DNA of 64,000 nucleotides from the NCBI GenBank assembly GCA_023247795.1, contig JAHFFT010000001.1, positions 2,868 through 66,867 of the forward strand. Direction: 5' to 3'. Below are positions 1 to 64,000 of the stretch, piece by piece; the stretch's first letter is position 1; each line of letters opens with the position of its first letter. The stretch comes from Candidatus Omnitrophota bacterium. Its GTDB lineage: Bacteria > Omnitrophota > Gorgyraeia > Zapsychrales > JANLHA01. The position numbers were made by a program, and so were the translations under genes. The notes under the pieces were generated by a model. That model did no database searches, was not told where the DNA came from, and saw nothing but the letters and a program-made list of their open reading frames with translations.

Positions 1-824
1 GCGATGGCCGTCGGGGTTTTTTGCTGGGTATGCGCGGCCAGATCAGTGATCGTCAGATTGATTTCATGGCCAATCCCGCTTAAGACGACAATCGGCATCT
101 GCGCGATCTTTTTAGCGATGCTCTCACTGTCAAAACAACTGAGCTCGGCAATGGAACCACCGCCGCGGGTGATAACCAAGACATCCAAATCATCAACTGT
201 ACTCAGTTCATCCAAAGCGCGACAGACGTCAGCCTCAGCCCTGCTCCCCTGCATCAAGGTGTTGCGACAAAAAATTTTAAATCCGTATCCGCTCAAACGC
301 AGTTCCGAAACAAAATCATGATACGCCGCCGAGTCATACGCCGTGATCAAACCGATGTTCAATGGGACCTGTGGAAAGGCAAGCTGCTTATTCGCGTCAA
401 GAACACCTTTGCTTTTTAACTCAGCAATCAATTTTTGCTTGGCCTGAGCGATTTTACCCAACGTATAAGTGGGATCAATATTCTCAACGATCAAACGGAG
501 CGCGCCATGCGGTGGATAAAAATCAATCCGGCATAAAAACTTGACCTCGATATCGTCTTTCAAAGGAAAGGCGTTTTGAGCGTCGGCCAAAACCTCCTCG
601 ATATAAATCTTCTTGCCGGAAAAAATCACCAGTCCCACACGGGCGACAATGTCCTTGGTCTTAATATCCTTCTCGCAGAGCTCAAAAAAGACATGCTTCT
701 TGTCCCGGTTGCGGTTAAATCCCTGAATCTCACCGCAGACCCACACCGCCTGAGGAAACCCCATCTGTAGGACTTCCTGAATGAGGGAATTCAATGCTGA
801 TACGGTAAGGAATTCTTGTGACAT
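1..824 (-). CDS. xseA: Exodeoxyribonuclease VII large subunit, N-terminal ~274 codons (gene runs off the left window edge)
   Basis: Absent from the ORF track because no stop lies in the window. The minus-strand frame from ATG 824..822 (3 nt after the sixA stop) stays open to position 3. Hand translation gives MSQEFLTVSALNSLIQEVLQMGFPQAVWVCGEIQGF (OB-fold N-terminus) and LVITRGGGSIAELSCFDSESIAKKIAQMPIVVLSGIGHEINLTITD, matching the XseA RGGGS/GHE core. Plus-strand ORFs 4..770 are antisense to it. Confidence 0.85.
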   Translation of the reverse strand, partial: MSQEFLTVSALNSLIQEVLQMGFPQAVWVCGEIQGFNRNRDKKHVFFELCEKDIKTKDIVARVGLVIFSGKKIYIEEVLADAQNAFPLKDDIEVKFLCRIDFYPPHGALRLIVENIDPTYTLGKIAQAKQKLIAELKSKGVLDANKQLAFPQVPLNIGLITAYDSAAYHDFVSELRLSGYGFKIFCRNTLMQGSRAEADVCRALDELSTVDDLDVLVITRGGGSIAELSCFDSESIAKKIAQMPIVVLSGIGHEINLTITDLAAHTQQKTPTAI

Positions 825-827
825 TGT

Positions 828-1280
828 TTAGCGAAGCGAAGAAGGATTGATCAAAGAAACCAACTTCCAATTCCCTTTGGAATCGCGGTCCAAAATTGCC
901 AAACTGCCGGTTTGAAAACCAACCGCGTTCTGGGCCTCATCATAAGCCAACAATTTCATGGCCAGCGTCCCCAAAAATGGCATGTGCCCCGCGATCAGGA
1001 CCACCTTTTTTTCCTTGGATAAATCTTCCATAAAACCCTCCACCGGGTCATTGGGGTTAAGATCGTTTCTGATCTCAATGGAAACATTCGCGGCAACTTT
1101 CTGTTGAATGATTTTTGCGGTCTCTTGAGCGCGGGCCTTGGGACTGGAATAAATCCGTTCAATCACGGCCTGTTCTTTCAGCAAAAATTCCGCGATGGCT
1201 TCGACTTCCCTCTTCCCAGCAAAATTGAGCGATTCGGTTTCCGTCGCGTATTGCCCGTGGCGCAGCAAATAAAGTTTCAT
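828..1280 (-). CDS. sixA: Phosphohistidine phosphatase SixA-type (histidine phosphatase superfamily)
   Basis: ORF 828..1292. The preferred ATG at 1280 gives MKLYLLRHGQ (RHG catalytic motif), with a second His in LIAGHMPFLG. The ~150-aa size is typical of SixA. There is an ATGA start/stop overlap with the upstream ORF. Confidence 0.75.
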   Translation of the reverse strand: MKLYLLRHGQYATETESLNFAGKREVEAIAEFLLKEQAVIERIYSSPKARAQETAKIIQQKVAANVSIEIRNDLNPNDPVEGFMEDLSKEKKVVLIAGHMPFLGTLAMKLLAYDEAQNAVGFQTGSLAILDRDSKGNWKLVSLINPSSLR

Positions 1281-1699
1281 CCCTTGCCCCATCCTCTCAT
1301 TTTCAATTCCTTCGCGATTCCCTGCACAGCACTCTTAAGAATTCCCTCCAACGGCTTAAACCGGGCCTTTGCCTCTTCCTGCTTCTGATGAAGGACCAAC
1401 CCATTTTCTCTGGTTTTATTTTTCTCATCGGACGTGTACCAATTTTCAAAATCATGAAACCCTTTTAAGGCCTGCTGATAACTCTCAATCGCCGCGGCAT
1501 ATTTTAAGACCGGTTCCTCGAAGTTGACCTCTTTGCTTGCTTTGATCCGCTGCCAAGCGTCCAATTTAAAATCGCGCAATCGATTGATCTGAAACATGAC
1601 ATAATACGACTCTAAATTTTTAGCCGCTTCTTGATCAAGGGCCAGCAGTTCTTTTCGAAGCTGCCGTTCTTTCTGAAATTGTCGCAATAAATTTATCAT
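1277..1699 (-). CDS. Hypothetical protein (K/E/Q-rich, probably helical)
   Basis: 140-aa ORF whose stop overlaps the sixA start. No motif recognised. Confidence 0.5.
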   Translation of the reverse strand: MINLLRQFQKERQLRKELLALDQEAAKNLESYYVMFQINRLRDFKLDAWQRIKASKEVNFEEPVLKYAAAIESYQQALKGFHDFENWYTSDEKNKTRENGLVLHQKQEEAKARFKPLEGILKSAVQGIAKELKMRGWGKG

Positions 1700-1771
1700 G
1701 TCTGGAAGAATTATTTTTTTATTCTACCAAATCTGCTAAAATAAACAACCTCGAGCAAAAATATCGTATCT

Positions 1772-1801
1772 CTCACCTCGCAGGTGTACCTGCGAAGTGA
1801 G
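1772..1801. repeat. 30-nt hairpin palindrome of the CCTCGCAG...CTGCGAGG family
   Basis: CTCACCTCGCAGG-TGTA-CCTGCGAAGTGAG: 13-bp arms with one mismatch, in the divergent intergenic region between 1699 and 1843. Confidence 0.7.
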
Positions 1802-1842
1802 AATTGGTAAAGATAAAAAGCACAAAAAAGGAGAATTCGCTC

Positions 1843-2436
1843 ATGAAAAGAATGTCTCGATTTGCACAACTTGTCGTCGTTGGGTTCTTGAGTCTGCTGG
1901 CAAACCCCTGCTGGGCGGCCAGTTATTCACTTGATCAAGCGCACAGCTCCATCGGTTTTTCCATTAAGCATCTCATGGTCAGCACCATCCGCGGGAGTTT
2001 TACTGACGCATCGGGTACAATTGAGTTTGATCCGACCGCGCTCGAAACTTTTAAGGCCTCGGTCACAATTCAAGCGACCAGCATTGACACCAACAATGAA
2101 AAACGGGACAACCATTTGCGTTCCGCGGATTTTTTCGACGTGGCCAACCATCCCGCGATCACTTTTACGGGGAAATCGCTAAAGAAAAACGGTGACTCTT
2201 ATCTGATCGTTGGTGATTTGACTCTCCTCAATGTCACGAAAGAAATCTCCATTCCCTGCAGCATTCAAGGCCCGATCAAAATGCCGTCGGGCGGACAAGC
2301 CATCGGCATCTCCGGACAGACCACCATCAACCGCAAAGATTTTGGCATGACCTGGAACAAACCCATGGACCAAGGTGGATTGATGGTTGGCGAAGACGTC
2401 GCAATTGATGTCAACATCGAGGCGCATCAGAAATGA
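1843..2436 (+). CDS. YceI-family periplasmic protein
   Basis: ORF 1804..2436 opens at TTG. The ATG at 1843 is preceded by AGGAG. Signal peptide MKRMSRFAQLVVVGFLSLLANPCWA, then the YceI-like region SSIGFSIKHLMVSTIRGSFTDASG. Confidence 0.8.
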   Translation: MKRMSRFAQLVVVGFLSLLANPCWAASYSLDQAHSSIGFSIKHLMVSTIRGSFTDASGTIEFDPTALETFKASVTIQATSIDTNNEKRDNHLRSADFFDVANHPAITFTGKSLKKNGDSYLIVGDLTLLNVTKEISIPCSIQGPIKMPSGGQAIGISGQTTINRKDFGMTWNKPMDQGGLMVGEDVAIDVNIEAHQK

Positions 2437-2448
2437 ACCTCGGTTAAA

Positions 2449-2976
2449 TCAGCTGCTCAATAGCCTTTTATAAATTCGATAATCCTGGTCATCAAAACAA
2501 CAGAAAATAACTTTTTCAATTGCGGATACGCGGGAAAGGAACTCTTTAACGGTGGCGACTGCTATCTGACCTGCTTTTTCTTTTGGAAAAAGGTAAACTC
2601 CGGTGCTGATGCAGGGAAAGGCCATTGATCGAATCTTATTTTCTTCGGCAAGCAAGAGCGACCGCTGATAACATCTTCTTAAAAATTCTGCTTCGCGATG
2701 CTGCCCGCCCTTCCAAACAGGCCCAACGGTATGAATCACATATTTTGCAGATAAACGATACCCTTTCGTTATCTTCGCCTCTCCCGTCTGACATCCACCG
2801 AGTGTACGGCACTCTGCAAGAAGCTGGGGGCCGGCGGCCCGATGGATCGCCCCATCAACGCCTCCCCCGCCGAGCAGTGAAGTGTTTGCGGCATTGACAA
2901 TCGCGTCAACCGACAATCGGGTGATGTCTGCGCAGACAGCTTCGCTTTGATTCATCGACTCCATGATAACCGTCAT
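2449..2976 (-). CDS. ymdB: Macro domain protein (O-acetyl-ADP-ribose deacetylase, YmdB-like)
   Basis: [41 protein letters not shown] and [15 protein letters not shown] are canonical macro-domain motifs. The ORF-track start at 3009 is TTG. The first ATG is at 2976, so the start is uncertain. Confidence 0.85.
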
Positions 2977-3075
2977 TCCCAATGAAAAAAAATCCTCGGA
3001 ACCGGACAAAAACTCCCCTCCCAGACTCTTTATTAAACAGATTCAATTTATCCTTTATTTTCAGACGAGTAGGAA

Positions 3076-3870
3076 CTATATCATTCTCTTTCTTACCAGC
3101 TCCATGATTTGAATGATCGCTTCTTGGGCATTGTCATAGATCACCAAATCCGCATAAATGTCATAAGGAGTTGCCATCAGATTGATGATCAAAACTTTGG
3201 CCCCCCGCCGTTTGGCCTCGATCACCAAATAGGCGGCCGGCTGGACTAAAAGGGACGCCCCAATGACGATAAAAAGATCGCTTTGCATGGTAGCCTGCAG
3301 GGATCGCAGAGAAGACTCCAAAGGCATGGGTTGTCCAAAGGCAATGGTGTTTGATTTTAAAATACCCCCGCACAAATCACAATAAGGAACCTGGATTCCC
3401 CCTCCTTTAATCCGCTGATAGATATGATCTCGAGAGAACCGGGCATAACAATGCAAACAACTGACCGAAAATATACTGCCATGGATTTCGATCACTTTTT
3501 CTTCTGACGATTGCGCCCTTTGATGAAGGCGATCGACATTTTGGGTGATCACCGCCAACAATTTCCCTTTATGTTCTAATTCCGAATAGGCATAATGAAC
3601 CTCATTCGGTTGTACCCGCAGCACCAATTCATAAAATTGCTGTTCCATTTCCCAAAAGATCTTTCGTGACCTTTCACTGTCAATGAATTGCTGATAAAGA
3701 AAGTCCTTAGGATCATATTTGGTCCAATAACTGTGTCCGATCCCTCGAAAATCAGGTACACCCGAATCCGTGCATGCCCCCGCACCAGTAAAGCCGACGA
3801 TCTTCTGTGAACCTAAAATCAACGACGCGGCACGTTCAATTTTTTCCTTTTTCTTTCGCGTTGAAAACAT
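3076..3870 (-). CDS. cobB: NAD-dependent protein deacylase (sirtuin, CobB/Sir2 family)
   Basis: GAGACTDSGVPDFRG Rossmann/NAD motif, TQNVDRLH, catalytic IEIHGS, and a Zn ribbon CLHC...CDLCGG. The ATG shares one nt with the upstream stop (TGATG). Confidence 0.85.
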   Translation of the reverse strand: MFSTRKKKEKIERAASLILGSQKIVGFTGAGACTDSGVPDFRGIGHSYWTKYDPKDFLYQQFIDSERSRKIFWEMEQQFYELVLRVQPNEVHYAYSELEHKGKLLAVITQNVDRLHQRAQSSEEKVIEIHGSIFSVSCLHCYARFSRDHIYQRIKGGGIQVPYCDLCGGILKSNTIAFGQPMPLESSLRSLQATMQSDLFIVIGASLLVQPAAYLVIEAKRRGAKVLIINLMATPYDIYADLVIYDNAQEAIIQIMELVRKRMI

Positions 3871-4958
3871 CAGCCTTGTCCAATCAGTTTTTCAAGGTCT
3901 CGCCAATAATGATCAGCAAAAACTTCTCCGCGGTACCACTCCAGACCAAATTCCGGAGAATAGACCAATTCCATGGGAACGGCATAAAATCCATCTTTTC
4001 GCTTTAATCGATTCGACTTAACTAACCAAATGATAAAAATAGTCACGGCATTGAAAGGAATAACAAAAGTTGGGAAAGGAAGATAATGGATTCCCAGATA
4101 GGTCAGAAGAACAGCGCCGAGACACCCCAAGAAGGTCAAGACACAAACATGTTTGTTAATCACAATAAAAATCCCCCCCAAGGCCAAGACAGTGGGAATC
4201 GAATTATAAATGTACAATTCCAGCATTCCAAATTCGTGTACTCCCCCCAGGAAAAAAATCAATATGATATTGATCAAGGTTGCCACGCTGACCACGAAAA
4301 ATGATAGCGAGGAATGGTAAAAAACGGCAATCATAATAATGAAAAAAGCCATCATATGATTAGAAAAGGCTTGCAAGAATATTTTTATGGTCTCCCACGT
4401 CCATTGCTTATTGGATAACGTGATGATACTCGCATTGAAATTCCGAAAATATTCGATCATACGCTCATCGGGGCCGCGCCAACTGCTCGACGGAAAAAAA
4501 TGGTTTGAAAGACTGCTCAGCAACAATAGGAGAAGTAGCGAAGGAATACTAAAGACCGGGAGGTTGGCAATTGTTCGGGCATTGAAATCACTCATCGCCT
4601 TCATCATCACTGAAGAAAGCGCCGCCGCAAAAATGAAAAGCAGAAGCGAGATAAAATTCAAATTGAAAAACCAAGCCCAGGCCACCCCAAGGACAACACC
4701 ATTGAATCCGTAAACCCCCGAGTTGATATGAAAGGGCCGCACTTTCAGATGAATGGCTGTGGCCGTCGACGCCATAACCCCTAAGACCGTCAGAAACCAT
4801 ACCTCCCTCGAAATAACAAAAATGGCGACGGATAAAAGAAAACCGGTGAGTTGATTAGGGCAAATCAGGACTTGCCCATATCCCTTTAAAAGGACCTGTA
4901 AATGTGGAAGGAATTTATCACGGGGAAGAAATTCTCTCCATTCGGTAAGATAATCCAT
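3870..4958 (-). CDS. Urea-transporter (UT) family channel-like membrane protein with an extra C-terminal cytoplasmic tail
   Basis: First-half signature LLKGYGQVLICPNQLTGFLL...LGVMASTATAIHL...SGVYGFNGVVLGVA. Second-half signature LYIYNSIPTVLALGG. About 10 hydrophobic segments, then a ~60-aa hydrophilic tail. Confidence 0.65.
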   Translation of the reverse strand: MDYLTEWREFLPRDKFLPHLQVLLKGYGQVLICPNQLTGFLLSVAIFVISREVWFLTVLGVMASTATAIHLKVRPFHINSGVYGFNGVVLGVAWAWFFNLNFISLLLFIFAAALSSVMMKAMSDFNARTIANLPVFSIPSLLLLLLLSSLSNHFFPSSSWRGPDERMIEYFRNFNASIITLSNKQWTWETIKIFLQAFSNHMMAFFIIMIAVFYHSSLSFFVVSVATLINIILIFFLGGVHEFGMLELYIYNSIPTVLALGGIFIVINKHVCVLTFLGCLGAVLLTYLGIHYLPFPTFVIPFNAVTIFIIWLVKSNRLKRKDGFYAVPMELVYSPEFGLEWYRGEVFADHYWRDLEKLIGQG

Positions 4959-4970
4959 GCGTGGACGATT

Positions 4971-6371
4971 TCATTTTTGCAGTTTCAAACGGTCGGGTAA
5001 CACATCTAGACGACGAAAGTCGGACATGACTTCCGGCATTCGCAAATATTCCGCCTCACCATGATGAACAATGACAACCGCGGGACGCGCATAAATGAAC
5101 TGCATTGATTGGCTCATATTATAAGCGCCGACATTCTTAATGATAAGCTGACTGCCCTTCTGCAACTGTGGTAAGCGCACGCCTAAACGAATCACATCGA
5201 TTTGCATGCACAAGGGGCCATACACATTCACATTATCCAAATGGGGGCCCATGTCCTGGACAGTCATAAATTCATGTTTATACCAATAAGCCGTAACCAA
5301 AATATTAACACCCGCATCAATGATAATCGCCTTTGTTCCATCAGCGAATCGTTTGGTCGCCACAACCGTTGTTATCATCGACACTGCCTCATCTACCAGG
5401 GAACGTCCCGGCTCGAGGATCAAACGGGGTTTGCTCTTAAACTCCTGAACCCGATTGCGCAACGGATAACAGAGGGCTTCCGCATACTGCTCTAAGGTCG
5501 GAATGATCGCGGAACCGGTTAAAAACTGCGAATGGAGAGTATTGCAGGAGGCATAGCCTCCCCCCATATCAAGATACTCAATCTGCACGTCGAATTCCCG
5601 CTCCAATTTTAAAGCAAAATCAATCAACTTATTAACCGCCTGATAATACGCCCCGTGGTCAGAGATGTAAGTCCCGATATGACAATGTAAGCCGTTCAAC
5701 TGCAGACTTCCCGACGAGACAACCCGACGCGCTGCTTCAAAGGCCTGTCCGGCCTCGAGATTAAAACCAAACTTACTCCAAGCCGGATAAGTCACATCAA
5801 CATTGACCCGAATCCCTACCTTCGCGGGATCCTTCTTAGACGGCCAAAGATTTTCAATTTGCTGAATCTCATCAAAAGAATCAATATTTATGATCGACTT
5901 TCCTTTTATGGCTCGCATCAGATCGGCACTTGTTTTATGGACACCATTGAAAACAATTTTTGTCGATGGCATACCTAAGTCTTCGGCCATTTCATATTCC
6001 AAACCCGAAACGACTTCTGCCCAGGCCCCTTCTTGATGCAAAATCGTACAAATACCAGAAAGATAGTTGGTCTTGTAAGAATAGGCAATATAGGTATCGG
6101 AATAAATTTTGCGTAAATTCTTGATAAAATCCCGATATCGCTGCCGAAGATCTTTCTCCGAAACAACATACAAAGGAGAACCATATTTGGCAACGAGTGT
6201 GGAGACATCCACACCGTCGATCTGCTGACAGGGAGTCGCGCTTAATGTTCGACCACGATATTTGTTCGTTGCTGCCAGCGAATGAATCGTGATCAGCGGT
6301 TTTTCGTAGGTGCCTCGGCGAACGCCGGGCGTCACAGTTTGACTTTTGGAATCATGATTTCTATGAATCAT
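4971..6371 (-). CDS. Fold-type III PLP-dependent decarboxylase (Orn/DAP/Arg decarboxylase family)
   Basis: YSYKTN (PLP lysine), GLHCHIGT, DMGGGY, EPGRSLV and GPLCMQIDV are the family motifs, in the correct order. There is an 11-nt overlap with the upstream ATP-grasp gene. Confidence 0.85.
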   Translation of the reverse strand: MIHRNHDSKSQTVTPGVRRGTYEKPLITIHSLAATNKYRGRTLSATPCQQIDGVDVSTLVAKYGSPLYVVSEKDLRQRYRDFIKNLRKIYSDTYIAYSYKTNYLSGICTILHQEGAWAEVVSGLEYEMAEDLGMPSTKIVFNGVHKTSADLMRAIKGKSIINIDSFDEIQQIENLWPSKKDPAKVGIRVNVDVTYPAWSKFGFNLEAGQAFEAARRVVSSGSLQLNGLHCHIGTYISDHGAYYQAVNKLIDFALKLEREFDVQIEYLDMGGGYASCNTLHSQFLTGSAIIPTLEQYAEALCYPLRNRVQEFKSKPRLILEPGRSLVDEAVSMITTVVATKRFADGTKAIIIDAGVNILVTAYWYKHEFMTVQDMGPHLDNVNVYGPLCMQIDVIRLGVRLPQLQKGSQLIIKNVGAYNMSQSMQFIYARPAVVIVHHGEAEYLRMPEVMSDFRRLDVLPDRLKLQK

Positions 6372-7419
6372 GAAAGATGAGTTCCTTTGTTGTTGCTAAC
6401 TGACCTAAACGACTGATCTCACACGTCATATCCAGCGAACTTCTTGCAAATAAAATCCCTGGTTTGAAGGGCAATTCAAAATCACCTTTTTTCCCAGAGG
6501 CAATCATAATAGCCGCCTTGGGCATATTACAACCGGCCTTGGCAGCCAACTGAATCCAATTCGGAAAACGCGGCCGGATATCCGTCAAAACATATTGGTT
6601 CGTAGTATGGCTCTTCACAAATTCCAATTCGGCCGGGCCACACCATTGGATTTCTTTTAACACCTTCCTCGCCATATCATCCAAGATCTCATCTTGCGTG
6701 GTCATGCCAATCCACGTTGACCCGTTTCTCGATTTGACAATTTTTTTCATGCCGGCACAAGCAACAACCTGATGCCGACGATTTGTCAGAGCGGCGATGG
6801 AATACTCATCACCACTGATATACTGCTGTAAGACCAAGGGACTTCCCCAACTCTCAAAAAATCGGTTGCTAAAAACACCTGCTTCTTGCGTAGAATAAAC
6901 TAACTGCTGTTCGCCACTGGGACATTTAACGTAAAAAGGCGAATAGAAATTCAGTGCCAAACTGGCTAATTGAGCTTGATCCCACAAAGGCATCGTATAA
7001 GGAACACCGACTTCGATGTTAACGGCCCAATAAGGAATACTTTCGGTCCGTGCTTTTCTTAAACTCGCTTCGCTGGGAATGAGCATTTTTACACCAAGGT
7101 CCCGCAGATCCGGCTCGAGTTTGATCATCGATGGGATTTCAAATTCCAGATTCGGGATAAGAAAATTGTTCTTGGACGTATCAACAATTTCTTTCATCCG
7201 TGATAGGTAACGATCTTCCTCTTCCTGCGGATAAGGAACAACATAAACCGCATCCACAAGTTTATCCAAATAGGCAATGCTGTCCAATAATTCATATACC
7301 AGCGCAATGATTTTGACTTCGAAATCGGCTTCGTTGCGAAGACAGCGAATAACCCCTATTCCGGGAGCTGGATCGGCTCCGGCATTTAAGCCGGTGACAT
7401 AAATATGATACCGTGCCAT
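6361..7419 (-). CDS. ATP-grasp family ligase (paralogue 2)
   Basis: 352 aa. The N-terminal layout is shared with 7430..8518 (YVTGLNAGADPAPGIGVIRCL vs FTGVDSTENPYPGLSVLRAI). The C-terminal ELEFVKS...VLTDIRPRFPNW resembles the ATP-grasp E-x-N/D-x-R Mg/ATP site. Confidence 0.7.
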   Translation of the reverse strand: MARYHIYVTGLNAGADPAPGIGVIRCLRNEADFEVKIIALVYELLDSIAYLDKLVDAVYVVPYPQEEEDRYLSRMKEIVDTSKNNFLIPNLEFEIPSMIKLEPDLRDLGVKMLIPSEASLRKARTESIPYWAVNIEVGVPYTMPLWDQAQLASLALNFYSPFYVKCPSGEQQLVYSTQEAGVFSNRFFESWGSPLVLQQYISGDEYSIAALTNRRHQVVACAGMKKIVKSRNGSTWIGMTTQDEILDDMARKVLKEIQWCGPAELEFVKSHTTNQYVLTDIRPRFPNWIQLAAKAGCNMPKAAIMIASGKKGDFELPFKPGILFARSSLDMTCEISRLGQLATTKELIFHDS

Positions 7420-7429
7420 ATCGACGTTG

Positions 7430-8518
7430 TTATAAAGGTGTCTGTTCGTTACTCGATAACTGGATACTGCGCCAATTGAGCGATCCCTGAAGATTCAGTT
7501 GAACCAAATGATTAAAATCACAAAAGATGTCCTCAAAAACACGGCTGAACATAACACCCTTCTTATACTCCAGTTGCGGCTCTACGCGTTCGCCTAACGC
7601 CAGTTTGAGCGTGAGCAGCGGCAAATTCAAATTGCTTGACATCGTGGTGTATATCCAAGCGGGTAACCGGGCATTGATCTCAATGATAAATTTCTTATTG
7701 AAATACGGATTCTTGATGATTTCGAGTTCCATGGGGCCTTGCCATTGCAACGCCTTAACGACCTTGCTGGCCAATTCATGAAACTCTTCGCCATCAACGG
7801 TCACGCCGGCAAAAGCTTTACCAGAATTTGTGATCCCAATTTTTTTCATCACCACTTTGGCCACGATATCACTGTTCTGGTCGGCAACCAACGCGATATC
7901 ATATTCGTCTCCATCAACACATTCCTGAACAATGAGCGGCAATCCCCATTGATAGGAAAAACGATGAAAAAAAACCTGCGCCTCATCTCGGTAATAAACC
8001 TTCTGTGCGTCAATGATCGAGCCTTTGATCAATAATGGATAATGCAGCTCAACCGAATGTTGATCAATTTCCTGGGGATCGTTGATCACATAACTCTTCG
8101 GATGATCAAATTGATTTTTTTCACAAAATTCCCTTAAAAACGCTTTCGATCGGGCCTTAACTGCCGCTTCCGGCGGAACAAAAGTCTTGATCCCGATATT
8201 CCTCAATTTATCTGCCAAACGGGCATAGGTGGCAATCTCCGAATCTAAACACGGGATCAAAACATCGATTTTGGTTTGGCGATGGATATCCTCGATCCTG
8301 GGAAATAGATAATTCTCCGGTTCGGAAGGGAAGGGGATCTGATAAACTTCATCGATCAGATCATATTTGTAAAGACCGGTCGTTACGCTATCATAAGTAA
8401 AGACAATGATTTTTCCTAGAAACTCGCCGGATTCCTTAATGGCCCGCAGCACGCTCAAACCCGGATAAGGATTCTCCGTCGAGTCTACGCCGGTGAAGGC
8501 CACATTGCAGTCAATCAT
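7430..8518 (-). CDS. ATP-grasp family ligase (paralogue 1)
   Basis: 362 aa. YPLLIKGS, LIVQECVDGDEYDI and MELEIIKN...FIIEINARLPAW (an EINxR motif) are typical of the ATP-grasp fold. Confidence 0.75.
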   Translation of the reverse strand: MIDCNVAFTGVDSTENPYPGLSVLRAIKESGEFLGKIIVFTYDSVTTGLYKYDLIDEVYQIPFPSEPENYLFPRIEDIHRQTKIDVLIPCLDSEIATYARLADKLRNIGIKTFVPPEAAVKARSKAFLREFCEKNQFDHPKSYVINDPQEIDQHSVELHYPLLIKGSIIDAQKVYYRDEAQVFFHRFSYQWGLPLIVQECVDGDEYDIALVADQNSDIVAKVVMKKIGITNSGKAFAGVTVDGEEFHELASKVVKALQWQGPMELEIIKNPYFNKKFIIEINARLPAWIYTTMSSNLNLPLLTLKLALGERVEPQLEYKKGVMFSRVFEDIFCDFNHLVQLNLQGSLNWRSIQLSSNEQTPL

Positions 8519-8889
8519 TGCTTAATTCCAATTTCTAACTCGCGCAGTTGATAAAGCAGATCATGGATATCGGAAACTAAAATTCCTTCACTGACCTCAT
8601 ATTCTTGAGTGAGTTGTTTTGCTAAGTCCTCCAGCGAAAGCCCCTCTTTGATCCTGGCGATAATAAAAGAAGCGGTCGTATTTAAAGCATAGACCCGGCC
8701 TGATTTAGCGTCAAATAAAAACCCATGACCATCTTCCGAGATTTCCGTACTCACGTGCTCCGGGATCGAAATCACATAATTTCCTAAATCCTTAAATTGG
8801 CAATCCTTCTTATTATTTCGATTGCGGAAACGTTCCAGGATTTGATCGATATCCTCGATCTTTCCTTTCCTTTTGATATACAATTTCAT
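8515..8889 (-). CDS. PqqD-like (RRE-type winged-helix) small protein
   Basis: 124 aa. GFLFDAKSGRVYALNTTASFIIARIKEGLSLEDLAKQLTQEYEVS matches the PqqD-family pattern. There is a 4-nt overlap with the downstream ATP-grasp gene. Confidence 0.6.
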   Translation of the reverse strand: MKLYIKRKGKIEDIDQILERFRNRNNKKDCQFKDLGNYVISIPEHVSTEISEDGHGFLFDAKSGRVYALNTTASFIIARIKEGLSLEDLAKQLTQEYEVSEGILVSDIHDLLYQLRELEIGIKQ

Positions 8890-8895
8890 CGTACC

Positions 8896-11400
8896 TTATG
8901 CCCCTCTATTCAATTCCCCCAAACCGTTTAAGGCTCCCAAATGTCCTGGAACAATTTCCAAGGCTTTCATAAATCTTTGCTTTGCCGCACTTTTATCGCC
9001 CTTCTTCAAATCACACCAACCCAACGCGGTATAAGGATCGGCATAAATATCCTGCTCTTTATGCAGCTCGAGAAGTTGATTAAAATATCCGGCTGCCTTA
9101 TCATAATTTTTAGTGTAAAAGTAACTCCAGCCTAAATTATTCAATACCACACTCCATTTCAACCATCCGTCTTCCTTCTCCGGTTTCTTCGATAAGAGCG
9201 GTTCCAGTCGATCAATCGCCCCCTTATAATCACCCTGGATAAAATAGATCGCTCCTAAACCTAAAGAAGCGCTTTCCGAGGTTGGCTCCTTCGCTAATAC
9301 TTTTGCAAATGATTCGGAAGCCTTCTTATAAATGCCCTGATAATAATAACTCCATCCTAACCGGCTATAAAGATCAAACCAGCCCTTTTCTGCGGCAAGG
9401 ATCTTTTGAAAATCCTCCGTCATTACATAATCCGGATAAATGTCGATGGCTTTCGCAAAGGCTTCTTTAGCAGGATCCAAGTTTTTAACTTGATACTGAC
9501 TTAACCCCAAACCATAATAAGGATCGACCCAATAGGGGTTGATATCAATGGCCATTTGAAAGCTTTCCGCGGCCTTAGCGTAATCTTTGATCTTATAAGA
9601 ACTCCAAGCTAAAGCGGTCAAGGCGGAATAATTTTTTGGGCTTTCTGCCACGGCTTTCTCTAAATATTCTTTAGCGCCGACATAATCTTTCCTTTGAAAT
9701 AAAATATTGCCTAAACCACTCAGGGCATCGAGATTTTTAGGATATTCCGCCAATAATTCTCGGAATTCTTTCTCCGCACTATCCTCTTCCCCTAAACGAT
9801 AGTAACACCAACCGATCCCTCCCCGCATGGCCAAGGCCTTATCTTGCGGAATATTTTTACCAGCATTTTGCAGGTCATATTTAAATTGCTTCAAGGCCGA
9901 AAAATAATCTCCTTGATAATAATAACTCCAGCCCAAATCGGTCCGCCCATATTTGGCTTGATCAACGGCCAGCAAACCATTTAAGGCATCCGCATAGCTT
10001 GGATTGAGAGCGAGCACGGCTTTAAATTCTGATTCCGCATCATCAACCTTTTTCAACATATAATACGACCATGCCAATCCATCATGCGGATCAATCCAAT
10101 TAGGCTGATTCGTAACCGCCTTTTTAAACTCTTGTGCTGCTTCACTGTATTGTCCCAGTTTATAATCCGCCCACGCCAGGCTTGACTGGGCATCGCTTTG
10201 CACTAAATAGCTGGCAATGGTCCCGGGGATTTGGACATATTCGCTCACCGCCGGTAAAGTCGGATTCTCCTTTAACGATTGCTTAAAATATTTTGCAGCA
10301 TCTTCAAATTGACCCAATTTATAAGCGGCATAACCCAAACCCCTTAAGGTTTCGCCATTCTTTCCTAAAACTTTAGAAGCCTCATCAAATTCTTGGGCCG
10401 CGAGTTGAAAATACCCTTGTTGATAATAACTCCATCCAACCACATTATAGAGATCTTGCCAATCCGTCTGAATTTTGAGAACATTCTTAAATTGTTCATC
10501 GGCGACAAAAGGATAAATGTTGATGGCCGTCGTAAAATACTCCTTTGCCTTCGGGAAATCCTTCAAATCAAAATACGTCCAGGCCAAACCTTTATAAGGT
10601 TCAACCAAATAGGGGTTCAATTGTCGGGCCTTCTCAAACTCTGCTTTTGCCCTCTCAAAATCAGATTTGCGATTATAAATCCACCCGATCTTGCTTTGCA
10701 CATCCGGTTGATAAGCTTGAACATCAAGCGCTTTCTGCAAAAAAACCAAGGCCTGATCAAAATCATTCATCTCAAAATACGAAAAACCTATTCCTTTGAT
10801 GGCATCAAAACTATCCTTTTGCAGACTCAACACTTGCTCAAAATTATGAATGGCTTCCTGGTATTGCTTGTTGAAATGATACGACCATGCCAATCCAGTG
10901 TGAACCCTCCACAATTCTATATTCGGTAAACGTCCACTGGTATCAGCAACAATGGCTTCAAAGATAGTAATCGCCTTGCTATAATTCCCGGCATAATAAT
11001 ATTGCCAAGCACGATTAAAAGGGCGATAACGCCAAGCACTCACTTCTGCCATCCCGTTCAGGGAACCGGGGAAATATGGATAAATTTGTAGACATTTTTT
11101 AAAATTCTCTTCCGCAGTAACAAATTCGCCTTTTTGTAAATAATTCCATCCTAACCCATCATAGGGATCACACCAATCCGTGTGCTCCTGAACTTCTTTC
11201 TGAAATACCCCAATCGCTTGATCATATTGTTTATCATAATAAAGATCCCAAGCCTCTTGGGAAACGGTGGGCTCTTCCTTTTTATTGTTTTCCTCAGCCA
11301 CGGCCTTTTGAACATTGATGAAAACATTGATCAAAACAAAGATCGTCACAACGACAAAACATAACATCGTTTTACAGCTCATTAATTTTTTTAAACGCAT
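8896..11400 (-). CDS. Large TPR-repeat protein with N-terminal signal/anchor
   Basis: 834 aa. Hydrophobic N-terminus MLCFVVVTIFVLINVFINVQKAVA, followed by about 20 repeats of the W/G-WxY...A...F.KAL...P TPR pattern. Confidence 0.8.
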   Translation of the reverse strand: MRLKKLMSCKTMLCFVVVTIFVLINVFINVQKAVAEENNKKEEPTVSQEAWDLYYDKQYDQAIGVFQKEVQEHTDWCDPYDGLGWNYLQKGEFVTAEENFKKCLQIYPYFPGSLNGMAEVSAWRYRPFNRAWQYYYAGNYSKAITIFEAIVADTSGRLPNIELWRVHTGLAWSYHFNKQYQEAIHNFEQVLSLQKDSFDAIKGIGFSYFEMNDFDQALVFLQKALDVQAYQPDVQSKIGWIYNRKSDFERAKAEFEKARQLNPYLVEPYKGLAWTYFDLKDFPKAKEYFTTAINIYPFVADEQFKNVLKIQTDWQDLYNVVGWSYYQQGYFQLAAQEFDEASKVLGKNGETLRGLGYAAYKLGQFEDAAKYFKQSLKENPTLPAVSEYVQIPGTIASYLVQSDAQSSLAWADYKLGQYSEAAQEFKKAVTNQPNWIDPHDGLAWSYYMLKKVDDAESEFKAVLALNPSYADALNGLLAVDQAKYGRTDLGWSYYYQGDYFSALKQFKYDLQNAGKNIPQDKALAMRGGIGWCYYRLGEEDSAEKEFRELLAEYPKNLDALSGLGNILFQRKDYVGAKEYLEKAVAESPKNYSALTALAWSSYKIKDYAKAAESFQMAIDINPYWVDPYYGLGLSQYQVKNLDPAKEAFAKAIDIYPDYVMTEDFQKILAAEKGWFDLYSRLGWSYYYQGIYKKASESFAKVLAKEPTSESASLGLGAIYFIQGDYKGAIDRLEPLLSKKPEKEDGWLKWSVVLNNLGWSYFYTKNYDKAAGYFNQLLELHKEQDIYADPYTALGWCDLKKGDKSAAKQRFMKALEIVPGHLGALNGLGELNRGA

Positions 11401-11489
11401 ACTCTCCTCCTATGTTAATCTAAATCTGTTAAATAACTGCTCAAAATAGTTATCCTTGACAACAATGATCGTACGGGAAGTTTTTGTTC

Positions 11490-12611
11490 TTATAAAGAAT
11501 TGGTCTTTTGATCGACTTGCTCAAGTCCGGTGAGAGAACTCTTATACGAAGGAGTAAGAGCTAAGGCTTTATTGAACATCACTCGAGCAGCTTTCATACG
11601 TCTACGACTCGTTTTATTTTTTCCTTTGGCGGTCTTATCATTATCCCAGTAAAGATACGACCAACCGATCTTATCGTAAATTTCAGCATTTCTTTCATAC
11701 TTCAAAGCCTGTTTATAAATCCCTATGGCTTCTTGATATCGCTTTAAAGAAAACAAGCAATCTGCCCATTTGATTCGGGCGTCATTCCATTGCGGCTTCA
11801 GCCGAGTGGCCATTCGAAACTCTTTTAAGGCCTTTCCAAAATCCTGACGGCTAAAATTAAGATAACCTAATGCCCGATGAGCTTCCGGCTCAGTTTTAAC
11901 ATGCACGCCCCTTTGATATCGCATCCCTTTAACTAAGGCCCGCTGGAGATATTTTTCGGCAATCTCAACTTCTCCCTTTCGAAAATAACACCAACCCAGA
12001 CCTGCATAGGCATCAGAAGAATTAGAATCTATACTCAACGCTTGTTCAAAATAGTTAATGGCTTGGGCCCAATCTGATTTTTTAAAATTTGCCCAACCTC
12101 TCCCGGTATAAGCATCAACGACCTTAGGATCCACTAAAACCAAATCGCCAAACGTTTTGCTGGCACTCTCATAATCACCTTTACCAAAATAGGCCCACCC
12201 TAGCAAAGTCAAGGCCTCTGAACTCAAGGGATTCTGTCTCACTGCTTTCTCAAAATATTCAATGGCTTTCTCGTGATTGTTAACCGATAAATAATACGAC
12301 CCTTCTGAGGCATAACCTTTGCCTCGACGATCTCCGGTGGAAGTAAAAATGGGTTCTTCTCCTACATTAACAACGGTCATCGCCATTTCAACGGGCTTTG
12401 TTCCTATTTCATAAAGTGACTTAAAAAGTTCCGGTACCTGCTTGACATTCGTCATAGACTTCGCAACATCAACCGGTAGCTTCGCGATTCCCACAACCTC
12501 CTCTTTGACCAGTTTCGGCACTTTTTTAACGGTGGCAGCACAGCCGGTCATCATTCCTCCAGCCAGCAGCAGGGTGATGAATTGCAAACATGGGTATGAG
12601 GAAATTTTCAT
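11490..12611 (-). CDS. TPR-repeat lipoprotein
   Basis: Lipobox-like LLLAGGMMTGC at the N-terminus. Multiple TPR units (GWAYFGKGDYESA, GWANFKKSDWAQA, GWCYFRKGEVEIA). Confidence 0.75.
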   Translation of the reverse strand: MKISSYPCLQFITLLLAGGMMTGCAATVKKVPKLVKEEVVGIAKLPVDVAKSMTNVKQVPELFKSLYEIGTKPVEMAMTVVNVGEEPIFTSTGDRRGKGYASEGSYYLSVNNHEKAIEYFEKAVRQNPLSSEALTLLGWAYFGKGDYESASKTFGDLVLVDPKVVDAYTGRGWANFKKSDWAQAINYFEQALSIDSNSSDAYAGLGWCYFRKGEVEIAEKYLQRALVKGMRYQRGVHVKTEPEAHRALGYLNFSRQDFGKALKEFRMATRLKPQWNDARIKWADCLFSLKRYQEAIGIYKQALKYERNAEIYDKIGWSYLYWDNDKTAKGKNKTSRRRMKAARVMFNKALALTPSYKSSLTGLEQVDQKTNSL

Positions 12612-12628
12612 CGTAAGCCGTTCCTTCT

Positions 12629-14227
12629 TTAAAACTCGATATCCAAACCAAATTCCACTTGATAGGCGCCATCGGCCTCGCCATCCCGTCGAGGAGTAGG
12701 CGCGAATATGTTATTGGCGGCAGTATCGGCGCGGGTTTCCTTATAATAATCTCCCGGGAAAAAATATCCTGACAAAATACTAAACTTTATGGCTTTGGTG
12801 ATTTGATAACTAGCAAAGACATCCAATTCCTGGCCCAAGTCTTTTGAAAAAGTTTTTAAATTCCCATTGCCATCCAGACCCCATCCCGGTTCTTTTGAAC
12901 GCAAATACCAATAATCCACGCCGATATACCATTTTTCAAGTGGGGTATAATCAAATCCAACGGTCGAAGCAATCAAATTTTCAAACATGAAAGGGTCACC
13001 AAAGGTCCCGGGACGAGCGACGCCAAAATTGACCGCGTATCCGCCTGCCATTGCCACATAAGGACCAAACTGTTTCTGATAATGCGTATCGGTTAAATTG
13101 GTGTTTAATGGGGAAAAAACACTGAAGGCCTCATTTTCATTACTGGTGAGGGTAAGTTCATTATAATTCTGCGCGTTGAATCGGTTACCGGAGGCCATAA
13201 AAAATTTCGTCTTCGGTTTGAACGCCCCCAAATCATAACTGGCATCCGCAACCAAAAGATAACCTTTATGTTCGATATCATTTTGTGCCGTGTTGATGGC
13301 CTTCGCCTTTCCCAAATTTTGGTCCCCTTCAAACCCAAGATTCAGACGGTCAAAATTCAGTTTTAAATAAGCCCCTGGTGTCACAAGATCTTCGTTTTTC
13401 ACACGGGTGCTGAATCGACTTGCACGCGCACCTTCTGGTGTTCGATCCCTCAGCCAGCCGGTATAAAGTTGTAACCGTTGTTTACCCAATTTGAATGTCG
13501 TATCCGCCGTATAAAAGTAAGCATTGGTGTCATTCCAATCATTGACCTTCTCATGATCAATGACTTTTCCTAAATGAATACGATTATTCAGATCTTCTTT
13601 TTCCCAGTGGACATTCCAATCGAGTGATTCATTAACTCCAGAAAGGGTTAGCCCATAATTTTCATATTTTCCACCCAAGGCAATGTTATGACCAAGATCG
13701 CGTCCGTAAGGATACAGACCAAATTTGAAATTGACATCTTTCGTTGAATTCACCGGAACTTCCAGCCAGGTTTCTCTTAATCGAGGATATAAATCTGAGT
13801 TTTGGTACCAATGATACCGTCCAAATAAAGAGTTGATGCCACGGCTCCCATAAAGCGGGGCATCATAATCGGCGCGCCCCCTTCTTTCTACAAAAGAATA
13901 AAACTCAAGGCCGGAAAGATGGCGGAGATCAAAAGTAAAGTCATAAGCTAACCCAAGATAACTGGTCTTATCATTGTTATTCGCTAAATCAAGATCAACC
14001 GTATTGTTCACTAAATTATAAGACGTACGCAGGTGCGCTCCGGAATGAAATTTCCAATTTGATTCATCCAATAAAAAAGGATGTTTCTCAACATCCAAAT
14101 CTTTAACGTCTTTAAAATAACTCTGAGCATATATAGAGGAAGGCAGGGCAAATAAGGAAAGGAAAATAAAAATATTGACGAAAGGCTGAAGGAAAACTTT
14201 TTTACTTTTTTTGTTTTTACAAGTCAT
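12629..14227 (-). CDS. Outer-membrane beta-barrel protein (porin/exporter-like)
   Basis: The ORF-track start at 14269 is TTG. ATG 14227 gives MTCKNKKSKKVFLQPFVNIFIFLSLFALPSSIYA (signal peptide). Alternating amphipathic strands run throughout, and the C-terminus is FGLDIEF (aromatic terminal residue typical of OMPs). Confidence 0.65.
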   Translation of the reverse strand: MTCKNKKSKKVFLQPFVNIFIFLSLFALPSSIYAQSYFKDVKDLDVEKHPFLLDESNWKFHSGAHLRTSYNLVNNTVDLDLANNNDKTSYLGLAYDFTFDLRHLSGLEFYSFVERRGRADYDAPLYGSRGINSLFGRYHWYQNSDLYPRLRETWLEVPVNSTKDVNFKFGLYPYGRDLGHNIALGGKYENYGLTLSGVNESLDWNVHWEKEDLNNRIHLGKVIDHEKVNDWNDTNAYFYTADTTFKLGKQRLQLYTGWLRDRTPEGARASRFSTRVKNEDLVTPGAYLKLNFDRLNLGFEGDQNLGKAKAINTAQNDIEHKGYLLVADASYDLGAFKPKTKFFMASGNRFNAQNYNELTLTSNENEAFSVFSPLNTNLTDTHYQKQFGPYVAMAGGYAVNFGVARPGTFGDPFMFENLIASTVGFDYTPLEKWYIGVDYWYLRSKEPGWGLDGNGNLKTFSKDLGQELDVFASYQITKAIKFSILSGYFFPGDYYKETRADTAANNIFAPTPRRDGEADGAYQVEFGLDIEF

Positions 14228-14407
14228 TCTCAAAGATTGTTGAGATTCAAATTTTATAACATCTCGCAAACATTTTTTATCCTAAGCATTTTTCGTTTCA
14301 ATTGCAAGTTTTTTTTAAATTTTTTGTGGGACAGGCCAAAAATCCCGGGTATCAGGGATAAAAGATGTTGCTGGTAAAAGTCGTAAATCCTTTTTCTCGT
14401 CGAATGT

Positions 14408-14437
14408 ATTATAAAAATTTTTACTCTCACATAGCAA
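14408..14437 (-). promoter_or_regulatory. Candidate sigma70-type promoter for the OMP/TPR operon
   Basis: The minus strand reads TTGCTA - 18 nt - TATAAT. The -35 element lies inside the palindrome CATAGCAAA-CGGA-TTTGCTATG (14430..14451). Confidence 0.3.
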
Positions 14438-14483
14438 ACGGATTTGCTATGTCCAAAAAATTTATCCTAGAAGTCGGCTGGAA

Positions 14484-14513
14484 GAATTCCTCGCAGCTAG
14501 CTGCGAGGAATTC
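14484..14513. repeat. Perfect 30-bp palindrome of the CCTCGCAG...CTGCGAGG family
   Basis: GAATTCCTCGCAGCTAGCTGCGAGGAATTC is its own reverse complement. Confidence 0.9.
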
Positions 14514-14580
14514 GCTCGAGTAAAAACTGAAGATCAGAGGTATCGTGGTTTAACAGCAAGGATAAAATTCAATACTTAAC

Positions 14581-14670
14581 TCAAGTCTCATGTCTCATCT
14601 CATATCGCAGGTCGCAAGTCATTTGTAACTTGCGACTTGGTACCTGGGACTTGTTACTTTGTCACTTCGC
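14581..14670. repeat. 3'-UTR repeat block: hairpin plus ACTTG/CAAGT heptad units
   Basis: GTCGCAAGT-CATTTGTA-ACTTGCGAC hairpin (14611..14636). ACTTG-type units at 14628, 14635, 14649, 14656 and 14663. The block lies directly after the stop at 14678. Confidence 0.6.
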
Positions 14671-14677
14671 CGTGATG

Positions 14678-15778
14678 TTAATTGGGTCGCGGACCATCAC
14701 TGCCAAGGCCGCCCGGCTGACCACCAACATGATTGGCGTTATTCAGACCCGCGCCGCCCAGACCAGGTCTTTGCGTACCCTGACTTGATAATACCCCAGG
14801 CTTCGGCATGACAGGACCGACAGGCCGATTGCCATTTAACTCTTGATGGCCGGCTCCTTGCCCTTCCATTTGGGGAGATTGGTCGGACTGCATATTCCGC
14901 ATTTGACCTTGTTCTTCTTGACTATGCTCTTGCATCGCTCCCTTCGGTGCTTCATGTTGTACTTTTATCCCTCGCATTTTCTCATACTCGCTTTTCATTT
15001 GTTCTCGACGATCTTGCTGCTCTTCATGAGACGCTTGCATTTTCTCTTGATGCTGCTCTTTCATTTCCTGCAGCTGTTCATGCTCAGCATCCATCTGCTC
15101 TCGATACTCCTGTTGCTCTTCACGAACCGCTTGCATTTTCTCTTGATGCTGCTCTTTCATTTCCTGCAGCTGTTCATGTTGCGCCTTCATTTCTTCTCGC
15201 TGTTGCTGAAATTGTTCTTTATAAGCCTCTGCGCGTTCCGAATTAGCTAACGGCGGTTTTTGGTTAGGCCCGCTTATCAGTGGTCTATTCATTTCGCCCA
15301 TTGAAGCATTGGGACGAGAACCTTCTTGCTGATCACCCATAGGGCCATTATCACGTTGCCCCATCTGATCAGGTTGATTCATTGGTTGCTGCGAACCTTG
15401 ACGGTCATTATCTGTTCGTGGACCAACCTGAGAATTGCCTTGTTCACCTTGCTGCGCACCCGATTGCGGACGATTTTGTTCTCCACCCATACGATTGCCC
15501 TGAGATCCACCCTGGCCTTGCATTCCCGATCCGTTGGGCCGATCGTTATTCATACCAGGATCTCCTCTTTGGCCTCCTGGACCGCCAGAACCACCAGGTC
15601 CACCTGCTCCGCCTTGACCACCTTGATGTCCAGCGTTCATACCCTGTCCCGGACCGCCATGTCCACCTGGACCTCCAGCTCCCGGACCACCACCCGGCCG
15701 CGGCCCTTGCTGGGCGAAAACCACACCCGAAAGCGCTAAGCAAAAAATTCCAATCAAAGCCATGATTCTCATTTTCAT
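14678..15778 (-). CDS. Secreted low-complexity G/P/Q/E/M/H-rich protein
   Basis: Signal peptide MKMRIMALIGIFCLALSGVVFAQQ. A good SD (AAGGAAAGG) precedes the ATG. Composition-biased throughout, with the internal repeat EQLQEMKEQHQEKMQA. Confidence 0.75.
   Translation of the reverse strand: MKMRIMALIGIFCLALSGVVFAQQGPRPGGGPGAGGPGGHGGPGQGMNAGHQGGQGGAGGPGGSGGPGGQRGDPGMNNDRPNGSGMQGQGGSQGNRMGGEQNRPQSGAQQGEQGNSQVGPRTDNDRQGSQQPMNQPDQMGQRDNGPMGDQQEGSRPNASMGEMNRPLISGPNQKPPLANSERAEAYKEQFQQQREEMKAQHEQLQEMKEQHQEKMQAVREEQQEYREQMDAEHEQLQEMKEQHQEKMQASHEEQQDRREQMKSEYEKMRGIKVQHEAPKGAMQEHSQEEQGQMRNMQSDQSPQMEGQGAGHQELNGNRPVGPVMPKPGVLSSQGTQRPGLGGAGLNNANHVGGQPGGLGSDGPRPN
15032..15178. repeat. Intragenic direct repeat (51 bp identical, 96-bp period)
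   Basis: 15032..15082 and 15128..15178 both read CGCTTGCATTTTCTCTTGATGCTGCTCTTTCATTTCCTGCAGCTGTTCATG. Confidence 0.9.
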
Positions 15779-15816
15779 TGTTTGTTCCTTTCCTTAATAT
15801 TAAACGCCTGTTCAAT

Positions 15817-15845
15817 AAAAAAACCTATTCCCCAAAGAGAATAGG
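15817..15845 (-). terminator. Intrinsic terminator (riboswitch expression platform)
   Basis: Minus-strand RNA is CCUAUUC-UCUUUGGG-GAAUAGG followed by U7. It lies between the aptamer and the SD/ATG of 14678..15778. Confidence 0.75.
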
Positions 15846-15859
15846 CTTAATTCAAAACA

Positions 15860-15945
15860 CTTGATTCGGTAATCAGGCTATCCTCTCTTAAAGGACCCTT
15901 GACTTTGCGCCCCACTGTTACCAGTGGTTTGCCTTTTCGTCAGAC
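15860..15945 (-). promoter_or_regulatory. c-di-GMP-I (GEMM-I) riboswitch aptamer
   Basis: Minus-strand RNA is ACGAAAAGGCAAACCACUG-GUAA-CAGUGGGGCGCAAAGUCAAGGGUCC...GGAUAGCCUGAUUACCGAA. This carries the GGCAAACC / GNRA-capped hairpin / GCGCAAAG / UUACCGA core of GEMM-I. Confidence 0.8.
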
Positions 15946-16018
15946 CCGCGAATTGTTAAAGAACATTTTAAATATAAAATATTTTGCCGGTAAAAATCAA
16001 GTGACAAAAAAATATTTC

Positions 16019-19000
16019 CTAAAATTCTTGTAAAGACTTAACTCTTTTTGTTTCTTGATGATAGCTCAATTGCTCTTCGTTCGGTGGAACCGTTTTCCCG
16101 ATCAGAGCTGGTAAATTGGTCACAGGCTTGATCTCCATGATGATCGGCAGAAAGCCATCAAATTGTAAATTTTTAATCTGCTCCGGATCAAAATCAAACT
16201 TGATTGCTGGCCCTTCATTTTGAATCATCAGCTCCAAATTTTCCGGATTCAAGTCGATACCACCAACCTCCGATGAAGCATTTTGCGGAGCAATGGTAAT
16301 CGCCGACACCTGTGGATTATTTGTATTACCTAGAAAAAAGGAATCCTTCATCCCCGGAGCTAATACCAAATTTTGGTCTAATAAATCAAGATCATTGCTG
16401 TCTCCGTTTTCTTTCTTAACTTGATTTTTAGCAATGTCCCAGACCCCGCCAAACCCAAAATCGAAAGCCTTGCCAGCCCACCCAGGGTATCGAGCAAAAT
16501 CAATCTGAACAGCATTATCTTCTGCCATAACCGGCTTTCCAGTCTCTGGATCTCTGACCATCACTTTTCCCGTGGGATCAAAATAAAGTCCTAAATCCAA
16601 ATGCCAATTGACAATTTCTTGCGCGGTCTGCCGACTTTCACCGTTTGTTACCGCAAATGCCTTGGATTCAATCAACTGATTGATTTGGGCGGAAGCACTT
16701 TCTGACAAATCATGAGCGCTTTCAGAACGAGGCTTGGCATACCAAGATCTTTGAATCTCACCGGTTTCCGGGTCAAAGAGGGCCATGACCGCCTCCTGCC
16801 TTTTCCATTTGTATTGACCGGTAACGGTCGAATAAGTATCACTGCTGTAATAAAGTTCCATCCGATTATCACGCGAAGCCAAAACATAAATACGGTCGTG
16901 CATAAAAAACGCTTGATGGAACAGAAACAAATTGGGTTTACCTTCGGTTGTATTTTGACGGTTCTGCCTGACATATCTGGCAAATGCCTCTTTTGTGGGA
17001 GCATCCTTCGCGTTGATCACCTTGAATGAGTAATCCCCGCTGTTCACTTCGCCGATGACGCGATCTTCATCCCTGCGCCATTGAGCTTTTTTGTTTTTCT
17101 TGATCAGAAGTCTCTTGACCCGCCCCAATTCAACCGCCTTGGAAAATTTATAGCTCCGATATTTGTAGATCAATTCCGAAATGACGTATTTGAGATCCAC
17201 CACCTTCTCTGCCTTCTCAAATTGATAAACCAAAACGAGGTAATGCGTGATCAAAGCAAGAATATCGGCCTGATCACCCTCAGTTTTTACACCGAGTTCT
17301 TTGTCAACATCACGGATAAAATCCTGATCAATATACTCAGCCAGTTTTAGAATCCCATCTTTATCTTTCCCTAAAAAATATTTTTTCATCTCATCATTAA
17401 CTTCGATCGCCATTATTGTGTTCAACCGTTCTATTCTCCTTTCAAGCTTTAGTATTTCCTCTTGACCAAAATTTTCCTTTAACTGTAATTTTAGTAGCAC
17501 TAATTCATGCCTTCGTTCCGCGTTAGTCATTAATATGCTGCGGACTGGCACTTGAGTAAATTTGTGATACCCATTCGCCGTTAGGACCGGTGCTAAACGA
17601 TTCGCCTGAGCAAAAAAGTCAGCCCGATCTGACGGGTTTGTTGTAAGAACGATATCCAAGGCCAAAGCAATGAGATTGAGAATATTCCGGTAGCGGTCTG
17701 GATCAGATTGAAAAATCTTAGCCAAAGGAAAATCGACATCTAACTTGAAACGATTTCTTTCTTTTTCATCATTTTGGACAACAATCTTTAAAACGTTGCC
17801 GGGGCTGCGCTTTTTTATCGTTTTCTTGATTCGATCTCGATCGATATCCGCTTTCGTGATCTCATTGATCGCCATGGTTCCTTCTGTTCCAGCGGTCCCC
17901 TCGATTTCATCCTCGAATGCTTCAGGAACAGGTACGAGAGGGATATCCGACTTGGATTCTTTATGGCCTTCGACAATGGCAGCAATCGTTTGCTGTTGAA
18001 AATCTGTGAGATCTTCATCAACACCTGGTTTCGGTGTTCGAACAGGAAACCCTTTGCCAATCTCGGCCAAGACGGGTTTCAATTCACTCCATTCCTTAAT
18101 AGGCAATTTAGTAAATCGAGAACTTTCTCTCAATAAAACCAACCGCGAATAAATCCTGCCGACATGGCTTTCTGGTTCCAGTTCATCCAGTTCATGCAGA
18201 TCGATGGCTTCCAGCAACTCCGCGATATCATCCCTCGTTGCCTCAATCCTTTCCAAGTCACTCGCCACCGTCTGGCGAAAATACTCCATGACAACCTCTG
18301 ACGATTCCAAAATTTTTTTCATAGCGAACATCGCTTCTTCATCATCCATTTGATCACGGACCGAATTCATCCCTCTCGCGAAATAGCGAGTACATACCTC
18401 TGGTTCTCTTTCAAATTTCCCCAAAATCTTCGCAATCAACCCCTCACGTAATGCTGCTGCTAATTTTTGCACGTTCACACTGAATTTATTTTCCCTTCGA
18501 ATCATATCAAATGTTATAAGCTGACTGGCCGTAAGCTCTTGCTGACCTTTCCCACGTAAAATCTTGACCGCTTGCGGCAATTGCTTTTGTTGCGTTAGAA
18601 TGACGGCTAAAATCAATCGCTTTTGATCATCGGTCAATTGCGCGCTTTCTTTGATTCGCTTTTTTTCATCCAAATAATCCTGATTGGCATCAGCGACCAG
18701 GAACTTAACCGCGCGTTGCAAATATTCTGGCATTGCCTTGAGCATTTTATTATTTTGTAAAACATATCTTTGGTTTCCAGAATCGGGATCAAAAATTCTT
18801 CCGCAGCGCGTTGCGATGATTTTAAAAGGATACGAATCCCCGACCGAATCGTTATGAGTGGGTTCAAAATCAATCTTGCCCTCATCATCAATTCGACCTT
18901 CCAGCATCGTGGGCGTATACTCACTATGCATCGCCTCGGTTATCAAAACCTTTTCAACGGATTGATGGAACCGGCTTCTTTGATTTATCGCCAAGCTTTG

Positions 19001-22000
19001 AATTTTTTTGTCCGAAAGCGTAAACGCGCTTTTCCACGCAACACCGATGCCATTTTTCGATTTCAAATCTTGAATCTGAAACCGATACCCTTGCTGTTCA
19101 CTGCCCAAAACTTGAACTGAAAAATTCCTTCCCGAAAGCTTATCGTCATTCGCGAATAATAGCTCTGCCCCAGCACCCCTACCAACGATAAATTCCTTAC
19201 CTACGCTAAATGCCCTCACATCCCCAGCTAGTGCTGTGTCAATTGTTTTATCTGGAAACGCCTGTAGGTAGGCACGATCACCCGCAACCCAAAGCCGATA
19301 CCAACCTGTTCCGGCTTGGATCCAAACATCATCAATCAACTCTTGCATTCCCGTATCCAAGACCTTCTCTTCCCTCGTTTTCATATTTCTATCGTCTAAG
19401 ACTTGATCTTTAGTTTTGACCATCCTTTCCCATTCCACGGTGATGGATCTATCTGTATAAGTCCCTGTCTTAACTCGATAATTCTCTGTCCCTGGAATAG
19501 GGTCTACGACGATATAACAATGTTCCGATTGAAGGTTGGGATCATTCGGGAAATAAAGTTCATCGATCTGCTTATTTTTTCCAAAAGCATGGAGCTCTCC
19601 TAAACTTATTTTGTAAACTTTCGATTCGTTTGAGGGCGGACCATTCTTGATGTCATGCTGCAGGACCCGGACCTGGTTGTTCACAACCCGAATACTGTAC
19701 CAAAATTTTCCACCCTCGGGCTGGATCCACTGGACCCTACCGGGCAACAAAACAAATTCAACCGGTGCCGGAGTTTGCGATTCTCCCCGCCTATTGTTCG
19801 TCGGAGCCAAAACAACCGGCTTGCCCGCTTTTGTTTTCATATACCTTGCTGTTGCTCCTACTTTGGGAGCTGAATTAACCACAGCAGCATTGTCCATCGA
19901 TCTTTGAATGCCAATCAGATTGGATAAATTCTGATAGACACGGTGATAAAATCTTGCGTCTTGAGGAAAAAAGTCGGAGTCATAAATAAGACGGTTTGCC
20001 CACCCCAATGATAACCAATCCTTTTTCCGCAATTCGCTCATGATTTCAGCCTTTTCCACGAGACTTAAAACTTTCTCTTGTTTGAAATAATTTAAGGCTG
20101 CGTCATAATCATTTTTTAAAAGCGCCCCTAACAATTTAAAAGTTGCGTCGTTTTCTTTAGAATCACTTTGCATTTCACGCAAATATTGCACCAAATGATC
20201 CGCAGAAACTTGTTGAGGATATCTCTCTTGTAATTTCGCTTTCACGCGATTTTTAACTCGCAAAAAATTTTCGGTCGCATGTTCACCAAGCAAATAAGAA
20301 CGCTGCAACTCAGGTGTTTTCATGAAATTGAGCATTAAAGCATTGTCCACCGTACCAAAATAAGGATGAGCCTCTAGCGCATCCATATAACTACTCATTT
20401 TAGCAACGACTGCATCAAAGTCGTCGAAATCACCAGCGCTATACCCATCCTTCATGAGTGCCTCGGCAATGCCCTCTATCATTCGATCTTCATCAGGATT
20501 TTGAGATTCCACTGCGGTACCGATGGTGCTGACTTTATCTTGACGACCCGCGTTGGAATCAAGCAGTTGCTCCCGGTCCTGCTCGGTATATGCCCCGGTC
20601 CCCGTTCGTTGATCCGCCGTGACCCATTCTGCCGGTTGTTCCAGCAGTCCTAACTGCTCTCTGGCCCGTTTGATTTTGACCCGCCCATTGATTTCACTCA
20701 GCTCGTGCTGTTCGACCGCCTCGGTCATATCGTCGCTGAAACCGAGGACAATCCACTCTCCCCGGACCTTATCGAAATAGTTGATCGCCTTGATCCCGGC
20801 CTTGGCTCCGGTTTTACTGCTCATATGGTTGATCACCCATTTATCAAAAACTTTTCCTAATTCTGTTTCTTTCGCCCCGCGATCAATGCGGATGACCTTG
20901 ACTTTGTAGTTTAAGTCCTTTTGATTGATAACTTGCTGCCCCTCATAATCCAAGGTCTCGCCTGCTGCCACCTGCTGCTCAATCGACGGAGAAGCTGTTG
21001 GCAAAAACCCATTCTGGTCAAGAAGCCCAACGATATGATTCAAAATCTGGTCTTCACTGGCGTTTTCAGGAAGTTTTTTCCCCTTGGCAACGGTGTTCAA
21101 CAAACGAATCATCCGGTTATAATAGGTTACCGGGGTGACAACCGCGGAGGCATTATAAACTTTTTGGTTTTCTAATTGCGCGGAGGTTAAATTCTGAGCT
21201 TCTGATGAGACATCAATGGTGGTGACACCACTAACCTCTGTTCCTTTAAATCCTCCGGAAAAATATTTCCTCGGGATGGAGGCTTGAAGATACGGATCAT
21301 AATCTTCTTTGATGTAGTTATAAACCCCCTGCTTGAAGGCCGCGATATACTGCTCATAAATCTGCTGTTGACCGTCCTTGTCATCTGAATCAACTCCGAC
21401 GACCTTATTTTTATCCACATAAATGCTGTCGAGAATGCTTTCGCGCAACTTCTTTTTGAACCAGGTCGCGAGGATCATGGCGTTGTAAATCTGGCGCAAT
21501 TGGGCAAAATTCTGACCTTCATTGACTTCTTTTTCGATCGTCGGTAAAACGATTTTCTTGACGATGTCTGAAGAAAAAGTACTGACGCTACCAACATCCG
21601 TGTTAGTCAATGACTCCGTCCCTAAATTTTTATTGCCTCGATTGGAATCCAGAGCGAGATAATCTTCTTCCAACATCACCTGCAAATGACTTTCAATCAC
21701 AAAAGCGGTCGCGCCATTTTCATAGACCCGGGCCTTGTCAGGAACAATCCAGACTTTATTGAAGGTATTGATCGGGACGTTGGTGGTACCATATTCCTGA
21801 TAGGCCTTTTCATAAATTTCCTTCCAAAACTGCGCACCCAGCTCTTTTTCCGGGTAGATCAAAGAGGCAGTGATTTGCTTTAACAGATAGTCCTGGGCCA
21901 AAAGATCGCGCCCCATCTCGGTCTGACCAAACTGTTCGGGAATGATCCGATTTTCTTCATAGGGCGACAAATTGACCCACAAGTCCTTTTCCGGGACCGT

Positions 22001-22300
22001 CAGGGTTGCTAAAAAATATTTGATCATCTTTTGCGATTCTTCCTTCAAGGCTTGATCAGACAGCGTTTGGTCCCCAGGTGTTACGATGAAATCAAACCGA
22101 AAAGGGTTATTAGGGAAAACCTTCACCCCCTTTAACAAGGCCGGCGCAAAGGCCTGGCTTAGCCCGACCATCGAGCCTGCCTGCGGAAGATTGAGCGGTT
22201 GAATTTGCGCGAAACCATTCCCGGGGCTGATCAGATTGAAAAAAAAAGTGAAAATAATCAGCAGATTGATACTTCGATATTTTTTGATTTGCTTTGCCAT
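16019..22300 (-). CDS. Giant secreted protein (2093 aa), function unknown; two FHA-like segments and a C-terminal domain shared with 60206..64000
   Basis: Single uninterrupted ORF. Signal peptide MAKQIKKYRSINLLIIFTFFFNLISPGNGFA. FHA-like stretches are encoded at ~19427..19600 and ~19033..19190 (FIVGRGAGAELLFANDDKLSGRNFSV...IQDLKSKNGIGVAW). The C-terminal sequence is VGGIDLNPENLELMIQNEGPAIKFDFDPEQIKNLQFDGFLPIIMEIKPVTNLPALIGK. Confidence 0.8.
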   Translation of the reverse strand: MAKQIKKYRSINLLIIFTFFFNLISPGNGFAQIQPLNLPQAGSMVGLSQAFAPALLKGVKVFPNNPFRFDFIVTPGDQTLSDQALKEESQKMIKYFLATLTVPEKDLWVNLSPYEENRIIPEQFGQTEMGRDLLAQDYLLKQITASLIYPEKELGAQFWKEIYEKAYQEYGTTNVPINTFNKVWIVPDKARVYENGATAFVIESHLQVMLEEDYLALDSNRGNKNLGTESLTNTDVGSVSTFSSDIVKKIVLPTIEKEVNEGQNFAQLRQIYNAMILATWFKKKLRESILDSIYVDKNKVVGVDSDDKDGQQQIYEQYIAAFKQGVYNYIKEDYDPYLQASIPRKYFSGGFKGTEVSGVTTIDVSSEAQNLTSAQLENQKVYNASAVVTPVTYYNRMIRLLNTVAKGKKLPENASEDQILNHIVGLLDQNGFLPTASPSIEQQVAAGETLDYEGQQVINQKDLNYKVKVIRIDRGAKETELGKVFDKWVINHMSSKTGAKAGIKAINYFDKVRGEWIVLGFSDDMTEAVEQHELSEINGRVKIKRAREQLGLLEQPAEWVTADQRTGTGAYTEQDREQLLDSNAGRQDKVSTIGTAVESQNPDEDRMIEGIAEALMKDGYSAGDFDDFDAVVAKMSSYMDALEAHPYFGTVDNALMLNFMKTPELQRSYLLGEHATENFLRVKNRVKAKLQERYPQQVSADHLVQYLREMQSDSKENDATFKLLGALLKNDYDAALNYFKQEKVLSLVEKAEIMSELRKKDWLSLGWANRLIYDSDFFPQDARFYHRVYQNLSNLIGIQRSMDNAAVVNSAPKVGATARYMKTKAGKPVVLAPTNNRRGESQTPAPVEFVLLPGRVQWIQPEGGKFWYSIRVVNNQVRVLQHDIKNGPPSNESKVYKISLGELHAFGKNKQIDELYFPNDPNLQSEHCYIVVDPIPGTENYRVKTGTYTDRSITVEWERMVKTKDQVLDDRNMKTREEKVLDTGMQELIDDVWIQAGTGWYRLWVAGDRAYLQAFPDKTIDTALAGDVRAFSVGKEFIVGRGAGAELLFANDDKLSGRNFSVQVLGSEQQGYRFQIQDLKSKNGIGVAWKSAFTLSDKKIQSLAINQRSRFHQSVEKVLITEAMHSEYTPTMLEGRIDDEGKIDFEPTHNDSVGDSYPFKIIATRCGRIFDPDSGNQRYVLQNNKMLKAMPEYLQRAVKFLVADANQDYLDEKKRIKESAQLTDDQKRLILAVILTQQKQLPQAVKILRGKGQQELTASQLITFDMIRRENKFSVNVQKLAAALREGLIAKILGKFEREPEVCTRYFARGMNSVRDQMDDEEAMFAMKKILESSEVVMEYFRQTVASDLERIEATRDDIAELLEAIDLHELDELEPESHVGRIYSRLVLLRESSRFTKLPIKEWSELKPVLAEIGKGFPVRTPKPGVDEDLTDFQQQTIAAIVEGHKESKSDIPLVPVPEAFEDEIEGTAGTEGTMAINEITKADIDRDRIKKTIKKRSPGNVLKIVVQNDEKERNRFKLDVDFPLAKIFQSDPDRYRNILNLIALALDIVLTTNPSDRADFFAQANRLAPVLTANGYHKFTQVPVRSILMTNAERRHELVLLKLQLKENFGQEEILKLERRIERLNTIMAIEVNDEMKKYFLGKDKDGILKLAEYIDQDFIRDVDKELGVKTEGDQADILALITHYLVLVYQFEKAEKVVDLKYVISELIYKYRSYKFSKAVELGRVKRLLIKKNKKAQWRRDEDRVIGEVNSGDYSFKVINAKDAPTKEAFARYVRQNRQNTTEGKPNLFLFHQAFFMHDRIYVLASRDNRMELYYSSDTYSTVTGQYKWKRQEAVMALFDPETGEIQRSWYAKPRSESAHDLSESASAQINQLIESKAFAVTNGESRQTAQEIVNWHLDLGLYFDPTGKVMVRDPETGKPVMAEDNAVQIDFARYPGWAGKAFDFGFGGVWDIAKNQVKKENGDSNDLDLLDQNLVLAPGMKDSFFLGNTNNPQVSAITIAPQNASSEVGGIDLNPENLELMIQNEGPAIKFDFDPEQIKNLQFDGFLPIIMEIKPVTNLPALIGKTVPPNEEQLSYHQETKRVKSLQEF

Positions 22301-22450
22301 GCTTTGTAAATGGTTGAAATTCCGTAATATGTTATACCTTTAAAAGTATAACACCTGATGATAGGAATGAAAGGCGTGGGGGGTTTTGGGAGGAAGCGCT
22401 TTCACGATACTTTAAGGAGGTTAGGGTAGGGACTTCTTTGCAGAGATCAA

Positions 22451-22498
22451 GCTACAAGTCTCAAGTTGCAAGTTGCAAGATACTTGAACTTGAGACTG
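22451..22498. repeat. Phased CAAGTNN heptad array forming a hairpin (3' UTR of 22515..23105)
   Basis: CAAGT at 22455, 22462 and 22469, and CAAGA at 22476 (exact 7-nt phasing). The inverted AACTTGAGACT pairs with AGTCTCAAGTT. Confidence 0.7.
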
Positions 22499-22514
22499 GA
22501 ACCATCGCTGTCCC

Positions 22515-23105
22515 CTATTTGCCTCTTACGATTTCTTCAAAGGCCTTTTGCGGACATATGTGCTTAAGGATATAATTCAGCAAAACCGACGCCAAGGAAC
22601 GGAGCCTTTTATCAACCTTTGGATCGAGACACTTTCCTTGATCGTCAAAGAGCTGATGAACGCCCGCCACCGATACAACGTCAGGTAAGACCACCGCGCC
22701 AATGTGCGCGCATACACTGCGTAAATGTTCCAAGGCCTTAATCGCCCCAATCTGTCCGGAAGCAACACCCAATAAGACAACCGGCTTTCCCGCCAACACC
22801 GACGGGTAACCTAAATTTTCAATGATCAATTTGATCACACTGCTATAGCTGCCGTGATATTCTGGTGTTGCTAAAATGATCCCGGTCGCCTGAGCAACTT
22901 TCGCCTTGATATCCTTCACCGACCGGCCTTCGCTTTCGCCTGGAAAAGCAAGGGTCAAACAGCCCGGATCAAGGATGTCGACCTCCAATGAATGGCTGTT
23001 CTTAAGCTCCGCAAGGACAATATCAAGCGCCTTGCGAGTAAAACTATCCCGACGGACACTGCCCAAAATAGCCACAATCCTAATCTTTTGTTCTTTTTTC
23101 ATCAT
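22515..23105 (-). CDS. NAD(P)H-dependent FMN reductase family protein
   Basis: IRIVAILGSVRRDSFTRK and LATPEYHGSYSSVIK are flavodoxin-like FMN reductase motifs. Confidence 0.8.
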   Translation of the reverse strand: MMKKEQKIRIVAILGSVRRDSFTRKALDIVLAELKNSHSLEVDILDPGCLTLAFPGESEGRSVKDIKAKVAQATGIILATPEYHGSYSSVIKLIIENLGYPSVLAGKPVVLLGVASGQIGAIKALEHLRSVCAHIGAVVLPDVVSVAGVHQLFDDQGKCLDPKVDKRLRSLASVLLNYILKHICPQKAFEEIVRGK

Positions 23106-24775
23106 TGACCCTTTCCTTCCACCCCTCGTTCAAGAAGATAAATCTTCAATTCTTCGGGAATCGGCTGCCCCCACAAAGCCAATTTCTCAACACACTGCTT
23201 GGCTTGGTCCGGCTGCCCATTGCGATGATAAATTGAAGCCAGTTGATAATACGCTTGAAACAAATAGGGATCGATAGCTACCGCCTTCTGCAGCGAAGCA
23301 ATCGCCTGCTCAATCTTATTCTCTCGGAAATATAACAACCCAAGATTGAAATGCGCTGAGGCATATTCTGGGTTCAATTTGATTTCATTTTGATAAGCCT
23401 GTTCAGCCAGTTCAACCTGATTCGCCGCCGCATAAATCAATCCCAGATTATTATAGACCATGGGTTCCTGATCGTTGAGCTGCAGGGCCTTTTGATACTC
23501 ATCAATCGCCGCCGGGTAATCGCTTTTCAAATAATAAACCACACCCAAATTTTTGTGGGCCAACGCGCAATGCGGTGAGTGTTCAACCGCGTCCTTCCAA
23601 AAACTAAAAGGTCCCTGATAATTTTGGCTGTACTGAAAGGTCAGGACCGCCAAACCAACAACACTCACGCTCATCAGCAAATATTTCAAATTTTCAAATT
23701 GCAAAATCTTCTTAACCAAATCCGTTTCGAATAAAAACAGGAGGATCCCGATGATGGGAAGATAAAGACGGTATTCATGATCAACAAAACTAATAAATAA
23801 CGACGGCAATAAAAACAACAAATACCATAACAAACCCAACATCATGACCCGCCGCCGCTTTTGAGGCGAACGTTTCCACAACACGACGAGCACGGTAAAA
23901 GCAGCTAGTCCATACCAAGGATGAAGGTCTTGCAACAACGGAAACGGCGACAAATTGAAAGGGAAAAAAACCTTGCCAAGATACGTTATCAGCGACGGCA
24001 AATTCAGCAGAGATTTTGGCAGCGCCTGCGCTAGCGGCACGCCTAACCCATGACCAAGAACCAAAGACCGGATCACCAGCCAACTGATCAAAAGCACCCC
24101 CCAAGCGCCGAAATAAAAATGGAGTCTTTGCAAAGCAGCTCGCGGAACGGCAACGACCAGAAGTAAAAGAACATAAAATAAAGGAACAACGACCGCGGTC
24201 TCTTTTGTGAAAAGGGCCAAGACAAAAAAAAGATTTTGCAGTAAAAACATTCCCCAACGGTTTGATTGCAAAAAGTCCAGCCAGCACAGCAATGAGAGAA
24301 GAACAAAAATCGCCAACAAGGAATCGGTGCGCCCGGGGATCCAAACCACGGCCTGGGTGAGTGCCGGGTGCGCTAAAAAAATCAGACTCGCCCAAAGGCT
24401 TTGCTCTTTCGTGAAATTAAGTCGCAGAAAAAAAATAAAGAGCAGCCCACTATTCAAGACATGGATCAAAATATTCGTCAGATGATAACCCAACAGATTT
24501 TGTCCGTATAGCTGGGCATCCAGCATAAAGGAAAGACTTAAAACTGGACGATAAAAAACCGCAGAAACCAAATCTGGATTGAGAAAGATATCTTTCATCT
24601 TAGTAAAATCTTTCAAAAGCCAGTGCTTATCAAAAATCCACACTTGATCATCGAGCAGGGTCAAATCAAAAAAAAGGCTTTGCCAAAACAAAAGCACCCC
24701 CAGTAGCAAAAATAAACCTATGAAGGCGAATCGCGCTAATACCGAATGGCTTTTCAAGGAGGAAGGATGCTCCAT
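23102..24775 (-). CDS. Polytopic membrane protein with C-terminal TPR repeats (GT-C/PMT-like glycosyltransferase architecture)
   Basis: About 11 hydrophobic segments, then TPR units (NLGVVYYLKSDYPAAIDEYQKAL, NLGLIYAAANQVELAEQAY, NLGLLYFRENKIEQAIASL). There is a 4-nt overlap with the FMN reductase gene. Confidence 0.6.
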   Translation of the reverse strand: MEHPSSLKSHSVLARFAFIGLFLLLGVLLFWQSLFFDLTLLDDQVWIFDKHWLLKDFTKMKDIFLNPDLVSAVFYRPVLSLSFMLDAQLYGQNLLGYHLTNILIHVLNSGLLFIFFLRLNFTKEQSLWASLIFLAHPALTQAVVWIPGRTDSLLAIFVLLSLLCWLDFLQSNRWGMFLLQNLFFVLALFTKETAVVVPLFYVLLLLVVAVPRAALQRLHFYFGAWGVLLISWLVIRSLVLGHGLGVPLAQALPKSLLNLPSLITYLGKVFFPFNLSPFPLLQDLHPWYGLAAFTVLVVLWKRSPQKRRRVMMLGLLWYLLFLLPSLFISFVDHEYRLYLPIIGILLFLFETDLVKKILQFENLKYLLMSVSVVGLAVLTFQYSQNYQGPFSFWKDAVEHSPHCALAHKNLGVVYYLKSDYPAAIDEYQKALQLNDQEPMVYNNLGLIYAAANQVELAEQAYQNEIKLNPEYASAHFNLGLLYFRENKIEQAIASLQKAVAIDPYLFQAYYQLASIYHRNGQPDQAKQCVEKLALWGQPIPEELKIYLLERGVEGKGQ

Positions 24776-24849
24776 CAGAATGGAAATACCTTAGAAAATT
24801 GATTGCGGATGACAAAAAAGCTATTTAAAATATAGCGACAGGAGCAAAA

Positions 24850-25194
24850 ATGCCTTACCAGGCTTTCATCAATAAAATCCGGCAGTGGGACAATCAAGCT
24901 TCGAAATGGATCCTCAGACATTTCTATATGATCTTCTTCGAATTTGTTTTGGTTATTATTTTTTTCGTCTTTTTATTCAATACGTTTCACTCGATTGATC
25001 TAGCAAAGACTCCGAATCAAAATTTGACGGAGCAGCTGCTGAGCCAGCAGCTGCTCAACACCTCAATGATCACCCTTTTACTTCTGCTCAATTCTTTTTG
25101 GCTGCTTTATCTGTTCAATGGGATGAACCGCATCCGTCTCTTACTTAAGGACATTGGCTTTCAACTGCTGCGCCGCCGGCACCAAGATGGTTGA
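24850..25194 (+). CDS. Small hypothetical membrane protein (2 TM)
   Basis: AGGAG lies 5 nt upstream of the ATG. Hydrophobic segments MIFFEFVLVIIFFVFLF and ITLLLLLNSFWLLYLF. This is the only plus-strand gene in the region. Confidence 0.55.
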   Translation: MPYQAFINKIRQWDNQASKWILRHFYMIFFEFVLVIIFFVFLFNTFHSIDLAKTPNQNLTEQLLSQQLLNTSMITLLLLLNSFWLLYLFNGMNRIRLLLKDIGFQLLRRRHQDG

Positions 25195-25202
25195 CGTCCG
25201 CG

Positions 25203-26459
25203 TCAAAAATATTCCTGATAAAGTTCTTTAATCCGGCCCATCAAATCCGTCATCTTATTGGTTGAGCCCAACGTCGAAATCAATCGCGCCGCGTTCTGTT
25301 GAACTCCCATCTGTGCCAGACCAACGACCGAGGCATATTTAGCGGCATGATTCAAACGTTTGACGACGCTAGGGACTTTACCGATTTTGACATTCAAATT
25401 GATGGCCTCTTCCAACCGTTCTGCCAATCCAGGAAGAAGCGCTCCTCCGCCGATCATGATAACGCCGGCATTGATGGGTGGATTGAATTCTAAATGTTTG
25501 ATCAACTCATCAAGGGCCTGGATCCATTTGCCAACAACCGTTTCAATGGCCCGCGCAATCATGGCTTTCTTGATCGGAACGTATCCATCATCTCTTCTGA
25601 TCAAGATCTCTTCGTCCAAATTGCTATCGGAACTAACGGCAAAGGCGTACGATCTTTTCAAATCCTCAGCCAAATCAAAAGACAAATTCAACTCTTTGGC
25701 AATATTCACGGTGACATCTTCCCCACCCAAATTCACTTGATCCATAAAGCGCAATTGTCCCTCTTGAAAAACAAGCACTTCGGTCGTGCGGGTCCCAATA
25801 TCCAAAATGATGCAACCCTGGCGTTTATGGTAATCATCGAGAACGATCTGATTCGAAGCGAGCGGTGAATAATAAAAACGGGTTACATCAAACCCCGCTT
25901 CATTAACCGCGCTATTCAAATTCTTAATCAGTGTTGAGTTGGTCACAATCAGCAAGGAATGAAGTTCGATCTTACGGGCAAATAACCCCCGCGGATTCAA
26001 GGTCCTATTGGCGTCGTCCACCTTATATTGCTGCGGGAAATCATGCAACACGTCTTCATCCATGCCGATCCCTAACAGTCGTGCCTGATGCTGAACATGG
26101 ACGATATCGCGATTCCCGACCATTTTTGTTCCCCGGTCCACCAAAGGCACCACTGCGTTTCCCAGCCGCTTTTGCACCAGTTTTCCGCTGAATCCGACGT
26201 TGAGTTCTTTCAATTTGAGCCCGGTTTTATTCGTCAATCCCGCTATGGTGGCATGGATGCTCTCCGACAATTCACTCAAATCCGTGACCGCGCCGTCCTT
26301 AAACCCCGCGGTCTTTGTTTCATAAACACCGATCAGCACCGGACGAACCGGATCTCCGTTCTGAGCAACTGCCGGCACCCGCAGCAGACTGGCTTTGATC
26401 GTTTGGCCGCCCAAATCCAAACCACAATAAATTTTTTCTCCTATCAAACCTTTAAACAT
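25203..26459 (-). CDS. ftsA: Cell division protein FtsA
   Basis: Actin-like ATPase motifs GLDLGGQTIKA, ILDIGTRTTEV and MIGGGALLPGL. Positioned after ftsQ. Confidence 0.9.
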   Translation of the reverse strand: MFKGLIGEKIYCGLDLGGQTIKASLLRVPAVAQNGDPVRPVLIGVYETKTAGFKDGAVTDLSELSESIHATIAGLTNKTGLKLKELNVGFSGKLVQKRLGNAVVPLVDRGTKMVGNRDIVHVQHQARLLGIGMDEDVLHDFPQQYKVDDANRTLNPRGLFARKIELHSLLIVTNSTLIKNLNSAVNEAGFDVTRFYYSPLASNQIVLDDYHKRQGCIILDIGTRTTEVLVFQEGQLRFMDQVNLGGEDVTVNIAKELNLSFDLAEDLKRSYAFAVSSDSNLDEEILIRRDDGYVPIKKAMIARAIETVVGKWIQALDELIKHLEFNPPINAGVIMIGGGALLPGLAERLEEAINLNVKIGKVPSVVKRLNHAAKYASVVGLAQMGVQQNAARLISTLGSTNKMTDLMGRIKELYQEYF

Positions 26460-26505
26460 TTTCTATACCATCCCCGTTAAAATAAGCTTTCCTAAAAATC
26501 CAAAC

Positions 26506-27267
26506 TCAATGCTGGCTTAAGATCGGCTGTTTAAACCGCAGATCGATATAATTGATCTGATTCAAATCAAGGTTGCCCTGACTCAAAACCAAGGCCAGCT
26601 GTTGGAGTTTCGCTTCAACACGATCCCGATCCATAATCACCCTGACTTTATTGTCAAGGATCATCTGGATTTGCGATAAGCTTTCAATCTGAAAAGAAAC
26701 AATCTCAAATTTTTTAAGGTCTTCTTGCTCCCGCATCAACCGCATGATTCGCAAAGCAATTTCGATCTCTTTTGAATTCAGATGCTTACCCAAAACCGGC
26801 TGCTGCTCAAGTTTGACTCCATTGATGGTCGGCAGATCCGGATACCCCTTCGCATCAAAGGCGATCGCGTATCCCTGTTCATCGATCACCATGTCTTTGC
26901 CTCTGCTGGAAAAAACAGCGACCGGATCACGTCTTTTAGCAACGATATAAATTTTATCAGGGAACCGCCGGTAAACCTTAAGATCTTCCACGTTCGGGTA
27001 CTGCGTTTGCAGACGCCGATGGAGCTCCTTAAGATCCACGGAAAAAATATTCTTTCCCTCCAAGTAAGAAATTTGTTTGGGTTCAATGAATTGCAGCGAT
27101 GGCGCCAGCACAACCGCTTTGATTCTAAACATCTTGGCGTCTTTAAACGAGCGGACTGTACTTCGCGTTAGCGCCACGACCAAAAAAGCAAAAACCAAAA
27201 ACAGAATCAAAAACTTTAAAAACTTTGTTCCCAATGGAGCAGGCTTTTTATTTCCGCGTTTCGTCAT
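26506..27267 (-). CDS. ftsQ: Cell division protein FtsQ (POTRA domain)
   Basis: ATG 27267 gives an ATGA overlap with the murC-ddl stop. MTKRGNKKP... then TM FLKFLILFLVFAFLVVAL, followed by a POTRA-like region. The dcw position supports the call. Confidence 0.75.
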   Translation of the reverse strand: MTKRGNKKPAPLGTKFLKFLILFLVFAFLVVALTRSTVRSFKDAKMFRIKAVVLAPSLQFIEPKQISYLEGKNIFSVDLKELHRRLQTQYPNVEDLKVYRRFPDKIYIVAKRRDPVAVFSSRGKDMVIDEQGYAIAFDAKGYPDLPTINGVKLEQQPVLGKHLNSKEIEIALRIMRLMREQEDLKKFEIVSFQIESLSQIQMILDNKVRVIMDRDRVEAKLQQLALVLSQGNLDLNQINYIDLRFKQPILSQH

Positions 27268-29633
27268 AATAGGGCACTTAAATTTTGCAATACTTGCGTC
27301 CTTCTTTTGATGGCCAACCCAAGAATGGTCCAACACAGATCGTCAAAACTCAAACCTGCTTTTTGCGCGGCCATGGGCAAAAGGCTGGTCTCGGTGAAAC
27401 CCGGGATGGTATTGGCCTCCAAAAAATAACTTTGATTCTTTTCATCCAACATAAAGTCCATGCGGGCCAGATCCCTGGCTCCGATCATGGTGTAAATCGC
27501 GAGCGCTATCCTTTGCAGTTCCTGAGCTAATTCTGCCGGTAAATCCGCGGGTACCAGATATTCCGTGAGCCCTTTCTGATATTTGGCCTCGGAATCAAAA
27601 AATTCCCGTTTGGTCCTGATCTCGATCACCGGCAACGGTTCACCGTCGAGGATCCCAACCGTCACTTCCCGTCCCCGGATGTACTGTTCGACGATAACTT
27701 CATCGGCTAAGGCGGCGGCATCCTTCACAGCCTGATCATATTGTTCCGCGGTTCTCACAATGGCCACCCCAAAACTCGACCCTGCACATGCTGGCTTGAC
27801 CACCAACGGAAAAGCCATGCGGCACGCATCCAAAGAGTTCAAATCACGCACTGCGATCCGTTGATAAGCCGCCACGTTGATGTGTTGGCCGCTTACAAAA
27901 TCCTGCATTTTCCCTTTATGAAAAGCCAGCCGGCTTGGCCCTACGCCGGAACCGGTATAGACAAACTTCCCTTCTTCCAAAATCGTCTGCAACTGGCCGT
28001 CCTCGCCAAAATCGCCGTGCAGCGCGTTGAAAACAACATCGACCTCCTTTTCAAAAAGCAGGGATAAAATTGTTTTCCGATCGGTCGAAGTCAAATCAAA
28101 TGCGGAGACCCTGGCACCTTTTCTTTTCAAGGCTTCATAAATCGCTTTGCCTGATTTCAAAGAAACATCCCTTTCCGGAGAAACCCCGCCCATCACGACG
28201 GCAATATGGTCGGTCTGCTTGGAAGGACTGATCAACGACGCGGTCACCTGATCCGGCGATCTTCTTTCCTTAAGCCGCTGCACAAGGATATCTGATATCT
28301 GTGTGATGTCCCCCGCGCCCAGAGTCAGCACCAGATCACCGGGCTGAACGATTTTGAGAATGTGTTCGACAATCTGTTCTTTGCGTAAATAAATCGCTTC
28401 AGAAAAATCCCTGGCTTTCAGCCGGTCACAGATGTCCTGAGCGCTGATCTGATTATTATTTTCTTCACTCGCGGCATAGATATCGGTCACGATCAAGCGG
28501 TCCGTCAACATGAGACTACTGATGAATTCTTCCAACAAAAATTTCGTTCTGGAAAAACGATGCGGTTGAAAAATGGTGATGATCCGCTTTTTATTCAAAC
28601 TGCGCGCCGTCTTCAGCGTCTGTATGATCTCCGTCGGATGATGTCCGTAATCATCCACAACGCTGATGTCATCGACTTCCCCCTTCCATTGGAATCGGCG
28701 TTTGACGCCCTGGTAAATCTGCAGCGACTGCTGCATCATCGAAAAAGACAACTCCAATTCTAACCCGACCGCGATCGCGGCCAGAGAGTTAAGGATGTTA
28801 TGTTCTCCGGGAACGGCTAAGATCACCGGGCCCAACAAGCGGCCCTGCAAATAACAATCATATTGAGAATGGCCTCCACCGTCGGCGAGTTTTTGAATGT
28901 TGCGCGCCTGCAATTCATTATGATCTAAGAAACCATAGGTGAGGAACCGACGTGATGAGCGTTTCACAATACTCTTTAACGTTTCCTGATCTCCCCAGGC
29001 AATGACCTTTCCCTGCGGCTGGGTCTGCTGGATGAACTGTTGATACGCCCCGACGATATGCTGCAGGCTGCGATAATAATCCAGATGTTCCATGTCCAAA
29101 TTGGTGACCACCGAAAGGAAGGGATAAAAGCATAAAAACGTCCCATCACTTTCATCGATCTCAGCGACAAAATGTTTACCGCGGCCAACCCGGGCGTGAT
29201 TTTCGGTTCCGCGGATGATCCCGCCGACCGCCGTTGAAGGATCCAGCCCCGCGTGGATGAGCAGATTGGCAATCATTGCCGTCGTGGTGGTTTTCCCGTG
29301 CGCCCCGGCGATCGTTATCCCAATATATGTTTGCATCAATTCGGCAAGGCATTCCGCTCGTCTTAAAATCCGTAAATCCCTTCGTTTGGCCTCCTGCAAT
29401 TCCGGATTATCAAGGGAGACCGCCGAGGAATAAACAACCACCGGCGCCCCGTCGAGATTAGCGGCAGCATGACCGATGGCGATCCTGGCACCTTGTTCAC
29501 GCAGTTTCCGCACCATTTTATTTTCAGTAGTATCAGAGCCGCTCACCTGACAGCCCTGGCGCAGCATGAGCGAGGCAATCGTGCCGACCCCAATCCCGCC
29601 AATTCCGATGAAATGATATTTTTTCTCCATCAC
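27264..29633 (-). CDS. murC-ddl: Bifunctional UDP-N-acetylmuramate--L-alanine ligase / D-alanine--D-alanine ligase (MurC-Ddl fusion)
   Basis: MurC half: HFIGIGGIGVGTIA, GAHGKTTTTAMIA. From about aa 480 the Ddl half: IAVVMGGVSPERDVSLKSG, an ATP-grasp body, EANTIPGFTETSLLP. A single 789-aa ORF. Confidence 0.9.
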   Translation of the reverse strand: MMEKKYHFIGIGGIGVGTIASLMLRQGCQVSGSDTTENKMVRKLREQGARIAIGHAAANLDGAPVVVYSSAVSLDNPELQEAKRRDLRILRRAECLAELMQTYIGITIAGAHGKTTTTAMIANLLIHAGLDPSTAVGGIIRGTENHARVGRGKHFVAEIDESDGTFLCFYPFLSVVTNLDMEHLDYYRSLQHIVGAYQQFIQQTQPQGKVIAWGDQETLKSIVKRSSRRFLTYGFLDHNELQARNIQKLADGGGHSQYDCYLQGRLLGPVILAVPGEHNILNSLAAIAVGLELELSFSMMQQSLQIYQGVKRRFQWKGEVDDISVVDDYGHHPTEIIQTLKTARSLNKKRIITIFQPHRFSRTKFLLEEFISSLMLTDRLIVTDIYAASEENNNQISAQDICDRLKARDFSEAIYLRKEQIVEHILKIVQPGDLVLTLGAGDITQISDILVQRLKERRSPDQVTASLISPSKQTDHIAVVMGGVSPERDVSLKSGKAIYEALKRKGARVSAFDLTSTDRKTILSLLFEKEVDVVFNALHGDFGEDGQLQTILEEGKFVYTGSGVGPSRLAFHKGKMQDFVSGQHINVAAYQRIAVRDLNSLDACRMAFPLVVKPACAGSSFGVAIVRTAEQYDQAVKDAAALADEVIVEQYIRGREVTVGILDGEPLPVIEIRTKREFFDSEAKYQKGLTEYLVPADLPAELAQELQRIALAIYTMIGARDLARMDFMLDEKNQSYFLEANTIPGFTETSLLPMAAQKAGLSFDDLCWTILGLAIKRRTQVLQNLSALL

Positions 29634-29640
29634 GTTCCTT

Positions 29641-30447
29641 TCATTCTTCTTTCAATAAAAAATCATACCAGGCGGAATTCAAATCGTTAAGCGATTTTAT
29701 TTTTAAATAAACACTGTCCAAAGCCGAATCCATGGTCAGTCCCTCATTCAATTTTTGACAAAAACGAAGAAACCGCGCATTATCCAATTGATTGATGATA
29801 AAAGAAACCGCGCTGGCCGATTCCGCGTAATACAAGTCAACGATCTCTTCATTTGTCGTGTCGTCCAATTTCATCAACGCCAATTGCGATAAAGGAATGA
29901 ATCGATTTTCTCTGATCGCTTGTCTGACTTGGGCCTGCGCCGATGCTCGTCTGGCCTTTTCCTGAAAACACGCCACACCTTCATCCAGCCATAAAGGGAA
30001 ATCGGTGTCCTCGCCGGCAAACTCGCGAAAAATGATATGTCCCAATTCATGCGGTAATATGGTATCAAAAAAACCGCTGTCCTGAGGAAAGGTGGCGATC
30101 ACCTTTTGCCGAATGTCCGCCGCACCGTGCGACCAATGCGTCATGTTGGTCGATTGAACATACTTTTCTTGCGAGTCATAAATATAAATTTTCGCGCGGT
30201 TGTTGTACGACCAGCCTTTGTAACGAGTGAACCCTAAGTCGGCCGTAATGCTCTCATAATATTGTTCGGCGGATTCAGCAACCGTTTTCGCGAAATCTTT
30301 TGGCGTCTTCTGATAATAAACCGAAAAATGATCCGTGCGCTCTTCCTGCCATTGGTCTTCATCAGCCTGAACGCCGATGCTAAAAATTCCAAACAAAAAC
30401 ACACCCAGTAAACAAAAAACGAAATGGCTCAGGCGACTTTTCTTCAT
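29641..30447 (-). CDS. Secreted HExxH (gluzincin-like) metallopeptidase-family protein
   Basis: ATG 30447 forms an ATGA overlap with the murG stop. Signal peptide MKKSRLSHFVFCLLGVFLFGIFSIGVQA. LPHELGHIIFREF...WLDEGVACFQE gives HExxH plus a downstream Glu. Confidence 0.6.
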   Translation of the reverse strand: MKKSRLSHFVFCLLGVFLFGIFSIGVQADEDQWQEERTDHFSVYYQKTPKDFAKTVAESAEQYYESITADLGFTRYKGWSYNNRAKIYIYDSQEKYVQSTNMTHWSHGAADIRQKVIATFPQDSGFFDTILPHELGHIIFREFAGEDTDFPLWLDEGVACFQEKARRASAQAQVRQAIRENRFIPLSQLALMKLDDTTNEEIVDLYYAESASAVSFIINQLDNARFLRFCQKLNEGLTMDSALDSVYLKIKSLNDLNSAWYDFLLKEE

Positions 30448-31517
30448 AAAAATGCAACCGCCGCTTGGGCGATCCTTTGGGCGGCATTCGGAAAAAATAA
30501 TTTCTCCTCCACCTTTTTCCAATCTCCACCACCCACTGGAATTTGCGTGAGAGCTATGACAGCATCGGCCAATGATCTCGCGTTCAACTCCCTTTCTTCC
30601 AATTTTCGAAACATCGGGAATTCAGCCAATTGCCCAGCATTTTCATTTTGATGGCCGTCAGCATGCGGATAAGGAATCATAATGGCCTTTTTTTGCAGGG
30701 TTACAATTTCAGTAATGGTAACCGCGCCTGCGCGACAGATCACCAGATCGGCGCAGGAATAGAGTTTCATGATTTCCTTTGAGAAAGGTTGAACATAGCA
30801 GGGAATCGAGAACGCCTGATACCTCGCCTTGACCCATTCATAATCACTTGGCCCCGTCAAATGGATCACCTGGATCGCTCGCTGATCTTTCACAAGCGAG
30901 ATCGAGTCCAAAAACACTTGATTGACGGTGCGGCTGCCCTGCGATCCCCCAAAAACCAAAATGGTCAAACGCCCGGTCTCAAGCTGAAACCTCTCTTGCA
31001 ATTCCTCACGCGACAAAGTCCGGTCCGGCGTTTGGCACGGGCAACCGGTCAAGACTGTTTTTCCCGTCGGAAAATAAGCCTCACTGGCTTTAAAACTGAT
31101 CGCGACCTTTCTGGCAAAAGGGATTAAACAGCAATTGGCCTTTCCAGGACGAACATTCTGCTCATGCAGCAAAACCGGAATCCCCGAGAAACTCCCCATA
31201 AACACAAAAGGGAACGAAGCATAACTGCCAAATCCGATGATGCGGTCCGCCTTGATGCAGCGCAAAAATTCCTTTGCCTGAAATAATGACCGGATGAGGA
31301 GATATCCGCATCGCCCAAGTCCAAAAAGCGAACGGCCAGACCACCCACTCACCACCGTCTCAAAAACACGAAAATTTTTTTCTTGAATGACCGGCTTGAA
31401 AGCACCGAACTTTCCGGCAAAAATCACTTCGTGTCCCGCCGCTTTCAACTCTTCGGCAACTCGCAGGGCCGGATAAATATGCCCGCCGCTTCCGCCGGTA
31501 GCTAATAGCATTTTCAT
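30444..31517 (-). CDS. murG: Undecaprenyldiphospho-muramoylpentapeptide beta-N-acetylglucosaminyltransferase
   Basis: LATGGSGGHIYPAL G-loop. GGSQGS. dcw position. Confidence 0.9.
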   Translation of the reverse strand: MKMLLATGGSGGHIYPALRVAEELKAAGHEVIFAGKFGAFKPVIQEKNFRVFETVVSGWSGRSLFGLGRCGYLLIRSLFQAKEFLRCIKADRIIGFGSYASFPFVFMGSFSGIPVLLHEQNVRPGKANCCLIPFARKVAISFKASEAYFPTGKTVLTGCPCQTPDRTLSREELQERFQLETGRLTILVFGGSQGSRTVNQVFLDSISLVKDQRAIQVIHLTGPSDYEWVKARYQAFSIPCYVQPFSKEIMKLYSCADLVICRAGAVTITEIVTLQKKAIMIPYPHADGHQNENAGQLAEFPMFRKLEERELNARSLADAVIALTQIPVGGGDWKKVEEKLFFPNAAQRIAQAAVAFL

Positions 31518-31518
31518 T

Positions 31519-32613
31519 TTAAGTTTGCGAATCCTGAACGCGCGAAATGTTCAATAACAAGGCCACCGCCAAAAGATTGACGATCAACGCCGAGCCTCCA
31601 TAACTGATAAAAGGAAGCGGCAGGCCTTTGGTCGGCAAAGCGCCGATACTGACTCCGACATTGACCATGGCCTGAAGACCGATCATAAAAACAATCCCCA
31701 TCGCGAGAAAATAGCCGAAGGGATCCATCGTGTTTTTGACAATCCTGGTCCCTTGCCAAATGAAACAGACAAAAAGGACAATGACCGCGAAGGCCCCCAA
31801 GAACCCCAATTCTTCACCAATGATGGATAAAATGAAATCGGTATGCGCCGCTGGAAGATAAAATAATTTTTGCACACTCTTGCCCAGGCCGACGCCAAAT
31901 ATCCCGCCGGAACCTAAAGCAATCTGCGATTGAATCAACTGAAAACCTGCTCCCTGGCTGTCGCTCCAAGGATCTAAAAAAATCATGATCCGCCGCCATC
32001 GATAAGGCACCATCATGACCAAAAAATAAAACGCCGGGATTACGGCCAAGGCTATGCCAAACAAAATTTCCAGACGCATTCCGGCCGTAAACAATAAAAC
32101 AAAGGCGATACTGGCAATCACCAGAGCACTTCCCAAATCCGGCTGCTTAAGAATCAAAAGACAGGTCACCCCCACAACCAGGCACAAAGGGATCACCCCT
32201 TCCCGCATTTGCTGTATTTGCTGCTGTTTCCTCGCCAAATAATCCGCGGCGTAAAGCAGAATCGCCAATTTAGCAAATTCCGAAGGTTGGATATAAAACG
32301 ACCCGATATGAAACCACCGACGAGCGCCAAAGCTGAGTTTGCCAATACCGGGGATGAGCACAACGACCAAAAGAAAGATCGATAACAACATGAGCGGTTT
32401 GGCCAAATGTCGAAGGTCACGATAATCGAAACCCAATGACAAAAAAGCCAACAACAACCCGACCAACAAAAAAAGCAAATGCCGTTTGAGAAAATAAAGA
32501 TTATCACCAAGTTCATGCATGGCATAGACGCCACTTGAACTGTAGATCATAATCACCCCTAAAAAAATGAGGATCGAAACAATGAAAACAATGGATATTC
32601 GCAGATGACGCAT
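31519..32613 (-). CDS. ftsW: Peptidoglycan glycosyltransferase FtsW (SEDS family)
   Basis: 10-TM SEDS pattern. FQPSEFAK-like IQPSEFAKLAIL. HTDFIL. PTKGLPLPFISYGGS. Confidence 0.9.
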   Translation of the reverse strand: MRHLRISIVFIVSILIFLGVIMIYSSSGVYAMHELGDNLYFLKRHLLFLLVGLLLAFLSLGFDYRDLRHLAKPLMLLSIFLLVVVLIPGIGKLSFGARRWFHIGSFYIQPSEFAKLAILLYAADYLARKQQQIQQMREGVIPLCLVVGVTCLLILKQPDLGSALVIASIAFVLLFTAGMRLEILFGIALAVIPAFYFLVMMVPYRWRRIMIFLDPWSDSQGAGFQLIQSQIALGSGGIFGVGLGKSVQKLFYLPAAHTDFILSIIGEELGFLGAFAVIVLFVCFIWQGTRIVKNTMDPFGYFLAMGIVFMIGLQAMVNVGVSIGALPTKGLPLPFISYGGSALIVNLLAVALLLNISRVQDSQT

Positions 32614-32626
32614 AAAAAGGATTAAC

Positions 32627-33949
32627 TCACTTTGATTTTTTTAAATCCTTCGATGATGCTTCGCATAGTCCACCCTGTTCAAACTTTTCTTTCAACATTT
32701 CAACCAGCTGTTTGAAACGCGAACCGCGCTCCTCAAAATTTTTAAACATGTCATAACTCGCGCACATCGGACTCAACAAAATGCAATCACCGGCCTGCGA
32801 ATTTTGATAGGCGGTCGCCAGCGCGTCCTCAAGCGTTTCACATTCCCGGACCGGAACCAGATGATGAAAACACTGCTTGATCTTTTCTTTCGCCTCGCCG
32901 ATGACGATCATCGTCTTGACTTTTTGCCGCACGATGTCCTGAATGGTTGAAAAATCAATGTTCTTGTCTCTCCCACCACAAATGAGCAAGACCGGGCATG
33001 AGATGTTCGCTAAGGCCCAGGCCGTTGCTTGCGCCGTGGTCGATTTGGAATCGTTGATAAACTCAACCCCTCGCAAAAGACCTAATTTCTCCATACGATG
33101 TTCCACCCCGCGGAATTCCGAAAAAATTTTGCGATAAATGTCTGGAGCAATATTTAAAACCCGACAAACTTGGGCCACCGCCCATTGGTTCTGGTTCAAA
33201 CCACTTTCCTTTCGTTGCTGCTCCTCGCTGTTAAAATAAAAGACCTTCGGGGTCAATCCCTGGATCCGCTGACTTAACGGATCACCCGCATTGATCACCG
33301 CAAAATCGGCTTGGGACTGATTCATAAACATCCGCTGTTTGATTTGAAAATATTCTTCCAAATTCGCGTGACGATCAAGATGATTTTGCGAGACGTTCGT
33401 CAAGACCGCGATCTTGGGACAAAATGCGCTAATCAACTCCAACTGAAAAGAACTGACTTCTAAGACGATAAAATCAATCCCACGAAGATCTAAGACCGCC
33501 TCGGAAAACGGCCAGCCGATGTTGCCGCATAAATGAACATGATAGCCGGCTTCGGTCAGAACCCTCGCCGTCAAATGCGACACGGTTGTTTTACCATTGC
33601 TGCCGGTGATGGCGATGATCGGGACCGGACAAAAGCGGTAAGCGAACTCAATTTCCGACCAAACCGTAACCCCTTTGCCCCTCGCCCACTTGACCGCGTC
33701 ACAGTTGAGATTGATCCCTGGACTCACAATCAAAAAATCGCTCTGCTCGATAAAATCCTTGGTATGGCCGCCGGTTTCTAAACGGATTTTATTTTGCTCA
33801 ATCCACTCGCGGAGAGCCGGAGTCAACTGGTCTTCAACGGCCTTTTCAGAAACCTTGACCTTGGCCCCTTTTGCCAGGCCCAAGGCCGCCGCAGCCTGAC
33901 CACTTTTCCCCGCGCCTAAAACCGTAACGATTTTTCCGGTCAAATCCAT
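32627..33949 (-). CDS. murD: UDP-N-acetylmuramoylalanine--D-glutamate ligase
   Basis: ATG 33949 shares one nt with the mraY stop (TGATG). VLGAGKSGQAAA. ITGSNGKTT P-loop. Confidence 0.9.
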   Translation of the reverse strand: MDLTGKIVTVLGAGKSGQAAAALGLAKGAKVKVSEKAVEDQLTPALREWIEQNKIRLETGGHTKDFIEQSDFLIVSPGINLNCDAVKWARGKGVTVWSEIEFAYRFCPVPIIAITGSNGKTTVSHLTARVLTEAGYHVHLCGNIGWPFSEAVLDLRGIDFIVLEVSSFQLELISAFCPKIAVLTNVSQNHLDRHANLEEYFQIKQRMFMNQSQADFAVINAGDPLSQRIQGLTPKVFYFNSEEQQRKESGLNQNQWAVAQVCRVLNIAPDIYRKIFSEFRGVEHRMEKLGLLRGVEFINDSKSTTAQATAWALANISCPVLLICGGRDKNIDFSTIQDIVRQKVKTMIVIGEAKEKIKQCFHHLVPVRECETLEDALATAYQNSQAGDCILLSPMCASYDMFKNFEERGSRFKQLVEMLKEKFEQGGLCEASSKDLKKSK

Positions 33950-35034
33950 CAACGAATTTTTAAAGTCATCAAGGTTAATAGAGCGAAAATGATCCCCAAG
34001 ATCCAAAATCGAATGATGATCTTTGACTCATGCCAACCACTTAACTGCAGGTGATGATGCAGCGGGGAGACTTTGAAAATCCTTTTCCGTCGGGTACGGA
34101 CCGAAATCACTTGCAAAATGACCGAGAGCGCTTCGATCACAAAGACACCGCCCAAAATCACCATGAGCAATTCTTTCTTGATCAACACCGCGATCACCCC
34201 GATCGTTCCGCCGAGGGCCAAAGATCCGGTATCTCCCATGAATATCGTTGCTGGGTGAGCGTTGAACCACAGGAAACCCAGACTAGCACCAAGGATCGCG
34301 GCACAAAAAATCGTGAGTTCCCCGGCCTCGGCCACATAGGGCAGAAAAAGGTATTCGCTGAAACGGCTGTGTCCGGTGATATAACAGAGTATCGCCAACG
34401 TGGCACTGACAATCAAAACACTGCCAATGGCTAATCCATCCAGCCCGTCGGTCAAATTCACAGCGTTGGAACTGCCGATGACAACCAGTGCGGCAAACGG
34501 TATGTAAAGGACTCCTAAATCGATCAAATGTTTGAAGAACGGCATGTCCAGGCGGCTGGATAAGGAAGGATGAAAATAAACAAAGGCCCCAATAAAACAT
34601 CCTAAAAAAACCTGCCAAAGCATTTTTGTTCTTGGCCGCAATCCCCGATGAGGCTTAAGCCCTTTCAATTTTGTATAATCATCAATCGCCCCTAAAACGC
34701 TCAAGTAAAGACAGGTGAATAGCGTCAACAAAATCAATCGGTTGCTCAAATCGGCCCATAGCAAAACGGAAAGAACAATGCTACCGATGATAAAGACCCC
34801 GCCCATCGTCGGGGTCCCCTCCTTACTGACTTGCAAATGATCCAAAGCCGGACAATCCTCCCGCTTGGCGCGCTCGCGAATTCTAAGGGCGATGAAATAA
34901 CGGGTAAAGATCGGGGCAAAATAAATACAGGACGCGAAAGTTGTCACCGCTGCCATGGCCGCGCGGAACGTGATATATTTGAAAATGTTTAAAAGAGGAA
35001 AAAATTCACGCAATTCCGCCAAAAGATAAAACAT
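33949..35034 (-). CDS. mraY: Phospho-N-acetylmuramoyl-pentapeptide transferase
   Basis: KEGTPTMGG, NAVNLTDGLDGLA, FMGDTGSLALGG and APLHHH-like SPLHHH motifs. Confidence 0.95.
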   Translation of the reverse strand: MFYLLAELREFFPLLNIFKYITFRAAMAAVTTFASCIYFAPIFTRYFIALRIRERAKREDCPALDHLQVSKEGTPTMGGVFIIGSIVLSVLLWADLSNRLILLTLFTCLYLSVLGAIDDYTKLKGLKPHRGLRPRTKMLWQVFLGCFIGAFVYFHPSLSSRLDMPFFKHLIDLGVLYIPFAALVVIGSSNAVNLTDGLDGLAIGSVLIVSATLAILCYITGHSRFSEYLFLPYVAEAGELTIFCAAILGASLGFLWFNAHPATIFMGDTGSLALGGTIGVIAVLIKKELLMVILGGVFVIEALSVILQVISVRTRRKRIFKVSPLHHHLQLSGWHESKIIIRFWILGIIFALLTLMTLKIR

Positions 35035-35075
35035 GTTCGCCCCTTTGTTGCTGTTTGACGCCGCTTGTTATAACG

Positions 35076-36452
35076 TCAATCTTTTGAAAAATGTTTGGTT
35101 AAAAATACAACTGTTTTTTCCATCTGCATCGCCCGCGAACCCTTGACCAGCAAGACATCCTCGGGCTGGCAGACCTTGGCCAATCTTCGATGCAACTGCA
35201 ATCGGTCCGAAAAATGCTCAACCAGAACAGCTGGGTTTCGACGGACCGCTCCCTCGCTAATCAAACGTGAATTTGTACCAAATGTCAAGATTTGACGGAT
35301 CCCTAAATCCGCGGCCAACGTTCCCATGGCCAGATGCGAAGGCCCGCTCCATTCTCCCAACTCCAGCATATCCGCCGCCACCAAAATCCGCTTTTTTCTC
35401 GTCGGCCAGGCTGCCAATGTCTTCAATGCACTGCGAAAAGAAACAGGATTGGCATTATACACATCATCAATGACCATGACACCACCAATGGATTTGATCG
35501 TCTGCCGGGAACAATCGAAATCAAAAGTCTTAAGTTGCCGGCGGATGGTCTGATACCCGACTCGAAATACCCGCCCGCAGGAAATGGCGGCTAAGGCATT
35601 GTACACGTTGGCCTCGACCGGAGTGTTCAACTCAAATTTTTGTCCGTCGATTCTAAATTGGATTTGCTGTCCCCGACCAAGCAAAACCTTCTCTGCTCTA
35701 AAATCCGCGTCGCCCTTGATCCCGTAAGTCAAGATCCGGTCTTTCCATACGCGGCTGAGCAGTTTCCTTAACCAAGGATCATCGCTGTTGATCAAAATCT
35801 TTCCTCCTTTATCCATCCCTTTCAGCACTTGAATTTTTTCCTGAAAAACTTTGGCCGGACTCTTGAGTTTTTCTAAATGTGCCTCGCCAATGTTGGTGAG
35901 AACGGTAAAAGTGGGATGAACGATCGACGTCAGCCAGGCGATATCCCCAGGCTGATTGGTCCCGAGTTCCAGAACAGCCATTTGATGCTGCTTGGTCAAT
36001 TGGAACAATGTCAAAGGAACGCCGATAAAATTGTTAAACGAGCCGGTATTTTTCAAAACCCGGTAACGGGCCGCCAAGACCTGCGCTACCAATTCTTTGG
36101 TTGTGGTTTTACCCGCCGATCCAGTAACGGCAATCACCGGTATGGAAAATTTCCGACGGTGCGCGGCTGCCAACCGTCCCAAAGCCTTGGTGGTGTCGTC
36201 CACGTTGATGACGCTTACGTCACGCGGGACCGATCGCACCGATTTGGCAACAACAACGGCTCCCGCTCCTTGACGTACCGCTGCTCGAACAAATTGATGT
36301 CCATCGAGCCGATGACCTTGGATGGCAAAAAAAATATCACCGGTCTTGACCGAACGCGAATCAATGCTGACCCGATGAAACTCTTGATTTTTTCGCGACT
36401 GCGTGATCATTCCCTTAACCGCCCTTGCAATTTCCTTAACGGTTCCAATCAT
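35076..36452 (-). CDS. murF: UDP-N-acetylmuramoyl-tripeptide--D-alanyl-D-alanine ligase
   Basis: VTGSAGKTTTKE P-loop. The ORF-track start at 36560 overlaps murE. The ATG at 36452 (MIGTVKEIA...) is more plausible, but the start is uncertain. Confidence 0.85.
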   Translation of the reverse strand: MIGTVKEIARAVKGMITQSRKNQEFHRVSIDSRSVKTGDIFFAIQGHRLDGHQFVRAAVRQGAGAVVVAKSVRSVPRDVSVINVDDTTKALGRLAAAHRRKFSIPVIAVTGSAGKTTTKELVAQVLAARYRVLKNTGSFNNFIGVPLTLFQLTKQHQMAVLELGTNQPGDIAWLTSIVHPTFTVLTNIGEAHLEKLKSPAKVFQEKIQVLKGMDKGGKILINSDDPWLRKLLSRVWKDRILTYGIKGDADFRAEKVLLGRGQQIQFRIDGQKFELNTPVEANVYNALAAISCGRVFRVGYQTIRRQLKTFDFDCSRQTIKSIGGVMVIDDVYNANPVSFRSALKTLAAWPTRKKRILVAADMLELGEWSGPSHLAMGTLAADLGIRQILTFGTNSRLISEGAVRRNPAVLVEHFSDRLQLHRRLAKVCQPEDVLLVKGSRAMQMEKTVVFLTKHFSKD

Positions 36453-36486
36453 CTTTACCCCACCCCCGAAAACAAACTTTTGCAAG

Positions 36487-37977
36487 TCATTTGACCGCCA
36501 GTCCACGAGACGTTTTCGAATTCCCCAACAGATAATCACGGATGACCTTGCGATCATCAAAAGGAATCGTCTGATTTTTTAAAATCTGATAATCTTCATG
36601 CCCCTTCCCCGCCACCAATACAATGTCGTCCTTCTGGGCCATCGCCAAGGCCTGTTTGATCGCTTCTCGACGATCATAAATGATTTCATAATTGTTCCGA
36701 CTGAACCCTTTGCTGATCATCTCGATGATCAACTGCGGATCTTCTCCCCGAGGGTTATCATTGGTGACAAACGAAAAATCTGCCCACTTTCCAGCGACCG
36801 CTCCCATTTTCGAACGCTTGCCCTTATCGCGATCTCCTCCACAGCCAAAAACCAAAATGATCCGCCTGCTTTTCATCTGCTGAAGACATTCAAGAACGCG
36901 GAACAGAGCGTCTTCGGTGTGGGCGTAATCAACAAAGATCTGATAATTCTGACCACAAACCACGCGCTCCAATCGCCCTGGAACTCCCGCCAAATTCTCC
37001 AGACCAGCCTGAATATCTTCTTTAGCGATGCCCTCTCCCAAAGCCACGGCCGTCGCAGCCAAAATGTTGTAGACATTATGAATCCCAATGAGCGGCGTGC
37101 GGACTCGAAATTCCTCATCGGCCGTTAGCACCACAAAAGTCGATGCGTTGACATCCATCTTAATCTCCTGGGCCATCACATCACTCTGCTGGTTGATCCC
37201 GTAAGTGACGGCCGGCACATCCGTCATTTTGACCAACTTTTTACCATAAACGTCGTCGCGGTTGATGACCACCCGTTCTTTATCCGTGGGTTTGGTAAAA
37301 AGTTTGGCCTTGGCCTGAAAATAACTTTCATGGTCCTTGTGATAATCCAAATGATCTTGAGTAAGATTGGTAAAAACGCAATTTCGAAAATGGATTCCGG
37401 CCACCCGATTTTGCTCTAAGGCATGCGAAGAGACTTCCATAACGCAATATTCGCTACCGGCTTCAAGCATCTGTGAAAGAAAGGAATAATTTTCAACCAA
37501 CCCAGGAGTTGTGTTTTTTGAAACTACCGTGCGCTGAGCGAAACGGTGATTCACCGTTCCAATGACTCCGGTCCGCTTATGGGCGGCCTGAAAAATGGCC
37601 TCCAAAAGATACGTGATCGTTGTTTTGCCGTTGGTTCCGGTCACCCCAATGACTTTCAATTGGCGGCTGGGATTTTTATAGAAAATATTAAGAAGTCGAG
37701 CAAGTTCCTGGCAAGGGTTTTCACGATCAATCCACAGAACACCGTTGGAAGTAGCTAGGCGTTCATCATCGCTGCTTTTGACGATCACTTTTGCCCCCTT
37801 CGCGACGGCCTGCGGAATGAATTTCTTTCCATGTTCTTTGACCCCCGGCAAGGCCACAAAAATGCTGCCATGCTCGACTTGCCGGGAATCTGATGTGATG
37901 GAACTCACGTCAAAATTTTGCCACTCGCCGGAAATCGTCACATCCGCAATATCTTTAAAAAGCTCAATCAATTTCAT
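36487..37977 (-). CDS. murE: UDP-N-acetylmuramoyl-L-alanyl-D-glutamate--2,6-diaminopimelate ligase
   Basis: GVTGTNGKTT P-loop. DYAHTEDAL. The DNPR motif (TNDNPRGEDP) is consistent with meso-DAP specificity. Confidence 0.9.
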   Translation of the reverse strand: MKLIELFKDIADVTISGEWQNFDVSSITSDSRQVEHGSIFVALPGVKEHGKKFIPQAVAKGAKVIVKSSDDERLATSNGVLWIDRENPCQELARLLNIFYKNPSRQLKVIGVTGTNGKTTITYLLEAIFQAAHKRTGVIGTVNHRFAQRTVVSKNTTPGLVENYSFLSQMLEAGSEYCVMEVSSHALEQNRVAGIHFRNCVFTNLTQDHLDYHKDHESYFQAKAKLFTKPTDKERVVINRDDVYGKKLVKMTDVPAVTYGINQQSDVMAQEIKMDVNASTFVVLTADEEFRVRTPLIGIHNVYNILAATAVALGEGIAKEDIQAGLENLAGVPGRLERVVCGQNYQIFVDYAHTEDALFRVLECLQQMKSRRIILVFGCGGDRDKGKRSKMGAVAGKWADFSFVTNDNPRGEDPQLIIEMISKGFSRNNYEIIYDRREAIKQALAMAQKDDIVLVAGKGHEDYQILKNQTIPFDDRKVIRDYLLGNSKTSRGLAVK

Positions 37978-37982
37978 AGACT

Positions 37983-39668
37983 CTACATCCCCGCGTCCAA
38001 CGCGTTAAGATACCGGAGCGAATCAGAAATCACCTCACGAAAAACCGGAGCGGAAACCGTTCCGCCAAAATGATTCGGATGAGGCTCATCAAAAACCACA
38101 ACCGCCGCCAATCGCGGATTCTCGACCGGCGCAAATCCGAAAAAAGTCGCGTAAAATTTGGAATTGGAATATCCGCCGCCCTCGGGCTTTTGCGCGGTTC
38201 CGGTTTTACCGGCGACGTTGACTCCTTTAATTTGGGCCAACTTACCCGTACCCTGCTCAACCACCTTTTGTAAAATGGCTTTAACTCGTCGGGCCGTATC
38301 AACGCTCATCACTTGATCAACCACTTTCGGATCCGTTGCCTTGATCAATTCCTCATGAACATCTTTGATGTATTTTACCACAAAGGGTCGCATGTACACC
38401 CCGTCATTTGCAATAGCAGAAATGGCACTGACCAATTGCAACGGCGTCACCGCGACTTCCTGGCCAATGGGAATCGCCCCGATCGAGGCTTTCGACCATT
38501 GCGAAGGTGGCTTTAAAATTCCCGGGACTTCCCCTTGGACATCAATGCCGGTTGTTTCGCCAAAATGAAACCGTTTAGCGTATTTGTAAACCGTTTCTAA
38601 TCCAATTTTTTGCGCCACTTTCACCGTGCCGATATTGCTGGATTGTTCGATGACTTCACTGAAGGTCAACCAGCCATGAGCATGATGGTCGTGCAGCATG
38701 TGATTGGCCACGCGGTACTGCCCATTTTCGCAAAAAAATTTGTCGGTTTCTTGGACCGCCTGCTCTTCCAAGGCCGCGGTCAACGTCACAATCTTAAAGA
38801 CCGACCCTGGCTCATAGATATAGGAAACCGCCCGATTCGTTCGGTCTTCCGCATGACTATCATTATAAGATTCCAAATTGTACGTCGGGAGATTGGCCAA
38901 GGCAAGGATCTCGCCGGTCCTCGGGTCCATCACAATGATGCTAGCGGACTTGGCCCGATGTGTCTTAAAGGCCTTTTCTAAAGCCCGCTCAGCGATATAT
39001 TGAATCGTTTCATCAATGGTCAAAACCAAACTGAAACCATCCTTAGGCGGGATAAATCCCTTATCAAGCATCAATTCCTGCTGCCGGGCGTCCCGCAGGA
39101 TCATCATCCAACCAAACTCTCCGCGAAGGTCCTTGTCATACGCGAGTTCCAATCCCTCCAACCCCAGATTATCAACTCCCGCGAACCCGATCAAGTGCGC
39201 GGCCAAATTCTGATTAGGATAATATCTTTTGCTTTCCTTAATGAAACCCACTCCCTTAAGATTCAATTTCTTGATCTGTTCCGCCAAATCCAATGGCAGT
39301 TTACGCACCAACCAGACAAAATATTTTTTCCGATCCAATTGATTTTCTAAATAACTTCTATTGAGACCTAGCATGTCACTGAGTTTTTTCGCGGCGATCT
39401 GCTTATCCTGACTGCTCATCTGTCGAGGATTCGCGTACAAGGATTGAACGCTGAGATTAATGGCCAGCGGGCGCATCTGCCGGTCAAAGACCGTTCCGCG
39501 CACCGGTTCCAGTTTTACATAATGATTTTGCTGTTGCTGGGCGAGTTCCGCCAGATGCGCGGATCGAAAGACCTGAATGAGGACCAGTTGGACAGAAAAA
39601 AGAAAGAGGCAAACGATGAGAAAAAGAAAAACCAAACTAAACCGCAGCGCACGTTTTCTTAAGTACAC
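37983..39668 (-). CDS. ftsI: Penicillin-binding protein 3 (FtsI, class B transpeptidase)
   Basis: N-terminal TM. SxxK (GSVFKIVT), SSN (SSNIG) and KTGT (AGKTGTAQ). Confidence 0.9.
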   Translation of the reverse strand: MYLRKRALRFSLVFLFLIVCLFLFSVQLVLIQVFRSAHLAELAQQQQNHYVKLEPVRGTVFDRQMRPLAINLSVQSLYANPRQMSSQDKQIAAKKLSDMLGLNRSYLENQLDRKKYFVWLVRKLPLDLAEQIKKLNLKGVGFIKESKRYYPNQNLAAHLIGFAGVDNLGLEGLELAYDKDLRGEFGWMMILRDARQQELMLDKGFIPPKDGFSLVLTIDETIQYIAERALEKAFKTHRAKSASIIVMDPRTGEILALANLPTYNLESYNDSHAEDRTNRAVSYIYEPGSVFKIVTLTAALEEQAVQETDKFFCENGQYRVANHMLHDHHAHGWLTFSEVIEQSSNIGTVKVAQKIGLETVYKYAKRFHFGETTGIDVQGEVPGILKPPSQWSKASIGAIPIGQEVAVTPLQLVSAISAIANDGVYMRPFVVKYIKDVHEELIKATDPKVVDQVMSVDTARRVKAILQKVVEQGTGKLAQIKGVNVAGKTGTAQKPEGGGYSNSKFYATFFGFAPVENPRLAAVVVFDEPHPNHFGGTVSAPVFREVISDSLRYLNALDAGM

Positions 39669-39703
39669 TTGATCCTAACCAACGTTGTTCACAACCCATT
39701 TGG

Positions 39704-40114
39704 TTATTGAAATTTCTTCCAGGGATTCAAACTTTTCTTTTGACTCTCGGCCCGCGCTTCCGACAGGGTTAGCAAAGACAGCAGTCGTTGCAAAAAACTA
39801 TTGTCTGAAGAATGAACATTCGTGACACCATTGTCGAGATCATCAGATCGTTTCGCCAACCGCACGGTCTGCTGTTGATCACGGAACCGCAAATCGGAAT
39901 CCTTGGCCAATAACGTATCACCTAAATGATGCGCTGATTTGAGCCGGAGGATTCGATAATTGATCATCGTATTGTACTCTTTCAGATTTAAAAAAATCCG
40001 TTCCTTCTGCTTCCCTTGATAGGCCAGCTCATAGATGTTCATCTGCATATAAATGTAGACCAAGGCAAGGAACGTAAAAAACAGCATGCATTTGAGTGAT
40101 CTGACTAACGGCAT
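39704..40114 (-). CDS. ftsL: Small bitopic division protein in the FtsL position
   Basis: ATG 40114 lies 10 nt after the rsmH stop. Single TM CMLFFTFLALVYIYMQM followed by a helical region. The call rests mainly on synteny. Confidence 0.5.
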   Translation of the reverse strand: MPLVRSLKCMLFFTFLALVYIYMQMNIYELAYQGKQKERIFLNLKEYNTMINYRILRLKSAHHLGDTLLAKDSDLRFRDQQQTVRLAKRSDDLDNGVTNVHSSDNSFLQRLLSLLTLSEARAESQKKSLNPWKKFQ

Positions 40115-40124
40115 ATCTTCATCC

Positions 40125-41057
40125 TTAAACTTTCTCCACGACCCGCAATCGAGCGCTGCGGGCACGGGCATTTTTTTGAACCTCAACTTCTTGAGGACGA
40201 ATCGGCTTTTTTGTAATCAAACTGACCGTTTCCGTTCGGGCTAAATGACGAAATTTATGTTTCACAATCCGATCTTCCAAAGAATGAAAAGCAATCACCA
40301 CCAAACGCGCTTTGGGTTTCAGGACCTGAACGCATTTTTCCAAAGCATCGGACAAGGATTCCAATTCATGATTCACGGCAATTCGAAAAGCCTGGAAAGT
40401 ACGCGTGGCAGGATGGATCTTCTGCTGCCAATACGAACGCGGAACGGCTTGCAAAATCGTTTCGCAAAGCTCCTGCGTTGTTTGCAATGGTTTCTTCGAA
40501 CGTGCGGTGACCAAATATTTGGCAATCCGATGAGAGAATCGCTCCTCACCATATTCGCGCAAAATTTGGGCCAACTCACGTTCCGATAAAGAATTGATCA
40601 AATCGTAAGCGCAGACCTGACCGTCCTGATCCATGCGCATATCCAACGGCCCTTCGTCCTTAAAACTGAACCCGCGCTGAGGATTATCCAGCTGAAAACT
40701 CGATATCCCTAGATCCATGAGGATCCCGTCGACCTTTTGAACTCCGCAATCCGCAAGGACTTGATCGATATGACGAAAATCCGCGTGCACGAAACGCATC
40801 CGATCAGCAAAATTCTTCAAGCGCTCTTTCGCAAATTTCAAGGAACTCTCATCGCGGTCAATGCCAATGATCCGCCCCTGCCCGCCCAGCCTCTGGACGA
40901 AAAGCTCACTATGCCCGCCCAGCCCTAGGGTCGCGTCAACCACGCAAGCGTCCGCGAAAAACGTCAAATAGCGCGAAACCTCTTCGGCCATAACCGGGAT
41001 ATGGTTGATTGGATCATTCATTAAATTTTGCGAATAATCTAGTGCTAAAGAATACAT
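40125..41057 (-). CDS. rsmH: 16S rRNA (cytosine1402-N4)-methyltransferase
   Basis: HIPVMAEEV and VDATLGLGGHS motifs. ATG 41057 is preceded by GGGGAGG (7-nt spacing). The alternative ATG 41021 lacks an SD. The ORF-track N-terminus (to 41162) reads through intergenic hairpins. Confidence 0.85.
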   Translation of the reverse strand: MYSLALDYSQNLMNDPINHIPVMAEEVSRYLTFFADACVVDATLGLGGHSELFVQRLGGQGRIIGIDRDESSLKFAKERLKNFADRMRFVHADFRHIDQVLADCGVQKVDGILMDLGISSFQLDNPQRGFSFKDEGPLDMRMDQDGQVCAYDLINSLSERELAQILREYGEERFSHRIAKYLVTARSKKPLQTTQELCETILQAVPRSYWQQKIHPATRTFQAFRIAVNHELESLSDALEKCVQVLKPKARLVVIAFHSLEDRIVKHKFRHLARTETVSLITKKPIRPQEVEVQKNARARSARLRVVEKV

Positions 41058-41064
41058 GTATGAA

Positions 41065-41176
41065 CCTCCCCGCAGCAAGCTGCGAGGTATCAGAGTTGTA
41101 TCCTGAATTCGAGAAACCCATAGTTTCTCGAGCTCTTCCTTCAGATGGTAACCCCGGAGCAAGCTCCGAGGAATTC
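41065..41176. repeat. Three hairpin palindromes in the mraZ-rsmH spacer
   Basis: 41065..41087 CCTCCCCGCAGCAAGCTGCGAGG. 41109..41131 TCGAGAAAC-CCATA-GTTTCTCGA. 41152..41176 CCCCGGAGCAAGCTCCGAGGAATTC. Confidence 0.8.
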
Positions 41177-41255
41177 TCTCGATTAAAGTGAATTGCTAAG
41201 TTTTTTAATACCCCTGCCGCTAAAAAAATCCTTCGACGGAAAATAAACTCCGCTA

Positions 41256-41705
41256 TCAGCTCTGCGGATTGCCTTGAACCAAATTCTCCGCAATCTGCTC
41301 AAAAGATTCCTGACAATTTGCGTAAAAATTTTCCCAGGTGGTCTTATCCCAAATCTCGATTCGATTTGATATCCCAATGATGATGGTGTCCCGTTTGATA
41401 TTGGCGTAATTTTTCAAAAATTGTGGAATGATAAATCGGCCCTGCTTATCCGGCAACACCTCAACGGCCCCGGAAAAAAATAACCGATTGAAACTGCGCG
41501 ATTCCTGTTTGGTAAAAGGCATTGTTTTAAATTTTTGTTCTTGCGTCCGCCACTCCCCCTCGGCGAAAACAAACAAGCAACGGTCCAAACCTCTGGTTAC
41601 AAAGAACTTTTCAATACCGCATTCTTGGCACACTTCGCGAAACCGTGCCGGAAGGATGATGCGACCTTTACGGTCAATCCCATGAATGTATTCGCCGTAA
41701 AACAT
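41256..41705 (-). CDS. mraZ: Transcriptional regulator MraZ
   Basis: MFYGEYIHGIDRKGRIILPARFRE, with a second DxxGR repeat (PDKQGRFIIPQFL). Confidence 0.9.
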   Translation of the reverse strand: MFYGEYIHGIDRKGRIILPARFREVCQECGIEKFFVTRGLDRCLFVFAEGEWRTQEQKFKTMPFTKQESRSFNRLFFSGAVEVLPDKQGRFIIPQFLKNYANIKRDTIIIGISNRIEIWDKTTWENFYANCQESFEQIAENLVQGNPQS

Positions 41706-41821
41706 AGGTTCTCAAGATTCGTTTTAATCCACTTCACTCCACTTTGCTCCACCATTTGCCAGTATAAACACCTCACCAGGGGATGTCAATCAGTATTTTT
41801 GTGTTTTTTTGTGATAAAAAA

Positions 41822-42751
41822 TCAGCGCTTTTGAAAAAACGCGCGGGCGAGTCTTACGTCATTTTGGATCTGCTTTTTGAGGGTTTCTACGGAAGGAAAA
41901 TATTTTTCGTCGCGGACTTTTTTCAAATATTGCAAGATCACCGTCTTACCATAAAGGTGACCGTGAAAATCCAGCAAATGAACTTCTAAAACGACTTCCT
42001 TTCCGCTTTTAAACGTTGGCCGATGACCAAGGTTGGCGATCCCCGGAAAAACTTTTCCGTCGAATCGAACGTAAACGAGATAAACCCCTAAAGGCGGCAA
42101 GACCTCGTTGGACAATTGGATATTGGCGGTGGGGAACCCGAGTTTTTCCCCTCGAGAATCGCCCTGAACAATGACACCCATCGTCGAGACCGGTCGCTTC
42201 AACAAACGCGCCGCCTTTTTCAAGTCGCCGGTAGAAATCAACTCGCGGATCACGCTGCTGCTCACTGTTTTTTTTCCCTGATTCCCCACTGAAATCGCAG
42301 CCACATGCAGGCCATATTTACGGCCAGCCTCTTCAAAATCGGCAAAAGATCCAGAACGATTCCTACCAAAGCGAAAATCCTCGCCGATGACAACCTCTTG
42401 CGCGGCGACTCGCTTCAAAAGATATTCCTGGATGAATTGCTCTGGAGTCTGAAGGGAAAATTTTTTGGTAAAAGGAACAACGATACCGATATCCACACCC
42501 TGCTCGGCGATCAATTTCAGTCGATAATCCAACGAGACAATCAACGGCAGATCAATTTCCGGGTGCAGCACATGAACCGGATGCGGATGGAACGTCATGA
42601 TCACAGACTTGACATTGAGTTTTTGGGCCCTTTGAACAACCCTTTGCATCAAACGCTGATGGCCGCGGTGGACGCCGTCAAAGACACCTATCCCGAGGAT
42701 GCACTTGGTTATTGTGGTCTTGATCTGACGGATGCCGTAAAGAATTTGCAT
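41822..42751 (-). CDS. ribF: Bifunctional riboflavin kinase / FMN adenylyltransferase
   Basis: GVFDGVHRGHQ. The C-terminal riboflavin kinase region contains GFPTANI. Confidence 0.9.
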   Translation of the reverse strand: MQILYGIRQIKTTITKCILGIGVFDGVHRGHQRLMQRVVQRAQKLNVKSVIMTFHPHPVHVLHPEIDLPLIVSLDYRLKLIAEQGVDIGIVVPFTKKFSLQTPEQFIQEYLLKRVAAQEVVIGEDFRFGRNRSGSFADFEEAGRKYGLHVAAISVGNQGKKTVSSSVIRELISTGDLKKAARLLKRPVSTMGVIVQGDSRGEKLGFPTANIQLSNEVLPPLGVYLVYVRFDGKVFPGIANLGHRPTFKSGKEVVLEVHLLDFHGHLYGKTVILQYLKKVRDEKYFPSVETLKKQIQNDVRLARAFFQKR

Positions 42752-42757
42752 TTTGAT

Positions 42758-43435
42758 TTACGCGGCCTTGAGCGATGAAGCCGGCAGCACGTGCCGCTCC
42801 TGGAGCTCTTCTAAAGAAACAGCACAAGCAATATCGTACGGACCGACTTTGCTGCGTTCAATTTGAGTGATGCACGCCGAGCTGCCCAATTTCTCACCGA
42901 TGTCTTCGGCCAATTGGCGGACATACATTCCCTTTGAGCATTGAACGCTAAACTTGACTTCCGGCGGTGAAAAATGCAACAACTGAAGTTTTTGAATCGA
43001 GACAGTGCGCGTTGGCCTTTCCACTGCGATGCCTCGGCGGGCCAGTTGGTATAAGCGTTTGCCTTTCACCTTGACGGCGGAAAACATTGGTGGTTGCTGT
43101 TCGATCTCTCCTTCAAAAGTCTTTAACACCTCGAGAAACATGTCTTTCGTGATGTGATCATAAGGTTTATTCTCGATTACTTTTCCTTGGATGTCAGCGG
43201 TATTGGTCTTGGTTCCCAAAATGAGTGTTGCTTCGTAGGCTTTATCGCACGCTTCAAAATCAGAAAACTGCTTTGTCGCTCGTCCCAAAAGGATCACTAA
43301 AACACCGGTCGCTAAAGGATCCAACGTCCCGGCATGACCAACCCGGCGCATCTTAAACTTAGCACGCACACGGTCGACGACATCGTGCGACGTGATCCCC
43401 TTTGGTTTGTTGACGATGACAATACCTTCTAACAT
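42758..43435 (-). CDS. truB: tRNA pseudouridine(55) synthase
   Basis: MLEGIVIVNKPKGITSHDVV and GHAGTLDPLATGVL (catalytic Asp). The ORF-track N-terminal extension to 43561 overlaps nrnA and is unlikely to be real. Confidence 0.9.
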   Translation of the reverse strand: MLEGIVIVNKPKGITSHDVVDRVRAKFKMRRVGHAGTLDPLATGVLVILLGRATKQFSDFEACDKAYEATLILGTKTNTADIQGKVIENKPYDHITKDMFLEVLKTFEGEIEQQPPMFSAVKVKGKRLYQLARRGIAVERPTRTVSIQKLQLLHFSPPEVKFSVQCSKGMYVRQLAEDIGEKLGSSACITQIERSKVGPYDIACAVSLEELQERHVLPASSLKAA

Positions 43436-43488
43436 CCTGCCCTCAGCTGTTCTAGTCGTTGAAAATGATCTCGCGCCAGATGTTGAAT

Positions 43489-44460
43489 TCATTTCAAATT
43501 CGCTCGGATTTTTGCTATGACTTTTCGTCGGGTATTGAGCAAATTGGTTGCGAGCACGCATCCACTGGCTTTGCGATGACCACCGCCATTGAAAAAGCTG
43601 GCGAGTTTGGCCACATTGACCTGCCCCTGGGAACGGAAGTTGACCCGTGTGATATTTTTCCGTTGTTCGGTAAAGATCGCGATCACCTCAACACCCTTGA
43701 TGGCCCGCAGGTACTGAAAAATTTTGTCCCGCAAATCAAATTCTTTCGAAAACTGCTTTACCCGCCGTCGCAGCAGGTCCAGACAAACCAATTTGCCGCC
43801 GTATAAAAAGTCAAATTCACTCACGACTTTTCCAAAATGGCGCAGGTCCTTGAGAGGGATCGTCTCATAAAGCCTTCGGTAAAGCTCGTCAACCGGAATG
43901 CCAAACCGCAAAAGTTCACCGACCACTTGATGCGTGCGCGCCGAGGTATTGTCATAGCGAAAGGATCCCGTGTCCGTCATAATCCCCAAATAGAGCAACA
44001 TAGCTACTTTTTTGGTTAAAGGGAACCGCGCGTGCTGAAAAAAATCAAACAAGACTTCTGCCGTCGAGGAAGCATTGGGTTTGACCAAATGGACATCCCC
44101 AAAAGAATCATTCGTGACATGATGGTCGATATTGATGATTGGTTGTCCAGTTCCGATCCCACCCTGCACCTTCCCCACTCGCTCGAGATCACCGCAATCG
44201 ACAATGATGACAACGTCCCAAGGTGACGGTTGACCTTTTTTAAGACTTTGATACGATTTGATTCGCGCCGTCCCGGGAAGGAAGCGAAGACGAGCCGGTA
44301 CTTCTGAATCATTAACCAGATGCACTTTCTTTCCCAAAAATTTCAGATATTCCGCCATCGCCAATTGCGAGGACAAGGCGTCCGGATCGGGATGGGTATG
44401 GGTCGTCACTAAGAATCGTTTATGTTTTTTGATCAGCCGCTCAATGGCTTGAAGACTCAT
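43489..44460 (-). CDS. nrnA: DHH/DHHA1 phosphoesterase (NrnA-type oligoribonuclease / pAp phosphatase)
   Basis: HTHPDPDALSS, DCGD, NIDHHVTN and GGGHRKASG motifs. Confidence 0.8.
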   Translation of the reverse strand: MSLQAIERLIKKHKRFLVTTHTHPDPDALSSQLAMAEYLKFLGKKVHLVNDSEVPARLRFLPGTARIKSYQSLKKGQPSPWDVVIIVDCGDLERVGKVQGGIGTGQPIINIDHHVTNDSFGDVHLVKPNASSTAEVLFDFFQHARFPLTKKVAMLLYLGIMTDTGSFRYDNTSARTHQVVGELLRFGIPVDELYRRLYETIPLKDLRHFGKVVSEFDFLYGGKLVCLDLLRRRVKQFSKEFDLRDKIFQYLRAIKGVEVIAIFTEQRKNITRVNFRSQGQVNVAKLASFFNGGGHRKASGCVLATNLLNTRRKVIAKIRANLK

Positions 44461-44813
44461 GGTTTACTCTCTTCGGTTTTATGAATTTCGTCGATGATCC
44501 GTTCAATCCGATCACTATCGGTGACCGAAGGATCAAAGATAAATTCGATGTCCGGGGTGTAACGCAGACGCACACGCTGACCTACCAGCTTACGAATAAA
44601 TCCTTTGGCCCGCGATAGGGCATCTTCCGCTGCTAAAATTTTTTTATCATCGCCCAGGACACTGAAGTGAACATACGCGTTGTGCAAATCCGGACTGACC
44701 GAAACCCTGGTGATGGTCACAAATTCCAGACGCGGATCACGAACATCCTCTAGCAACATTGTGCTGATTTCACGTTTCATCAATTCGTTGACTTTATCCA
44801 ACCGTGACATCAT
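44457..44813 (-). CDS. rbfA: 30S ribosome-binding factor RbfA
   Basis: 118 aa. RLDKVNELMKREIS...VTITRVSVSPDLHNAYVHFS is the typical RbfA pattern. Confidence 0.9.
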   Translation of the reverse strand: MMSRLDKVNELMKREISTMLLEDVRDPRLEFVTITRVSVSPDLHNAYVHFSVLGDDKKILAAEDALSRAKGFIRKLVGQRVRLRYTPDIEFIFDPSVTDSDRIERIIDEIHKTEESKP

Positions 44814-46093
44814 TCCCCTCCCTTATCACTTCGCGGCACTGATTTGGTCAAACTCAAACGGATATAGGCTTCTTCCTTTTCCCTAGAACCAAGCTGCCCA
44901 TCGATCTTTTTAGACAAGACCGCCTTAAGCAATCGCCCAATTCGCTGACCATCAACAACACCCATTTTTCTTAAATCATTCCCGGTCAAGGACGTCCTAA
45001 CCGCCGAAGACTTTCGCTGATAGAATTCCAACGCCCTCGTGGCCCTTTGACTATTTGTCCGCAACTGCAAATAAACAATCGCGGGCAAAGGAGAATTCCG
45101 CGCAAGTTCATACACGGCACTGGGTGACAACTGCAAGCTCTCAATCTTTCGAAGAACTTTTAAATAACCGTCAATGTTGAAAACACATTCGCCCGCTATT
45201 TTGGTCAACTGAAAATTTCTTGCTAATTCTTCACGCTGTTTCACATTGAGCTGTTCCGCAATCGCTAGCAAATAAAACAGCGTCGTTTCATCACTGTGGA
45301 TCGCCGTCTTCGGGCGTCCGCTTCGAATACGTCGGTACAAACCCGCAACAACCCCAAAATCCAAATCCTTCCCAAACAAAAAATCCGTGCCGCAAATCTT
45401 ACGCAGTCGCTTCAAGCAGGCCAGCGGGTCCTTTTCACATAACATCTTTTTGAACTCAACCGCGTTTCGTTGAGCGCTGACAGTCCGCAAGAACCCTTCC
45501 TTGACCGACCATTTTAGCAAAGAAAGCGTTCTTCGTTCAATCTGAAAATGCAGACGCTGTTCAAAACGGATAATCCGTAAAATGCGAGTCGCGTCGTCGC
45601 GGAAACTTTGATCATGAAGAATCCTAATTTTTTTTCCTTTCAAATCCGCATATCCCTGATAGGGATCGATCAATGTTCCCTTGTCTTGAGGATGGATCTG
45701 GGCTGCCATCGCATTGATCGTAAAATCCCGACGGAACAGATCTTCTTGCAAACCACCGGGTCGAACTTTTGGCAAGGCCCCTGGTGAGGCATACGTTTCC
45801 TTTCGCGTCATCGCGATATCAACACGCAAATCATTTGCAAACGTCAGGGTCGTTGTTTGAAATTGCGGATAAATTTTTAGTTTTCCATTTTTCTTAGCCG
45901 CCAAAAACGCCGCAACTTTGCATGAATCGCCCTCGATGGCCATGTCCACATCAATATTCGGCTGGTTTAGAAGCAAATCCCGCACGCACCCGCCGACCAA
46001 ATAGGCAGAATATCCCCTAGATTCAGCTTCACGGGCTGCATCCTCAATGATCTCGCGTTGTTTTTTTGAAAAATTTCTAAATGTGATCTTCAT
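44810..46093 (-). CDS. tRNA nucleotidyltransferase / poly(A) polymerase family protein (CCA-adding type)
   Basis: The head-domain motif YLVGGCVRDLLLNQPNIDVDMAI and RRDFTINA are present. CCA-adding and poly(A) polymerase activity cannot be told apart by eye. Confidence 0.75.
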   Translation of the reverse strand: MKITFRNFSKKQREIIEDAAREAESRGYSAYLVGGCVRDLLLNQPNIDVDMAIEGDSCKVAAFLAAKKNGKLKIYPQFQTTTLTFANDLRVDIAMTRKETYASPGALPKVRPGGLQEDLFRRDFTINAMAAQIHPQDKGTLIDPYQGYADLKGKKIRILHDQSFRDDATRILRIIRFEQRLHFQIERRTLSLLKWSVKEGFLRTVSAQRNAVEFKKMLCEKDPLACLKRLRKICGTDFLFGKDLDFGVVAGLYRRIRSGRPKTAIHSDETTLFYLLAIAEQLNVKQREELARNFQLTKIAGECVFNIDGYLKVLRKIESLQLSPSAVYELARNSPLPAIVYLQLRTNSQRATRALEFYQRKSSAVRTSLTGNDLRKMGVVDGQRIGRLLKAVLSKKIDGQLGSREKEEAYIRLSLTKSVPRSDKGGE

Positions 46094-46150
46094 TTCAATC
46101 TTAACCTGTTACCGTCATGGAGGACAAGTCCCTAAAGGGACCGCCCCCTC

Positions 46151-47038
46151 TCATCCTCGCGGATGAAACTGTTTATGCACGGCCTTCAAACGCTCCCGAT
46201 CCACATGCGTATAAATCTGTGTGGTTGAAATATCAGCATGACCGAGCATCTCCTGGACCGAACGCAGATCAGCCCCATGCTCTAAAAGATGTGTGGCAAA
46301 AGAATGTCGCAACGTATGCGGTTTGATCGATTTTTTGATATTGGCTTTACGGCCATAAGCCTTGATCAATTTCCAAATGCTTTGCCGGCTCAATTTCTTC
46401 CCCAGCCGGCTTAAAAAAACCTGCGGCTGCGCTTGCAACTTCACTGATTTCCGACGGGCCTGCTCAAAATACCGTTTGACCGCCTCCCTGGCACTTTTGC
46501 CGATCGGGATGATCCGTTCCTTACTGCCTTTGCCAACGCAACGGATATATCCCCCGTCCAAATTCACATTTTCAACCTTCAATTCCACGAGTTCCGAAAC
46601 CCGCATGCCGCTGGCATAAAACAATTCAAGGATGGCGAAATCCCGGACCTGTTGCGCCTTCCTTCCTTTCGCGGCATCGATGATCGCCTCAATTTCCTGA
46701 CCTGAGAGCACATCGGGTATGCGTTTCCAGGTCTTTGGCGTATCCAAAAGATTCGTGGGGTCTTCTTTGACCAATCGTTCCCTGACCAAAAAACGATGAA
46801 ACATCTTGGTCGCTGCCAAGCTGCGGCAGATTGAACCCGTCGACAATCCTTCTTCCTTCTGCGTAAAAATATATTTTGAAATCATTTCCCGATCAACCCG
46901 TTCCCAACGGCTCACTTTATGATGTTCCAGATAAGCCAGATATTTATTCAGGTCCCGATGGTAAGCCAACAAAGTGTTCTTGGCCAAACCTCGCTCAATT
47001 GACAAATGATTGATAAAATCGTCAATGAACTTCTCCAT
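46151..47038 (-). CDS. Tyrosine recombinase, XerC/XerD type
   Basis: N-terminal SAM-like domain, then catalytic residues in ASGMRVSEL, HTLRHSFATHLLEHGADLRSVQEMLGH and TTQIYTHV. Confidence 0.85.
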   Translation of the reverse strand: MEKFIDDFINHLSIERGLAKNTLLAYHRDLNKYLAYLEHHKVSRWERVDREMISKYIFTQKEEGLSTGSICRSLAATKMFHRFLVRERLVKEDPTNLLDTPKTWKRIPDVLSGQEIEAIIDAAKGRKAQQVRDFAILELFYASGMRVSELVELKVENVNLDGGYIRCVGKGSKERIIPIGKSAREAVKRYFEQARRKSVKLQAQPQVFLSRLGKKLSRQSIWKLIKAYGRKANIKKSIKPHTLRHSFATHLLEHGADLRSVQEMLGHADISTTQIYTHVDRERLKAVHKQFHPRG

Positions 47039-47047
47039 GGAACAATC

Positions 47048-49583
<2,536 letters not shown>

Positions 49584-49604
49584 TTACGGAAACTCCCGTA
49601 CCGC

Positions 49605-49874
49605 TCAAAAAACAATCTGAAAATCCCGACAGCTTTCTTTAACCTCCAACCAACTGACCGCTTTTTCTTTAATGCCCCTGTCAAAATGGTCGTCGATTTC
49701 CTGTATCAATTGTTCAATTTTTTCTTTGGAACCCTGCGTTCTGATCTCAACCCGGCCATCGGCCAAATTCTTCACCCATCCACAGATTTTGAGCGGTCTG
49801 GCGAGACTTTGGACCGTGTAACGAAAACCTACACCTTGAACTCGACCGGAATAGACAATGTGAGCTTCAATCAT
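49605..49874 (-). CDS. acyP: Acylphosphatase
   Basis: 89 aa. YSGRVQGVGFRY and GWVKNLADGRVE motifs. Confidence 0.85.
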   Translation of the reverse strand: MIEAHIVYSGRVQGVGFRYTVQSLARPLKICGWVKNLADGRVEIRTQGSKEKIEQLIQEIDDHFDRGIKEKAVSWLEVKESCRDFQIVF

Positions 49875-49891
49875 GCGGATCTAAAAAAGAT

Positions 49892-49968
49892 GGTCGGGAA
49901 GGTGGGATTTGAACCCACGACCTCAACGTCCCGAACGTTGCGCGCTAGCCAGCTGCGCTACTCCCCGA
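49892..49968 (-). tRNA. tRNA-Pro (anticodon CGG), CCA encoded
   Basis: The reverse complement folds as a cloverleaf. Acceptor CGGGGAG/CUUCCCG. D stem GCGC/GCGC. Anticodon stem CAACG/CGUUG with loop UUCGGGA. T arm GUGGG-UUCAAAU-CCCAC. ACCA tail. Confidence 0.95.
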
Positions 49969-50064
49969 ACACATAAACGACCATCGAAGTTAACAATAAA
50001 ATTTGAAGGGTCATTTTACCATCGACCGGCAGGCGCGTCAACATTACCCCATTTCTTTAAAGCG

Positions 50065-50092
50065 ACAAGTTTCAAGTCACAAGTCGCAAGCA
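50065..50092. repeat. Phased CAAGTNN heptad array (3' UTR of 50130..51188)
   Basis: CAAGT at 50065, 50072 and 50079, and CAAGC at 50086. This is the same 7-nt phasing as at 22455..22480. Confidence 0.7.
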
Positions 50093-50129
50093 ATACCTCT
50101 CCCGCAGAGGGGTACCTACGGATTCAGAA

Positions 50130-51188
50130 TCAACGCCGGATGTTAAGCTCGCAGTGGATCTGCTCCAAAGTACTGACAAGATCAAACTTTTGCTGCCACT
50201 GCGGATAATGCGACTGAAACTTGGCTAATCGGGTTATGTACCAGATATGGTCCCCGCTTCGCGGCTGATCCAAATACTTAGTTTTTAACTTTTTACCGCA
50301 AATTTTTTCACACAGTGACGCAGCCTCGATCAATGAACAATTGTTTTTCCGACCGCCGCCGATGTTATAAACCTCCCCCGGCCGTGGGTCCTGAAAATAA
50401 TAATAAAAGGCATTCACCAAATCCCTGCTGTGGATATTGTCACGGACCTGTTTGCCCTGATATCCATAGATCGTATACGTTTCTCCAGACAAACAGCATT
50501 TCATCATATAGGATAAAAACCCATGCAACATGGCCCCGCTGTGTTTGGGGCCGGTCAAGCATCCTCCTCGAAACGATACGGTCTTCATCCCAAAATAACG
50601 GCTATATTCCTGCACCAAAATATCGGCTGCCACCTTCGAGGCCCCGAATAAAGAATGCTTGGAAAAATCAATGCTCATTTCTTCATCGATCCCGGAAAAA
50701 TAAGAATGCTTCGTGGGAAGTTCCCAACGTGTCGCCTGTTCCTCAAACGGTAAAGAATTGGGCCGGTCGCCGTAAACTTTATTCGTACTGGTAAAAATGA
50801 ATACCGCCTGTGGACAATACCGTCGGGATAACTCCAAAAGGTTCAACGTCCCATTGGCGTTGATGCTAAAATCGGTCAAGGGCTCTTTAGCCGCCCAGTC
50901 ATGCGACGGTTGGGCCGCGGCATGGATGATCAGTTGGATGCCTTTTTTAAATTTCTGAAAAATTTTTTCACACGCGCCGAACTCACGGATATCCACATCA
51001 CAATGCCGGTAAGACTTGATATGCTTCTTTAAACGGTCACGGTTCCATCGGGTTGACGCGCTTGGACCAAAGAAATACTTCCGGGCGTCATTATCAATCC
51101 CGACAACATCAAAACCCTTTTTCGAAAAAAATTCAACCGCTTCCGAGCCAATGAGCCCAGCTGAACCGGTGATCAACACGATAGCCAT
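50130..51188 (-). CDS. Extended SDR, NAD-dependent sugar epimerase/dehydratase family (CDP-paratose/tyvelose 2-epimerase-like)
   Basis: [10 protein letters not shown] Rossmann motif, TSTNKVYGD, and [11 protein letters not shown] in the YxxxK position. Confidence 0.8.
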
Positions 51189-51302
51189 TCATCTCCTCCT
51201 ATGACTTCTCCATTTTAATATAAAATCTCGGAATCAAAAACATTTCGTCAAATAATATGAAAGTTGTTGGGCGCGCTACGGTCATCGTGTTATAATTTTT
51301 TC

Positions 51303-52175
51303 ATGAAAAAAATCCCTGATCTTTTCAAACAAAAAGATCGCACCTATTCTTTTGAACTTTTCCCACCGAAGACCGACGTCGGATATCAAAATCTGCTTAA
51401 GACGATCTCTGCGCTCGCTCTTTTGAAACCGGATTTTTTTACCTGCACCTACGGGGCCGGCGGTGGCAATCGGGATAGGACCTTTGATATTGTTCAACAC
51501 ATCCAAACCAATCATCATTTCCCGACGGTGGCACATCTGACCTGCGTTTTGCACACCAAAGACGAAATAAAAAATATTTTAACCAACATTCAACATCGCG
51601 GCATCGTCAATGTTCTAGCCTTGCGGGGCGATCCGCCACAAACTCATCCTGATTGGAAACCAGGGGCCGAGAACTTTCATTACAGCAGCGAGCTCTGCGC
51701 TTTTATCCGTAAACATTTTGGCCAAAATTTCGGCATTGGGGTCGCCGGGTTTCCGGAAGGGCACCTGCTTTGCCCGGACCGCGATCTGGACGCCAAATAT
51801 CTCAAACTTAAAATGGAAAGCGGCGCTGACTTCATCATCACGCAGCTTTTTTTCAATAATCAAGACTATTTCGATTATGTCAAACGACTGCGAGTATTGG
51901 GCGTGACACAACGCGTGATCCCCGGGATCCTGCCGATCACCGATTATCCAGCTCTTTTGCGATTCACGAAAATGTGCGGAGCCACAGTGACCCCTGAAGT
52001 CAAGGAAATCTTTGAACCCATCCAAGATGATAAGGAAAAAACGCTGCAGACGGGAATTGACTTCGCGATTCGACAATGCCGAACCTTATTAGCCGGCGGA
52101 GCTCCGGGCCTGCATTTTTACACCCTCAACAAAACTCACCCCGTTGACGTGATCCTCAAAGAAGCTCGTTGTTAA
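51303..52175 (+). CDS. metF: 5,10-methylenetetrahydrofolate reductase
   Basis: SFELFPPKT, FTCTYGAGG, LALRGDPP and ITQLFF motifs. The ATG at 51303 is preferred over the TTG at 51264. Confidence 0.9.
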   Translation: MKKIPDLFKQKDRTYSFELFPPKTDVGYQNLLKTISALALLKPDFFTCTYGAGGGNRDRTFDIVQHIQTNHHFPTVAHLTCVLHTKDEIKNILTNIQHRGIVNVLALRGDPPQTHPDWKPGAENFHYSSELCAFIRKHFGQNFGIGVAGFPEGHLLCPDRDLDAKYLKLKMESGADFIITQLFFNNQDYFDYVKRLRVLGVTQRVIPGILPITDYPALLRFTKMCGATVTPEVKEIFEPIQDDKEKTLQTGIDFAIRQCRTLLAGGAPGLHFYTLNKTHPVDVILKEARC

Positions 52176-53713
52176 AACAACTGCATCTGATCTTCCGTCT
52201 TAACTTTCTTACGCCGGACAGATATCTTTTCATAACTTTTAAGATCTTCTTCAATATCACGCAGAAAAGGCGTTGGCCGACTTTGATGAGTTTGACCGAA
52301 AAGTTGACGCTGTTTAGCGTGCAATAAATAAAGTTGTTCCTTGGCCCGTGTCATACCAACGTAAAGCAGCCGACGCTCTTCTTCTTTATTGGACGAAAGA
52401 CCCGCTAAATCAAGCGGCAGCAATTTCTCTTCACAGCCGACGATAAAGACAACCGGAAATTCCAATCCCTTGGCCGCGTGCAATGTCATCAAACTCACCC
52501 GTTCATGATCAAAGACCACATCAATCTCCCGAGTTGGACAAACTTCGTCATCGTCTTCGCTCTTCGGTTCATTCACCTGATAAGGGATCCCACTGCGCTC
52601 AAAGGCCTGTTTCAAGGCATGACGCTGGCTATTGAGCCGGTACAGAACAGCAACATCACCAAAGCTGCGGTCGGCCATTTGATCCGCCGCGACCCGCGAC
52701 GAGTCGTACGAAAACAAGCTAGTCCCTCCGACCATTTTTTCCACTTCATGCACCACATATTCCGCCTCTGCCTTTTCCGTCGGGCAGGAATGGATGGTCA
52801 AACGGCCTTGCTGATAAATCTGTGCCGTGATTTTAGCGACCTGGGCATGACCCGACGAGCCGATCATCTGCGATGAGGCTGATAATAAATTTTGCGCGTT
52901 GCGGTAATTCTCCGTCAAGGACATGACCTCCGCCGGCACGAAATCCTGGCTAAAGCTGGAAAAATATTTCACCTCAGAACCACGAAAGCCATAAATGGCC
53001 TGGTTCGGATCGCCGATCGCGGTCAAATGGTTATCGTGTCCGACAACGCATTTTAAAAGTTCATGTTGGATCCGATTGATGTCTTGATATTCATCAACGC
53101 AAATGAACCGATAACATCCCTTTATATCGTCGAGAGTTTTGCGGTTTTTCAAAAATAACCGGTAGGTCTCTAACAACAAATCGTCGAAATCCAACCAGCG
53201 CAGTTCGCGCAGCCGCTGATCATATTCTTTCAAAACTTCCGGTGCCGCCCCGTCAAATTCGGTCGATTTCCACTGCGAGATCTGTTCGAGCCGTTCCTTC
53301 CGCTCTTTGGGTTTGAGCCGCGGCCAAAGGGTCTTGGCCAGAGCAACACGGTCTTCTTGACCAGCCACTTTAAAATCTTCTGCCAACCCTGAATGTTTTC
53401 CGTATTGCTGCAAAACCTGCAGGCACCATTGATGAAACGTCCCCATCACAATCTGCTCCCGAAATTGTGGCCAACGTTTTGCCACACGGCTAGCCATGTT
53501 ATCGGCAGCTTTATGGGTAAAAGTAACGGCTAAAATCTTTTGATGGGATTCCAATTCTTGGGCGAGGAAAGCCATGCGGTAAGTTAAGGTATGGGTCTTT
53601 CCCGTACCCGGACCGGCCACAATCAACAAATGATTTTTGGGGTGGGTGATGGCCTGCCATTGTGCGGCATTCACATCATCGGGCTTTTGCATAGGGGAGA
53701 CAGGGATTGTCAA
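52172..53713 (-). CDS. UvrD/Rep-family SF1 helicase (short, 513 aa)
   Basis: AGPGTGKTHT (I), VDEYQDIN (II), GDPNQAIYGFRG (III), ENYRN (IV), TLHAAKGLEFPVVF (V) and LLYVGMTRAKEQL (VI). Confidence 0.85.
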   Translation of the reverse strand: MTIPVSPMQKPDDVNAAQWQAITHPKNHLLIVAGPGTGKTHTLTYRMAFLAQELESHQKILAVTFTHKAADNMASRVAKRWPQFREQIVMGTFHQWCLQVLQQYGKHSGLAEDFKVAGQEDRVALAKTLWPRLKPKERKERLEQISQWKSTEFDGAAPEVLKEYDQRLRELRWLDFDDLLLETYRLFLKNRKTLDDIKGCYRFICVDEYQDINRIQHELLKCVVGHDNHLTAIGDPNQAIYGFRGSEVKYFSSFSQDFVPAEVMSLTENYRNAQNLLSASSQMIGSSGHAQVAKITAQIYQQGRLTIHSCPTEKAEAEYVVHEVEKMVGGTSLFSYDSSRVAADQMADRSFGDVAVLYRLNSQRHALKQAFERSGIPYQVNEPKSEDDDEVCPTREIDVVFDHERVSLMTLHAAKGLEFPVVFIVGCEEKLLPLDLAGLSSNKEEERRLLYVGMTRAKEQLYLLHAKQRQLFGQTHQSRPTPFLRDIEEDLKSYEKISVRRKKVKTEDQMQLF

Positions 53714-54996
53714 AACAAGACGAGCTGTTCTTTCGCGGTTTCGCGTTCTTGCGGTTGATAAATCTTGATCACACCATATTCGCCGTCGTACCCAGGTTCA
53801 ATATTGACTTTACCTTCGCGCACACGGCGGATCCCTTCCGCTAAAATCGATCCGGCCATTGCCTTGATTTCAGCAAGCGAGGCTTCCCGCAAAATGTACA
53901 TCTCACTGCCCATTTTTGCTAACAGCTCCCTATAGACGCGCTGAACACCTTGCGCGTTCTGTCCCATGCCTTTGGCGTCGGCAATGATCTCTGGCAATGG
54001 AATCAAACTGGTATACGGCCGCCAGCGAGGAGATTTGCGTCCCTCAGGATGGTCAGCCAATTCTTCCACACGGTGCATGACCCCGATCGTGACCGGCTTG
54101 CCCGTTTGCGGATCTAATCCCTTATGCTTGATCGTTTCCTGAGGATGAAGGCGCAAATTTTGGCTGCGTAATCCGTCATAATGGTATTTTCCCTCTTCGG
54201 GAAAAAACTCAACCGTTCCCACGAGACCCTTATTTTGAGGGTCCTTCAGGGCCTGATAAATACCCGAATAAGAAAATTCTGTATCATAAATGGTGGATTC
54301 TCGACCAAGTTTTTGCGGCGAATGCGCATCCGAATGGGAAACCAACGCGTAAGGATCTAACTGACTCAATCGCCAGTTCATCAAAGGGTCCGACGACAAT
54401 CCGGTTTCAACCGCGAAAATATGCGGGCTAAGATCAGCGAAGCAATCGGTCATCTTATCAAAGCCGCTCTTGGAACCCAGCGCTGAGAACCAGGGCGTCC
54501 AGATGTGCGCCGGGATCAGATAACTCATGGGGTCGGATTCCAAGACAATCTCCAAAAGGTCACGGGAATCCAAACCTAAAATCGGCCGCCCGTCGGAAGA
54601 GATGTTGCCGATGGCCCCCAATCGACTTTGGATCTTTTCCGCGGCCTTAAAATCAGGAGCCAAAACCACGTTATGGACCTTGCGGACCTTATCCAGCCTT
54701 TTATAAATGTTTGAAATCTCGACGGTGAGCATGAAGCGCACCTCGCCTTGACAGGCCTTGGGGAGTTCCTTCTGAATTTTTTTTGTGTAAGCACTTTTGA
54801 GTTTGAAAAAACCTTCCTCTGCCGGTTCGAGCTTTTCTTTCAATTCTTTCATCCATCCGGGATGGGCAAAGTCGCCGGTACCGACGACCTGGATCCCCTT
54901 CAACTGCGCCCAGAGGAATAAGTATTCCAGATTGAGATTTTTGCTCGTCGCACGGGAAAAATGGGAATGGATATGAAGATCGGCGTAATAACGCAT
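53710..54996 (-). CDS. PHP-domain protein, endonuclease Q-like
   Basis: MRYYADLHIHSHFSRATSK N-terminal PHP metal-binding motif. SHSDAHS later in the sequence. ~430 aa. 4-nt overlap with the downstream helicase gene. Confidence 0.65.
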   Translation of the reverse strand: MRYYADLHIHSHFSRATSKNLNLEYLFLWAQLKGIQVVGTGDFAHPGWMKELKEKLEPAEEGFFKLKSAYTKKIQKELPKACQGEVRFMLTVEISNIYKRLDKVRKVHNVVLAPDFKAAEKIQSRLGAIGNISSDGRPILGLDSRDLLEIVLESDPMSYLIPAHIWTPWFSALGSKSGFDKMTDCFADLSPHIFAVETGLSSDPLMNWRLSQLDPYALVSHSDAHSPQKLGRESTIYDTEFSYSGIYQALKDPQNKGLVGTVEFFPEEGKYHYDGLRSQNLRLHPQETIKHKGLDPQTGKPVTIGVMHRVEELADHPEGRKSPRWRPYTSLIPLPEIIADAKGMGQNAQGVQRVYRELLAKMGSEMYILREASLAEIKAMAGSILAEGIRRVREGKVNIEPGYDGEYGVIKIYQPQERETAKEQLVLF

Positions 54997-55087
54997 GTTT
55001 TTATGGATGGATTTTGATTTGTCCTGATCCTAACAGATTAAAGGTGATATTGCAATAACCTTATTCTGACCTGCGGGGTCTACTGCG

Positions 55088-56257
55088 CTAATGATAGTAT
55101 TGGGAAAAGAGATAAAAATTGCGGCCGATAGCGATGAGTAGAAAAATGACGATATTGATAACGAAGAAATCATAGACCGGCTTCCAAGGCTTCAAACCTT
55201 CGATCGATTTGAGAATGAAATAAAAGACGAGTGGCGAGAGAAAAAGCGTCAGACGCTCACCGGTAAACGGATACTTTTTAATGATTGACAAGATAAACAA
55301 TTCGCATAATAAAAAGGCTCCGATGACCCCTGCCGTTTGGACCTTGAACTTCTCTCTTACCATCGCGACTAGCCCAAACCTAACCAGGCCATAAAGAAAA
55401 AATGGGATCAAAAAACTGCTCCATTGAATAAATACTTTTTCTTTCCCATACCAAGTCGTAGCTAGCCGGCGCAGACCTTCCCAGAAACTTTCCATAAAGC
55501 AGCCAAAGGAATGCGTGCAGATAAAATAAGATTCCCAATATTCGATCAGCGGTTGATGGGTGGTCGAATATCGCAAATCGGTCAAATAAACAAAAACAAC
55601 AACCAGCCCGGTTAACAAGAAAAAAATTACGGCGGGCTGATCCAGCTTTGGGGACAGTCCCTTAAGGGACTGTCCCCCACCACGGATGATTTCTGCTAAA
55701 AAATTCAAAATCAGAATACCCATAAAAAAAATAGCGGCATAAGAAAACAGCAAGCAGAACGGCAGCAACCAAAAGAAATACCTTGGCTGTTTTCCGCCTA
55801 AAAGATAAAATGTAAAAATCCCAGCAACGAGAACATCCATACTGTACGGCTTAAATTCTGCAGCATAATAACCAAAAAAATAACTTCCCCCCATCATCGT
55901 CAGTGCCAAAGCATAACTGGTCTTGTCGATGAAAACCTGTCGAAAAATTTTCTGCCAGACCCAAAAAGCCAAAATCATCGCGACGAGTGGAAATAAACGC
56001 AAAACCGGAACCGGATAACCAAACGGCTGGCTGACCGCTTTGATCAACATGAGATAAACCCGCGGGAAGGCTTGGGAATGGTCCAACAGCCCTAAAAGCC
56101 CCGAATAAGAAAACCTTTGGATATTATCGAGAAGAAAAAGTTCATCCATCCATAAGGGACGAGCTGAAAAATAATGCAAAAGTGCCAATGCAAGAAACAG
56201 CGTCCAGCTGCCGATATCAATCCATCTTAGAGAAAGCCTCTGAGAGAATCTAACCAT
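55088..56257 (-). CDS. Polytopic membrane protein (possible GT-C-fold glycosyltransferase)
   Basis: About 11 hydrophobic segments. An acidic first-loop motif PLWMDELF resembles the GT-C DE/DD motifs. No other motif recognised. Confidence 0.4.
   Translation of the reverse strand: MVRFSQRLSLRWIDIGSWTLFLALALLHYFSARPLWMDELFLLDNIQRFSYSGLLGLLDHSQAFPRVYLMLIKAVSQPFGYPVPVLRLFPLVAMILAFWVWQKIFRQVFIDKTSYALALTMMGGSYFFGYYAAEFKPYSMDVLVAGIFTFYLLGGKQPRYFFWLLPFCLLFSYAAIFFMGILILNFLAEIIRGGGQSLKGLSPKLDQPAVIFFLLTGLVVVFVYLTDLRYSTTHQPLIEYWESYFICTHSFGCFMESFWEGLRRLATTWYGKEKVFIQWSSFLIPFFLYGLVRFGLVAMVREKFKVQTAGVIGAFLLCELFILSIIKKYPFTGERLTLFLSPLVFYFILKSIEGLKPWKPVYDFFVINIVIFLLIAIGRNFYLFSQYYH
55650..55677. repeat. Perfect 28-bp palindrome inside a coding sequence
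   Basis: GGGGACAGTCCCTTAAGGGACTGTCCCC is its own reverse complement and encodes GGQSLKGLSP within 55088..56257. A related GTCCCTAAAGGGAC lies at 46128..46141. Confidence 0.85.
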
Positions 56258-56301
56258 GCCCCTATGATGGATAAAAAATTTTTATTTTTCAAGCGGAATA
56301 T

Positions 56302-56335
56302 AAAAAACAACCCCGGGAGTTAAACCCCCGGGGTT
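56302..56335 (-). terminator. Intrinsic terminator after 56368..57024
   Basis: Minus-strand RNA is AACCCCGGGGGUUUAACUCCCGGGGUU followed by GUUUUUU. Confidence 0.8.
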
Positions 56336-56367
56336 GAAGCCAAAGGCGAACTTCGCCTTGAGCGAGG

Positions 56368-57024
56368 TTACTTCTTTGCAAAATACTTGGCTGCTTTATC
56401 TTTGCCGCCTAGCCCATAAGCCAGGGCAAGAGCAAGCACCACACCGCCAAAAAGAATATAGAACGGGGTGCCGACAAAGATCTCGCCGAACCCAAGTTCG
56501 ATGACCGTTACCTTGATGGCATAGATCGTAATGGCCCATCGAGTTACGCGTTCATAGATCTTTGGCTTGGGAAAACCGACGTGCGTGGTGATGACATAAA
56601 TGACGCTTGCAACCACCTTCGCTATGATTAAGCCCAACGCCAAAGCTAATACGGCTGCGACAACCTGCGGCAAATAAGCCACAGTGCCAGAGATCATGCC
56701 GCCCGACATCGTCACTCCGAGGTGATCAACCGTCATCAAAACAAAGATGACCATAACCACCAAGTGGACCAATGAAGCAACCAGATCACTGAATTTATGC
56801 TTTACCCCACCTTTATGAAGAGCCCCTGACAAGCCAATCTTGTCAGAAAGAATGTCAAACTTGAGCTCTGTCAATAATCGGTGAAAGATAACGCGCAGCA
56901 CTTTAGCCACAAAAATACCGACTAATAGAATTATTAGTGCGCTGACCAAAGTGGGGACGTAACTCGCTACCTTATAGACCATGTCTCGAAACGGTGACAG
57001 TAATAAAGTATCGATTGTAGTCAT
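56368..57024 (-). CDS. Small integral membrane protein with MscS-N-terminal-like conserved TM helices
   Basis: ATG 57024 is preceded by AAAGGAGGGG. The ORF-track start at 57081 would lie inside the leader terminator. LVSALIILLVGIFVAKVLRVIFHRLL resembles the conserved TM helix of mechanosensitive-channel N-termini. No MscS beta-domain is present. Confidence 0.6.
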   Translation of the reverse strand: MTTIDTLLLSPFRDMVYKVASYVPTLVSALIILLVGIFVAKVLRVIFHRLLTELKFDILSDKIGLSGALHKGGVKHKFSDLVASLVHLVVMVIFVLMTVDHLGVTMSGGMISGTVAYLPQVVAAVLALALGLIIAKVVASVIYVITTHVGFPKPKIYERVTRWAITIYAIKVTVIELGFGEIFVGTPFYILFGGVVLALALAYGLGGKDKAAKYFAKK

Positions 57025-57078
57025 TTTAATCCCCTCCTTTCTTTTAACCATTGCTGCCTGCATCATCAGCTGTCGTAA

Positions 57079-57112
57079 CAAAAAAGGCCCAGACTTTGAA
57101 TCGATCTGGACC
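57079..57112 (-). terminator. Intrinsic terminator (riboswitch expression platform)
   Basis: Minus-strand RNA is GGUCCAGA-UCGAUUCAAAG-UCUGGGCC followed by UUUUUUG. It lies upstream of the SD/ATG at 57024. Confidence 0.8.
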
Positions 57113-57143
57113 TTAGATATGCGTAAAATCAGTTGGACTGCTA

Positions 57144-57226
57144 TTGTTGCAGCCCGGCCACCATAGAAGTATCCTTAGGTCCGAGGCTTTGCGCCCTTAA
57201 GTTTCCTTAAGTTTGCCTTTCGAGAG
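57144..57226 (-). promoter_or_regulatory. c-di-GMP-I (GEMM-I) riboswitch aptamer
   Basis: Minus-strand RNA is CUCGAAAGGCAAACUUAAG-GAAA-CUUAAGGGCGCAAAGCCUCGGACCUAAGGAUACUUCUAUGGUGGCCGGGCUGCAAC. It has the GEMM-I core plus a GAAA tetraloop and both halves of the 11-nt tetraloop receptor (CCUAAG / UAUGG). Confidence 0.9.
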
Positions 57227-57267
57227 TCCTCCCCTACTTTTCTCACCTCTGAGAACCTCTCAATTAG

Positions 57268-57295
57268 AGCATATCACATTTTGGTGGTTTGACAA
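57268..57295 (-). promoter_or_regulatory. Candidate promoter for the riboswitch leader
   Basis: The minus strand reads TTGTCA - 16 nt - TATGCT, about 40 nt upstream of the aptamer. Confidence 0.3.
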
Positions 57296-57454
57296 GGTGG
57301 CTAGAGGGAATTAGACTAGAATCATAATATATTGAAAATAAATGAGTTATGGATTAGACATTTACAGATCCCTAAAATGAAGCATGCTCGCAACCAAAAT
57401 CGCGCCTCAAGAGAATCAAATGGGAGCCAAGTCCGGATCTGACTCACTTTTTAT

Positions 57455-57512
57455 ACTTAAAAACAATCTCAGGTCGTACAGCGGCTGGATATTGATGATG
57501 GAGACAAAACTT
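57455..57512 (-). repeat. Orphan copy 1 (most decayed) of the 3' end of gene 60206..64000
   Basis: 57474..57510 TCGTACAGCGGCTGGATATTGATGATGGAGACAAAAC aligns to 60234..60273 with a 3-nt deletion. It would encode FVSIINIQPLYDL. Confidence 0.7.
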
Positions 57513-57538
57513 GTGTGAATAGAAAAACTTCCTCAAAA

Positions 57539-58720
57539 TTATTCATTCAAAGATTGTATCCGTTGATAACAATCAAGAACATTCAGGTAGGAATGAATTG
57601 AAACATCTTCCCTGTTAAATTCATTTTTGCCTCCATAAACGACAGCCCGGCCCAACATATCTTTGCCAGCCAAACGCTTTAGAAAATCAAGGCCTTTAAA
57701 AAATTCCTCATGTATGGTCTGCCCCGCTTTGATTTCGACACTCATAATCCGGCGGGCCTTTTCGATGATCAGGTCCACCTCGCTGCCGTGATTATCCCTA
57801 AAAAAATAAAGCGGCGCCTCTCGCCCCTGCGACCAAAAATATTTCAAGAATTCAATGACCACAAAATTTTCAAACAAGGCACCCCGCAAAGGATCACGGC
57901 TCATCTGAGAAGACTTTTCGATCCCCAGCAAATATGCCGCGAGTCCGGTATCGTAAAAATACATTTTAGGGGCCTTAATGATCCTTTTCTTCCAATTACG
58001 GTAATAAGCTGGAAGCAAAAAAACCACATAGCTCGCTTCCAGAACAGACATCCATTCCTTGATCGTCGTATGCGAAACCCCTAAGTCATTGCTGATACTA
58101 GAGAGGTTAAGTATTTGACCGATCCGCCCGGCGCATAGTTTCAAAAATTTCTGGAATGAAGAAAGGTTCTTGACATTGATGACCTGCCGCACGTCCCGTT
58201 CCACATAGGTCGCGACATAGTCGCGCATCGCGTCGGAAGGGTCAATCTTTTGATCAAAAATCCTGGGGAAAAACCCTGTGTGGACAATGTCATCCGCTGT
58301 ACGCTTTTGGATCAAAGAACGGATTTCCTCCACCGAAAAGGGCAAAAGTTTCAGGACGGCCGTACGGCCGGCCAAAGACTGCCGAATGGACCGCAATAAC
58401 AAAAGGTTCTGACTACCACTGAGAATATACAGACCATTTTTGTTACGTTCATCGACAATCCCCTGAAGATAAGAAAGGATTTCCGGGACCCGTTGGACTT
58501 CATCCAGAATAGCTCCTTCAGGATAACGGCCCAGAAACCCCCTGGGATCCTGCATGGCTAGTTCACGAATATCCGGAATCTCAAAAGAAAGATAAGATTT
58601 TTTGGGGAAAACTTTACGGCACAACGTGGTTTTGCCGGATTGCCTAGGCCCGGTCACCGAAACAACCGGATAATGTCTGGCGGATTCCCTGAGTTTGGCT
58701 TCAAGAATTCTAGTGATCAT
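57539..58720 (-). CDS. AAA+ ATPase with C-terminal PD-(D/E)xK nuclease-like domain (AAA_14/DUF4143-type architecture)
   Basis: ATG 58720 gives MITRILEAKL. Walker A GPRQSGKTT, Walker B AILDEVQRVPE, and C-terminal GSEVDLII...MSVEIKAG (D...ExK). The ORF-track extension to 58864 reads through repeat copy 2. Confidence 0.75.
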   Translation of the reverse strand: MITRILEAKLRESARHYPVVSVTGPRQSGKTTLCRKVFPKKSYLSFEIPDIRELAMQDPRGFLGRYPEGAILDEVQRVPEILSYLQGIVDERNKNGLYILSGSQNLLLLRSIRQSLAGRTAVLKLLPFSVEEIRSLIQKRTADDIVHTGFFPRIFDQKIDPSDAMRDYVATYVERDVRQVINVKNLSSFQKFLKLCAGRIGQILNLSSISNDLGVSHTTIKEWMSVLEASYVVFLLPAYYRNWKKRIIKAPKMYFYDTGLAAYLLGIEKSSQMSRDPLRGALFENFVVIEFLKYFWSQGREAPLYFFRDNHGSEVDLIIEKARRIMSVEIKAGQTIHEEFFKGLDFLKRLAGKDMLGRAVVYGGKNEFNREDVSIHSYLNVLDCYQRIQSLNE

Positions 58721-58791
58721 AAATAAACCATACCACATCTTGTACAGTTTGCAAGTTAAATATTCAATTAGTACAGATTTGTTCTCAAACC

Positions 58792-58909
58792 TTAATTCCC
58801 AAAAAGGTCGACAGATCGTAAAGCGGCTGGACATTGATGATGACCGGGACAAAACCTGGAGCATTTTGCAATTGTTTGAGCAGGGCGGGATCGAGATGAA
58901 ATTGGATTT
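58792..58909 (-). repeat. Orphan copy 2 of the 3' end of gene 60206..64000 (118 bp, about 89 percent identical by hand count)
   Basis: Aligns base for base with 60210..60327, with 13 mismatches by my count. It retains the frame KIQFHLDPALLKQLQNAPGFVPVIINVQPLYDLSTFLGIKV-stop. No homologous sequence lies upstream of it. Confidence 0.85.
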
Positions 58910-58976
58910 TTATGGAATACACAATTCTTCGGTTGTTTTAAAAATATTATTGACAAAGGCTCCATATTCGTCGAAA

Positions 58977-60161
58977 ATGGAGTCTATGCAATACATATTA
59001 AGACTGACCGAAAACGATATCCAAAACTCTTTACAACGCAATAAAAGTGTTTTATTGTTGGGCGCTCGTCAAACCGGTAAAACAACCCTCATTCAGCGGC
59101 TGCCGGCCGACTTGTCGATTTCCTTTGTCCGTCCGGATGTCAGGCAGCAATACGAAAAAAACTCCACGCTTTTAGTGGGAGAAGTTGAAGCACTAAAGAG
59201 CAAAACGCCCGCGGCTCGCCCCTTGGTTGTTTTAGATGAGGTCCAGCGTGTCCCAGAAATACTCGACATCGTTCAGGATCTCATTGATCGAAAAATAGCC
59301 AACTTTATTTTAACCGGATCCTCCGCAAGAAAATTACGCCATGGATCTCACATCAACCTTCTTCCGGGAAGAGTGACGGCTTTAAAACTAAATCCACTTA
59401 ACATTCAAGAAATTCCGCAAACAGATCTTAAAACGCATTTGCTCTACGGCTCTTTGCCGGCTATTCATCAGGTTACTTCACTGAAAGACAAAGAAATCGA
59501 CCTAAGCTCTTATGTCATCACCTACCTCGAGGAAGAAATCCGTGCCGAAGCGATTGTTAGAAATTTAGGGCCGTTTGCCCGCTTTCTGGAATCAGCGGCT
59601 ATTGAATCAGGAAAGGTCGTGAACTTCAGAAAACTTTCTCAAGAAATCGGTGTTGCCCACACAACCATTGCCTCTTATTATCAAATTTTGGAAGACTGCC
59701 TGATTGTCGAAAAAATAATGCCACTGACAAAAAGCGAAACACGCAAAAAGCTGACCAAAACCCATAAATATATCTTTTTCGATATGGGCGTTCGACGGCT
59801 CACCGCGCATCAAAATACTCAATTGACCAAAGAAATGTGGGGATATCTGTTCGAACAATTCATTGGACTTCAGCTCATTCAACTAGCCGAGCTCTCCGAT
59901 AAAAATATCCAGATCAAATTTTGGCGAGATCCCGATGGCCCGGAAGTAGACTTTATTGTCGACAACAATCATAGCTACTTGCCTCTAGAAGTCAAATGGA
60001 CAAAAAGCCCTACAGCAAAAGACGTTAAACATCTGAAAGTATTCTTAAATGAATATCCCAATGCTAAACAAGCCTATCTCATCTGCCAATGTGAGCGGGA
60101 TGTTGCCCTTGAAAAAAACATTACCGCAATCCCCTGGCAAAAAATAAAAAATATTTTTTAA
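58977..60161 (+). CDS. AAA+ ATPase with C-terminal PD-(D/E)xK nuclease-like domain (second, divergent paralogue)
   Basis: ATG 58977 gives MESMQYILRL. Walker A GARQTGKTT, Walker B VVLDEVQRVPE, and C-terminal GPEVDFIV...LPLEVKW. The ORF-track start at 58695 is an antisense read-through of repeat copy 2. Confidence 0.75.
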   Translation: MESMQYILRLTENDIQNSLQRNKSVLLLGARQTGKTTLIQRLPADLSISFVRPDVRQQYEKNSTLLVGEVEALKSKTPAARPLVVLDEVQRVPEILDIVQDLIDRKIANFILTGSSARKLRHGSHINLLPGRVTALKLNPLNIQEIPQTDLKTHLLYGSLPAIHQVTSLKDKEIDLSSYVITYLEEEIRAEAIVRNLGPFARFLESAAIESGKVVNFRKLSQEIGVAHTTIASYYQILEDCLIVEKIMPLTKSETRKKLTKTHKYIFFDMGVRRLTAHQNTQLTKEMWGYLFEQFIGLQLIQLAELSDKNIQIKFWRDPDGPEVDFIVDNNHSYLPLEVKWTKSPTAKDVKHLKVFLNEYPNAKQAYLICQCERDVALEKNITAIPWQKIKNIF

Positions 60162-60205
60162 TAAAATATTCAGCCATACCTATTTTTCCTCAGAATCGGA
60201 TCGCT

Positions 60206-63200
60206 CTATTTAATTCCCAAAAAGGCCAATAAATCGTACAGCGGCTGGACATTGATGATGACGGGGACAAAACCCGGGGCATCTTGCAGTTGCTTGAGTA
60301 GGGCGGGATCAAGATGAAATTGGATTTCACCGTTCTGATTTACTTTCAGGTTCATTTTGTTAGGATCGAAATCAATACCACCAAGCTGATCAGGACGATC
60401 CGACATCTCCGGTGCTGCGTCCTCACCTAACATCAACCGATCCGACGCTCCTCCGCCATTGGGCTTCTGATTTTGTAAACTGTCCTCTGCATTACTTTGC
60501 ACTTCTCTAATTTTAGCTTCAATGCGATTGACCGCGTCAGGGTACAATTTACCTTCAACGAAATCGGCCTCATTCAAAGGAACCCAATATTTCGCTTCAA
60601 TCTTCTCTATCCCAACACCGATTAAATCATTGGAATGGTTTTCAAAATGTTCACGCATCAATGCGAACGCATCGGCTGTAGATAAATATTTTATCATTTT
60701 AATAAAATCCACACTGCTGTTTATCGCAGCAACTTGCTTAGTTAGTCTTTCCTCGATATCCAATTCCATTAATTCTGTCTTGTCATCCAAGGTTGGCGTA
60801 TACTCCCCTAATTTTTGAATATATATTGTATGTTCTTTCCCTTCCTCAATGTCACAAGAATAGCCAATGTTGCGCAAAATAATTGATAATATTTCTTTAT
60901 CCTTATATTCACTGTCAAATAAAATGAACCAACCATCATTCTCAAGGACACGCATAACCTCTTTTAAGACCACCATAAAATCTTTGATCGAAATAAAATA
61001 TACCATCACAAAAGACTCGTTGATAATGTCTATGGACTGATTACTAAATGGTAGCCGACGGAGATCACCATTGACAAGCTGCACACCTGGCAACGATTGT
61101 TTAGGATCGATATCCATATCAATGCCTATCCCTTCTACTTGATCACCTAATTCTTTCCTAAGTTCGACCAACGCCCTGCCTTCTGGACCAGAACCCAAAT
61201 CTAAAACCCGCAATTTACCTGGCGCCTTTCGCGCCAGATGGTCTTTGATCAGCTCCAAATGTTTTAGCAAATAATCCGGTCTATTACTATCACGGGCATA
61301 TTTCTGATGAAACACCTCCCACAAAAAAATCTCGTCTTTCTCAAGAGTCCCCAATTCTTTCAGACGATTTATTAATCTTCCCACAATCTTACCTTGCAAA
61401 AGTTCTTGCATATTAAACTTTCTAAAATATTGGACCATAATCATGCCAAGATGTTCTGGGATTGGCTTTTGAATTCCACTGAAACGAAGCCATCCTTCGT
61501 TTAACAGTCGCACTTTTTCATCCATGCTCAAAGACTCCTCCCCCAATTTAACACTCAAAATTTCTGCGAATTTTTCAACATCATCTCCGGTCTCATTCAA
61601 TATTCCCTGAAATATATCCTGACCAAGCATTAGACGATCCGCTGTTTCTACAGTAGCAGACGGCTCCGCCAAATCCCTCATCGCCATTTCATCTAATATT
61701 TCAATAGAAGGATTCTTTGCCATCCTGATCTGCTCCGGCTCTAAAACCGCGATATGAATATTCCTACTCCCAAACATAACCGCATCTTCATCTTGCAGCT
61801 CTCTCAATCCTGTAAAAAATAAATTATCGTATGCTTTTCCCAAAAATTCTGTGACATTGACATATTCAGGATGCCGTTCAATGACATTCAAAGGTTTTCT
61901 GACATTCAAAAAAGCAGACATTAAAATCTTCTTTACTGTATTAGGGACATATAATTGCTCTCCATTAATTTTTATAAGATGACAATTAATTTTATTTGGT
62001 GCTAATCCATCAAATAAATCAGCAAGCTCTGATTGAACAAACAAATTCTTTCCATCAAAAACTACGATTCCAGGTTTCTTTGTAAACGATACCCGATCCA
62101 GATTCTCTGCGTTTTCGATAAATTCATTCCATTTTTTAAACACTGCAGGCGTATCGGTAAGATTAAACTTTTCTTTTAGCAGAGATAACATGCTTTTTAA
62201 AAATTTAAATCTAAAATAGCTAAATTCATTCACAACAAAATCTCGATCTGAAGAGAAATAAAATGCATGTCTTTCACCAAAATCAAAATTCCTGCGCGCA
62301 TTTTTATCAAATTCATTAAATTCCCTGCCAGTTCCATGATAAAAAATTTTGGGCTCACCGGTTTCGGCATCAATCATTTTCGAGGCTAATTCGGGATGAT
62401 TTATCCAATCTCCAAACCATGCGATAAAATCAGGATCTCTCACTTGTAAAAAATGTAGGAGCCCAAGTTTAGAGGGTTTGCCATTTGGCGCTTTCAATTC
62501 AACCACTTTTCCATCTTGAATTTTAATGTTTCCATTCAAAACTTCTCTATTAAAAATCTGCTTATAAATTTCTATATCAATATGATCATCATATCTTTCT
62601 GTCAATGTTGACAACATCAATCGATCAAATCGCCCAACTTCATCCGCTGTTTCTACAGCGGCAGGCGGCTCCGCCAGATCCCTCATCGCTTGATTGCGCT
62701 CGGTGATCTGCTGATCGAGATCAGCGCTGCTACGCATCTCGATTCGATAGACCATTGCTTGCTCGCTTATCATCTCTTCAACCACTTTTTGGAATAAAAC
62801 CGCTGTCTCCGGCGAAGAATGGATGACCCTTCTGTAAATCTCCCTCTGATTTTTATCATTAATCCGCCAATAGGAAACATATCTCCTTATGAACTCTTCC
62901 ATTGATAAATCCAAAGGAACCCACCCCCATTCCGATTCCGGCAATTGCCTGATGAACGCGATCGTCGCTGCCGGTAAATTCAATCGCCGCGGCAGAACCT
63001 CATTAAAAATGCTGTCGCGGGACGGACTTTCAACGCCAATGGTATCCGCAAATCGATCCAGATGGTATAAACGAAACAGCAAGGCTCCAAGATGATCATC
63101 TCTCTCTTTCATCAGCGCCCTTTCCACAGCAAAATCAAAAAATTCTGCATTCGCAACATTGATTCTCTGGGCAACAAACAGCTCTTTCATAATTTTTTGA

Positions 63201-64000
63201 TGACCTTTTCCAGCAAGTGATTGGTACACCTCCCAAAGCAATCGTACCTGCTGTTTTTCGTTCAAATGTCTTAAAGGGATAAGTTGCTGAAGTCGTCTCG
63301 CCAGTTCCTCAAAATTCCTTGCCGTCATAATTGGATAAATCAATGTGGATGAAGACAGCCCCATCAATTCCGCGATCTTTGTATAAGCCCTTATCAGATC
63401 TCGATAATCTTTTGCCTTTTTAAAAAGTATTTTTTTTCGCGTGTAAATTAAGCTATACGGTGAGACGCTGCTCAAATCGCGATTCTCCAATGCATAAGCA
63501 ATGATTTCATCTTTAAAACGTTTAAAGGCATCGAATTCCGCGTCAAACATCTCAGGAGTTTGATTTGGATTGACATTGATTTTCCTTAAAACATTTTTTC
63601 TAAAAAAATAATTGTGAAGTTCATGATGAAATTCGTGTCTTGAGGTACTGTCGTCTTTAAAAATTTTGGTTTCTTGCAAGCTTTTGGCTAATTTGGGCCT
63701 TGGTAATAGCATAAACCCCACATCTCTGCTATTACTGCTCATAAAACAAACAGCCACTCCATTAAAAATAAATAATTTTTGATCACGGAGCAATTCAAAA
63801 AAAGGATCTTCAACTTCCAGCATAAACACACCCGGTTTGATTTCGATCAAAACTCCAGCTTTCCGATTTGCTTGGACGTCGCTCGGGCCAATCTGATATT
63901 GTTTAATGAACTCTAAAACCTGTTTCAAATCTTCCGCAATCTTCTTTGCTCCCCTATTGAAACCATTTGCAATGATAGCAACTGACAGAAAATACAATAC
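60206..64000 (-). CDS. Large modular protein (at least 1263 aa; 5' end probably beyond the right window edge): HExxH module, YHGT ART-like module, class-I SAM methyltransferase module, shared C-terminal domain
   Basis: The frame is open to the window edge, and the track start is a TTG 3 nt from the edge. HEFHHELH at ~63614..63640. FYHGTGREF at ~62331..62345 and AFYFSSDRDF...SY at ~62247..62266. VLDLGSGPEG at 61179..61207. C-terminal LGGIDFDPNKMNLKVNQNGEIQFHLDPALLKQLQDAPGFVPVIINVQPLYDLLAFLGIK at 60209..60388. Confidence 0.8.
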   Translation of the reverse strand, partial: VLYFLSVAIIANGFNRGAKKIAEDLKQVLEFIKQYQIGPSDVQANRKAGVLIEIKPGVFMLEVEDPFFELLRDQKLFIFNGVAVCFMSSNSRDVGFMLLPRPKLAKSLQETKIFKDDSTSRHEFHHELHNYFFRKNVLRKINVNPNQTPEMFDAEFDAFKRFKDEIIAYALENRDLSSVSPYSLIYTRKKILFKKAKDYRDLIRAYTKIAELMGLSSSTLIYPIMTARNFEELARRLQQLIPLRHLNEKQQVRLLWEVYQSLAGKGHQKIMKELFVAQRINVANAEFFDFAVERALMKERDDHLGALLFRLYHLDRFADTIGVESPSRDSIFNEVLPRRLNLPAATIAFIRQLPESEWGWVPLDLSMEEFIRRYVSYWRINDKNQREIYRRVIHSSPETAVLFQKVVEEMISEQAMVYRIEMRSSADLDQQITERNQAMRDLAEPPAAVETADEVGRFDRLMLSTLTERYDDHIDIEIYKQIFNREVLNGNIKIQDGKVVELKAPNGKPSKLGLLHFLQVRDPDFIAWFGDWINHPELASKMIDAETGEPKIFYHGTGREFNEFDKNARRNFDFGERHAFYFSSDRDFVVNEFSYFRFKFLKSMLSLLKEKFNLTDTPAVFKKWNEFIENAENLDRVSFTKKPGIVVFDGKNLFVQSELADLFDGLAPNKINCHLIKINGEQLYVPNTVKKILMSAFLNVRKPLNVIERHPEYVNVTEFLGKAYDNLFFTGLRELQDEDAVMFGSRNIHIAVLEPEQIRMAKNPSIEILDEMAMRDLAEPSATVETADRLMLGQDIFQGILNETGDDVEKFAEILSVKLGEESLSMDEKVRLLNEGWLRFSGIQKPIPEHLGMIMVQYFRKFNMQELLQGKIVGRLINRLKELGTLEKDEIFLWEVFHQKYARDSNRPDYLLKHLELIKDHLARKAPGKLRVLDLGSGPEGRALVELRKELGDQVEGIGIDMDIDPKQSLPGVQLVNGDLRRLPFSNQSIDIINESFVMVYFISIKDFMVVLKEVMRVLENDGWFILFDSEYKDKEILSIILRNIGYSCDIEEGKEHTIYIQKLGEYTPTLDDKTELMELDIEERLTKQVAAINSSVDFIKMIKYLSTADAFALMREHFENHSNDLIGVGIEKIEAKYWVPLNEADFVEGKLYPDAVNRIEAKIREVQSNAEDSLQNQKPNGGGASDRLMLGEDAAPEMSDRPDQLGGIDFDPNKMNLKVNQNGEIQFHLDPALLKQLQDAPGFVPVIINVQPLYDLLAFLGIK
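61637..62689. repeat. Intragenic ~49-bp direct repeat encoding the inter-module linker
   Basis: 62641..62689 and 61637..61685 (CCGCTGTTTCTACAG..GCAG.CGGCTCCGCCA.ATCCCTCATCGC) encode AMRDLAEP(P/S)A(A/T)VETAD, each followed by DRLML. A third DRLML is encoded at ~60428..60445. Confidence 0.8.

What the first reader, a model, noticed from the sequence alone, without database searches (positions are those of the whole stretch)
57455..60327. Three direct copies of the giant gene's 3' end bracket two ATPase-nuclease genes: cassette array or gene-decay scar
The last 118 bp of gene 60206..64000 (60210..60327) recur at 58792..58909. I count 13 mismatches, the frame and a stop are retained, and there is no homologous sequence upstream.

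A shorter, more decayed copy lies at ~57455..57512. Its core, 57474..57510, has a 3-nt deletion.

Reading the minus strand, the order is: gene end, ATPase B (antisense), copy 2, ATPase A, copy 1, an AT-rich spacer, then the riboswitch promoter.

This repeat / cargo / repeat / cargo / repeat pattern is what successive site-specific insertions into a gene's 3' end leave behind, as with islands at tRNA 3' ends. It could equally be what remains after tandem paralogues of the giant gene were deleted down to their tails. Either way the locus is recombinationally active. No integrase is visible within the window.
Basis: seen in the sequence. Interest (0 to 1): 0.8.

Follow-up and report, generated by a model that had tools for sequence, protein, structure and literature searches.

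The report
Defence-gene cassettes bracketed by duplicated gene end
Two candidate anti-phage genes have been slotted in, one after the other, behind a giant Omnitrophota gene, each leaving a displaced copy of that gene's last codons; relatives of these genes elsewhere are also often flanked by duplicated pieces of their neighbours, which hints at how this very common gene family moves without an integrase of its own.

Summary
The last 118 nt of the giant gene (60210-60327) recur at 58792-58909 with 13 mismatches, and a shorter decayed copy lies at about 57455-57513. All three have the same orientation.

The repeated piece encodes the end of a roughly 58-aa C-terminal module. GTDB genomes, nearly all Omnitrophota MAGs, hold 209 copies, at the extreme end of an ORF in the loci examined.

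The two cargo genes (A 57539-58720 minus strand, B 58977-60161 plus strand) are AAA_14+DUF4143 proteins, only 30% identical. Both match the PADLOC candidate defence family PDC-S01.

A near-identical relative contig has giant gene, A and the MscS-like gene with the same spacings but no B. Homologues 84-89% identical to A sit in four other contexts. One is flanked by a duplicated hemE start and one by a tRNA-Gln gene and a tRNA 3' fragment.

In the formal test, 8 of 27 family genes have long flanking direct repeats, against 20 of 1862 controls.

The best reading is successive insertion of two integrase-less single-gene cassettes at the gene's 3' end. The mechanism is unresolved. Decay of tandem paralogues is less likely but not excluded. 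DGR, integron attC sites and an assembly artefact are rejected.

The parts
60206..64000 (-). 3' part of the giant gene (at least 1263 aa, cut by the window end). It carries ART-PolyVal and SAM-methyltransferase domains.
   Evidence: ORF list. Pfam ART-PolyVal E=1.6e-10 and Methyltransf_11 E=2.9e-8.
60209..60382 (-). The complete C-terminal tail module (about 58 aa, GGIDF...IQFHLDPAxLxQLQxAPGFVPVIINVQPLxDLxxFLG). It is specific to Omnitrophota-type giant proteins.
   Evidence: Tail HMM residues 1207-1264, E=1.2e-31. 209 copies in GTDB genomes. No Pfam or NCBIfam match.
60210..60327 (-). Copy 3: the last 39 codons of the giant gene, the copy now in use.
58977..60161 (+). ATPase B, an AAA_14 + DUF4143 protein of the PADLOC PDC-S01 family. 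It is convergent with the giant gene. The start is at 58977 or 58986.
   Evidence: Pfam. PADLOC E=8.1e-65. N-terminal alignment with homologues.
58950..58978 (+). Promoter-like site for B (TTGACA-17-GAAAAT). An imperfect palindrome CTCCAT..ATGGAG lies between it and the start codon. The homologue in L125 has the same layout.
58792..58909 (-). Copy 2: a displaced 118-nt tail fragment in the 266-nt divergent spacer between A and B. It is intact in frame, ends GIKV*, and has no homology upstream.
   Evidence: Against copy 3, pN/pS = 0.08 and pS = 0.40.
58721..58782 (-). Conserved upstream block of the A-type cassette (TTGAATATWTAACTTGCAAAnTGTACAG...), shared with L082, L085 and L122 and recognisable in L095 and L104.
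   Evidence: Promoter-like hit at 58788-58759.
57539..58720 (-). ATPase A, an AAA_14 + DUF4143 protein of the PADLOC PDC-S01 family, on the same strand as the giant gene.
   Evidence: Pfam DUF4143 E=3e-51 and AAA_14 E=2.3e-26. PADLOC E=6e-105. Homologues at 96% and 84-89% identity.
57455..57513 (-). Copy 1: a decayed tail end (FVSIINIQPLYDLRLFLSIK) with a 3-nt deletion. It is probably the oldest, original gene end.
57424..57445 (-). Terminator-like hairpin plus T-run directly after copy 1. It is a candidate for the original terminator of the giant gene.
   Evidence: consensus scan only.
57145..57227 (-). c-di-GMP-I riboswitch ahead of the MscS-like membrane gene 56368-57027 (-). It marks the conserved downstream boundary of the locus. 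A promoter-like site lies at 57295-57268.
   Evidence: Rfam 73.4 bits against a gathering score of 35. Pfam MS_channel_1st_1..

Best explanation
The locus records two successive insertions of single-gene cassettes of about 1.3 kb each. Each cassette is a promoter plus one AAA_14-DUF4143 (PDC-S01) gene, and each went in at the very end of the giant gene.

Proposed order of events (inferred):
1. The original gene ended at copy 1, followed by its terminator and then the riboswitch-controlled MscS-like gene.
2. Cassette A arrived. The gene then ended at copy 2, and copy 1 was left as an orphan.
3. Cassette B arrived in the opposite orientation. The gene now ends at copy 3, and copy 2 became the orphan.

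Because each duplicated segment runs through the stop codon, the giant gene stayed intact each time.

Shown: the repeats, the cargo family, presence or absence of B between close relatives, occurrence of the A cassette in unrelated contexts, and a strong excess of flanking direct repeats around this gene family.

Inferred: the order of events and the joining mechanism. I favour a cassette that travels with, or captures, a copy of the target gene's end and recombines within it. That would be Campbell-type or att-like recombination, using host RecA or a recombinase supplied in trans, possibly stimulated by the cassette's own ATPase-nuclease. I favour this over a transposase-style staggered cut, for two reasons. 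The repeat copies differ mostly at synonymous sites, and no conserved element ends abut the repeats.
For: 1. A relative contig (its A is 96% identical) has AsmA-like gene, giant gene of 1839 aa, 25 nt, A, 512 nt, MscS-like gene, and no B. The window equals that layout plus 1418 nt, namely B and one tail copy. A second sample carries the A-B-giant order independently.

2. A-type genes 84-89% identical in protein lie in four other contexts: between hemN and hemE, after an HTH gene, after small ORFs, and after a tRNA. DNA homology is confined to about -50/-60 nt through codon ~386.

3. The same signature appears with other targets. In L082, a 32-nt repeat at 91% is the first 32 nt of hemE. In L122, a tRNA-Gln gene lies on one side and a GGTTCGATTCC..GGGGC tRNA 3' fragment lies 26 nt after the ATPase stop. 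In L104, a 134-nt repeat at 91% brackets the gene, and the 97%-identical contig L108 has one copy and no ATPase.

4. Enrichment: repeat score of 45 or more in 8 of 27 family genes against 20 of 1862 control positions. Most control hits are internal repeats of giant genes.

5. Copy 2 against copy 3: 11 synonymous and 3 non-synonymous differences, pN/pS = 0.08, and every invariant tail residue is intact in copy 2. Copy 2 therefore served as a working gene end for most of the divergence.

6. A terminator-like hairpin follows copy 1 only.

7. Both genes belong to PDC-S01, a family defined by being found embedded inside other gene systems (bioRxiv 10.1101/2024.01.29.577857; PMC12988326).
Against: - No DNA or giant-protein sequence could be obtained for the relative contig. 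Orthology of its giant gene with the window's rests on spacing only.
- pS = 0.40 between copies 2 and 3 looks older than a 96%-identical A would suggest. So B may be old and lost in the relative, or the tail copy may have been imported. The data cannot say which.
- 19 of the 27 family genes scored in the formal test show no flanking repeat, and neither do two loci added later. L122 scores only 25 and counts only through its tRNA fragment.
- Some positives are ambiguous. The L095 repeat occurs 14 times across the locus. The L113 orphan is equally similar to several integrase homologues. The L085 repeats lie 715 nt from the cassette.
- No recombinase, terminal inverted repeats or conserved ends were found.
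- B has no close homologue elsewhere; the next best is 60%.
Confidence: 0.6

Rival explanations
1. Gene-decay scar. Three tail-bearing giant paralogues once stood in tandem. The two downstream ones were deleted, or replaced by the ATPase genes, leaving only their last 118 and about 58 nt.
For: Tandem tail-bearing genes exist in other Omnitrophota loci (L025, L028, L046, L052). Their tails are 71-94% identical in nucleotides, so 89% is within range. Short tail-only ORFs exist elsewhere, one next to a DDE transposase. The mostly synonymous divergence is what paralogous working tails would show.
Against: The relative needs only one difference (B plus one tail copy) under insertion, but at least two events under this model. 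Tandem paralogues elsewhere abut directly, with no ATPase between them. None of the 78 tail-retrieved loci (nor 3 fetched earlier) has an AAA_14/DUF4143 gene. The same repeat-cargo-repeat geometry occurs where the target is single-copy: the hemE start, a tRNA, and an intergenic stretch. Nothing of the paralogue bodies remains upstream of either copy.
Confidence: 0.17
2. Self-catalysed transposition. The AAA+ ATPase / PD-(D/E)XK nuclease makes widely staggered cuts of 30-130 nt, and fill-in creates a long target-site duplication. The copies were identical at birth and have since diverged.
For: The repeats are local target sequence that differs at each site. Their length is variable and either orientation of the cargo occurs. 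The cargo encodes a predicted nuclease (PMC3424549) and nothing else lies between the repeats.
Against: No adjacent repeat pair is identical; they are 75-93% alike. Copy 2 shows no neutral decay. If 7 of the changes were neutral, the chance of 2 or fewer amino-acid changes is 0.06. The L104 repeats differ by 9% while the host contigs differ by 3%. Between the repeats and the conserved cassette core lie 10-55 nt, and about 400 nt in L122, of non-conserved filler. No terminal repeats were found.
Confidence: 0.13
3. The copies are functional in their own right, either as small tail-only proteins or as regulatory DNA for the ATPase genes, and are kept by selection rather than being scars.
For: Copy 2 is an open 45-codon frame with all conserved residues. 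Stand-alone 69-126-aa tail ORFs are called in other metagenomes. Copy 2 sits in the divergent A/B promoter region.
Against: Copy 2 lacks the first 18 residues of the module, would need a GTG start, and has no Shine-Dalgarno-like sequence. Copy 1 has a deletion, substitutions at invariant positions and upstream stops. The promoters of A and B are conserved in homologues that have no tail nearby.
Confidence: 0.04

Closest known systems
Integrative islands and elements at the 3' ends of tRNA or protein genes (tyrosine-recombinase type)
   Same: Direct repeats made of the target gene's end bracket the inserted DNA, and the target gene stays intact. The displaced copy diverges from the copy in use. 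Tandem insertions give repeat/cargo/repeat/cargo/repeat. One A-type relative (L122) lies next to a tRNA-Gln gene with a tRNA 3' fragment on the far side.
   Different: No integrase lies in or near the element; only housekeeping XerD is present, 10 kb away. The element is about 1.3 kb with one gene. The target differs at every site (giant-gene tail, hemE start, tRNA, intergenic), so there is no fixed att sequence.
PDC-S01 'embedded' candidate defence genes (Payne et al. 2024 preprint, 10.1101/2024.01.29.577857; PADLOC-DB v2)
   Same: Both ATPases match the PDC-S01 models strongly. The family was recognised because single genes are found nested inside other gene systems.
   Different: The papers I could search explain embedding by a 'genomic sink' and do not mention flanking direct repeats or duplication. 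Here the host gene is a giant Omnitrophota protein, not a BREX, DISARM or type I RM operon.
Integron gene cassettes / CALIN arrays
   Same: An array of single-gene units separated by similar repeats of 57-141 nt, with no integrase needed nearby in CALINs. Locus L095 looks like such an array, with two family genes among toxin-antitoxin cassettes.
   Different: The window's repeats are coding sequence with no hairpin potential (z = +0.3 to +1.8). The cassettes carry their own promoters and lie in opposite orientations.
Campbell-type (single-crossover) integration of a circular DNA that carries a homologous segment
   Same: It yields direct duplication of exactly the homologous segment. The two copies differ by the donor-recipient divergence, which would explain the synonymous pattern and the 23-nt identical core.
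   Different: It needs a prior event to put the target fragment on the circle, and no circle has been observed.

Membership tests
PDC-S01 / AAA_14-DUF4143 (COG1373) ATPase-nuclease | N-terminal AAA_14 P-loop domain | tested here: met
   Pfam PF13173: A E=2.3e-26, B E=1.6e-21, both above the gathering score.
PDC-S01 / AAA_14-DUF4143 (COG1373) ATPase-nuclease | C-terminal DUF4143, classed as a PD-(D/E)XK fold | tested here: met
   Pfam PF13635: A E=3e-51, B E=3.5e-29. The fold assignment comes from PMC3424549.
PDC-S01 / AAA_14-DUF4143 (COG1373) ATPase-nuclease | Match to the PADLOC PDC-S01 profile | tested here: met
   PDLC04790: A E=6e-105, B E=8.1e-65.
PDC-S01 / AAA_14-DUF4143 (COG1373) ATPase-nuclease | Anti-phage activity | not testable with these tools
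Integrative element at a gene 3' end | Direct repeats of the target's end at both junctions | tested here: met
Integrative element at a gene 3' end | Element-encoded integrase or recombinase | tested here: not met
   Only one ORF lies between the repeats. The only tyrosine recombinase in the window is XerD at 46154-47047.
Integrative element at a gene 3' end | Presence/absence polymorphism between close relatives | tested here: inconclusive
   Gene order and spacing of the relative contig fit a site without B, but no DNA was available. L104 against L108 shows loss or gain of the ATPase plus one repeat copy, with a different 75-aa gene in its place.
Integrative element at a gene 3' end | Excised circular form or alternative junctions | not testable with these tools
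   Needs reads.
Integron cassette array | attC: imperfect hairpin in single-stranded DNA | tested here: not met
   Single-stranded DNA folding of both strands of copies 2 and 3 gives z = +0.33 to +1.75.
Integron cassette array | IntI integrase and attI at one end | tested here: not met
   None in the window.
Diversity-generating retroelement (TR/VR pair at a gene's 3' end) | Mismatches confined to adenines of the template copy, and a reverse transcriptase nearby | tested here: not met
   The 14 differences are mostly transitions in both directions at synonymous sites. There is no RT ORF.
Transposon with target-site duplication | Conserved element termini or inverted repeats abutting identical duplications | tested here: not met
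   Filler of 10-55 nt lies between the repeat and the conserved core. No terminal repeats were found. The repeats are 75-93% identical.
Tandem array of tail-bearing giant paralogues | Full-length paralogues at the orphan positions in related genomes | tested here: inconclusive
   The relative has one giant gene directly before A. Whether it is the orthologue of the window's gene could not be checked.

The most novel reading that the evidence does not exclude
AAA_14-DUF4143 (PDC-S01) genes are autonomous single-gene mobile elements. On this reading the ATPase-wHTH-PD-(D/E)XK protein itself promotes insertion of its own gene at the ends of other genes, by cutting the target and driving recombination that duplicates or replaces the gene end. 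That would be a new class of integrase-free element. It would also explain why this family is the fourth most common 'defence' gene and why it turns up embedded inside other systems.
Probability: 0.2. Interest if true: 0.85.

Novelty: new variant of a known kind. Interest (0 to 1): 0.62.

Why it matters
PDC-S01 is reported as the fourth most common candidate defence family in prokaryotes (PMC12988326). Its function is unvalidated, and the only explanation offered for its nesting inside other loci is a 'genomic sink'.

This locus, with the relatives gathered here, shows a repeatable structural signature. A unit of about 1.25-1.3 kb, a promoter plus one gene, is bracketed by 26-134 nt of duplicated neighbouring sequence, often the exact end of a gene, and no recombinase is present.

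If the signature holds in a systematic survey, three things follow:
- a concrete, testable route for how single defence genes spread and become embedded;
- a simple way to delimit such cassettes and find their empty sites;
- possibly a new kind of mobile element.

It also flags the conserved C-terminal module of Omnitrophota giant proteins as undescribed.

Tried and rejected
**Hypotheses tested and rejected**
- DGR (template/variable repeat): the mismatch spectrum is wrong and there is no RT.
- Integron attC: no hairpin.
- General tail-to-ATPase association: 0 of the 78 tail-retrieved loci, nor 3 fetched earlier.
- Giant gene followed by a c-di-GMP riboswitch as a rule: 0 of 12 loci.
- Assembly artefact: the copies differ by 11%, and a second sample has the same order.
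- Foreign base composition of B: no clear signal.
- B's N-terminus reaching into copy 2: rejected. The conserved 'LTxxPFS' stretch in homologues is a TTGACA box plus a palindrome at the DNA level.

**Searches that gave nothing useful**
- Exact-protein look-ups of A, B and the MscS-like protein.
- A chimeric query meant to recover the relative's giant protein returned only ATPases. The giant proteins whose tails were found in GTDB loci were also not returned by the tail search, which gave only short proteins.
- A viral-contig scan with the B-type alignment.
- The metagenome scan with A gave only 9 loci.
- Literature searches on DUF4143, COG1373 and AAA_14 gave almost nothing on function or mobility.

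**Positives I downgraded**
- L095: its repeat is scattered 14 times across the locus.
- L113: the orphan integrase end is equally similar to several homologues.
- L085: the identical repeats lie far from the cassette.
Full report
**1. The observation**

The repeat finder reports 58792-58909 and 60210-60327 as a 118-nt direct pair at 89% identity. It is the longest direct repeat in the window (D2). A third member shares the core 57474-57500 (D5). A gapped alignment extends this third copy to 57470-57513, with a 3-nt deletion.

All three copies lie on the coding (minus) strand of the giant gene 60206-64000. In frame they read:
- copy 3: ...IQFHLDPALLKQLQDAPGFVPVIINVQPLYDLLAFLGIK*
- copy 2: IQFHLDPALLKQLQNAPGFVPVIINVQPLYDLSTFLGIKV*
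- copy 1: FVSIINIQPLYDLRLFLSIK

Homology stops sharply within a few bases of the stop codon on one side. On the other side it stops at different points, 118 nt and about 58 nt upstream. The flank-to-flank scores of 171 and 54 are far above shuffles (maxima 39 and 28) and above control positions in the window.

**2. What the repeated piece is**

It is the end of a roughly 58-aa C-terminal module: GGIDF..N.MNL....G..IQFHLDPA.L.QLQNAPGFVPVIINxQPL.DL..FLG. The module has no Pfam or NCBIfam model. A pattern scan of one genome per GTDB species found 209 copies, and nearly all of the 78 loci kept are Omnitrophota MAGs, often with five or more copies per genome.

In those 78 loci the module sits at the extreme C-terminus of the ORF. 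Most of these ORFs are 500 to more than 2000 aa long, with a few short ones. The window holds a second, divergent copy at the end of the 2106-aa gene 16022-22339. The giant-gene papers I could search do not describe it. The repeat is therefore protein-coding sequence, not a dedicated DNA site.

**3. The cargo**

A (57539-58720, minus strand) and B (58977-60161, plus strand) each carry AAA_14 plus DUF4143. They are only 30% identical to each other. Both hit the PADLOC family PDC-S01, at E=6e-105 and E=8e-65.

PDC-S01 is a candidate single-gene defence family. It was recognised because such genes are found nested inside other systems (bioRxiv 10.1101/2024.01.29.577857). It is reported as the fourth most common defence candidate and has not been validated (PMC12988326). 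DUF4143 is classed as a PD-(D/E)XK nuclease fold of unknown function (PMC3424549).

Each gene has its own promoter-like site. B's conserved upstream 'LTxxPFS' stretch is a TTGACA box plus a palindrome at the DNA level, so B does not start inside copy 2.

**4. Comparison with a close relative**

A protein 96% identical to A lies on an 11.3-kb contig with this order: AsmA-like gene, giant gene of 1839 aa with methyltransferase domains, 25 nt, A, 512 nt, MscS-like gene, 390-aa gene. There is no B.

In the window the distance from A to the MscS-like gene is 511 nt. The 25-nt gap is exactly what results if copy 2's reading frame runs on to its next in-frame stop at 58764-58766. The window therefore looks like that locus plus 1418 nt, which is B and one tail copy.

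No DNA was available for that contig, so this rests on gene order and spacing. A 3.4-kb contig from another sample independently shows the A-B-giant order.

**5. The A cassette is found in other places**

Proteins 84-89% identical to A sit in four other contexts:
- between hemN and hemE (L082-84);
- after an HTH gene and before another giant gene (L085-89);
- after two small ORFs (no DNA);
- after a tRNA (L122).

Nucleotide homology among these contexts is about 79-82%. It is limited to the stretch from about 50-60 nt upstream of the start codon to about codon 386. Each ORF then runs a few codons into locus-specific sequence.

In L082 the gene is bracketed by a 32-nt repeat at 91% identity, which is the first 32 nt of hemE beginning exactly at its ATG. 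In L122 a tRNA-Gln gene lies upstream (Rfam). A tRNA 3'-like fragment, AATGGTTCGATTCCCGGCAGGGGC, lies 26 nt after the ATPase stop.

**6. Is the bracket a family property?**

I aligned 450 nt of left flank against the right flank for every family gene I could obtain with DNA. These came from metagenome, viral-contig and plasmid loci.

A score of 45 or more was reached by 8 of 27 genes, against 20 of 1862 control positions in the same loci. Most control hits are internal repeats of giant genes.

Clear cases beyond the window are:
- L082;
- L104, where a 134-nt intergenic repeat at 91% brackets a 1233-nt insert;
- L097, with a 74-nt hairpin-rich repeat.

L108 is 97% identical to L104 in both flanks. 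It has one copy of the 134-nt sequence and a 75-aa gene instead of the ATPase plus second copy.

Weaker or ambiguous cases are L095 (repeat scattered 14 times, integron-like array), L113 (orphan 3' end of an integrase gene, equally similar to several homologues), L118 (30 nt) and L085 (identical repeats but 715 nt away). Of the 27 genes scored, 19 show nothing, and two loci added later (L123, L125) also show nothing. The signature is recurrent but not universal.

**7. Mechanism**

Copies 2 and 3 differ at 14 positions, 11 synonymous and 3 non-synonymous. This gives pS = 0.40 and pN/pS = 0.08. Every invariant residue of the module is intact in copy 2. Most of their divergence therefore accrued while both were working gene ends.

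This fits a cassette that brings, or recombines through, a diverged copy of the target's end: att-like or Campbell-type recombination. The longest identical stretch is 23 nt, and it is also the core shared with copy 1. It fits less well with a duplication made in place that then decayed. The statistical contrast is only marginal (P about 0.06).

Three further points argue against a transposase-type mechanism:
- The L104 repeat copies differ by 9% while the host contigs differ by 3%.
- No conserved termini abut the repeats; 10-55 nt of filler intervenes.
- No terminal inverted repeats were seen.

The repeats do not fold as hairpins, so they are not attC sites. The mismatch spectrum and the absence of an RT exclude a DGR. 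The only tyrosine recombinase in the window is XerD.

Whether the cassette's own ATPase-nuclease takes part is open. I give that reading about 0.2.

**8. The rival: decay of tandem paralogues**

Tandem tail-bearing genes do occur elsewhere, and their tails are 71-94% identical. Similarity alone therefore does not decide.

Four points count against this rival:
- The relative differs by one 1418-nt block rather than by several events.
- No ATPase lies between tandem paralogues elsewhere.
- The same geometry appears at single-copy targets.
- A terminator-like hairpin follows only copy 1.

I give it about 0.17.

**9. Verdict**

The cargo is a known candidate-defence family, but the repeat-bracketed, integrase-less single-gene cassette architecture is not described in the literature I could search.

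I file it as a new variant of a known kind, an integrative cassette at gene ends. Interest is moderate to high.

Noticed in passing
window 60209-60382 and 16094-16264 (within gene 16022-22339); loci L004-L081: An undescribed C-terminal module of about 58 aa (GGIDF...GFVPVIINxQP...FLG) ends large proteins, most of them 500 to more than 2000 aa long. GTDB genomes hold 209 copies, and nearly all of the loci kept are Omnitrophota MAGs. It has no Pfam or NCBIfam model. It may be a sorting or secretion signal.
   Followed up: partly
window 57145-57227 (-) and 15864-15942 (-): Two c-di-GMP-I-type riboswitches each lie just downstream of a tail-bearing giant gene on the same strand. This is not a general pattern: none was found after tails in 12 other loci.
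   Followed up: partly
window 61637-61684 and 62642-62689: A 48-nt internal repeat in the giant gene (92%) encodes MRDLAEPxAxVETAD, followed by DRLMLG-type linkers. The gene combines ART-PolyVal and methyltransferase domains. Its GC is 39%, against 45% for the window.
   Followed up: no
L095 600-7000: Fourteen same-strand copies of AACCGGGACGTT/AACCGGGACAGA units separate small genes (VapBC-like) and two convergent PDC-S01 genes. This is an integron-like or CALIN-like cassette array whose repeats are not hairpins.
   Followed up: partly
L104 2787-4287 vs L108 2612-3057: Two viral contigs are 97% identical but differ next to a 134-nt sequence. One has the ATPase plus a second copy of the sequence. 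The other has a 75-aa gene. This looks like a cassette-exchange hotspot.
   Followed up: partly
window 58721-58782; L082 9943-10000; L085 1076-1124; L122 460-507: A conserved upstream block, TTGAATATWTAACTTGCAAAnTGTACAG, travels with the A-type gene. B-type genes carry TTGACA plus a CTCCAT..ATGGAG palindrome. These are probably an autoregulated promoter and operator.
   Followed up: partly
L122 1-57 and 1712-1737: An A-type cassette (84% identical) lies between a tRNA-Gln gene and a chimeric tRNA 3'-end fragment. About 400 nt of extra sequence includes a motif, GTTAAACACCCGCCCGTATCGG, that is shared with L085.
   Followed up: partly
L002 873-1142 / L003 3346-5030: An 89-aa tail-only ORF lies 246 nt from a divergent IS4-type DDE transposase gene. 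It is probably the stump of a giant gene cut by an IS element.
   Followed up: no
L098 2256-2799: An internally deleted PDC-S01 remnant, with residues about 2-64 joined to about 315-378.
   Followed up: no
L011 6331-6488, L025 6402-6475, L030 6330-6402: tRNA genes lie within about 150-250 nt downstream of the tail in 3 of 12 loci scanned.
   Followed up: no
window 46154-47047 (-): XerD, scoring above the equivalog cut-off. It is the only tyrosine recombinase in the window.
   Followed up: yes

Follow-up and report, generated by a model that had tools for sequence, protein, structure and literature searches.

The two AAA+ ATPase/PD-(D/E)xK nuclease genes at positions 57539 to 60161 of the window (the whole stretch of 64,000 nt that was analyzed) are probably independent copies of one family, likely NTP-gated conflict nucleases, that were brought in beside a large polyvalent gene by two separate recombination events. 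We place the probability of this reading at about 60%. The repeats that bracket both genes consist of one functional end of that 1797-aa gene and two displaced remnants of its last 15 to 40 codons. The features of the locus are:

57432..57510, minus strand: repeat copy A, a shorter and more decayed remnant (SIINIQPLYDLRLFLSIK, core 57470-57510); HMM of the C-terminal domain (CTD), E = 2e-4
57539..58720, minus strand: gene 1, 393 aa; start at M49 of the long ORF (MITRIL, 58720)
Gene 1 protein, P-loop NTPase: Walker A G24-T31 and Walker B D73-E74, then a helical domain and a winged helix
Gene 1 protein, PD-(D/E)xK domain: residues ~279-393, with E284, D309, D316, E329 and K331
58721..58777, minus strand: gene 1 leader, which travels with the gene; DNA homology to loci L001 and L004 (81-82%) spans 58777 to 57567
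58748..58909, minus strand: repeat copy B, a displaced remnant, still in frame, between the two divergent genes; CTD HMM, E = 6e-22
58910..58976, plus strand: gene 2 leader, between remnant B (boundary 58909) and the start codon
58977..60161, plus strand: gene 2, 394 aa; start at about M95 of the long ORF (MESMQ, 58977)
60206..60327, minus strand: repeat copy C, which forms the functional end of the large gene (last 40 codons, IQFHLDPALLKQLQDAPGFVPVIINVQPLYDLLAFLGIK*); CTD HMM, E = 6e-29
60206..63997, minus strand: 3' part of the large polyvalent gene (ORF and Pfam evidence), 1263 of 1797 aa, running beyond the window end

Genes 1 and 2 lie head to head with 256 nt between them. Their long ORFs (57539-58864 on the minus strand and 58695-60161 on the plus strand) overlap, and this overlap is upstream extension past the real starts, which were set by family alignments and HMM envelopes; the public gene call for gene 2 (P0197) uses an upstream start and gives 473 aa. 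The gene 1 leader contains a block, TTGAATATWTAACTTGCAAAnTGTACA, that is kept in five unrelated contexts, and within the leader lies a likely promoter, putatively TTGCAA, 16 nt, and TGnTATGGT, which stops about 7-9 nt short of the ATG. This promoter was absent from the output of our promoter scan. Ahead of gene 2 the scan gave a promoter-like site at 58950-58978, which is a consensus match only and extends 2 nt into the start codon.

Both ORFs described in the earlier note were found, along with every motif that it quoted: Walker A (GPRQSGKTT in gene 1 and GARQTGKTT in gene 2), Walker B running into QRVPE (LDEVQRVPEIL in both), and nuclease-like motifs (EVDLII...VEIK in gene 1 and EVDFIV...LEVKW in gene 2). 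Profile searches bore out the proposed P-loop ATPase plus PD-(D/E)xK architecture, with both Pfam families above their gathering scores: AAA_14 (E = 3e-26 for gene 1 and 2e-21 for gene 2; 92.5 and 76.5 bits, cut-off 27) and DUF4143 (4e-51 and 6e-29; 173.3 and 101.4 bits, gathering cut-off 28.1). The DUF4143 profile was covered over its full length in both proteins, C-terminal to the ATPase, and this domain had been classed earlier as PD-(D/E)xK (PMC3424549). PADLOC's PDC-S01 model (PDLC04790), a single-gene system, matched both genes end to end (3e-105 for gene 1 and 7e-65 for gene 2), and seven PDC-S01 models match each of them. This agrees with the note's view of a poorly defined function and of an architecture typical of defense or mobile-element maintenance genes; PDC-S01 is filed by PADLOC as a defense candidate. 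An NCBIfam search returned a family for neither protein, and a sequence search of solved structures gave nothing significant for the gene 1 / gene 2 family.

Gene 2 has the same architecture as gene 1, and every one of its catalytic motifs is intact. A motif alignment showed FE(N/Q), RD, ExD and ExK to be invariant in both paralogues and in 19 relatives. Predicted structures suggest an ORC/STAND-like nucleotide-binding module and winged helix followed by a restriction-endonuclease-fold domain, and in these models the C-terminal domain has the restriction-endonuclease-like core fold. The two proteins are 30% identical (BLASTP, E = 3e-44), so the note's description of diverged paralogues in opposite orientation stands. 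Their low identity and opposite orientation also rule out tandem duplication of one ancestral gene as their source. Both genes are thus intact and ordinary representatives of the AAA_14-DUF4143 family (COG1373, PDC-S01), with nothing new in kind.

Members of this family are found at about 50% identity in nearly every bacterial phylum, occur on 385 plasmids, and are nearly absent from phages; our metagenome scan for the family gave only 9 loci. They are patchily distributed, horizontally transferred and set in variable contexts, with many paralogues per genome, and COG1373 is among genes listed as horizontally shared (PMC10782964). The genes are overwhelmingly solitary. In 9 of 80 loci several members have accumulated at a single site, and neighboring members show every orientation and varying degrees of similarity. 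Recent surveys report tens of thousands of matches, which places PDC-S01 among the most abundant uncharacterized gene families counted as "defence"; it has been called the fourth most common defense in prokaryotes while still a candidate (PMC12988326). The sole PDC-S01 representative that has been challenged gave no protection in E. coli B against T4, T5 or T7 (bioRxiv 10.1101/2024.09.26.614923). Genes 1 and 2 remain candidate defense genes.

The large protein next to gene 2 combines ART-PolyVal and a SAM methyltransferase with a C-terminal domain of about 60 aa; its full length was taken from P0317, which matches the 71-aa query at 100% identity. The earlier note had presented the two genes as cargo of a repeat array. 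The repeats are real, with three occurrences of a 27-mer at no more than 2 mismatches compared to 0 expected, but the "array" amounts to one gene's 3' end and two remnants of it, which makes cargo too strong a term. Copy C is the functional end; beyond it, to about 60160, the DNA still resembles that beside copy B, though less closely. In copy B, 40 codons (58792-58909) are 89% identical to copy C, and the adjoining 3' flank matches at about 70% over about 45 nt; the two copies differ by 11 synonymous and 3 non-synonymous changes. Copy A follows the gene 1 stop at a distance of 28 nt, and a terminator-like hairpin comes next (57445-57424). A second gene in the window also carries the C-terminal domain, and it was considered as the source of remnants A and B. 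It was rejected because they are 60-78% identical to that gene and 83-89% identical to copy C, which points to the large gene's own end as their origin.

When functional and remnant copies were compared over four repeat pairs (148 codons), the pooled differences were 39 synonymous and 10 non-synonymous. A model of duplication in place followed by decay expects about 67% non-synonymous changes and is rejected (P = 3e-11). Because the copies differ almost only at synonymous sites, they are diverged functional alleles joined by recombination and not transposition footprints, and a dedicated cassette mechanism is disfavored. Repeats of local sequence also bracket related genes elsewhere, in 13 of 77 cases compared to 8 of 339 shifted controls (P = 7e-6). 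These repeats sit tightly on a single ORF, with a left gap of about 75 nt and a right gap of about 20 nt, and in two loci (L040 and L070) the end of the ORF reaches into the repeat. Some of the bracketing repeats are terminator-like hairpins and may be generic.

The locus is variable, as the earlier note had supposed. On the contig of a close relative, a gene 96% identical to gene 1 lies 26 nt after the large gene of that genome, and gene 2 is absent. Other copies of gene 1 (84-89% identical) are found between hemN and hemE and beside an HTH gene, a Y1 transposase, and a cold-shock gene. Across these contexts the homologous DNA extends from about 60 nt ahead of the ATG to about 25 nt short of the stop, and this unit has the same sharp ends in five unrelated loci. 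More generally, family loci lie repeatedly within 3-150 nt of where a conserved gene ends, and foreign-allele tracts lie alongside. The 30% identity between the two proteins, the relative with gene 1 alone, and the unrelated contexts of gene 1 together argue for independent acquisition.

The surroundings were searched for other associations. The C-terminal domain HMM matched in 0 of 111 other loci (about 105 of them carrying a family member), and the second gene in the window with this domain has no ATPase neighbor; both results run against a general link between the family and C-terminal-domain proteins, which the note had proposed to test genome-wide. Integration next to a tRNA gene was ruled out, as there is no tRNA gene in 50000-64000. 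No recognizable defense island was found in the immediate neighborhood with Pfam, PADLOC, or NCBIfam. A UvrD-like helicase and a PHP-domain protein are encoded 2.5 kb away. The UvrD-like protein matches GajB models (8e-87), its neighbor at 53710-54996 is a PHP-type protein (TIGR00375) without a PADLOC match, and no Gabija GajA ATPase-TOPRIM partner is present beside the UvrD-like gene.

Taken together, we favor a history in which genes 1 and 2, which would not form a functional pair, arrived at the same spot past the large gene's stop codon in two separate events. In each event, DNA of a diverged relative would have been joined to the resident locus by host recombination, possibly by one-sided homologous recombination or by integration of a circle that bore part of the neighboring gene's end. 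Each event would leave a displaced copy of the large gene's last 15-40 codons, giving the three-copy "repeat array". The products are most likely NTP-gated DNA nucleases in which nucleotide-dependent assembly, or DNA binding by the winged helix, would license cleavage. Their role would lie in genetic conflict, either as defense against invading DNA or as selfish persistence. Recombination between alleles by the host accounts for spread between relatives at the same locus, and does not account for the entry of the gene 1 unit into five unrelated loci with identical ends.

Those identical ends, on a discrete single-gene unit with its own compact promoter, are among the observations that would suit a selfish homing-like nuclease, which cuts near its own site in genomes that lack the gene so that repair brings in the gene and donor flank with no benefit to the host. 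The recurrent position close to conserved gene ends beside foreign-allele tracts, the pile-up of members at single sites, the near absence from phages, and the great abundance of a family whose defense test was nevertheless negative all fit as well. However, the ATPase-nuclease architecture is unlike that of any known homing endonuclease, homing does not normally leave duplicated flanks, the target site is undefined, and bracketing repeats occur in only 17% of loci. All of this evidence also fits passive transfer of a beneficial gene, and we consider a homing-like origin unlikely. We give slightly less credence to the proposal that PDC-S01 genes are single-gene selfish elements of about 1.25 kb (compact promoter plus ORF), whether instead of or besides defense. 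If it were true, the element's own ATPase-nuclease would break DNA beside conserved genes and spread by repair from carrier alleles, and this would explain the sharp shared ends, the foreign-allele tracts with displaced gene ends, the pile-up, and the abundance despite the negative phage test. An autonomous transposon-like element, inserted through staggered cuts by the ATPase-nuclease so that the repeats are target-site duplications of 20-160 nt, might be suggested by repeats that bracket single ORFs so tightly, in excess over controls, and by the two ORFs whose ends enter the repeat. The synonymous bias between copies speaks instead for separate functional alleles, the hairpin-like repeats may not be specific, no terminal inverted repeats were found at the unit ends, and no transposase or integrase domain was found with Pfam. 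We regard such an element as the least probable origin; transposition with long target-site duplications was rejected on the synonymous/non-synonymous test and the lack of inverted repeats.

Other readings concern what the genes do. The head-to-head genes adjoin an ART-PolyVal/methyltransferase protein, a divergent pair is also present in an Omnitrophota genome (L016), and the displaced gene-end remnants resemble the orphan modules of polymorphic toxin loci, so the two products could form a heteromeric functional pair or support the large protein in an immunity or maintenance role in the style of orphan toxin-immunity genes. That is very improbable, because the relative carries gene 1 alone, the family is overwhelmingly solitary with neighboring members in any orientation and of variable similarity, and the C-terminal domain does not accompany it in other loci or at its second occurrence in the window. 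The same absence of gene 2 and indifference to orientation also show that the pair is not a conserved two-gene unit. A housekeeping role as a host DNA-repair or regulatory factor is equally improbable. A winged helix with an ORC-like ATPase could serve DNA transactions, and the UvrD-like helicase and PHP-domain genes are close by, but the family is patchy and horizontally transferred, with many paralogues per genome in varying contexts, and one copy is missing from a close relative.

This locus is a clean natural example of how PDC-S01 genes move, and it bears on how "defence system" counts are read. The pattern is one of single-gene units with their own promoter that land at the ends of neighboring genes. 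Gene-end remnants are left behind, and synonymous-only divergence marks recombination between diverged alleles.

Comparisons with known systems may help to place both the locus and its products. Polymorphic-toxin loci (Rhs, CDI) undergo one recombination after another at a conserved effector segment, which produces a row of displaced end fragments by small accessory genes. By analogy, the present locus likewise has displaced end fragments of a large effector-like gene beside small genes. The conserved segment here, however, is an extreme C-terminal tag and not a junction before a variable toxin tip, and the small genes beside it do not encode immunity proteins and mostly occur without such a neighbor. 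Set against PDC-S01 itself (AAA_14 + DUF4143, COG1373), both genes have the same two-domain architecture and length and show no difference in kind. In the predicted structures, the best matches to the N-terminal 230-250 residues are the archaeal Walker-type ATPases PABY2304 (2qen) and SSO1545 (2fna) and STAND NTPases (NB-ARC, CED-4, Apaf-1, Avs5), with the matched region taking in the nucleotide-binding domain, helical domain, and winged helix; the Pfam nSTAND_NTPase5 match was below threshold (18.7 vs 34 bits). Unlike STAND proteins, those encoded here have neither C-terminal sensor repeats nor an N-terminal effector; no large sensor repeat domain (TPR, LRR, WD40) was found, and in the gene 1 protein the nuclease directly follows the winged helix and is the last domain, up to residue 393. 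The nucleotide-controlled PD-(D/E)xK nucleases of the defense systems Can2/Card1, Cap4, and McrBC, to which identity is only 9-15%, are governed by a CARF or SAVED sensor or by the separate McrB GTPase, whereas in genes 1 and 2 a P-loop ATPase is fused to the nuclease in one chain.

The two ATPase-nuclease fusion genes were called as long open reading frames (ORFs) with a 170-nt overlap produced by upstream extension. The profile envelope and the family alignment start at M49 of the long ORF for gene 1 and at about M95 for gene 2, and the gene bounds were therefore set at these positions, leaving the genes head to head with 256 nt between them.

Features of the locus
57539-58864, minus: long ORF of gene 1 (ORF call)
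58695-60161, plus: long ORF of gene 2 (ORF call)
57539-58720, minus: gene 1, 393 aa
58977-60161, plus: gene 2, 394 aa
57470-57510: core of repeat copy A, 28 nt past the gene 1 stop
58792-58909: repeat copy B, 89% identical to copy C and in frame, between gene 1 and gene 2
60206-60327: repeat copy C, functional end of the large gene
60206-63997 and onward, minus: large gene, 1797 aa at full length

Both long ORFs read upstream through copy B, on opposite strands (58695-58976 and 58721-58864). The public call for gene 2 (P0197, 473 aa) is likewise over-extended upstream, and its extended start is probably an annotation artefact.

As the earlier note had stated, the proteins are paralogous but diverged (30% identity, E = 3e-44) and lie in opposite orientations, minus and plus, and every Walker A, Walker B and nuclease-like motif it quoted was found in both. 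Its reading of an ATPase plus a nuclease domain was borne out by the profile searches it had suggested: AAA_14 (3e-26 for gene 1, 2e-21 for gene 2) and DUF4143 (4e-51 and 6e-29) exceeded the curated Pfam cut-offs, and the PADLOC PDC-S01 models matched at 3e-105 and 7e-65. NCBIfam held a family for neither protein, and a sequence search of solved structures with a profile of 26 relatives gave no match. For the ATPase, an ORC/STAND-like label fits better than the term AAA+. Going solely by folds and motifs, each protein is most likely an NTP-gated DNA nuclease with a role in genetic conflict, whose restriction-type active site would be governed by the ATPase/winged-helix module.

The repeat array previously described around these genes does consist of three direct copies, but it is made up merely of the large gene's 3' end, with one functional copy (C) and two remnants (A and B). 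Their placement brackets gene 1 and gene 2 individually despite the opposite directions of the two genes. Copies A and B share only 60-78% identity with the window's other domain-carrying gene (16019-22339) and, judged by sequence, derive from the large gene's own lineage rather than from that gene. The large gene product carries ART-PolyVal and methyltransferase domains (Pfam search for the named domains) and a C-terminal domain of ~60 aa. Within the large gene, a 48-nt repeat (61637-61684 and 62642-62689, 92% identical) encodes the repeated peptide AMRDLAEP(S/P)A(T/A)VETAD and apparently marks where modules of the polyvalent protein meet. Its G+C content (0.38-0.39 over 60001-64000, 0.42-0.50 in the remaining window) is consistent with a foreign origin.

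A link to a variable region had also been proposed, and it held: gene 2 is missing in a relative, and gene 1 copies of 84-89% identity occur at unrelated sites. On the contig of this close relative, a 96%-identical counterpart of gene 1 lies 26 nt past the large methyltransferase gene there, and after it come the same channel and membrane genes that the window has. Gene 2 is absent from this contig; the relatives thus differ by an insertion or deletion that comprises gene 2 and one copy of the repeat. In 9 of 80 loci another family member lies no more than 5 kb away, in whatever orientation, which together with the solitary gene 1 of the relative argues against a two-gene system. One divergent pair, in another Omnitrophota genome (L016; 3660-4838 minus, 4947-6185 plus), adjoins IS66-like transposase fragments that carry a 123-nt repeat (1551-1673 and 3486-3608, 100% identical).

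The unrelated copies of gene 1 lie between hemN and hemE (locus L001), following an HTH gene (L004), adjoining a Y1 transposase (L097) and adjoining a cold-shock gene (L101). DNA homology across these contexts (81-82%) runs from ~60 nt 5' of the ATG to ~25 nt 5' of the stop, and the common leader contains the conserved block TTGAATATWTAACTTGCAAAnTGTACA and a probable promoter ending immediately 5' of the ATG. A -10-like TGnTATGGT lies merely 7-9 nt 5' of the ATG (window ~58727-58785; L001 9943-10000; upstream regions of L004, L097 and L101), a spacing suggestive of an mRNA with little or no leader; if so, gene 1 would be portable across phyla. In addition, TTGAAT(A/G)T recurs in direct orientation near both unit ends (~58762-58769 and ~57578-57585) and at matching positions in all four loci, one copy at the left edge of the leader and the other ~20 nt inside the right edge, encoding YLNV. 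This pairing may be chance.

In a survey of 77 loci, repeats of at least 30 bits bracketed 13 of the genes, compared with 8 of 339 control positions obtained by shifting (P = 7e-6); the control hits included several that are paralogous genes or IS fragments. The repeat-to-ORF gap is ~75 nt at the start side and ~20 nt at the stop side. At L001, a 32-nt repeat duplicating the hemE 5' end brackets the ATPase gene, and at two further loci (L095 and L026) the convergent neighbour's 3' end is duplicated upstream of the ATPase gene, the geometry also seen for gene 2. Four of the repeat pairs fall in coding sequence, and in these the functional copy was compared with the remnant.

Substitutions between functional copy and remnant
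Window, C and B: 11 synonymous, 3 non-synonymous
L095: 15 synonymous, 4 non-synonymous
L026: 10 synonymous, 2 non-synonymous
L001: 3 synonymous, 1 non-synonymous
Pooled: 39 synonymous, 10 non-synonymous

Transposition with long target duplications, which the tight repeats had suggested, is disfavoured by these counts. After duplication in place, a freely decaying remnant should show ~67% non-synonymous changes, a model that the counts reject (P = 3e-11 pooled; 0.002 for the window pair on its own). Terminal inverted repeats, a transposase, an integrase and a tRNA gene were all absent from the locus. The synonymous bias implies instead that the copies were once separate functional alleles of diverged lineages, joined recently, and points to joining by host recombination. 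In agreement with recombination between diverged alleles, C and B share ~70% identity in the flank 3' of the stop, a value that matches the raw synonymous divergence of ~0.4. The route could have been homologous recombination on one side combined with an illegitimate join within the neighbour's gene end, or integration of a circle bearing the ATPase gene and a piece of the neighbour. Allele recombination leaves the sharp ends of the gene-1 unit at unrelated loci unexplained; these would follow if the family were a selfish, homing-like nuclease gene, a reading that we consider unlikely.

The C-terminal domain (consensus GGIDLTPAKMNLQ...EIKFHLDPAMLKQLQNAPGFVPVIINIQPLKDL..FLG, ~60 aa) closes both large proteins of the window (60206-60421 and 16019-22339, minus strand). 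It has no Pfam family, is widespread, and was found in 1576 representative proteins (70-2061 aa), at the extreme C terminus in all; it resembles a sorting or secretion tag. Its HMM gave four matches in the window, to two genes and two remnants, and none in 111 other loci, ~105 of which have a family member; the window's second domain-carrying gene has no ATPase gene beside it. The association is local, and these loci showed no enrichment of such genes beside C-terminal-domain proteins, which the earlier note had proposed to test.

Elsewhere in the window, overlapping minus-strand genes (52172-54996) specify a PHP-type protein of 428 aa (TIGR00375) and a short, 513-aa UvrD-like helicase that matches Gabija GajB models (8e-87); Pfam, PADLOC and NCBIfam searches found no GajA partner. 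The two genes may form an uncharacterised DNA-processing unit. ORF 14678-15778 contains a tandem repeat with a 96-nt unit (14994-15199; 2.1 copies, 82% matches).

Homologues below 1e-10 number in the thousands for either gene, and the closest come from Omnitrophota. Species-representative genomes hold at least 585 confirmed family loci, and the best 80 of these span nearly all bacterial phyla at ~50% identity. Family members were found on 385 of 72,556 plasmids, in 10 of 50,697 phage records (all of one faecal metagenome set) and in 10 IMG/VR loci. COG1373 is listed among genes passed between genera by horizontal transfer (PMC10782964).

DUF4143/COG1373 was assigned to the PD-(D/E)xK group in 2012 with function unknown (PMC3424549). 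The AAA_14-DUF4143 architecture is PADLOC candidate PDC-S01, described as the fourth most common prokaryotic "defence", with validation by experiment pending (PMC12988326). In rumen genomes no other single locus is as frequent (PMC13356809). When one representative, cloned in E. coli B, was exposed to T7, T5 and T4, it was not within the four protecting systems (bioRxiv 10.1101/2024.09.26.614923). The defence label, also suggested in the earlier note, has candidate status with one negative test. Gene 1 and gene 2 are ordinary members of this known, uncharacterised family, placed in a variable spot.

Follow-up and report, generated by a model that had tools for sequence, protein, structure and literature searches.

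A putative exported multi-effector of Omnitrophota with three unrelated enzyme modules between conserved terminal domains

Main finding

The gene at the right edge of the analysed stretch of DNA (64,000 nt, in the following called the window) encodes a protein of 1797 AA, P0001, in which three unrelated enzyme modules (A, B and C) are located between a conserved head and a conserved tail. P0001 looks like a carrier of swappable effectors, because its conserved ends enclose unrelated modules, one of which was acquired recently. The family to which it belongs is covered by no Pfam or NCBIfam model, and no description of it was found in the literature searched. We favor the reading that P0001 is an exported multi-effector which acts in a host or prey cell, and give it an even chance. 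The coordinates of all features are listed in Table 1.

Table 1. Features of the P0001 gene and its paralog in the window
Feature	Position	Strand	Basis or remark
Paralog, 2093 AA	16019..22300	-	signal peptide, N- and C-terminal domains alike; cargo unrelated
C-terminal gene part, 1264 codons + stop	60206..64000	-	P0001 100% identical over 100% of translation
C-terminal family domain, GGIDF...FHLDPALLKQLQDAPGFVPVIINVQPL...FLGIK	60209..60382	-	in 81 family sequences
DRLML junction motif, ahead of C-terminal domain	60428..60442	-	junction motif analysis
Module C (P0001 AA 1326-1719)	60443..61624	-	class I SAM-dependent methyltransferase core, flanking helical regions
VLDLGSGPEG, methyltransferase motif I (SAM-binding glycine loop)	61178..61207	-	Pfam match, verified coordinates
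Linker 2, MRDLAEPSATVETADRLML	61625..61681	-	between modules B and C
48-nt direct repeat, downstream copy (gene orientation)	61637..61684	.	repeat family D1
Module B, ART-PolyVal ADP-ribosyltransferase cassette (P0001 AA 997-1306)	61682..62611	-	PF18760 match
AYDNLFFTGL, strand-5 catalytic Asp region	61805..61834	-	MAFFT and HMMER alignments
Insertion of ~85 residues, strand 2 to FLNVRKP strand	61937..62191	-	HMM alignment gap, module B residues 141-225
AFYFSS, strand-2 Tyr (P0001 Y1114)	62249..62266	-	alignment and literature
YHGT, strand-1 catalytic His (P0001 H1088)	62330..62341	-	alignment and literature
WFGDW motif	62405-62419	-	verified coordinates
Linker 1, MRDLAEPPAAVETADEVGRFDRLML	62612..62686	-	carries family junction motif (NQAM ... 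DRLM)
48-nt direct repeat, upstream copy (gene orientation)	62642..62689	.	repeat family D1
Module A, window part (P0001 AA 534-971)	62687..64000	-	putative gluzincin-like metallopeptidase, uncharacterised family
FKDEIIAYALEN, with E698 and Y702	63482..63517	-	both residues invariant
HEFHHELH, HExxH motif (P0001 H655, E656, H659)	63614..63637	-	H, E, H invariant in 22 aligned homologs

Gene, locus and protein architecture

The ORF is free of stop codons over 1264 residues, ends with the stop codon at 60206-60208 and runs off the window edge. The first-pass annotation had placed the N-terminus outside the window and had proposed to recover the full gene. This recovery gave P0001, which matches the window part at 100% identity and adds 533 N-terminal residues, comprising a signal peptide, the N-terminal family domain and the start of module A. 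The signal peptide is of the Sec type and is followed by a conserved domain of ~320 AA. All motifs quoted in the annotation (HEFHHELH, WFGDW, YHGT, AFYFSS and VLDLGSGPEG) were found at verified coordinates. Its three module calls stood, whereas the H-Y-E arrangement read into module B and the suggested identity as a phage or conjugative-element polyvalent protein had to be given up and the toxin label was not supported, as described below.

The P0001 gene is chromosomal and syntenic with the locus of an ortholog, P0002. The neighboring genes encode AsmA-like, mechanosensitive-channel and membrane proteins, and the next gene downstream encodes a convergent DUF4143 ATPase. No phage, integrase, type IV secretion or transfer genes were found in the inspected neighborhood.

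Module A: an HExxH family

Module A as a whole covers about residues 410-971 of P0001. It has 62 homologs (39 with E ≤ 1e-10), for the most part separate proteins with a length of about 515 AA; stand-alone relatives are present in Patescibacteria, and the module is also found inside giant proteins of Omnitrophota and Patescibacteria. In 22 aligned homologs, the residues G, H, E, H, E and Y are invariant. The zincin-type HExxH motif recognized in the first pass is therefore real and is accompanied by an invariant Glu and an invariant Tyr. The Glu (E698), which follows the second His after 39 residues, is a candidate third zinc ligand. Sequence comparison thus identifies module A as a complete captured gene of an uncharacterised HExxH...E...Y family.

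No match to module A was obtained in Pfam or PDB, even with the family profile. Since this HExxH family is without a relative in either database, peptidase activity is predicted solely from motif conservation, and module A is probably a gluzincin-type metallopeptidase. Gluzincins, which combine HExxH with a downstream Glu, include thermolysin, anthrax lethal factor and the botulinum neurotoxin light chain, and the Glu spacing in module A falls within their range. The likeness to gluzincins is one of motifs only, with the invariant Tyr in addition.

Module B: an ART-PolyVal domain

Module B matches the Pfam family ART-PolyVal (PF18760) with 42.3 bits (curated cut-off 31.2, E = 1.6e-10). All five homologs found in the databases carry PF18760, and an HMM built exclusively from homologs detects one nearly full-length domain in module B with 109.5 bits. 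The closest relatives are domains in phage polyvalent proteins; crAss-like phage virion proteins, DarB-like proteins and proteins from phage-like contigs are among the relatives. These results bear out the earlier call of an ART of the phage or conjugative polyvalent type, and the profile matches place module B in the ART-PolyVal family, H-Y-D clade. The comparison with the H-Y-E signature of diphtheria toxin and exotoxin A did not hold, as the PF18760-type clade (Tox-ART-HYD2) uses H-Y-D (Iyer et al. 2017, PMC5512222). Consequently, a missing catalytic Glu cannot refute the ART call.

The His and Tyr of the triad are kept in module B. The third residue is ambiguous, being D1258 according to the MAFFT alignment or replaced by T1263 according to the HMMER alignment. 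The predicted structure of module B reached a pLDDT of 43 only, which is too low to judge the ART fold.

Module C and the C-terminal domain

The Pfam core of module C (about 60908-61216) is matched by Methyltransf_11 (34.7 bits, cut-off 21.2) and Methyltransf_25 (31.2 bits, cut-off 27), accompanied by weak NCBIfam methyltransferase matches and by PDB entry 1xxl (YcgJ, E = 8e-4). With two Pfam models above cut-off, the SAM methyltransferase proposed from motif I is a class I enzyme. The C-terminal domain is matched by no Pfam or NCBIfam model. It aligns with that of the 2093-AA paralog (BLASTP, E = 7e-10), so that the shared C-terminal domain postulated in the first pass is real.

The ART module as a recent insertion

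The region 60206..64000 has a GC content of 0.39, compared with 0.41-0.49 (mostly 0.44-0.49) elsewhere in the window. GC at third codon positions (GC3) is 0.27-0.41 in the modules and 0.52-0.58 in housekeeping ORFs; both computed values agree with the AT-richness which had been judged by eye. Within the gene, strongly foreign composition is confined to the ART cassette (GC 0.334, GC3 0.271), whereas linkers and C-terminal domain have a GC3 of 0.42-0.49. The cassette is bracketed by two copies of a 48-nt direct repeat, which are 92% identical and spaced by 1005 nt. In P0002, whose neighboring genes match and whose locus stems from an independent assembly, the ART module is absent and a second methyltransferase is found in its stead. 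The N-terminal domain, module A, the methyltransferase and the C-terminal domain are common to both proteins, and the best local alignment of P0002 to the window protein has 89% identity over 37% of the query. Foreign base composition, the bracketing repeats and the lack of this module in the syntenic ortholog mark it as a recently arrived cassette of 1005 bp.

Cassette accretion with leftover junction copies, the ambiguous ART Asp and the insertion of ~85 AA in the ART domain would also suit a decaying mosaic, i.e. a non-functional gene which gathers fragments by recombination. We regard this as highly unlikely: the ORF of 1797 codons is uninterrupted, invariant catalytic-type residues are kept in all three modules, the ortholog retains the four parts named above, and the homolog P0003 has an insertion at the same site of the ART domain.

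A genuine polyvalent protein of a phage or conjugative element, which would belong to a prophage or integrative element and be packaged or transferred together with DNA to disarm the new host, typically combines a zincin-like peptidase, an ART-PolyVal domain and a methyltransferase on one polypeptide (PMC5512222), as P0001 does. The ART family of these proteins includes module B at the sequence level, with its relatives in crAss-like phage virion and DarB-like proteins, and the AT-rich composition fits as well. P0001 differs from them by its Sec signal peptide, its Omnitrophota-specific N- and C-terminal scaffold and its chromosomal locus, which is syntenic in two independent assemblies; it is thus not delivered along with DNA. 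Together with the lack of mobile-element neighbors and the restriction of strongly foreign composition to one cassette, this makes the polyvalent identity suggested in the first pass very improbable.

The protein family

A search with the N-terminal domain gave at least 1518 proteins at E ≤ 1e-10, and in none of these does a Pfam domain cover the N-terminal domain. Family loci were found 309 times among 185,579 species genomes; the majority of the best 80 of these 309 loci are labelled Omnitrophota or Omnitrophica, and almost all loci with a label belong to Omnitrophota. Many genomes contain several copies, some of them in tandem. The common plan is a signal peptide ending with A-Q, an N-terminal domain of ~320 AA ending with RKYFSGG, a hypervariable cargo and a conserved C-terminal domain of ~60 AA starting with GGIDL; each of the two cargo borders carries short D-x-A-M junction motifs. 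An N-terminus resembling a signal peptide is present in 71 of 94 N-complete family ORFs. Protein lengths range from 0.4 to 3.9 kAA, and P0103 (438 AA) represents a minimal member with N- and C-terminal domains and no cargo. The model of the N-terminal domain has a pLDDT of 67 (core 80-93), and comparison with PDB and BFVD gave no significant structural match; for the C-terminal domain, no confident model was obtained.

Cargo regions of 59 members match 70 different Pfam families, so the combination of unrelated enzymes with a shared tag, as first described for P0001, is the rule across the whole family. Most cargo consists of ordinary cytoplasmic-type enzymes and repeat domains (TPR, HEAT, WD40), for example EPSP synthase, Glu/Leu/Phe/Val dehydrogenase, dikinase, HAD and TPR. 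Cargo of the repeat-domain and housekeeping type fits effectors no better than it fits a surface or periplasmic scaffold. No homolog of module A, B or C was detected in the 97 family ORFs of the best 80 loci or in 120 proteins listed from the N-terminal domain search; an exhaustive search found module A in two distant members, P0143 and P0144.

The junction motif D.[AL]M[LIVMATK] occurs 48 times, compared with 7.5±2.8 times in shuffled sequences. Per 1000 AA, the two borders have motif densities of 5.3 and 4.6, the cargo interior one of 0.11. Two positions ahead of the A-M pair, Asp is found in 65-74% of the junction A-M sites. In P0001, the motif follows each module, and we read modules A, B and C as units which were captured independently and joined through linkers bearing the motif. 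Inside the cargo of other members it occurs at background frequency, and a role as module-release site is therefore not general.

Proposed export and site of action

P0001 would leave the cytoplasm through Sec, and the N- and C-terminal domains may form a common scaffold for export, anchoring or delivery. Because NAD+ and SAM are found only within cells, the site of action of the cargo enzymes would be the cytoplasm of a second cell. For the putatively host-dependent Omnitrophota nanobacteria, this would be their host or prey; a host-dependent or predatory life has been proposed for the phylum (PMC10066038). In P0001, the junctions may double as processing sites which release the modules, and multi-cargo proteins would arise via recombination at the junction-coding sequences.

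Rather unlikely, in our estimate, is a scaffold in the envelope or on the surface of the producer itself, i.e. an exported, periplasmic or surface coat, adhesion protein or carrier of extracellular enzymes, in which the catalytic modules are structural, degenerate or act on extracellular substrates. This would agree with a Sec signal peptide and with the result that no conserved gene for secretion, translocation or processing and no conserved partner gene adjoins the family genes in the 80 loci. The frequent protein-binding repeats (TPR, HEAT, WD40) and the uncertain strand-5 Asp of the ART domain point in the same direction. A coat or adhesin role was also proposed for giant Omnitrophota proteins drawing on the same domain pool (PMC10066038, bioRxiv 10.1101/2023.11.21.568195). 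Against this stands that the His and Tyr of module B, the HExxH and Glu of module A and methyltransferase motif I are all kept. Moreover, cargo such as ART, SAM methyltransferase, radical SAM, dehydrogenase, dikinase and AAA domains needs intracellular cofactors; NAD+, SAM, NAD(P)H and ATP are not expected outside cells.

Comparison with known systems

Polymorphic toxins (Rhs, CDI; Zhang and Aravind classification) serve interbacterial competition and combine a conserved trafficking part, variable toxic domains and a cognate immunity protein. The P0001 family resembles them in its conserved termini, hypervariable enzymatic cargo and multi-copy tandem arrays, and cargo was swapped between P0001 and P0002. 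ART and metallopeptidase domains, which are common in polymorphic toxins (PMC5512222), are cargo types of P0001, too. However, the variable part is central and the C-terminus conserved, the Pfam and NCBIfam matches of P0001 include no trafficking or toxin-delivery domain, and non-toxin enzymes and repeat domains dominate the family cargo. An immunity-like partner or conserved downstream gene was not found in the 80 loci. We therefore consider a toxin of this kind improbable and find the toxin label unsupported.

In MARTX toxins, an array of effector modules is likewise located centrally between conserved N- and C-terminal parts. MARTX modules are separated by linkers and vary between strains by recombination; P0001 analogously has linkers between its modules and differs in cargo from its ortholog. 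P0001 was rejected as a MARTX toxin. The repeat regions and the cysteine protease domain have no counterpart among its Pfam and NCBIfam matches, its signal peptide is of the Sec type where MARTX toxins use type I secretion, and there is no sequence similarity. While MARTX toxins process themselves, linker processing in P0001 is hypothetical.

The Archaeovorins (West-Roberts et al. 2023, bioRxiv 10.1101/2023.11.21.568195) are giant proteins, compared with which the P0001 family is far smaller. Archaeovorins contain many transmembrane helices, whereas the signal-peptide region was the sole membrane-spanning-type segment noticed in P0001 by inspection. The consulted passages of the Archaeovorin description do not mention the N- and C-terminal domains of the P0001 family. 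Both groups belong to the same phylum and draw on a common domain pool of methyltransferases, HATPase_c, PPDK_N, Radical_SAM, HEAT, TPR, HAD_2 and AAA_5.

Target gene and its full-length product

The target frame was translated as 1264 uninterrupted codons ending at the stop codon and extends beyond the window edge. Its full-length product, P0001, was retrieved from among 5.8 billion proteins; it has 1797 AA, is 100% identical across the entire window part and is encoded on a 137,881-bp NCBI contig. The first-pass annotation had placed the N-terminus outside the window, and P0001 supplied the 533 missing residues, which comprise a signal peptide, a conserved domain of ~320 AA and the beginning of the first cargo module. 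All motifs quoted earlier were found at the coordinates verified in the table. The three module calls derived from them, i.e. an HExxH unit (module A), an ADP-ribosyltransferase (ART, module B) and a class I SAM methyltransferase (module C), were judged correct. The AT-richness, formerly noted by eye, was also borne out, with a GC content of 0.39 in the target region compared with 0.41-0.49 (mostly 0.44-0.49) in the rest of the window.

The signal peptide of P0001 is of the Sec type (MSCQRSVSLTVIACFLISSLNLPVVFA, followed after the predicted cleavage site by QEG). A lipoprotein signal was considered and rejected, since VIAC fits a lipobox only loosely and the Cys is absent from the 2093-AA paralog encoded in the window, from the protein P0009 and from others. 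The conserved A-Q site of the family would fit signal peptidase I.

Features of the target gene and further ORFs in the window, with GC content at third codon positions (GC3)
Feature	Position	Strand	Basis or annotation	GC3
Target ORF	60206-64000	-	Translation	
Stop codon of target ORF	60206-60208	-	Translation	
Module A, window part	62687-64000	-	HMMER homologs, HExxH...E...Y	0.41
HEFHHELH	63614-63637	-	Coordinates verified	
Module B (ART)	61682-62611	-	Pfam ART-PolyVal (PF18760)	0.27
WFGDW	62405-62419	-	Coordinates verified	
YHGT	62330-62341	-	Coordinates verified	
AFYFSS	62249-62266	-	Coordinates verified	
Module C (methyltransferase)	60443-61624	-	Class I SAM methyltransferase, Pfam and motif I	0.38
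VLDLGSGPEG	61178-61207	-	Coordinates verified	
Linkers				0.42-0.48
C-terminal domain				0.49
Housekeeping ORFs in window				0.52-0.58
AAA_14/DUF4143 ATPase	58695-60161	+		
AAA_14/DUF4143 ATPase	57539-58864	-		
2093-AA paralog	16019-22300	-	Signal peptide, N-terminal and C-terminal domains	
366-AA ORF	14678-15778		No Pfam match	
Outer-membrane protein	12629-14269	-	Alginate_exp-like	
TPR-rich protein	11490-12611	-		
TPR-rich protein	8896-11400	-		

A scaffold family with unrelated cargo

The C-terminal domain that the target had been said to share proved real: its last 60 residues match the C-terminus of the 2093-AA paralog (E=7e-10). The N-terminal domains of the paralog and P0001 are 60% identical. 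The cargo of the paralog (~1650 AA) is unrelated to that of the target and gave no significant Pfam or NCBIfam match. Scanning 185,579 species genomes for the N-terminal domain yielded 309 loci; most of the best 80 are labelled Omnitrophota or Omnitrophica, and many others have generic or doubtful labels. The protein database contains at least 1518 family members at E ≤ 1e-10, none of which has a Pfam annotation for the N-terminal domain. No Pfam or NCBIfam model matches the N-terminal or the C-terminal domain, and a description of the scaffold family was not found in the papers searched.

P0001 carries the features which define the family, namely a signal peptide, an N-domain ending in RKYFSGG, D-x-A-M junction motifs and the C-domain GGIDL...PVIINIQP...FLG. 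The family C-terminus GGIDL...F.FDPAM..QLQNAPGF.PVIINIQP...FLG ends nearly all complete ORFs (97 ORFs were extracted from the loci), and 71 of the 94 N-complete members have a signal-peptide-like N-terminus, typically ending with A-Q. The middle part ranges from almost nothing to ~3000 residues and is unrelated among members. In the minimal member P0103 (438 AA), the N- and C-domains are directly joined. The cargo of 59 members contained 70 different Pfam families, methyltransferases being the commonest; HATPase_c, PPDK_N, Glu/Leu/Phe/Val dehydrogenase, EPSP synthase, radical SAM, HD, HAD, transketolase, HEAT and TPR were also found, and additional members carry WD40 with PPDK_N, or AAA_5. None of the 97 family ORFs has a homolog of module A, B or C.

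Family genes are present several times per genome, and tandem arrays of up to five occur. Within ~20 kb, five copies are found at locus L069, four at L046, three at L032 and two at L010, with different cargo in each copy. A conserved partner gene was considered and dropped: no conserved neighbour (immunity, transporter or protease gene) was found, and the largest neighbour cluster covers 8 of the 80 loci. The structure predicted for the scaffold of P0103 had a pLDDT of 67 (N-terminal domain core 80-93, C-terminal domain poor) and gave no significant structural match in the PDB or among viral models.

Two short proteins, P0032 (347 AA, on a 246-kb contig) and P0016 (350 AA, on a 43-kb contig), have nothing beyond the signal peptide and N-terminal domain and stop directly behind RKYFSGG; either the N-domain is encoded by a stand-alone gene here, or a stop codon or frameshift may have split a longer one. 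For some family genes, the contig bears the label Phenylobacterium sp., Candidatus Elulimicrobium (placed by NCBI in the Patescibacteria group) or "uncultured Planctomycetales". The contigs in question are those of L015 (NZ_JAUSCJ010000031.1), L038 and L063 (DYOU01...) and many CAZ*/CAY* entries. Either these are mislabelled or mis-binned Omnitrophota contigs, or the family has a broader range.

Module A: HExxH unit

When 1.84 billion representatives were searched exhaustively with HMMER, 62 homologs of module A were identified (family handles P0128-P0188), of which 39 had E ≤ 1e-10. The majority, with ~515 AA, are stand-alone proteins lacking a signal peptide; the organism-labelled ones (two, among six looked up) belong to Patescibacteria or Microgenomates. 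The module is also embedded in giant proteins of Patescibacteria (P0159, 3069 AA) and Omnitrophota (P0132, 3419 AA; P0144, 3938 AA), and the same search detected it in two distant members of the scaffold family, P0143 and P0144. Since residues ~415-533 of P0001 are matched by the first 120 residues of the stand-alone homologs, module A is regarded as a complete captured gene.

In an alignment of 22 sequences, invariance was confined to a Gly, the H-E-x-x-H motif, a Glu located 39 residues downstream of it and a Tyr four positions after the Glu. These include H655, E656, H659 and E698 of P0001, and the downstream Glu is situated in a motif RDExxAY. Such a pattern would be expected for a gluzincin-type metallopeptidase under selection. 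None of the 22 members matched Pfam, no NCBIfam model matches module A, the family profile had no match among PDB sequences at E ≤ 10 and no literature description of the module A family was found. A role as general processing protease of the scaffold family was ruled out: none of the 97 family ORFs from the 80 loci carries module A, though most have the junction motif. Because the other members examined are without it, module A cannot be the family-wide processing enzyme. For P0001 itself, the predicted HExxH module could be an effector or a release protease.

Module B: ADP-ribosyltransferase

The window translation matched PF18760 with 42.3 bits (gathering cut-off 31.2, E=1.6e-10) at profile positions 2-45 of 140 only; for full-length P0001, the score was 38.9 bits. 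Five homologs of module B were found in the database, all with PF18760. An HMM was built from the six homolog domains without the window sequence, and module B matched it as one domain over positions 14-177 of 193 with 109.5 bits, hence the entire ART domain is present. The alignment to this HMM places an insertion of ~85 residues after the Tyr motif.

[quoted passage not shown] 2017, PMC5512222). The ART call itself thus stands, with PF18760 membership above the cut-off, whereas its framing as a diphtheria toxin-like H-Y-E toxin was abandoned, since the third residue of the clade is Asp and not Glu (PMC5512222). The strand-1 His is kept, as YHGT aligns with YHG in all but one of the six homolog domains, the remaining one having YRGG. 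The strand-2 Tyr is kept as well: where module B has AFYFSS, G-x-YF[TS] is found in five of the six domains, the exception being the homolog P0006 with GFHFT. The predicted strand-5 Asp of module B is ambiguous. MAFFT sets AYDN opposite the family YDG; HMMER instead aligns FTGL, five residues on, so that a Thr takes the place of the Asp. This Asp is missing in two of the six homolog domains, too. AlphaFold2 modelling from a shallow alignment of seq­uences, seven in number, gave a pLDDT of 42.9, too low for use.

A tblastn search against 50,697 phage records returned 13 matches to residues 31-131 of module B with 32-59% identity. The matched phage proteins are annotated as crAss-like "RNAP associated protein fused to zincin protease", "DarB-like antirestriction protein" and similar, and two of the closest homologs of module B are on phage-like contigs. 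The PHROGs search gave nothing for module B beyond the ART N-terminal motif. The ART module is a recent, phage-related acquisition. No literature description of an ART in Omnitrophota was found.

On one phage-like contig (L081, 1-9548), the ART-PolyVal gene P0004 has two ART domains, directly follows a gene for a 5507-AA protein with a NADAR domain and precedes a gene for a 1953-AA protein; an HNH/NUMOD4 homing endonuclease is encoded close to it. NAD/ADP-ribose-related functions are paired around giant phage proteins at this locus.

Module C: methyltransferase

Module C matched Methyltransf_11 with 34.7 bits (cut-off 21.2) and Methyltransf_25 with 31.2 bits (cut-off 27) in Pfam and contains the glycine-rich motif I VLDLGSGPEG. 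No NCBIfam equivalog cut-off was attained, and the PHROGs match was tRNA methyltransferase-like.

Junctions and exchange of cassettes

D-x-A-M is found at both cargo borders. The pattern D.[AL]M[LIVMATK] was observed 48 times compared with 7.5±2.8 times in shuffled sequences. Its density per 1000 residues was 5.3 in the 70 residues after the N-domain, 4.6 in the 60 residues before the C-domain and 0.11 inside the cargo, which is the background value. An Asp precedes the A-M pair by two residues at 65-74% of the junction A-M sites. Because the density inside the cargo equals the shuffled background, D-x-A-M as a family-wide mark of every inter-module boundary was ruled out. The internal copies of P0001 are better read as putative retained border junctions. 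Each linker of P0001 contains two junction-type motifs (NQAM...DRLM in the first, EMAM...DRLM in the second), and such double motifs are what an end-to-end joining of cassettes, each with its own border junctions, would leave.

Base composition speaks for cassettes: GC3 varies within the gene, from 0.27 in the ART module to 0.49 in the C-terminal domain, compared with 0.52-0.58 in the housekeeping ORFs. Direct repeats of 48 nt, 92% identical and 1005 nt apart, flank the ART module and one linker. The ortholog P0002, from an independent ENA assembly, shares the N-terminal domain, module A, the methyltransferase and the C-terminal domain with P0001 (best local alignment to the window protein: 89% identity over 37% of the query). 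At exactly the repeat, P0002 is without the ART cassette and has a second methyltransferase copy instead. The gene order on its contig is that of the window (AsmA-like, family gene, DUF4143 ATPase, mechanosensitive-channel protein, 390-AA protein), thus the cargo was altered in place between close relatives.

In the family member P0038 (620 AA, on a 1.29-Mb contig), the cargo begins with an internal twin-arginine-like signal (SRRKFLKTASLGGAAALPAIP), after which the protein has, judged by eye, the look of an alpha/beta-hydrolase. This cargo looks like a complete Tat-exported gene that was taken up behind the N-domain, and the internal signal again suggests whole-gene capture.

Genomic neighbourhood

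The two AAA_14/DUF4143 ATPase genes adjoining the target gene are divergent, and their longest ORFs overlap by ~170 nt at the 5' ends. The plus-strand ATPase gene ends 45 nt from the target stop and forms a convergent pair with the target gene. Since the P0002 contig has only a single such ATPase, one copy is a recent gain or loss. Downstream of the paralog, the 366-AA ORF is followed by the Alginate_exp-like protein and the TPR-rich proteins; an FMN reductase and a protein with PMT_2 plus TPR are encoded upstream. The minus strand carries nearly all large ORFs of the window. Each 2-kb bin has a negative GC skew, and the cumulative skew drops monotonically over the whole window, which argues for a location on one replichore with a strong gene-strand bias.

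Proposed function

Omnitrophota are uncultured, ultra-small bacteria which presumably rely on other microbes or feed on them as predators. P0001 is probably exported, and the scaffold would give all cargo one common function, i.e. outer-membrane export, anchoring or delivery. The ART requires NAD+, the methyltransferase requires SAM and the cargo of other members requires ATP, NAD(P)H or SAM. Due to this need for cofactors, the cargo of P0001 most plausibly works in the cytoplasm of another cell. The signature residues of the three modules are largely intact. We give a role of P0001 as effector about an even chance; it fits the host-dependent or predatory lifestyle which has been proposed for Omnitrophota (PMC10066038). 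The main rival, a surface or periplasmic scaffold serving the producer itself, we consider unlikely. Should the effector role be wrong, a large uncharacterised envelope family with cofactor-dependent enzymes outside the cytoplasm would still need explanation.

Beyond the effector role of P0001, we tentatively suggest, with considerable doubt, that the N- and C-domains and the D-x-A-M junctions form an undescribed Omnitrophota-wide system for cargo capture and delivery, with P0001 as a three-enzyme effector containing a recruited phage ART. In such a system, entire genes of the bacterium's own metabolism, of the Patescibacteria type or of phage origin would be inserted as cassettes between the two scaffold halves. 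The resulting proteins would leave the producer and be delivered into host or prey cells, perhaps cut at the junctions beforehand. P0001 would have recruited a phage anti-host ADP-ribosyltransferase for use by a bacterial parasite. Whichever function applies, a module normally directed by phages against their hosts has moved into a probably exported protein of a cellular organism. With more than 1500 members, a common, probably exported scaffold and freely exchanged enzyme cargo, the family offers candidate interaction factors in an accessible form, and its cargo can be mined phylum-wide by a simple rule based on the two short conserved ends and the junction motif.

Comparison with known systems

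Polyvalent proteins of phages and conjugative elements combine at least two unrelated effector-type domains on one chain, which is also the case for P0001, and this part of the framing in the first-pass annotation as a polyvalent or multi-effector protein is retained. Polyvalent proteins are, however, encoded by the phage or conjugative element and delivered with its DNA, whereas the locus of P0001 is chromosomal and syntenic and its product has a Sec signal peptide, which speaks against a phage-type polyvalent protein. No phage or transfer genes were found near the target gene. In polymorphic toxins, the variable domain is C-terminal and an immunity gene follows immediately downstream; in the P0001 family, in contrast, the last 60 AA are conserved and the variable region is internal, and the convergent DUF4143 ATPase gene is found downstream of P0001. 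MARTX toxins are secreted by the type I route, possess a cysteine protease domain and have repeats in their N- and C-terminal regions, whereas P0001 has a Sec-type signal peptide and its Pfam and NCBIfam matches include none to MARTX-type repeat regions or a cysteine protease domain. An assignment of P0001 to MARTX, polyvalent or polymorphic-toxin proteins was rejected, as it departs from each in the defining features.

The unusual domain pool reported for the giant "Archaeovorin" proteins of Omnitrophota matches the cargo of the family, and the family proteins measure 0.4–3.9 kaa as opposed to those intractable giants. Conserved trafficking parts with exchangeable effector modules are an already known general principle, and in its logic of conserved ends and swappable central effectors P0001 resembles MARTX toxins and polyvalent proteins.
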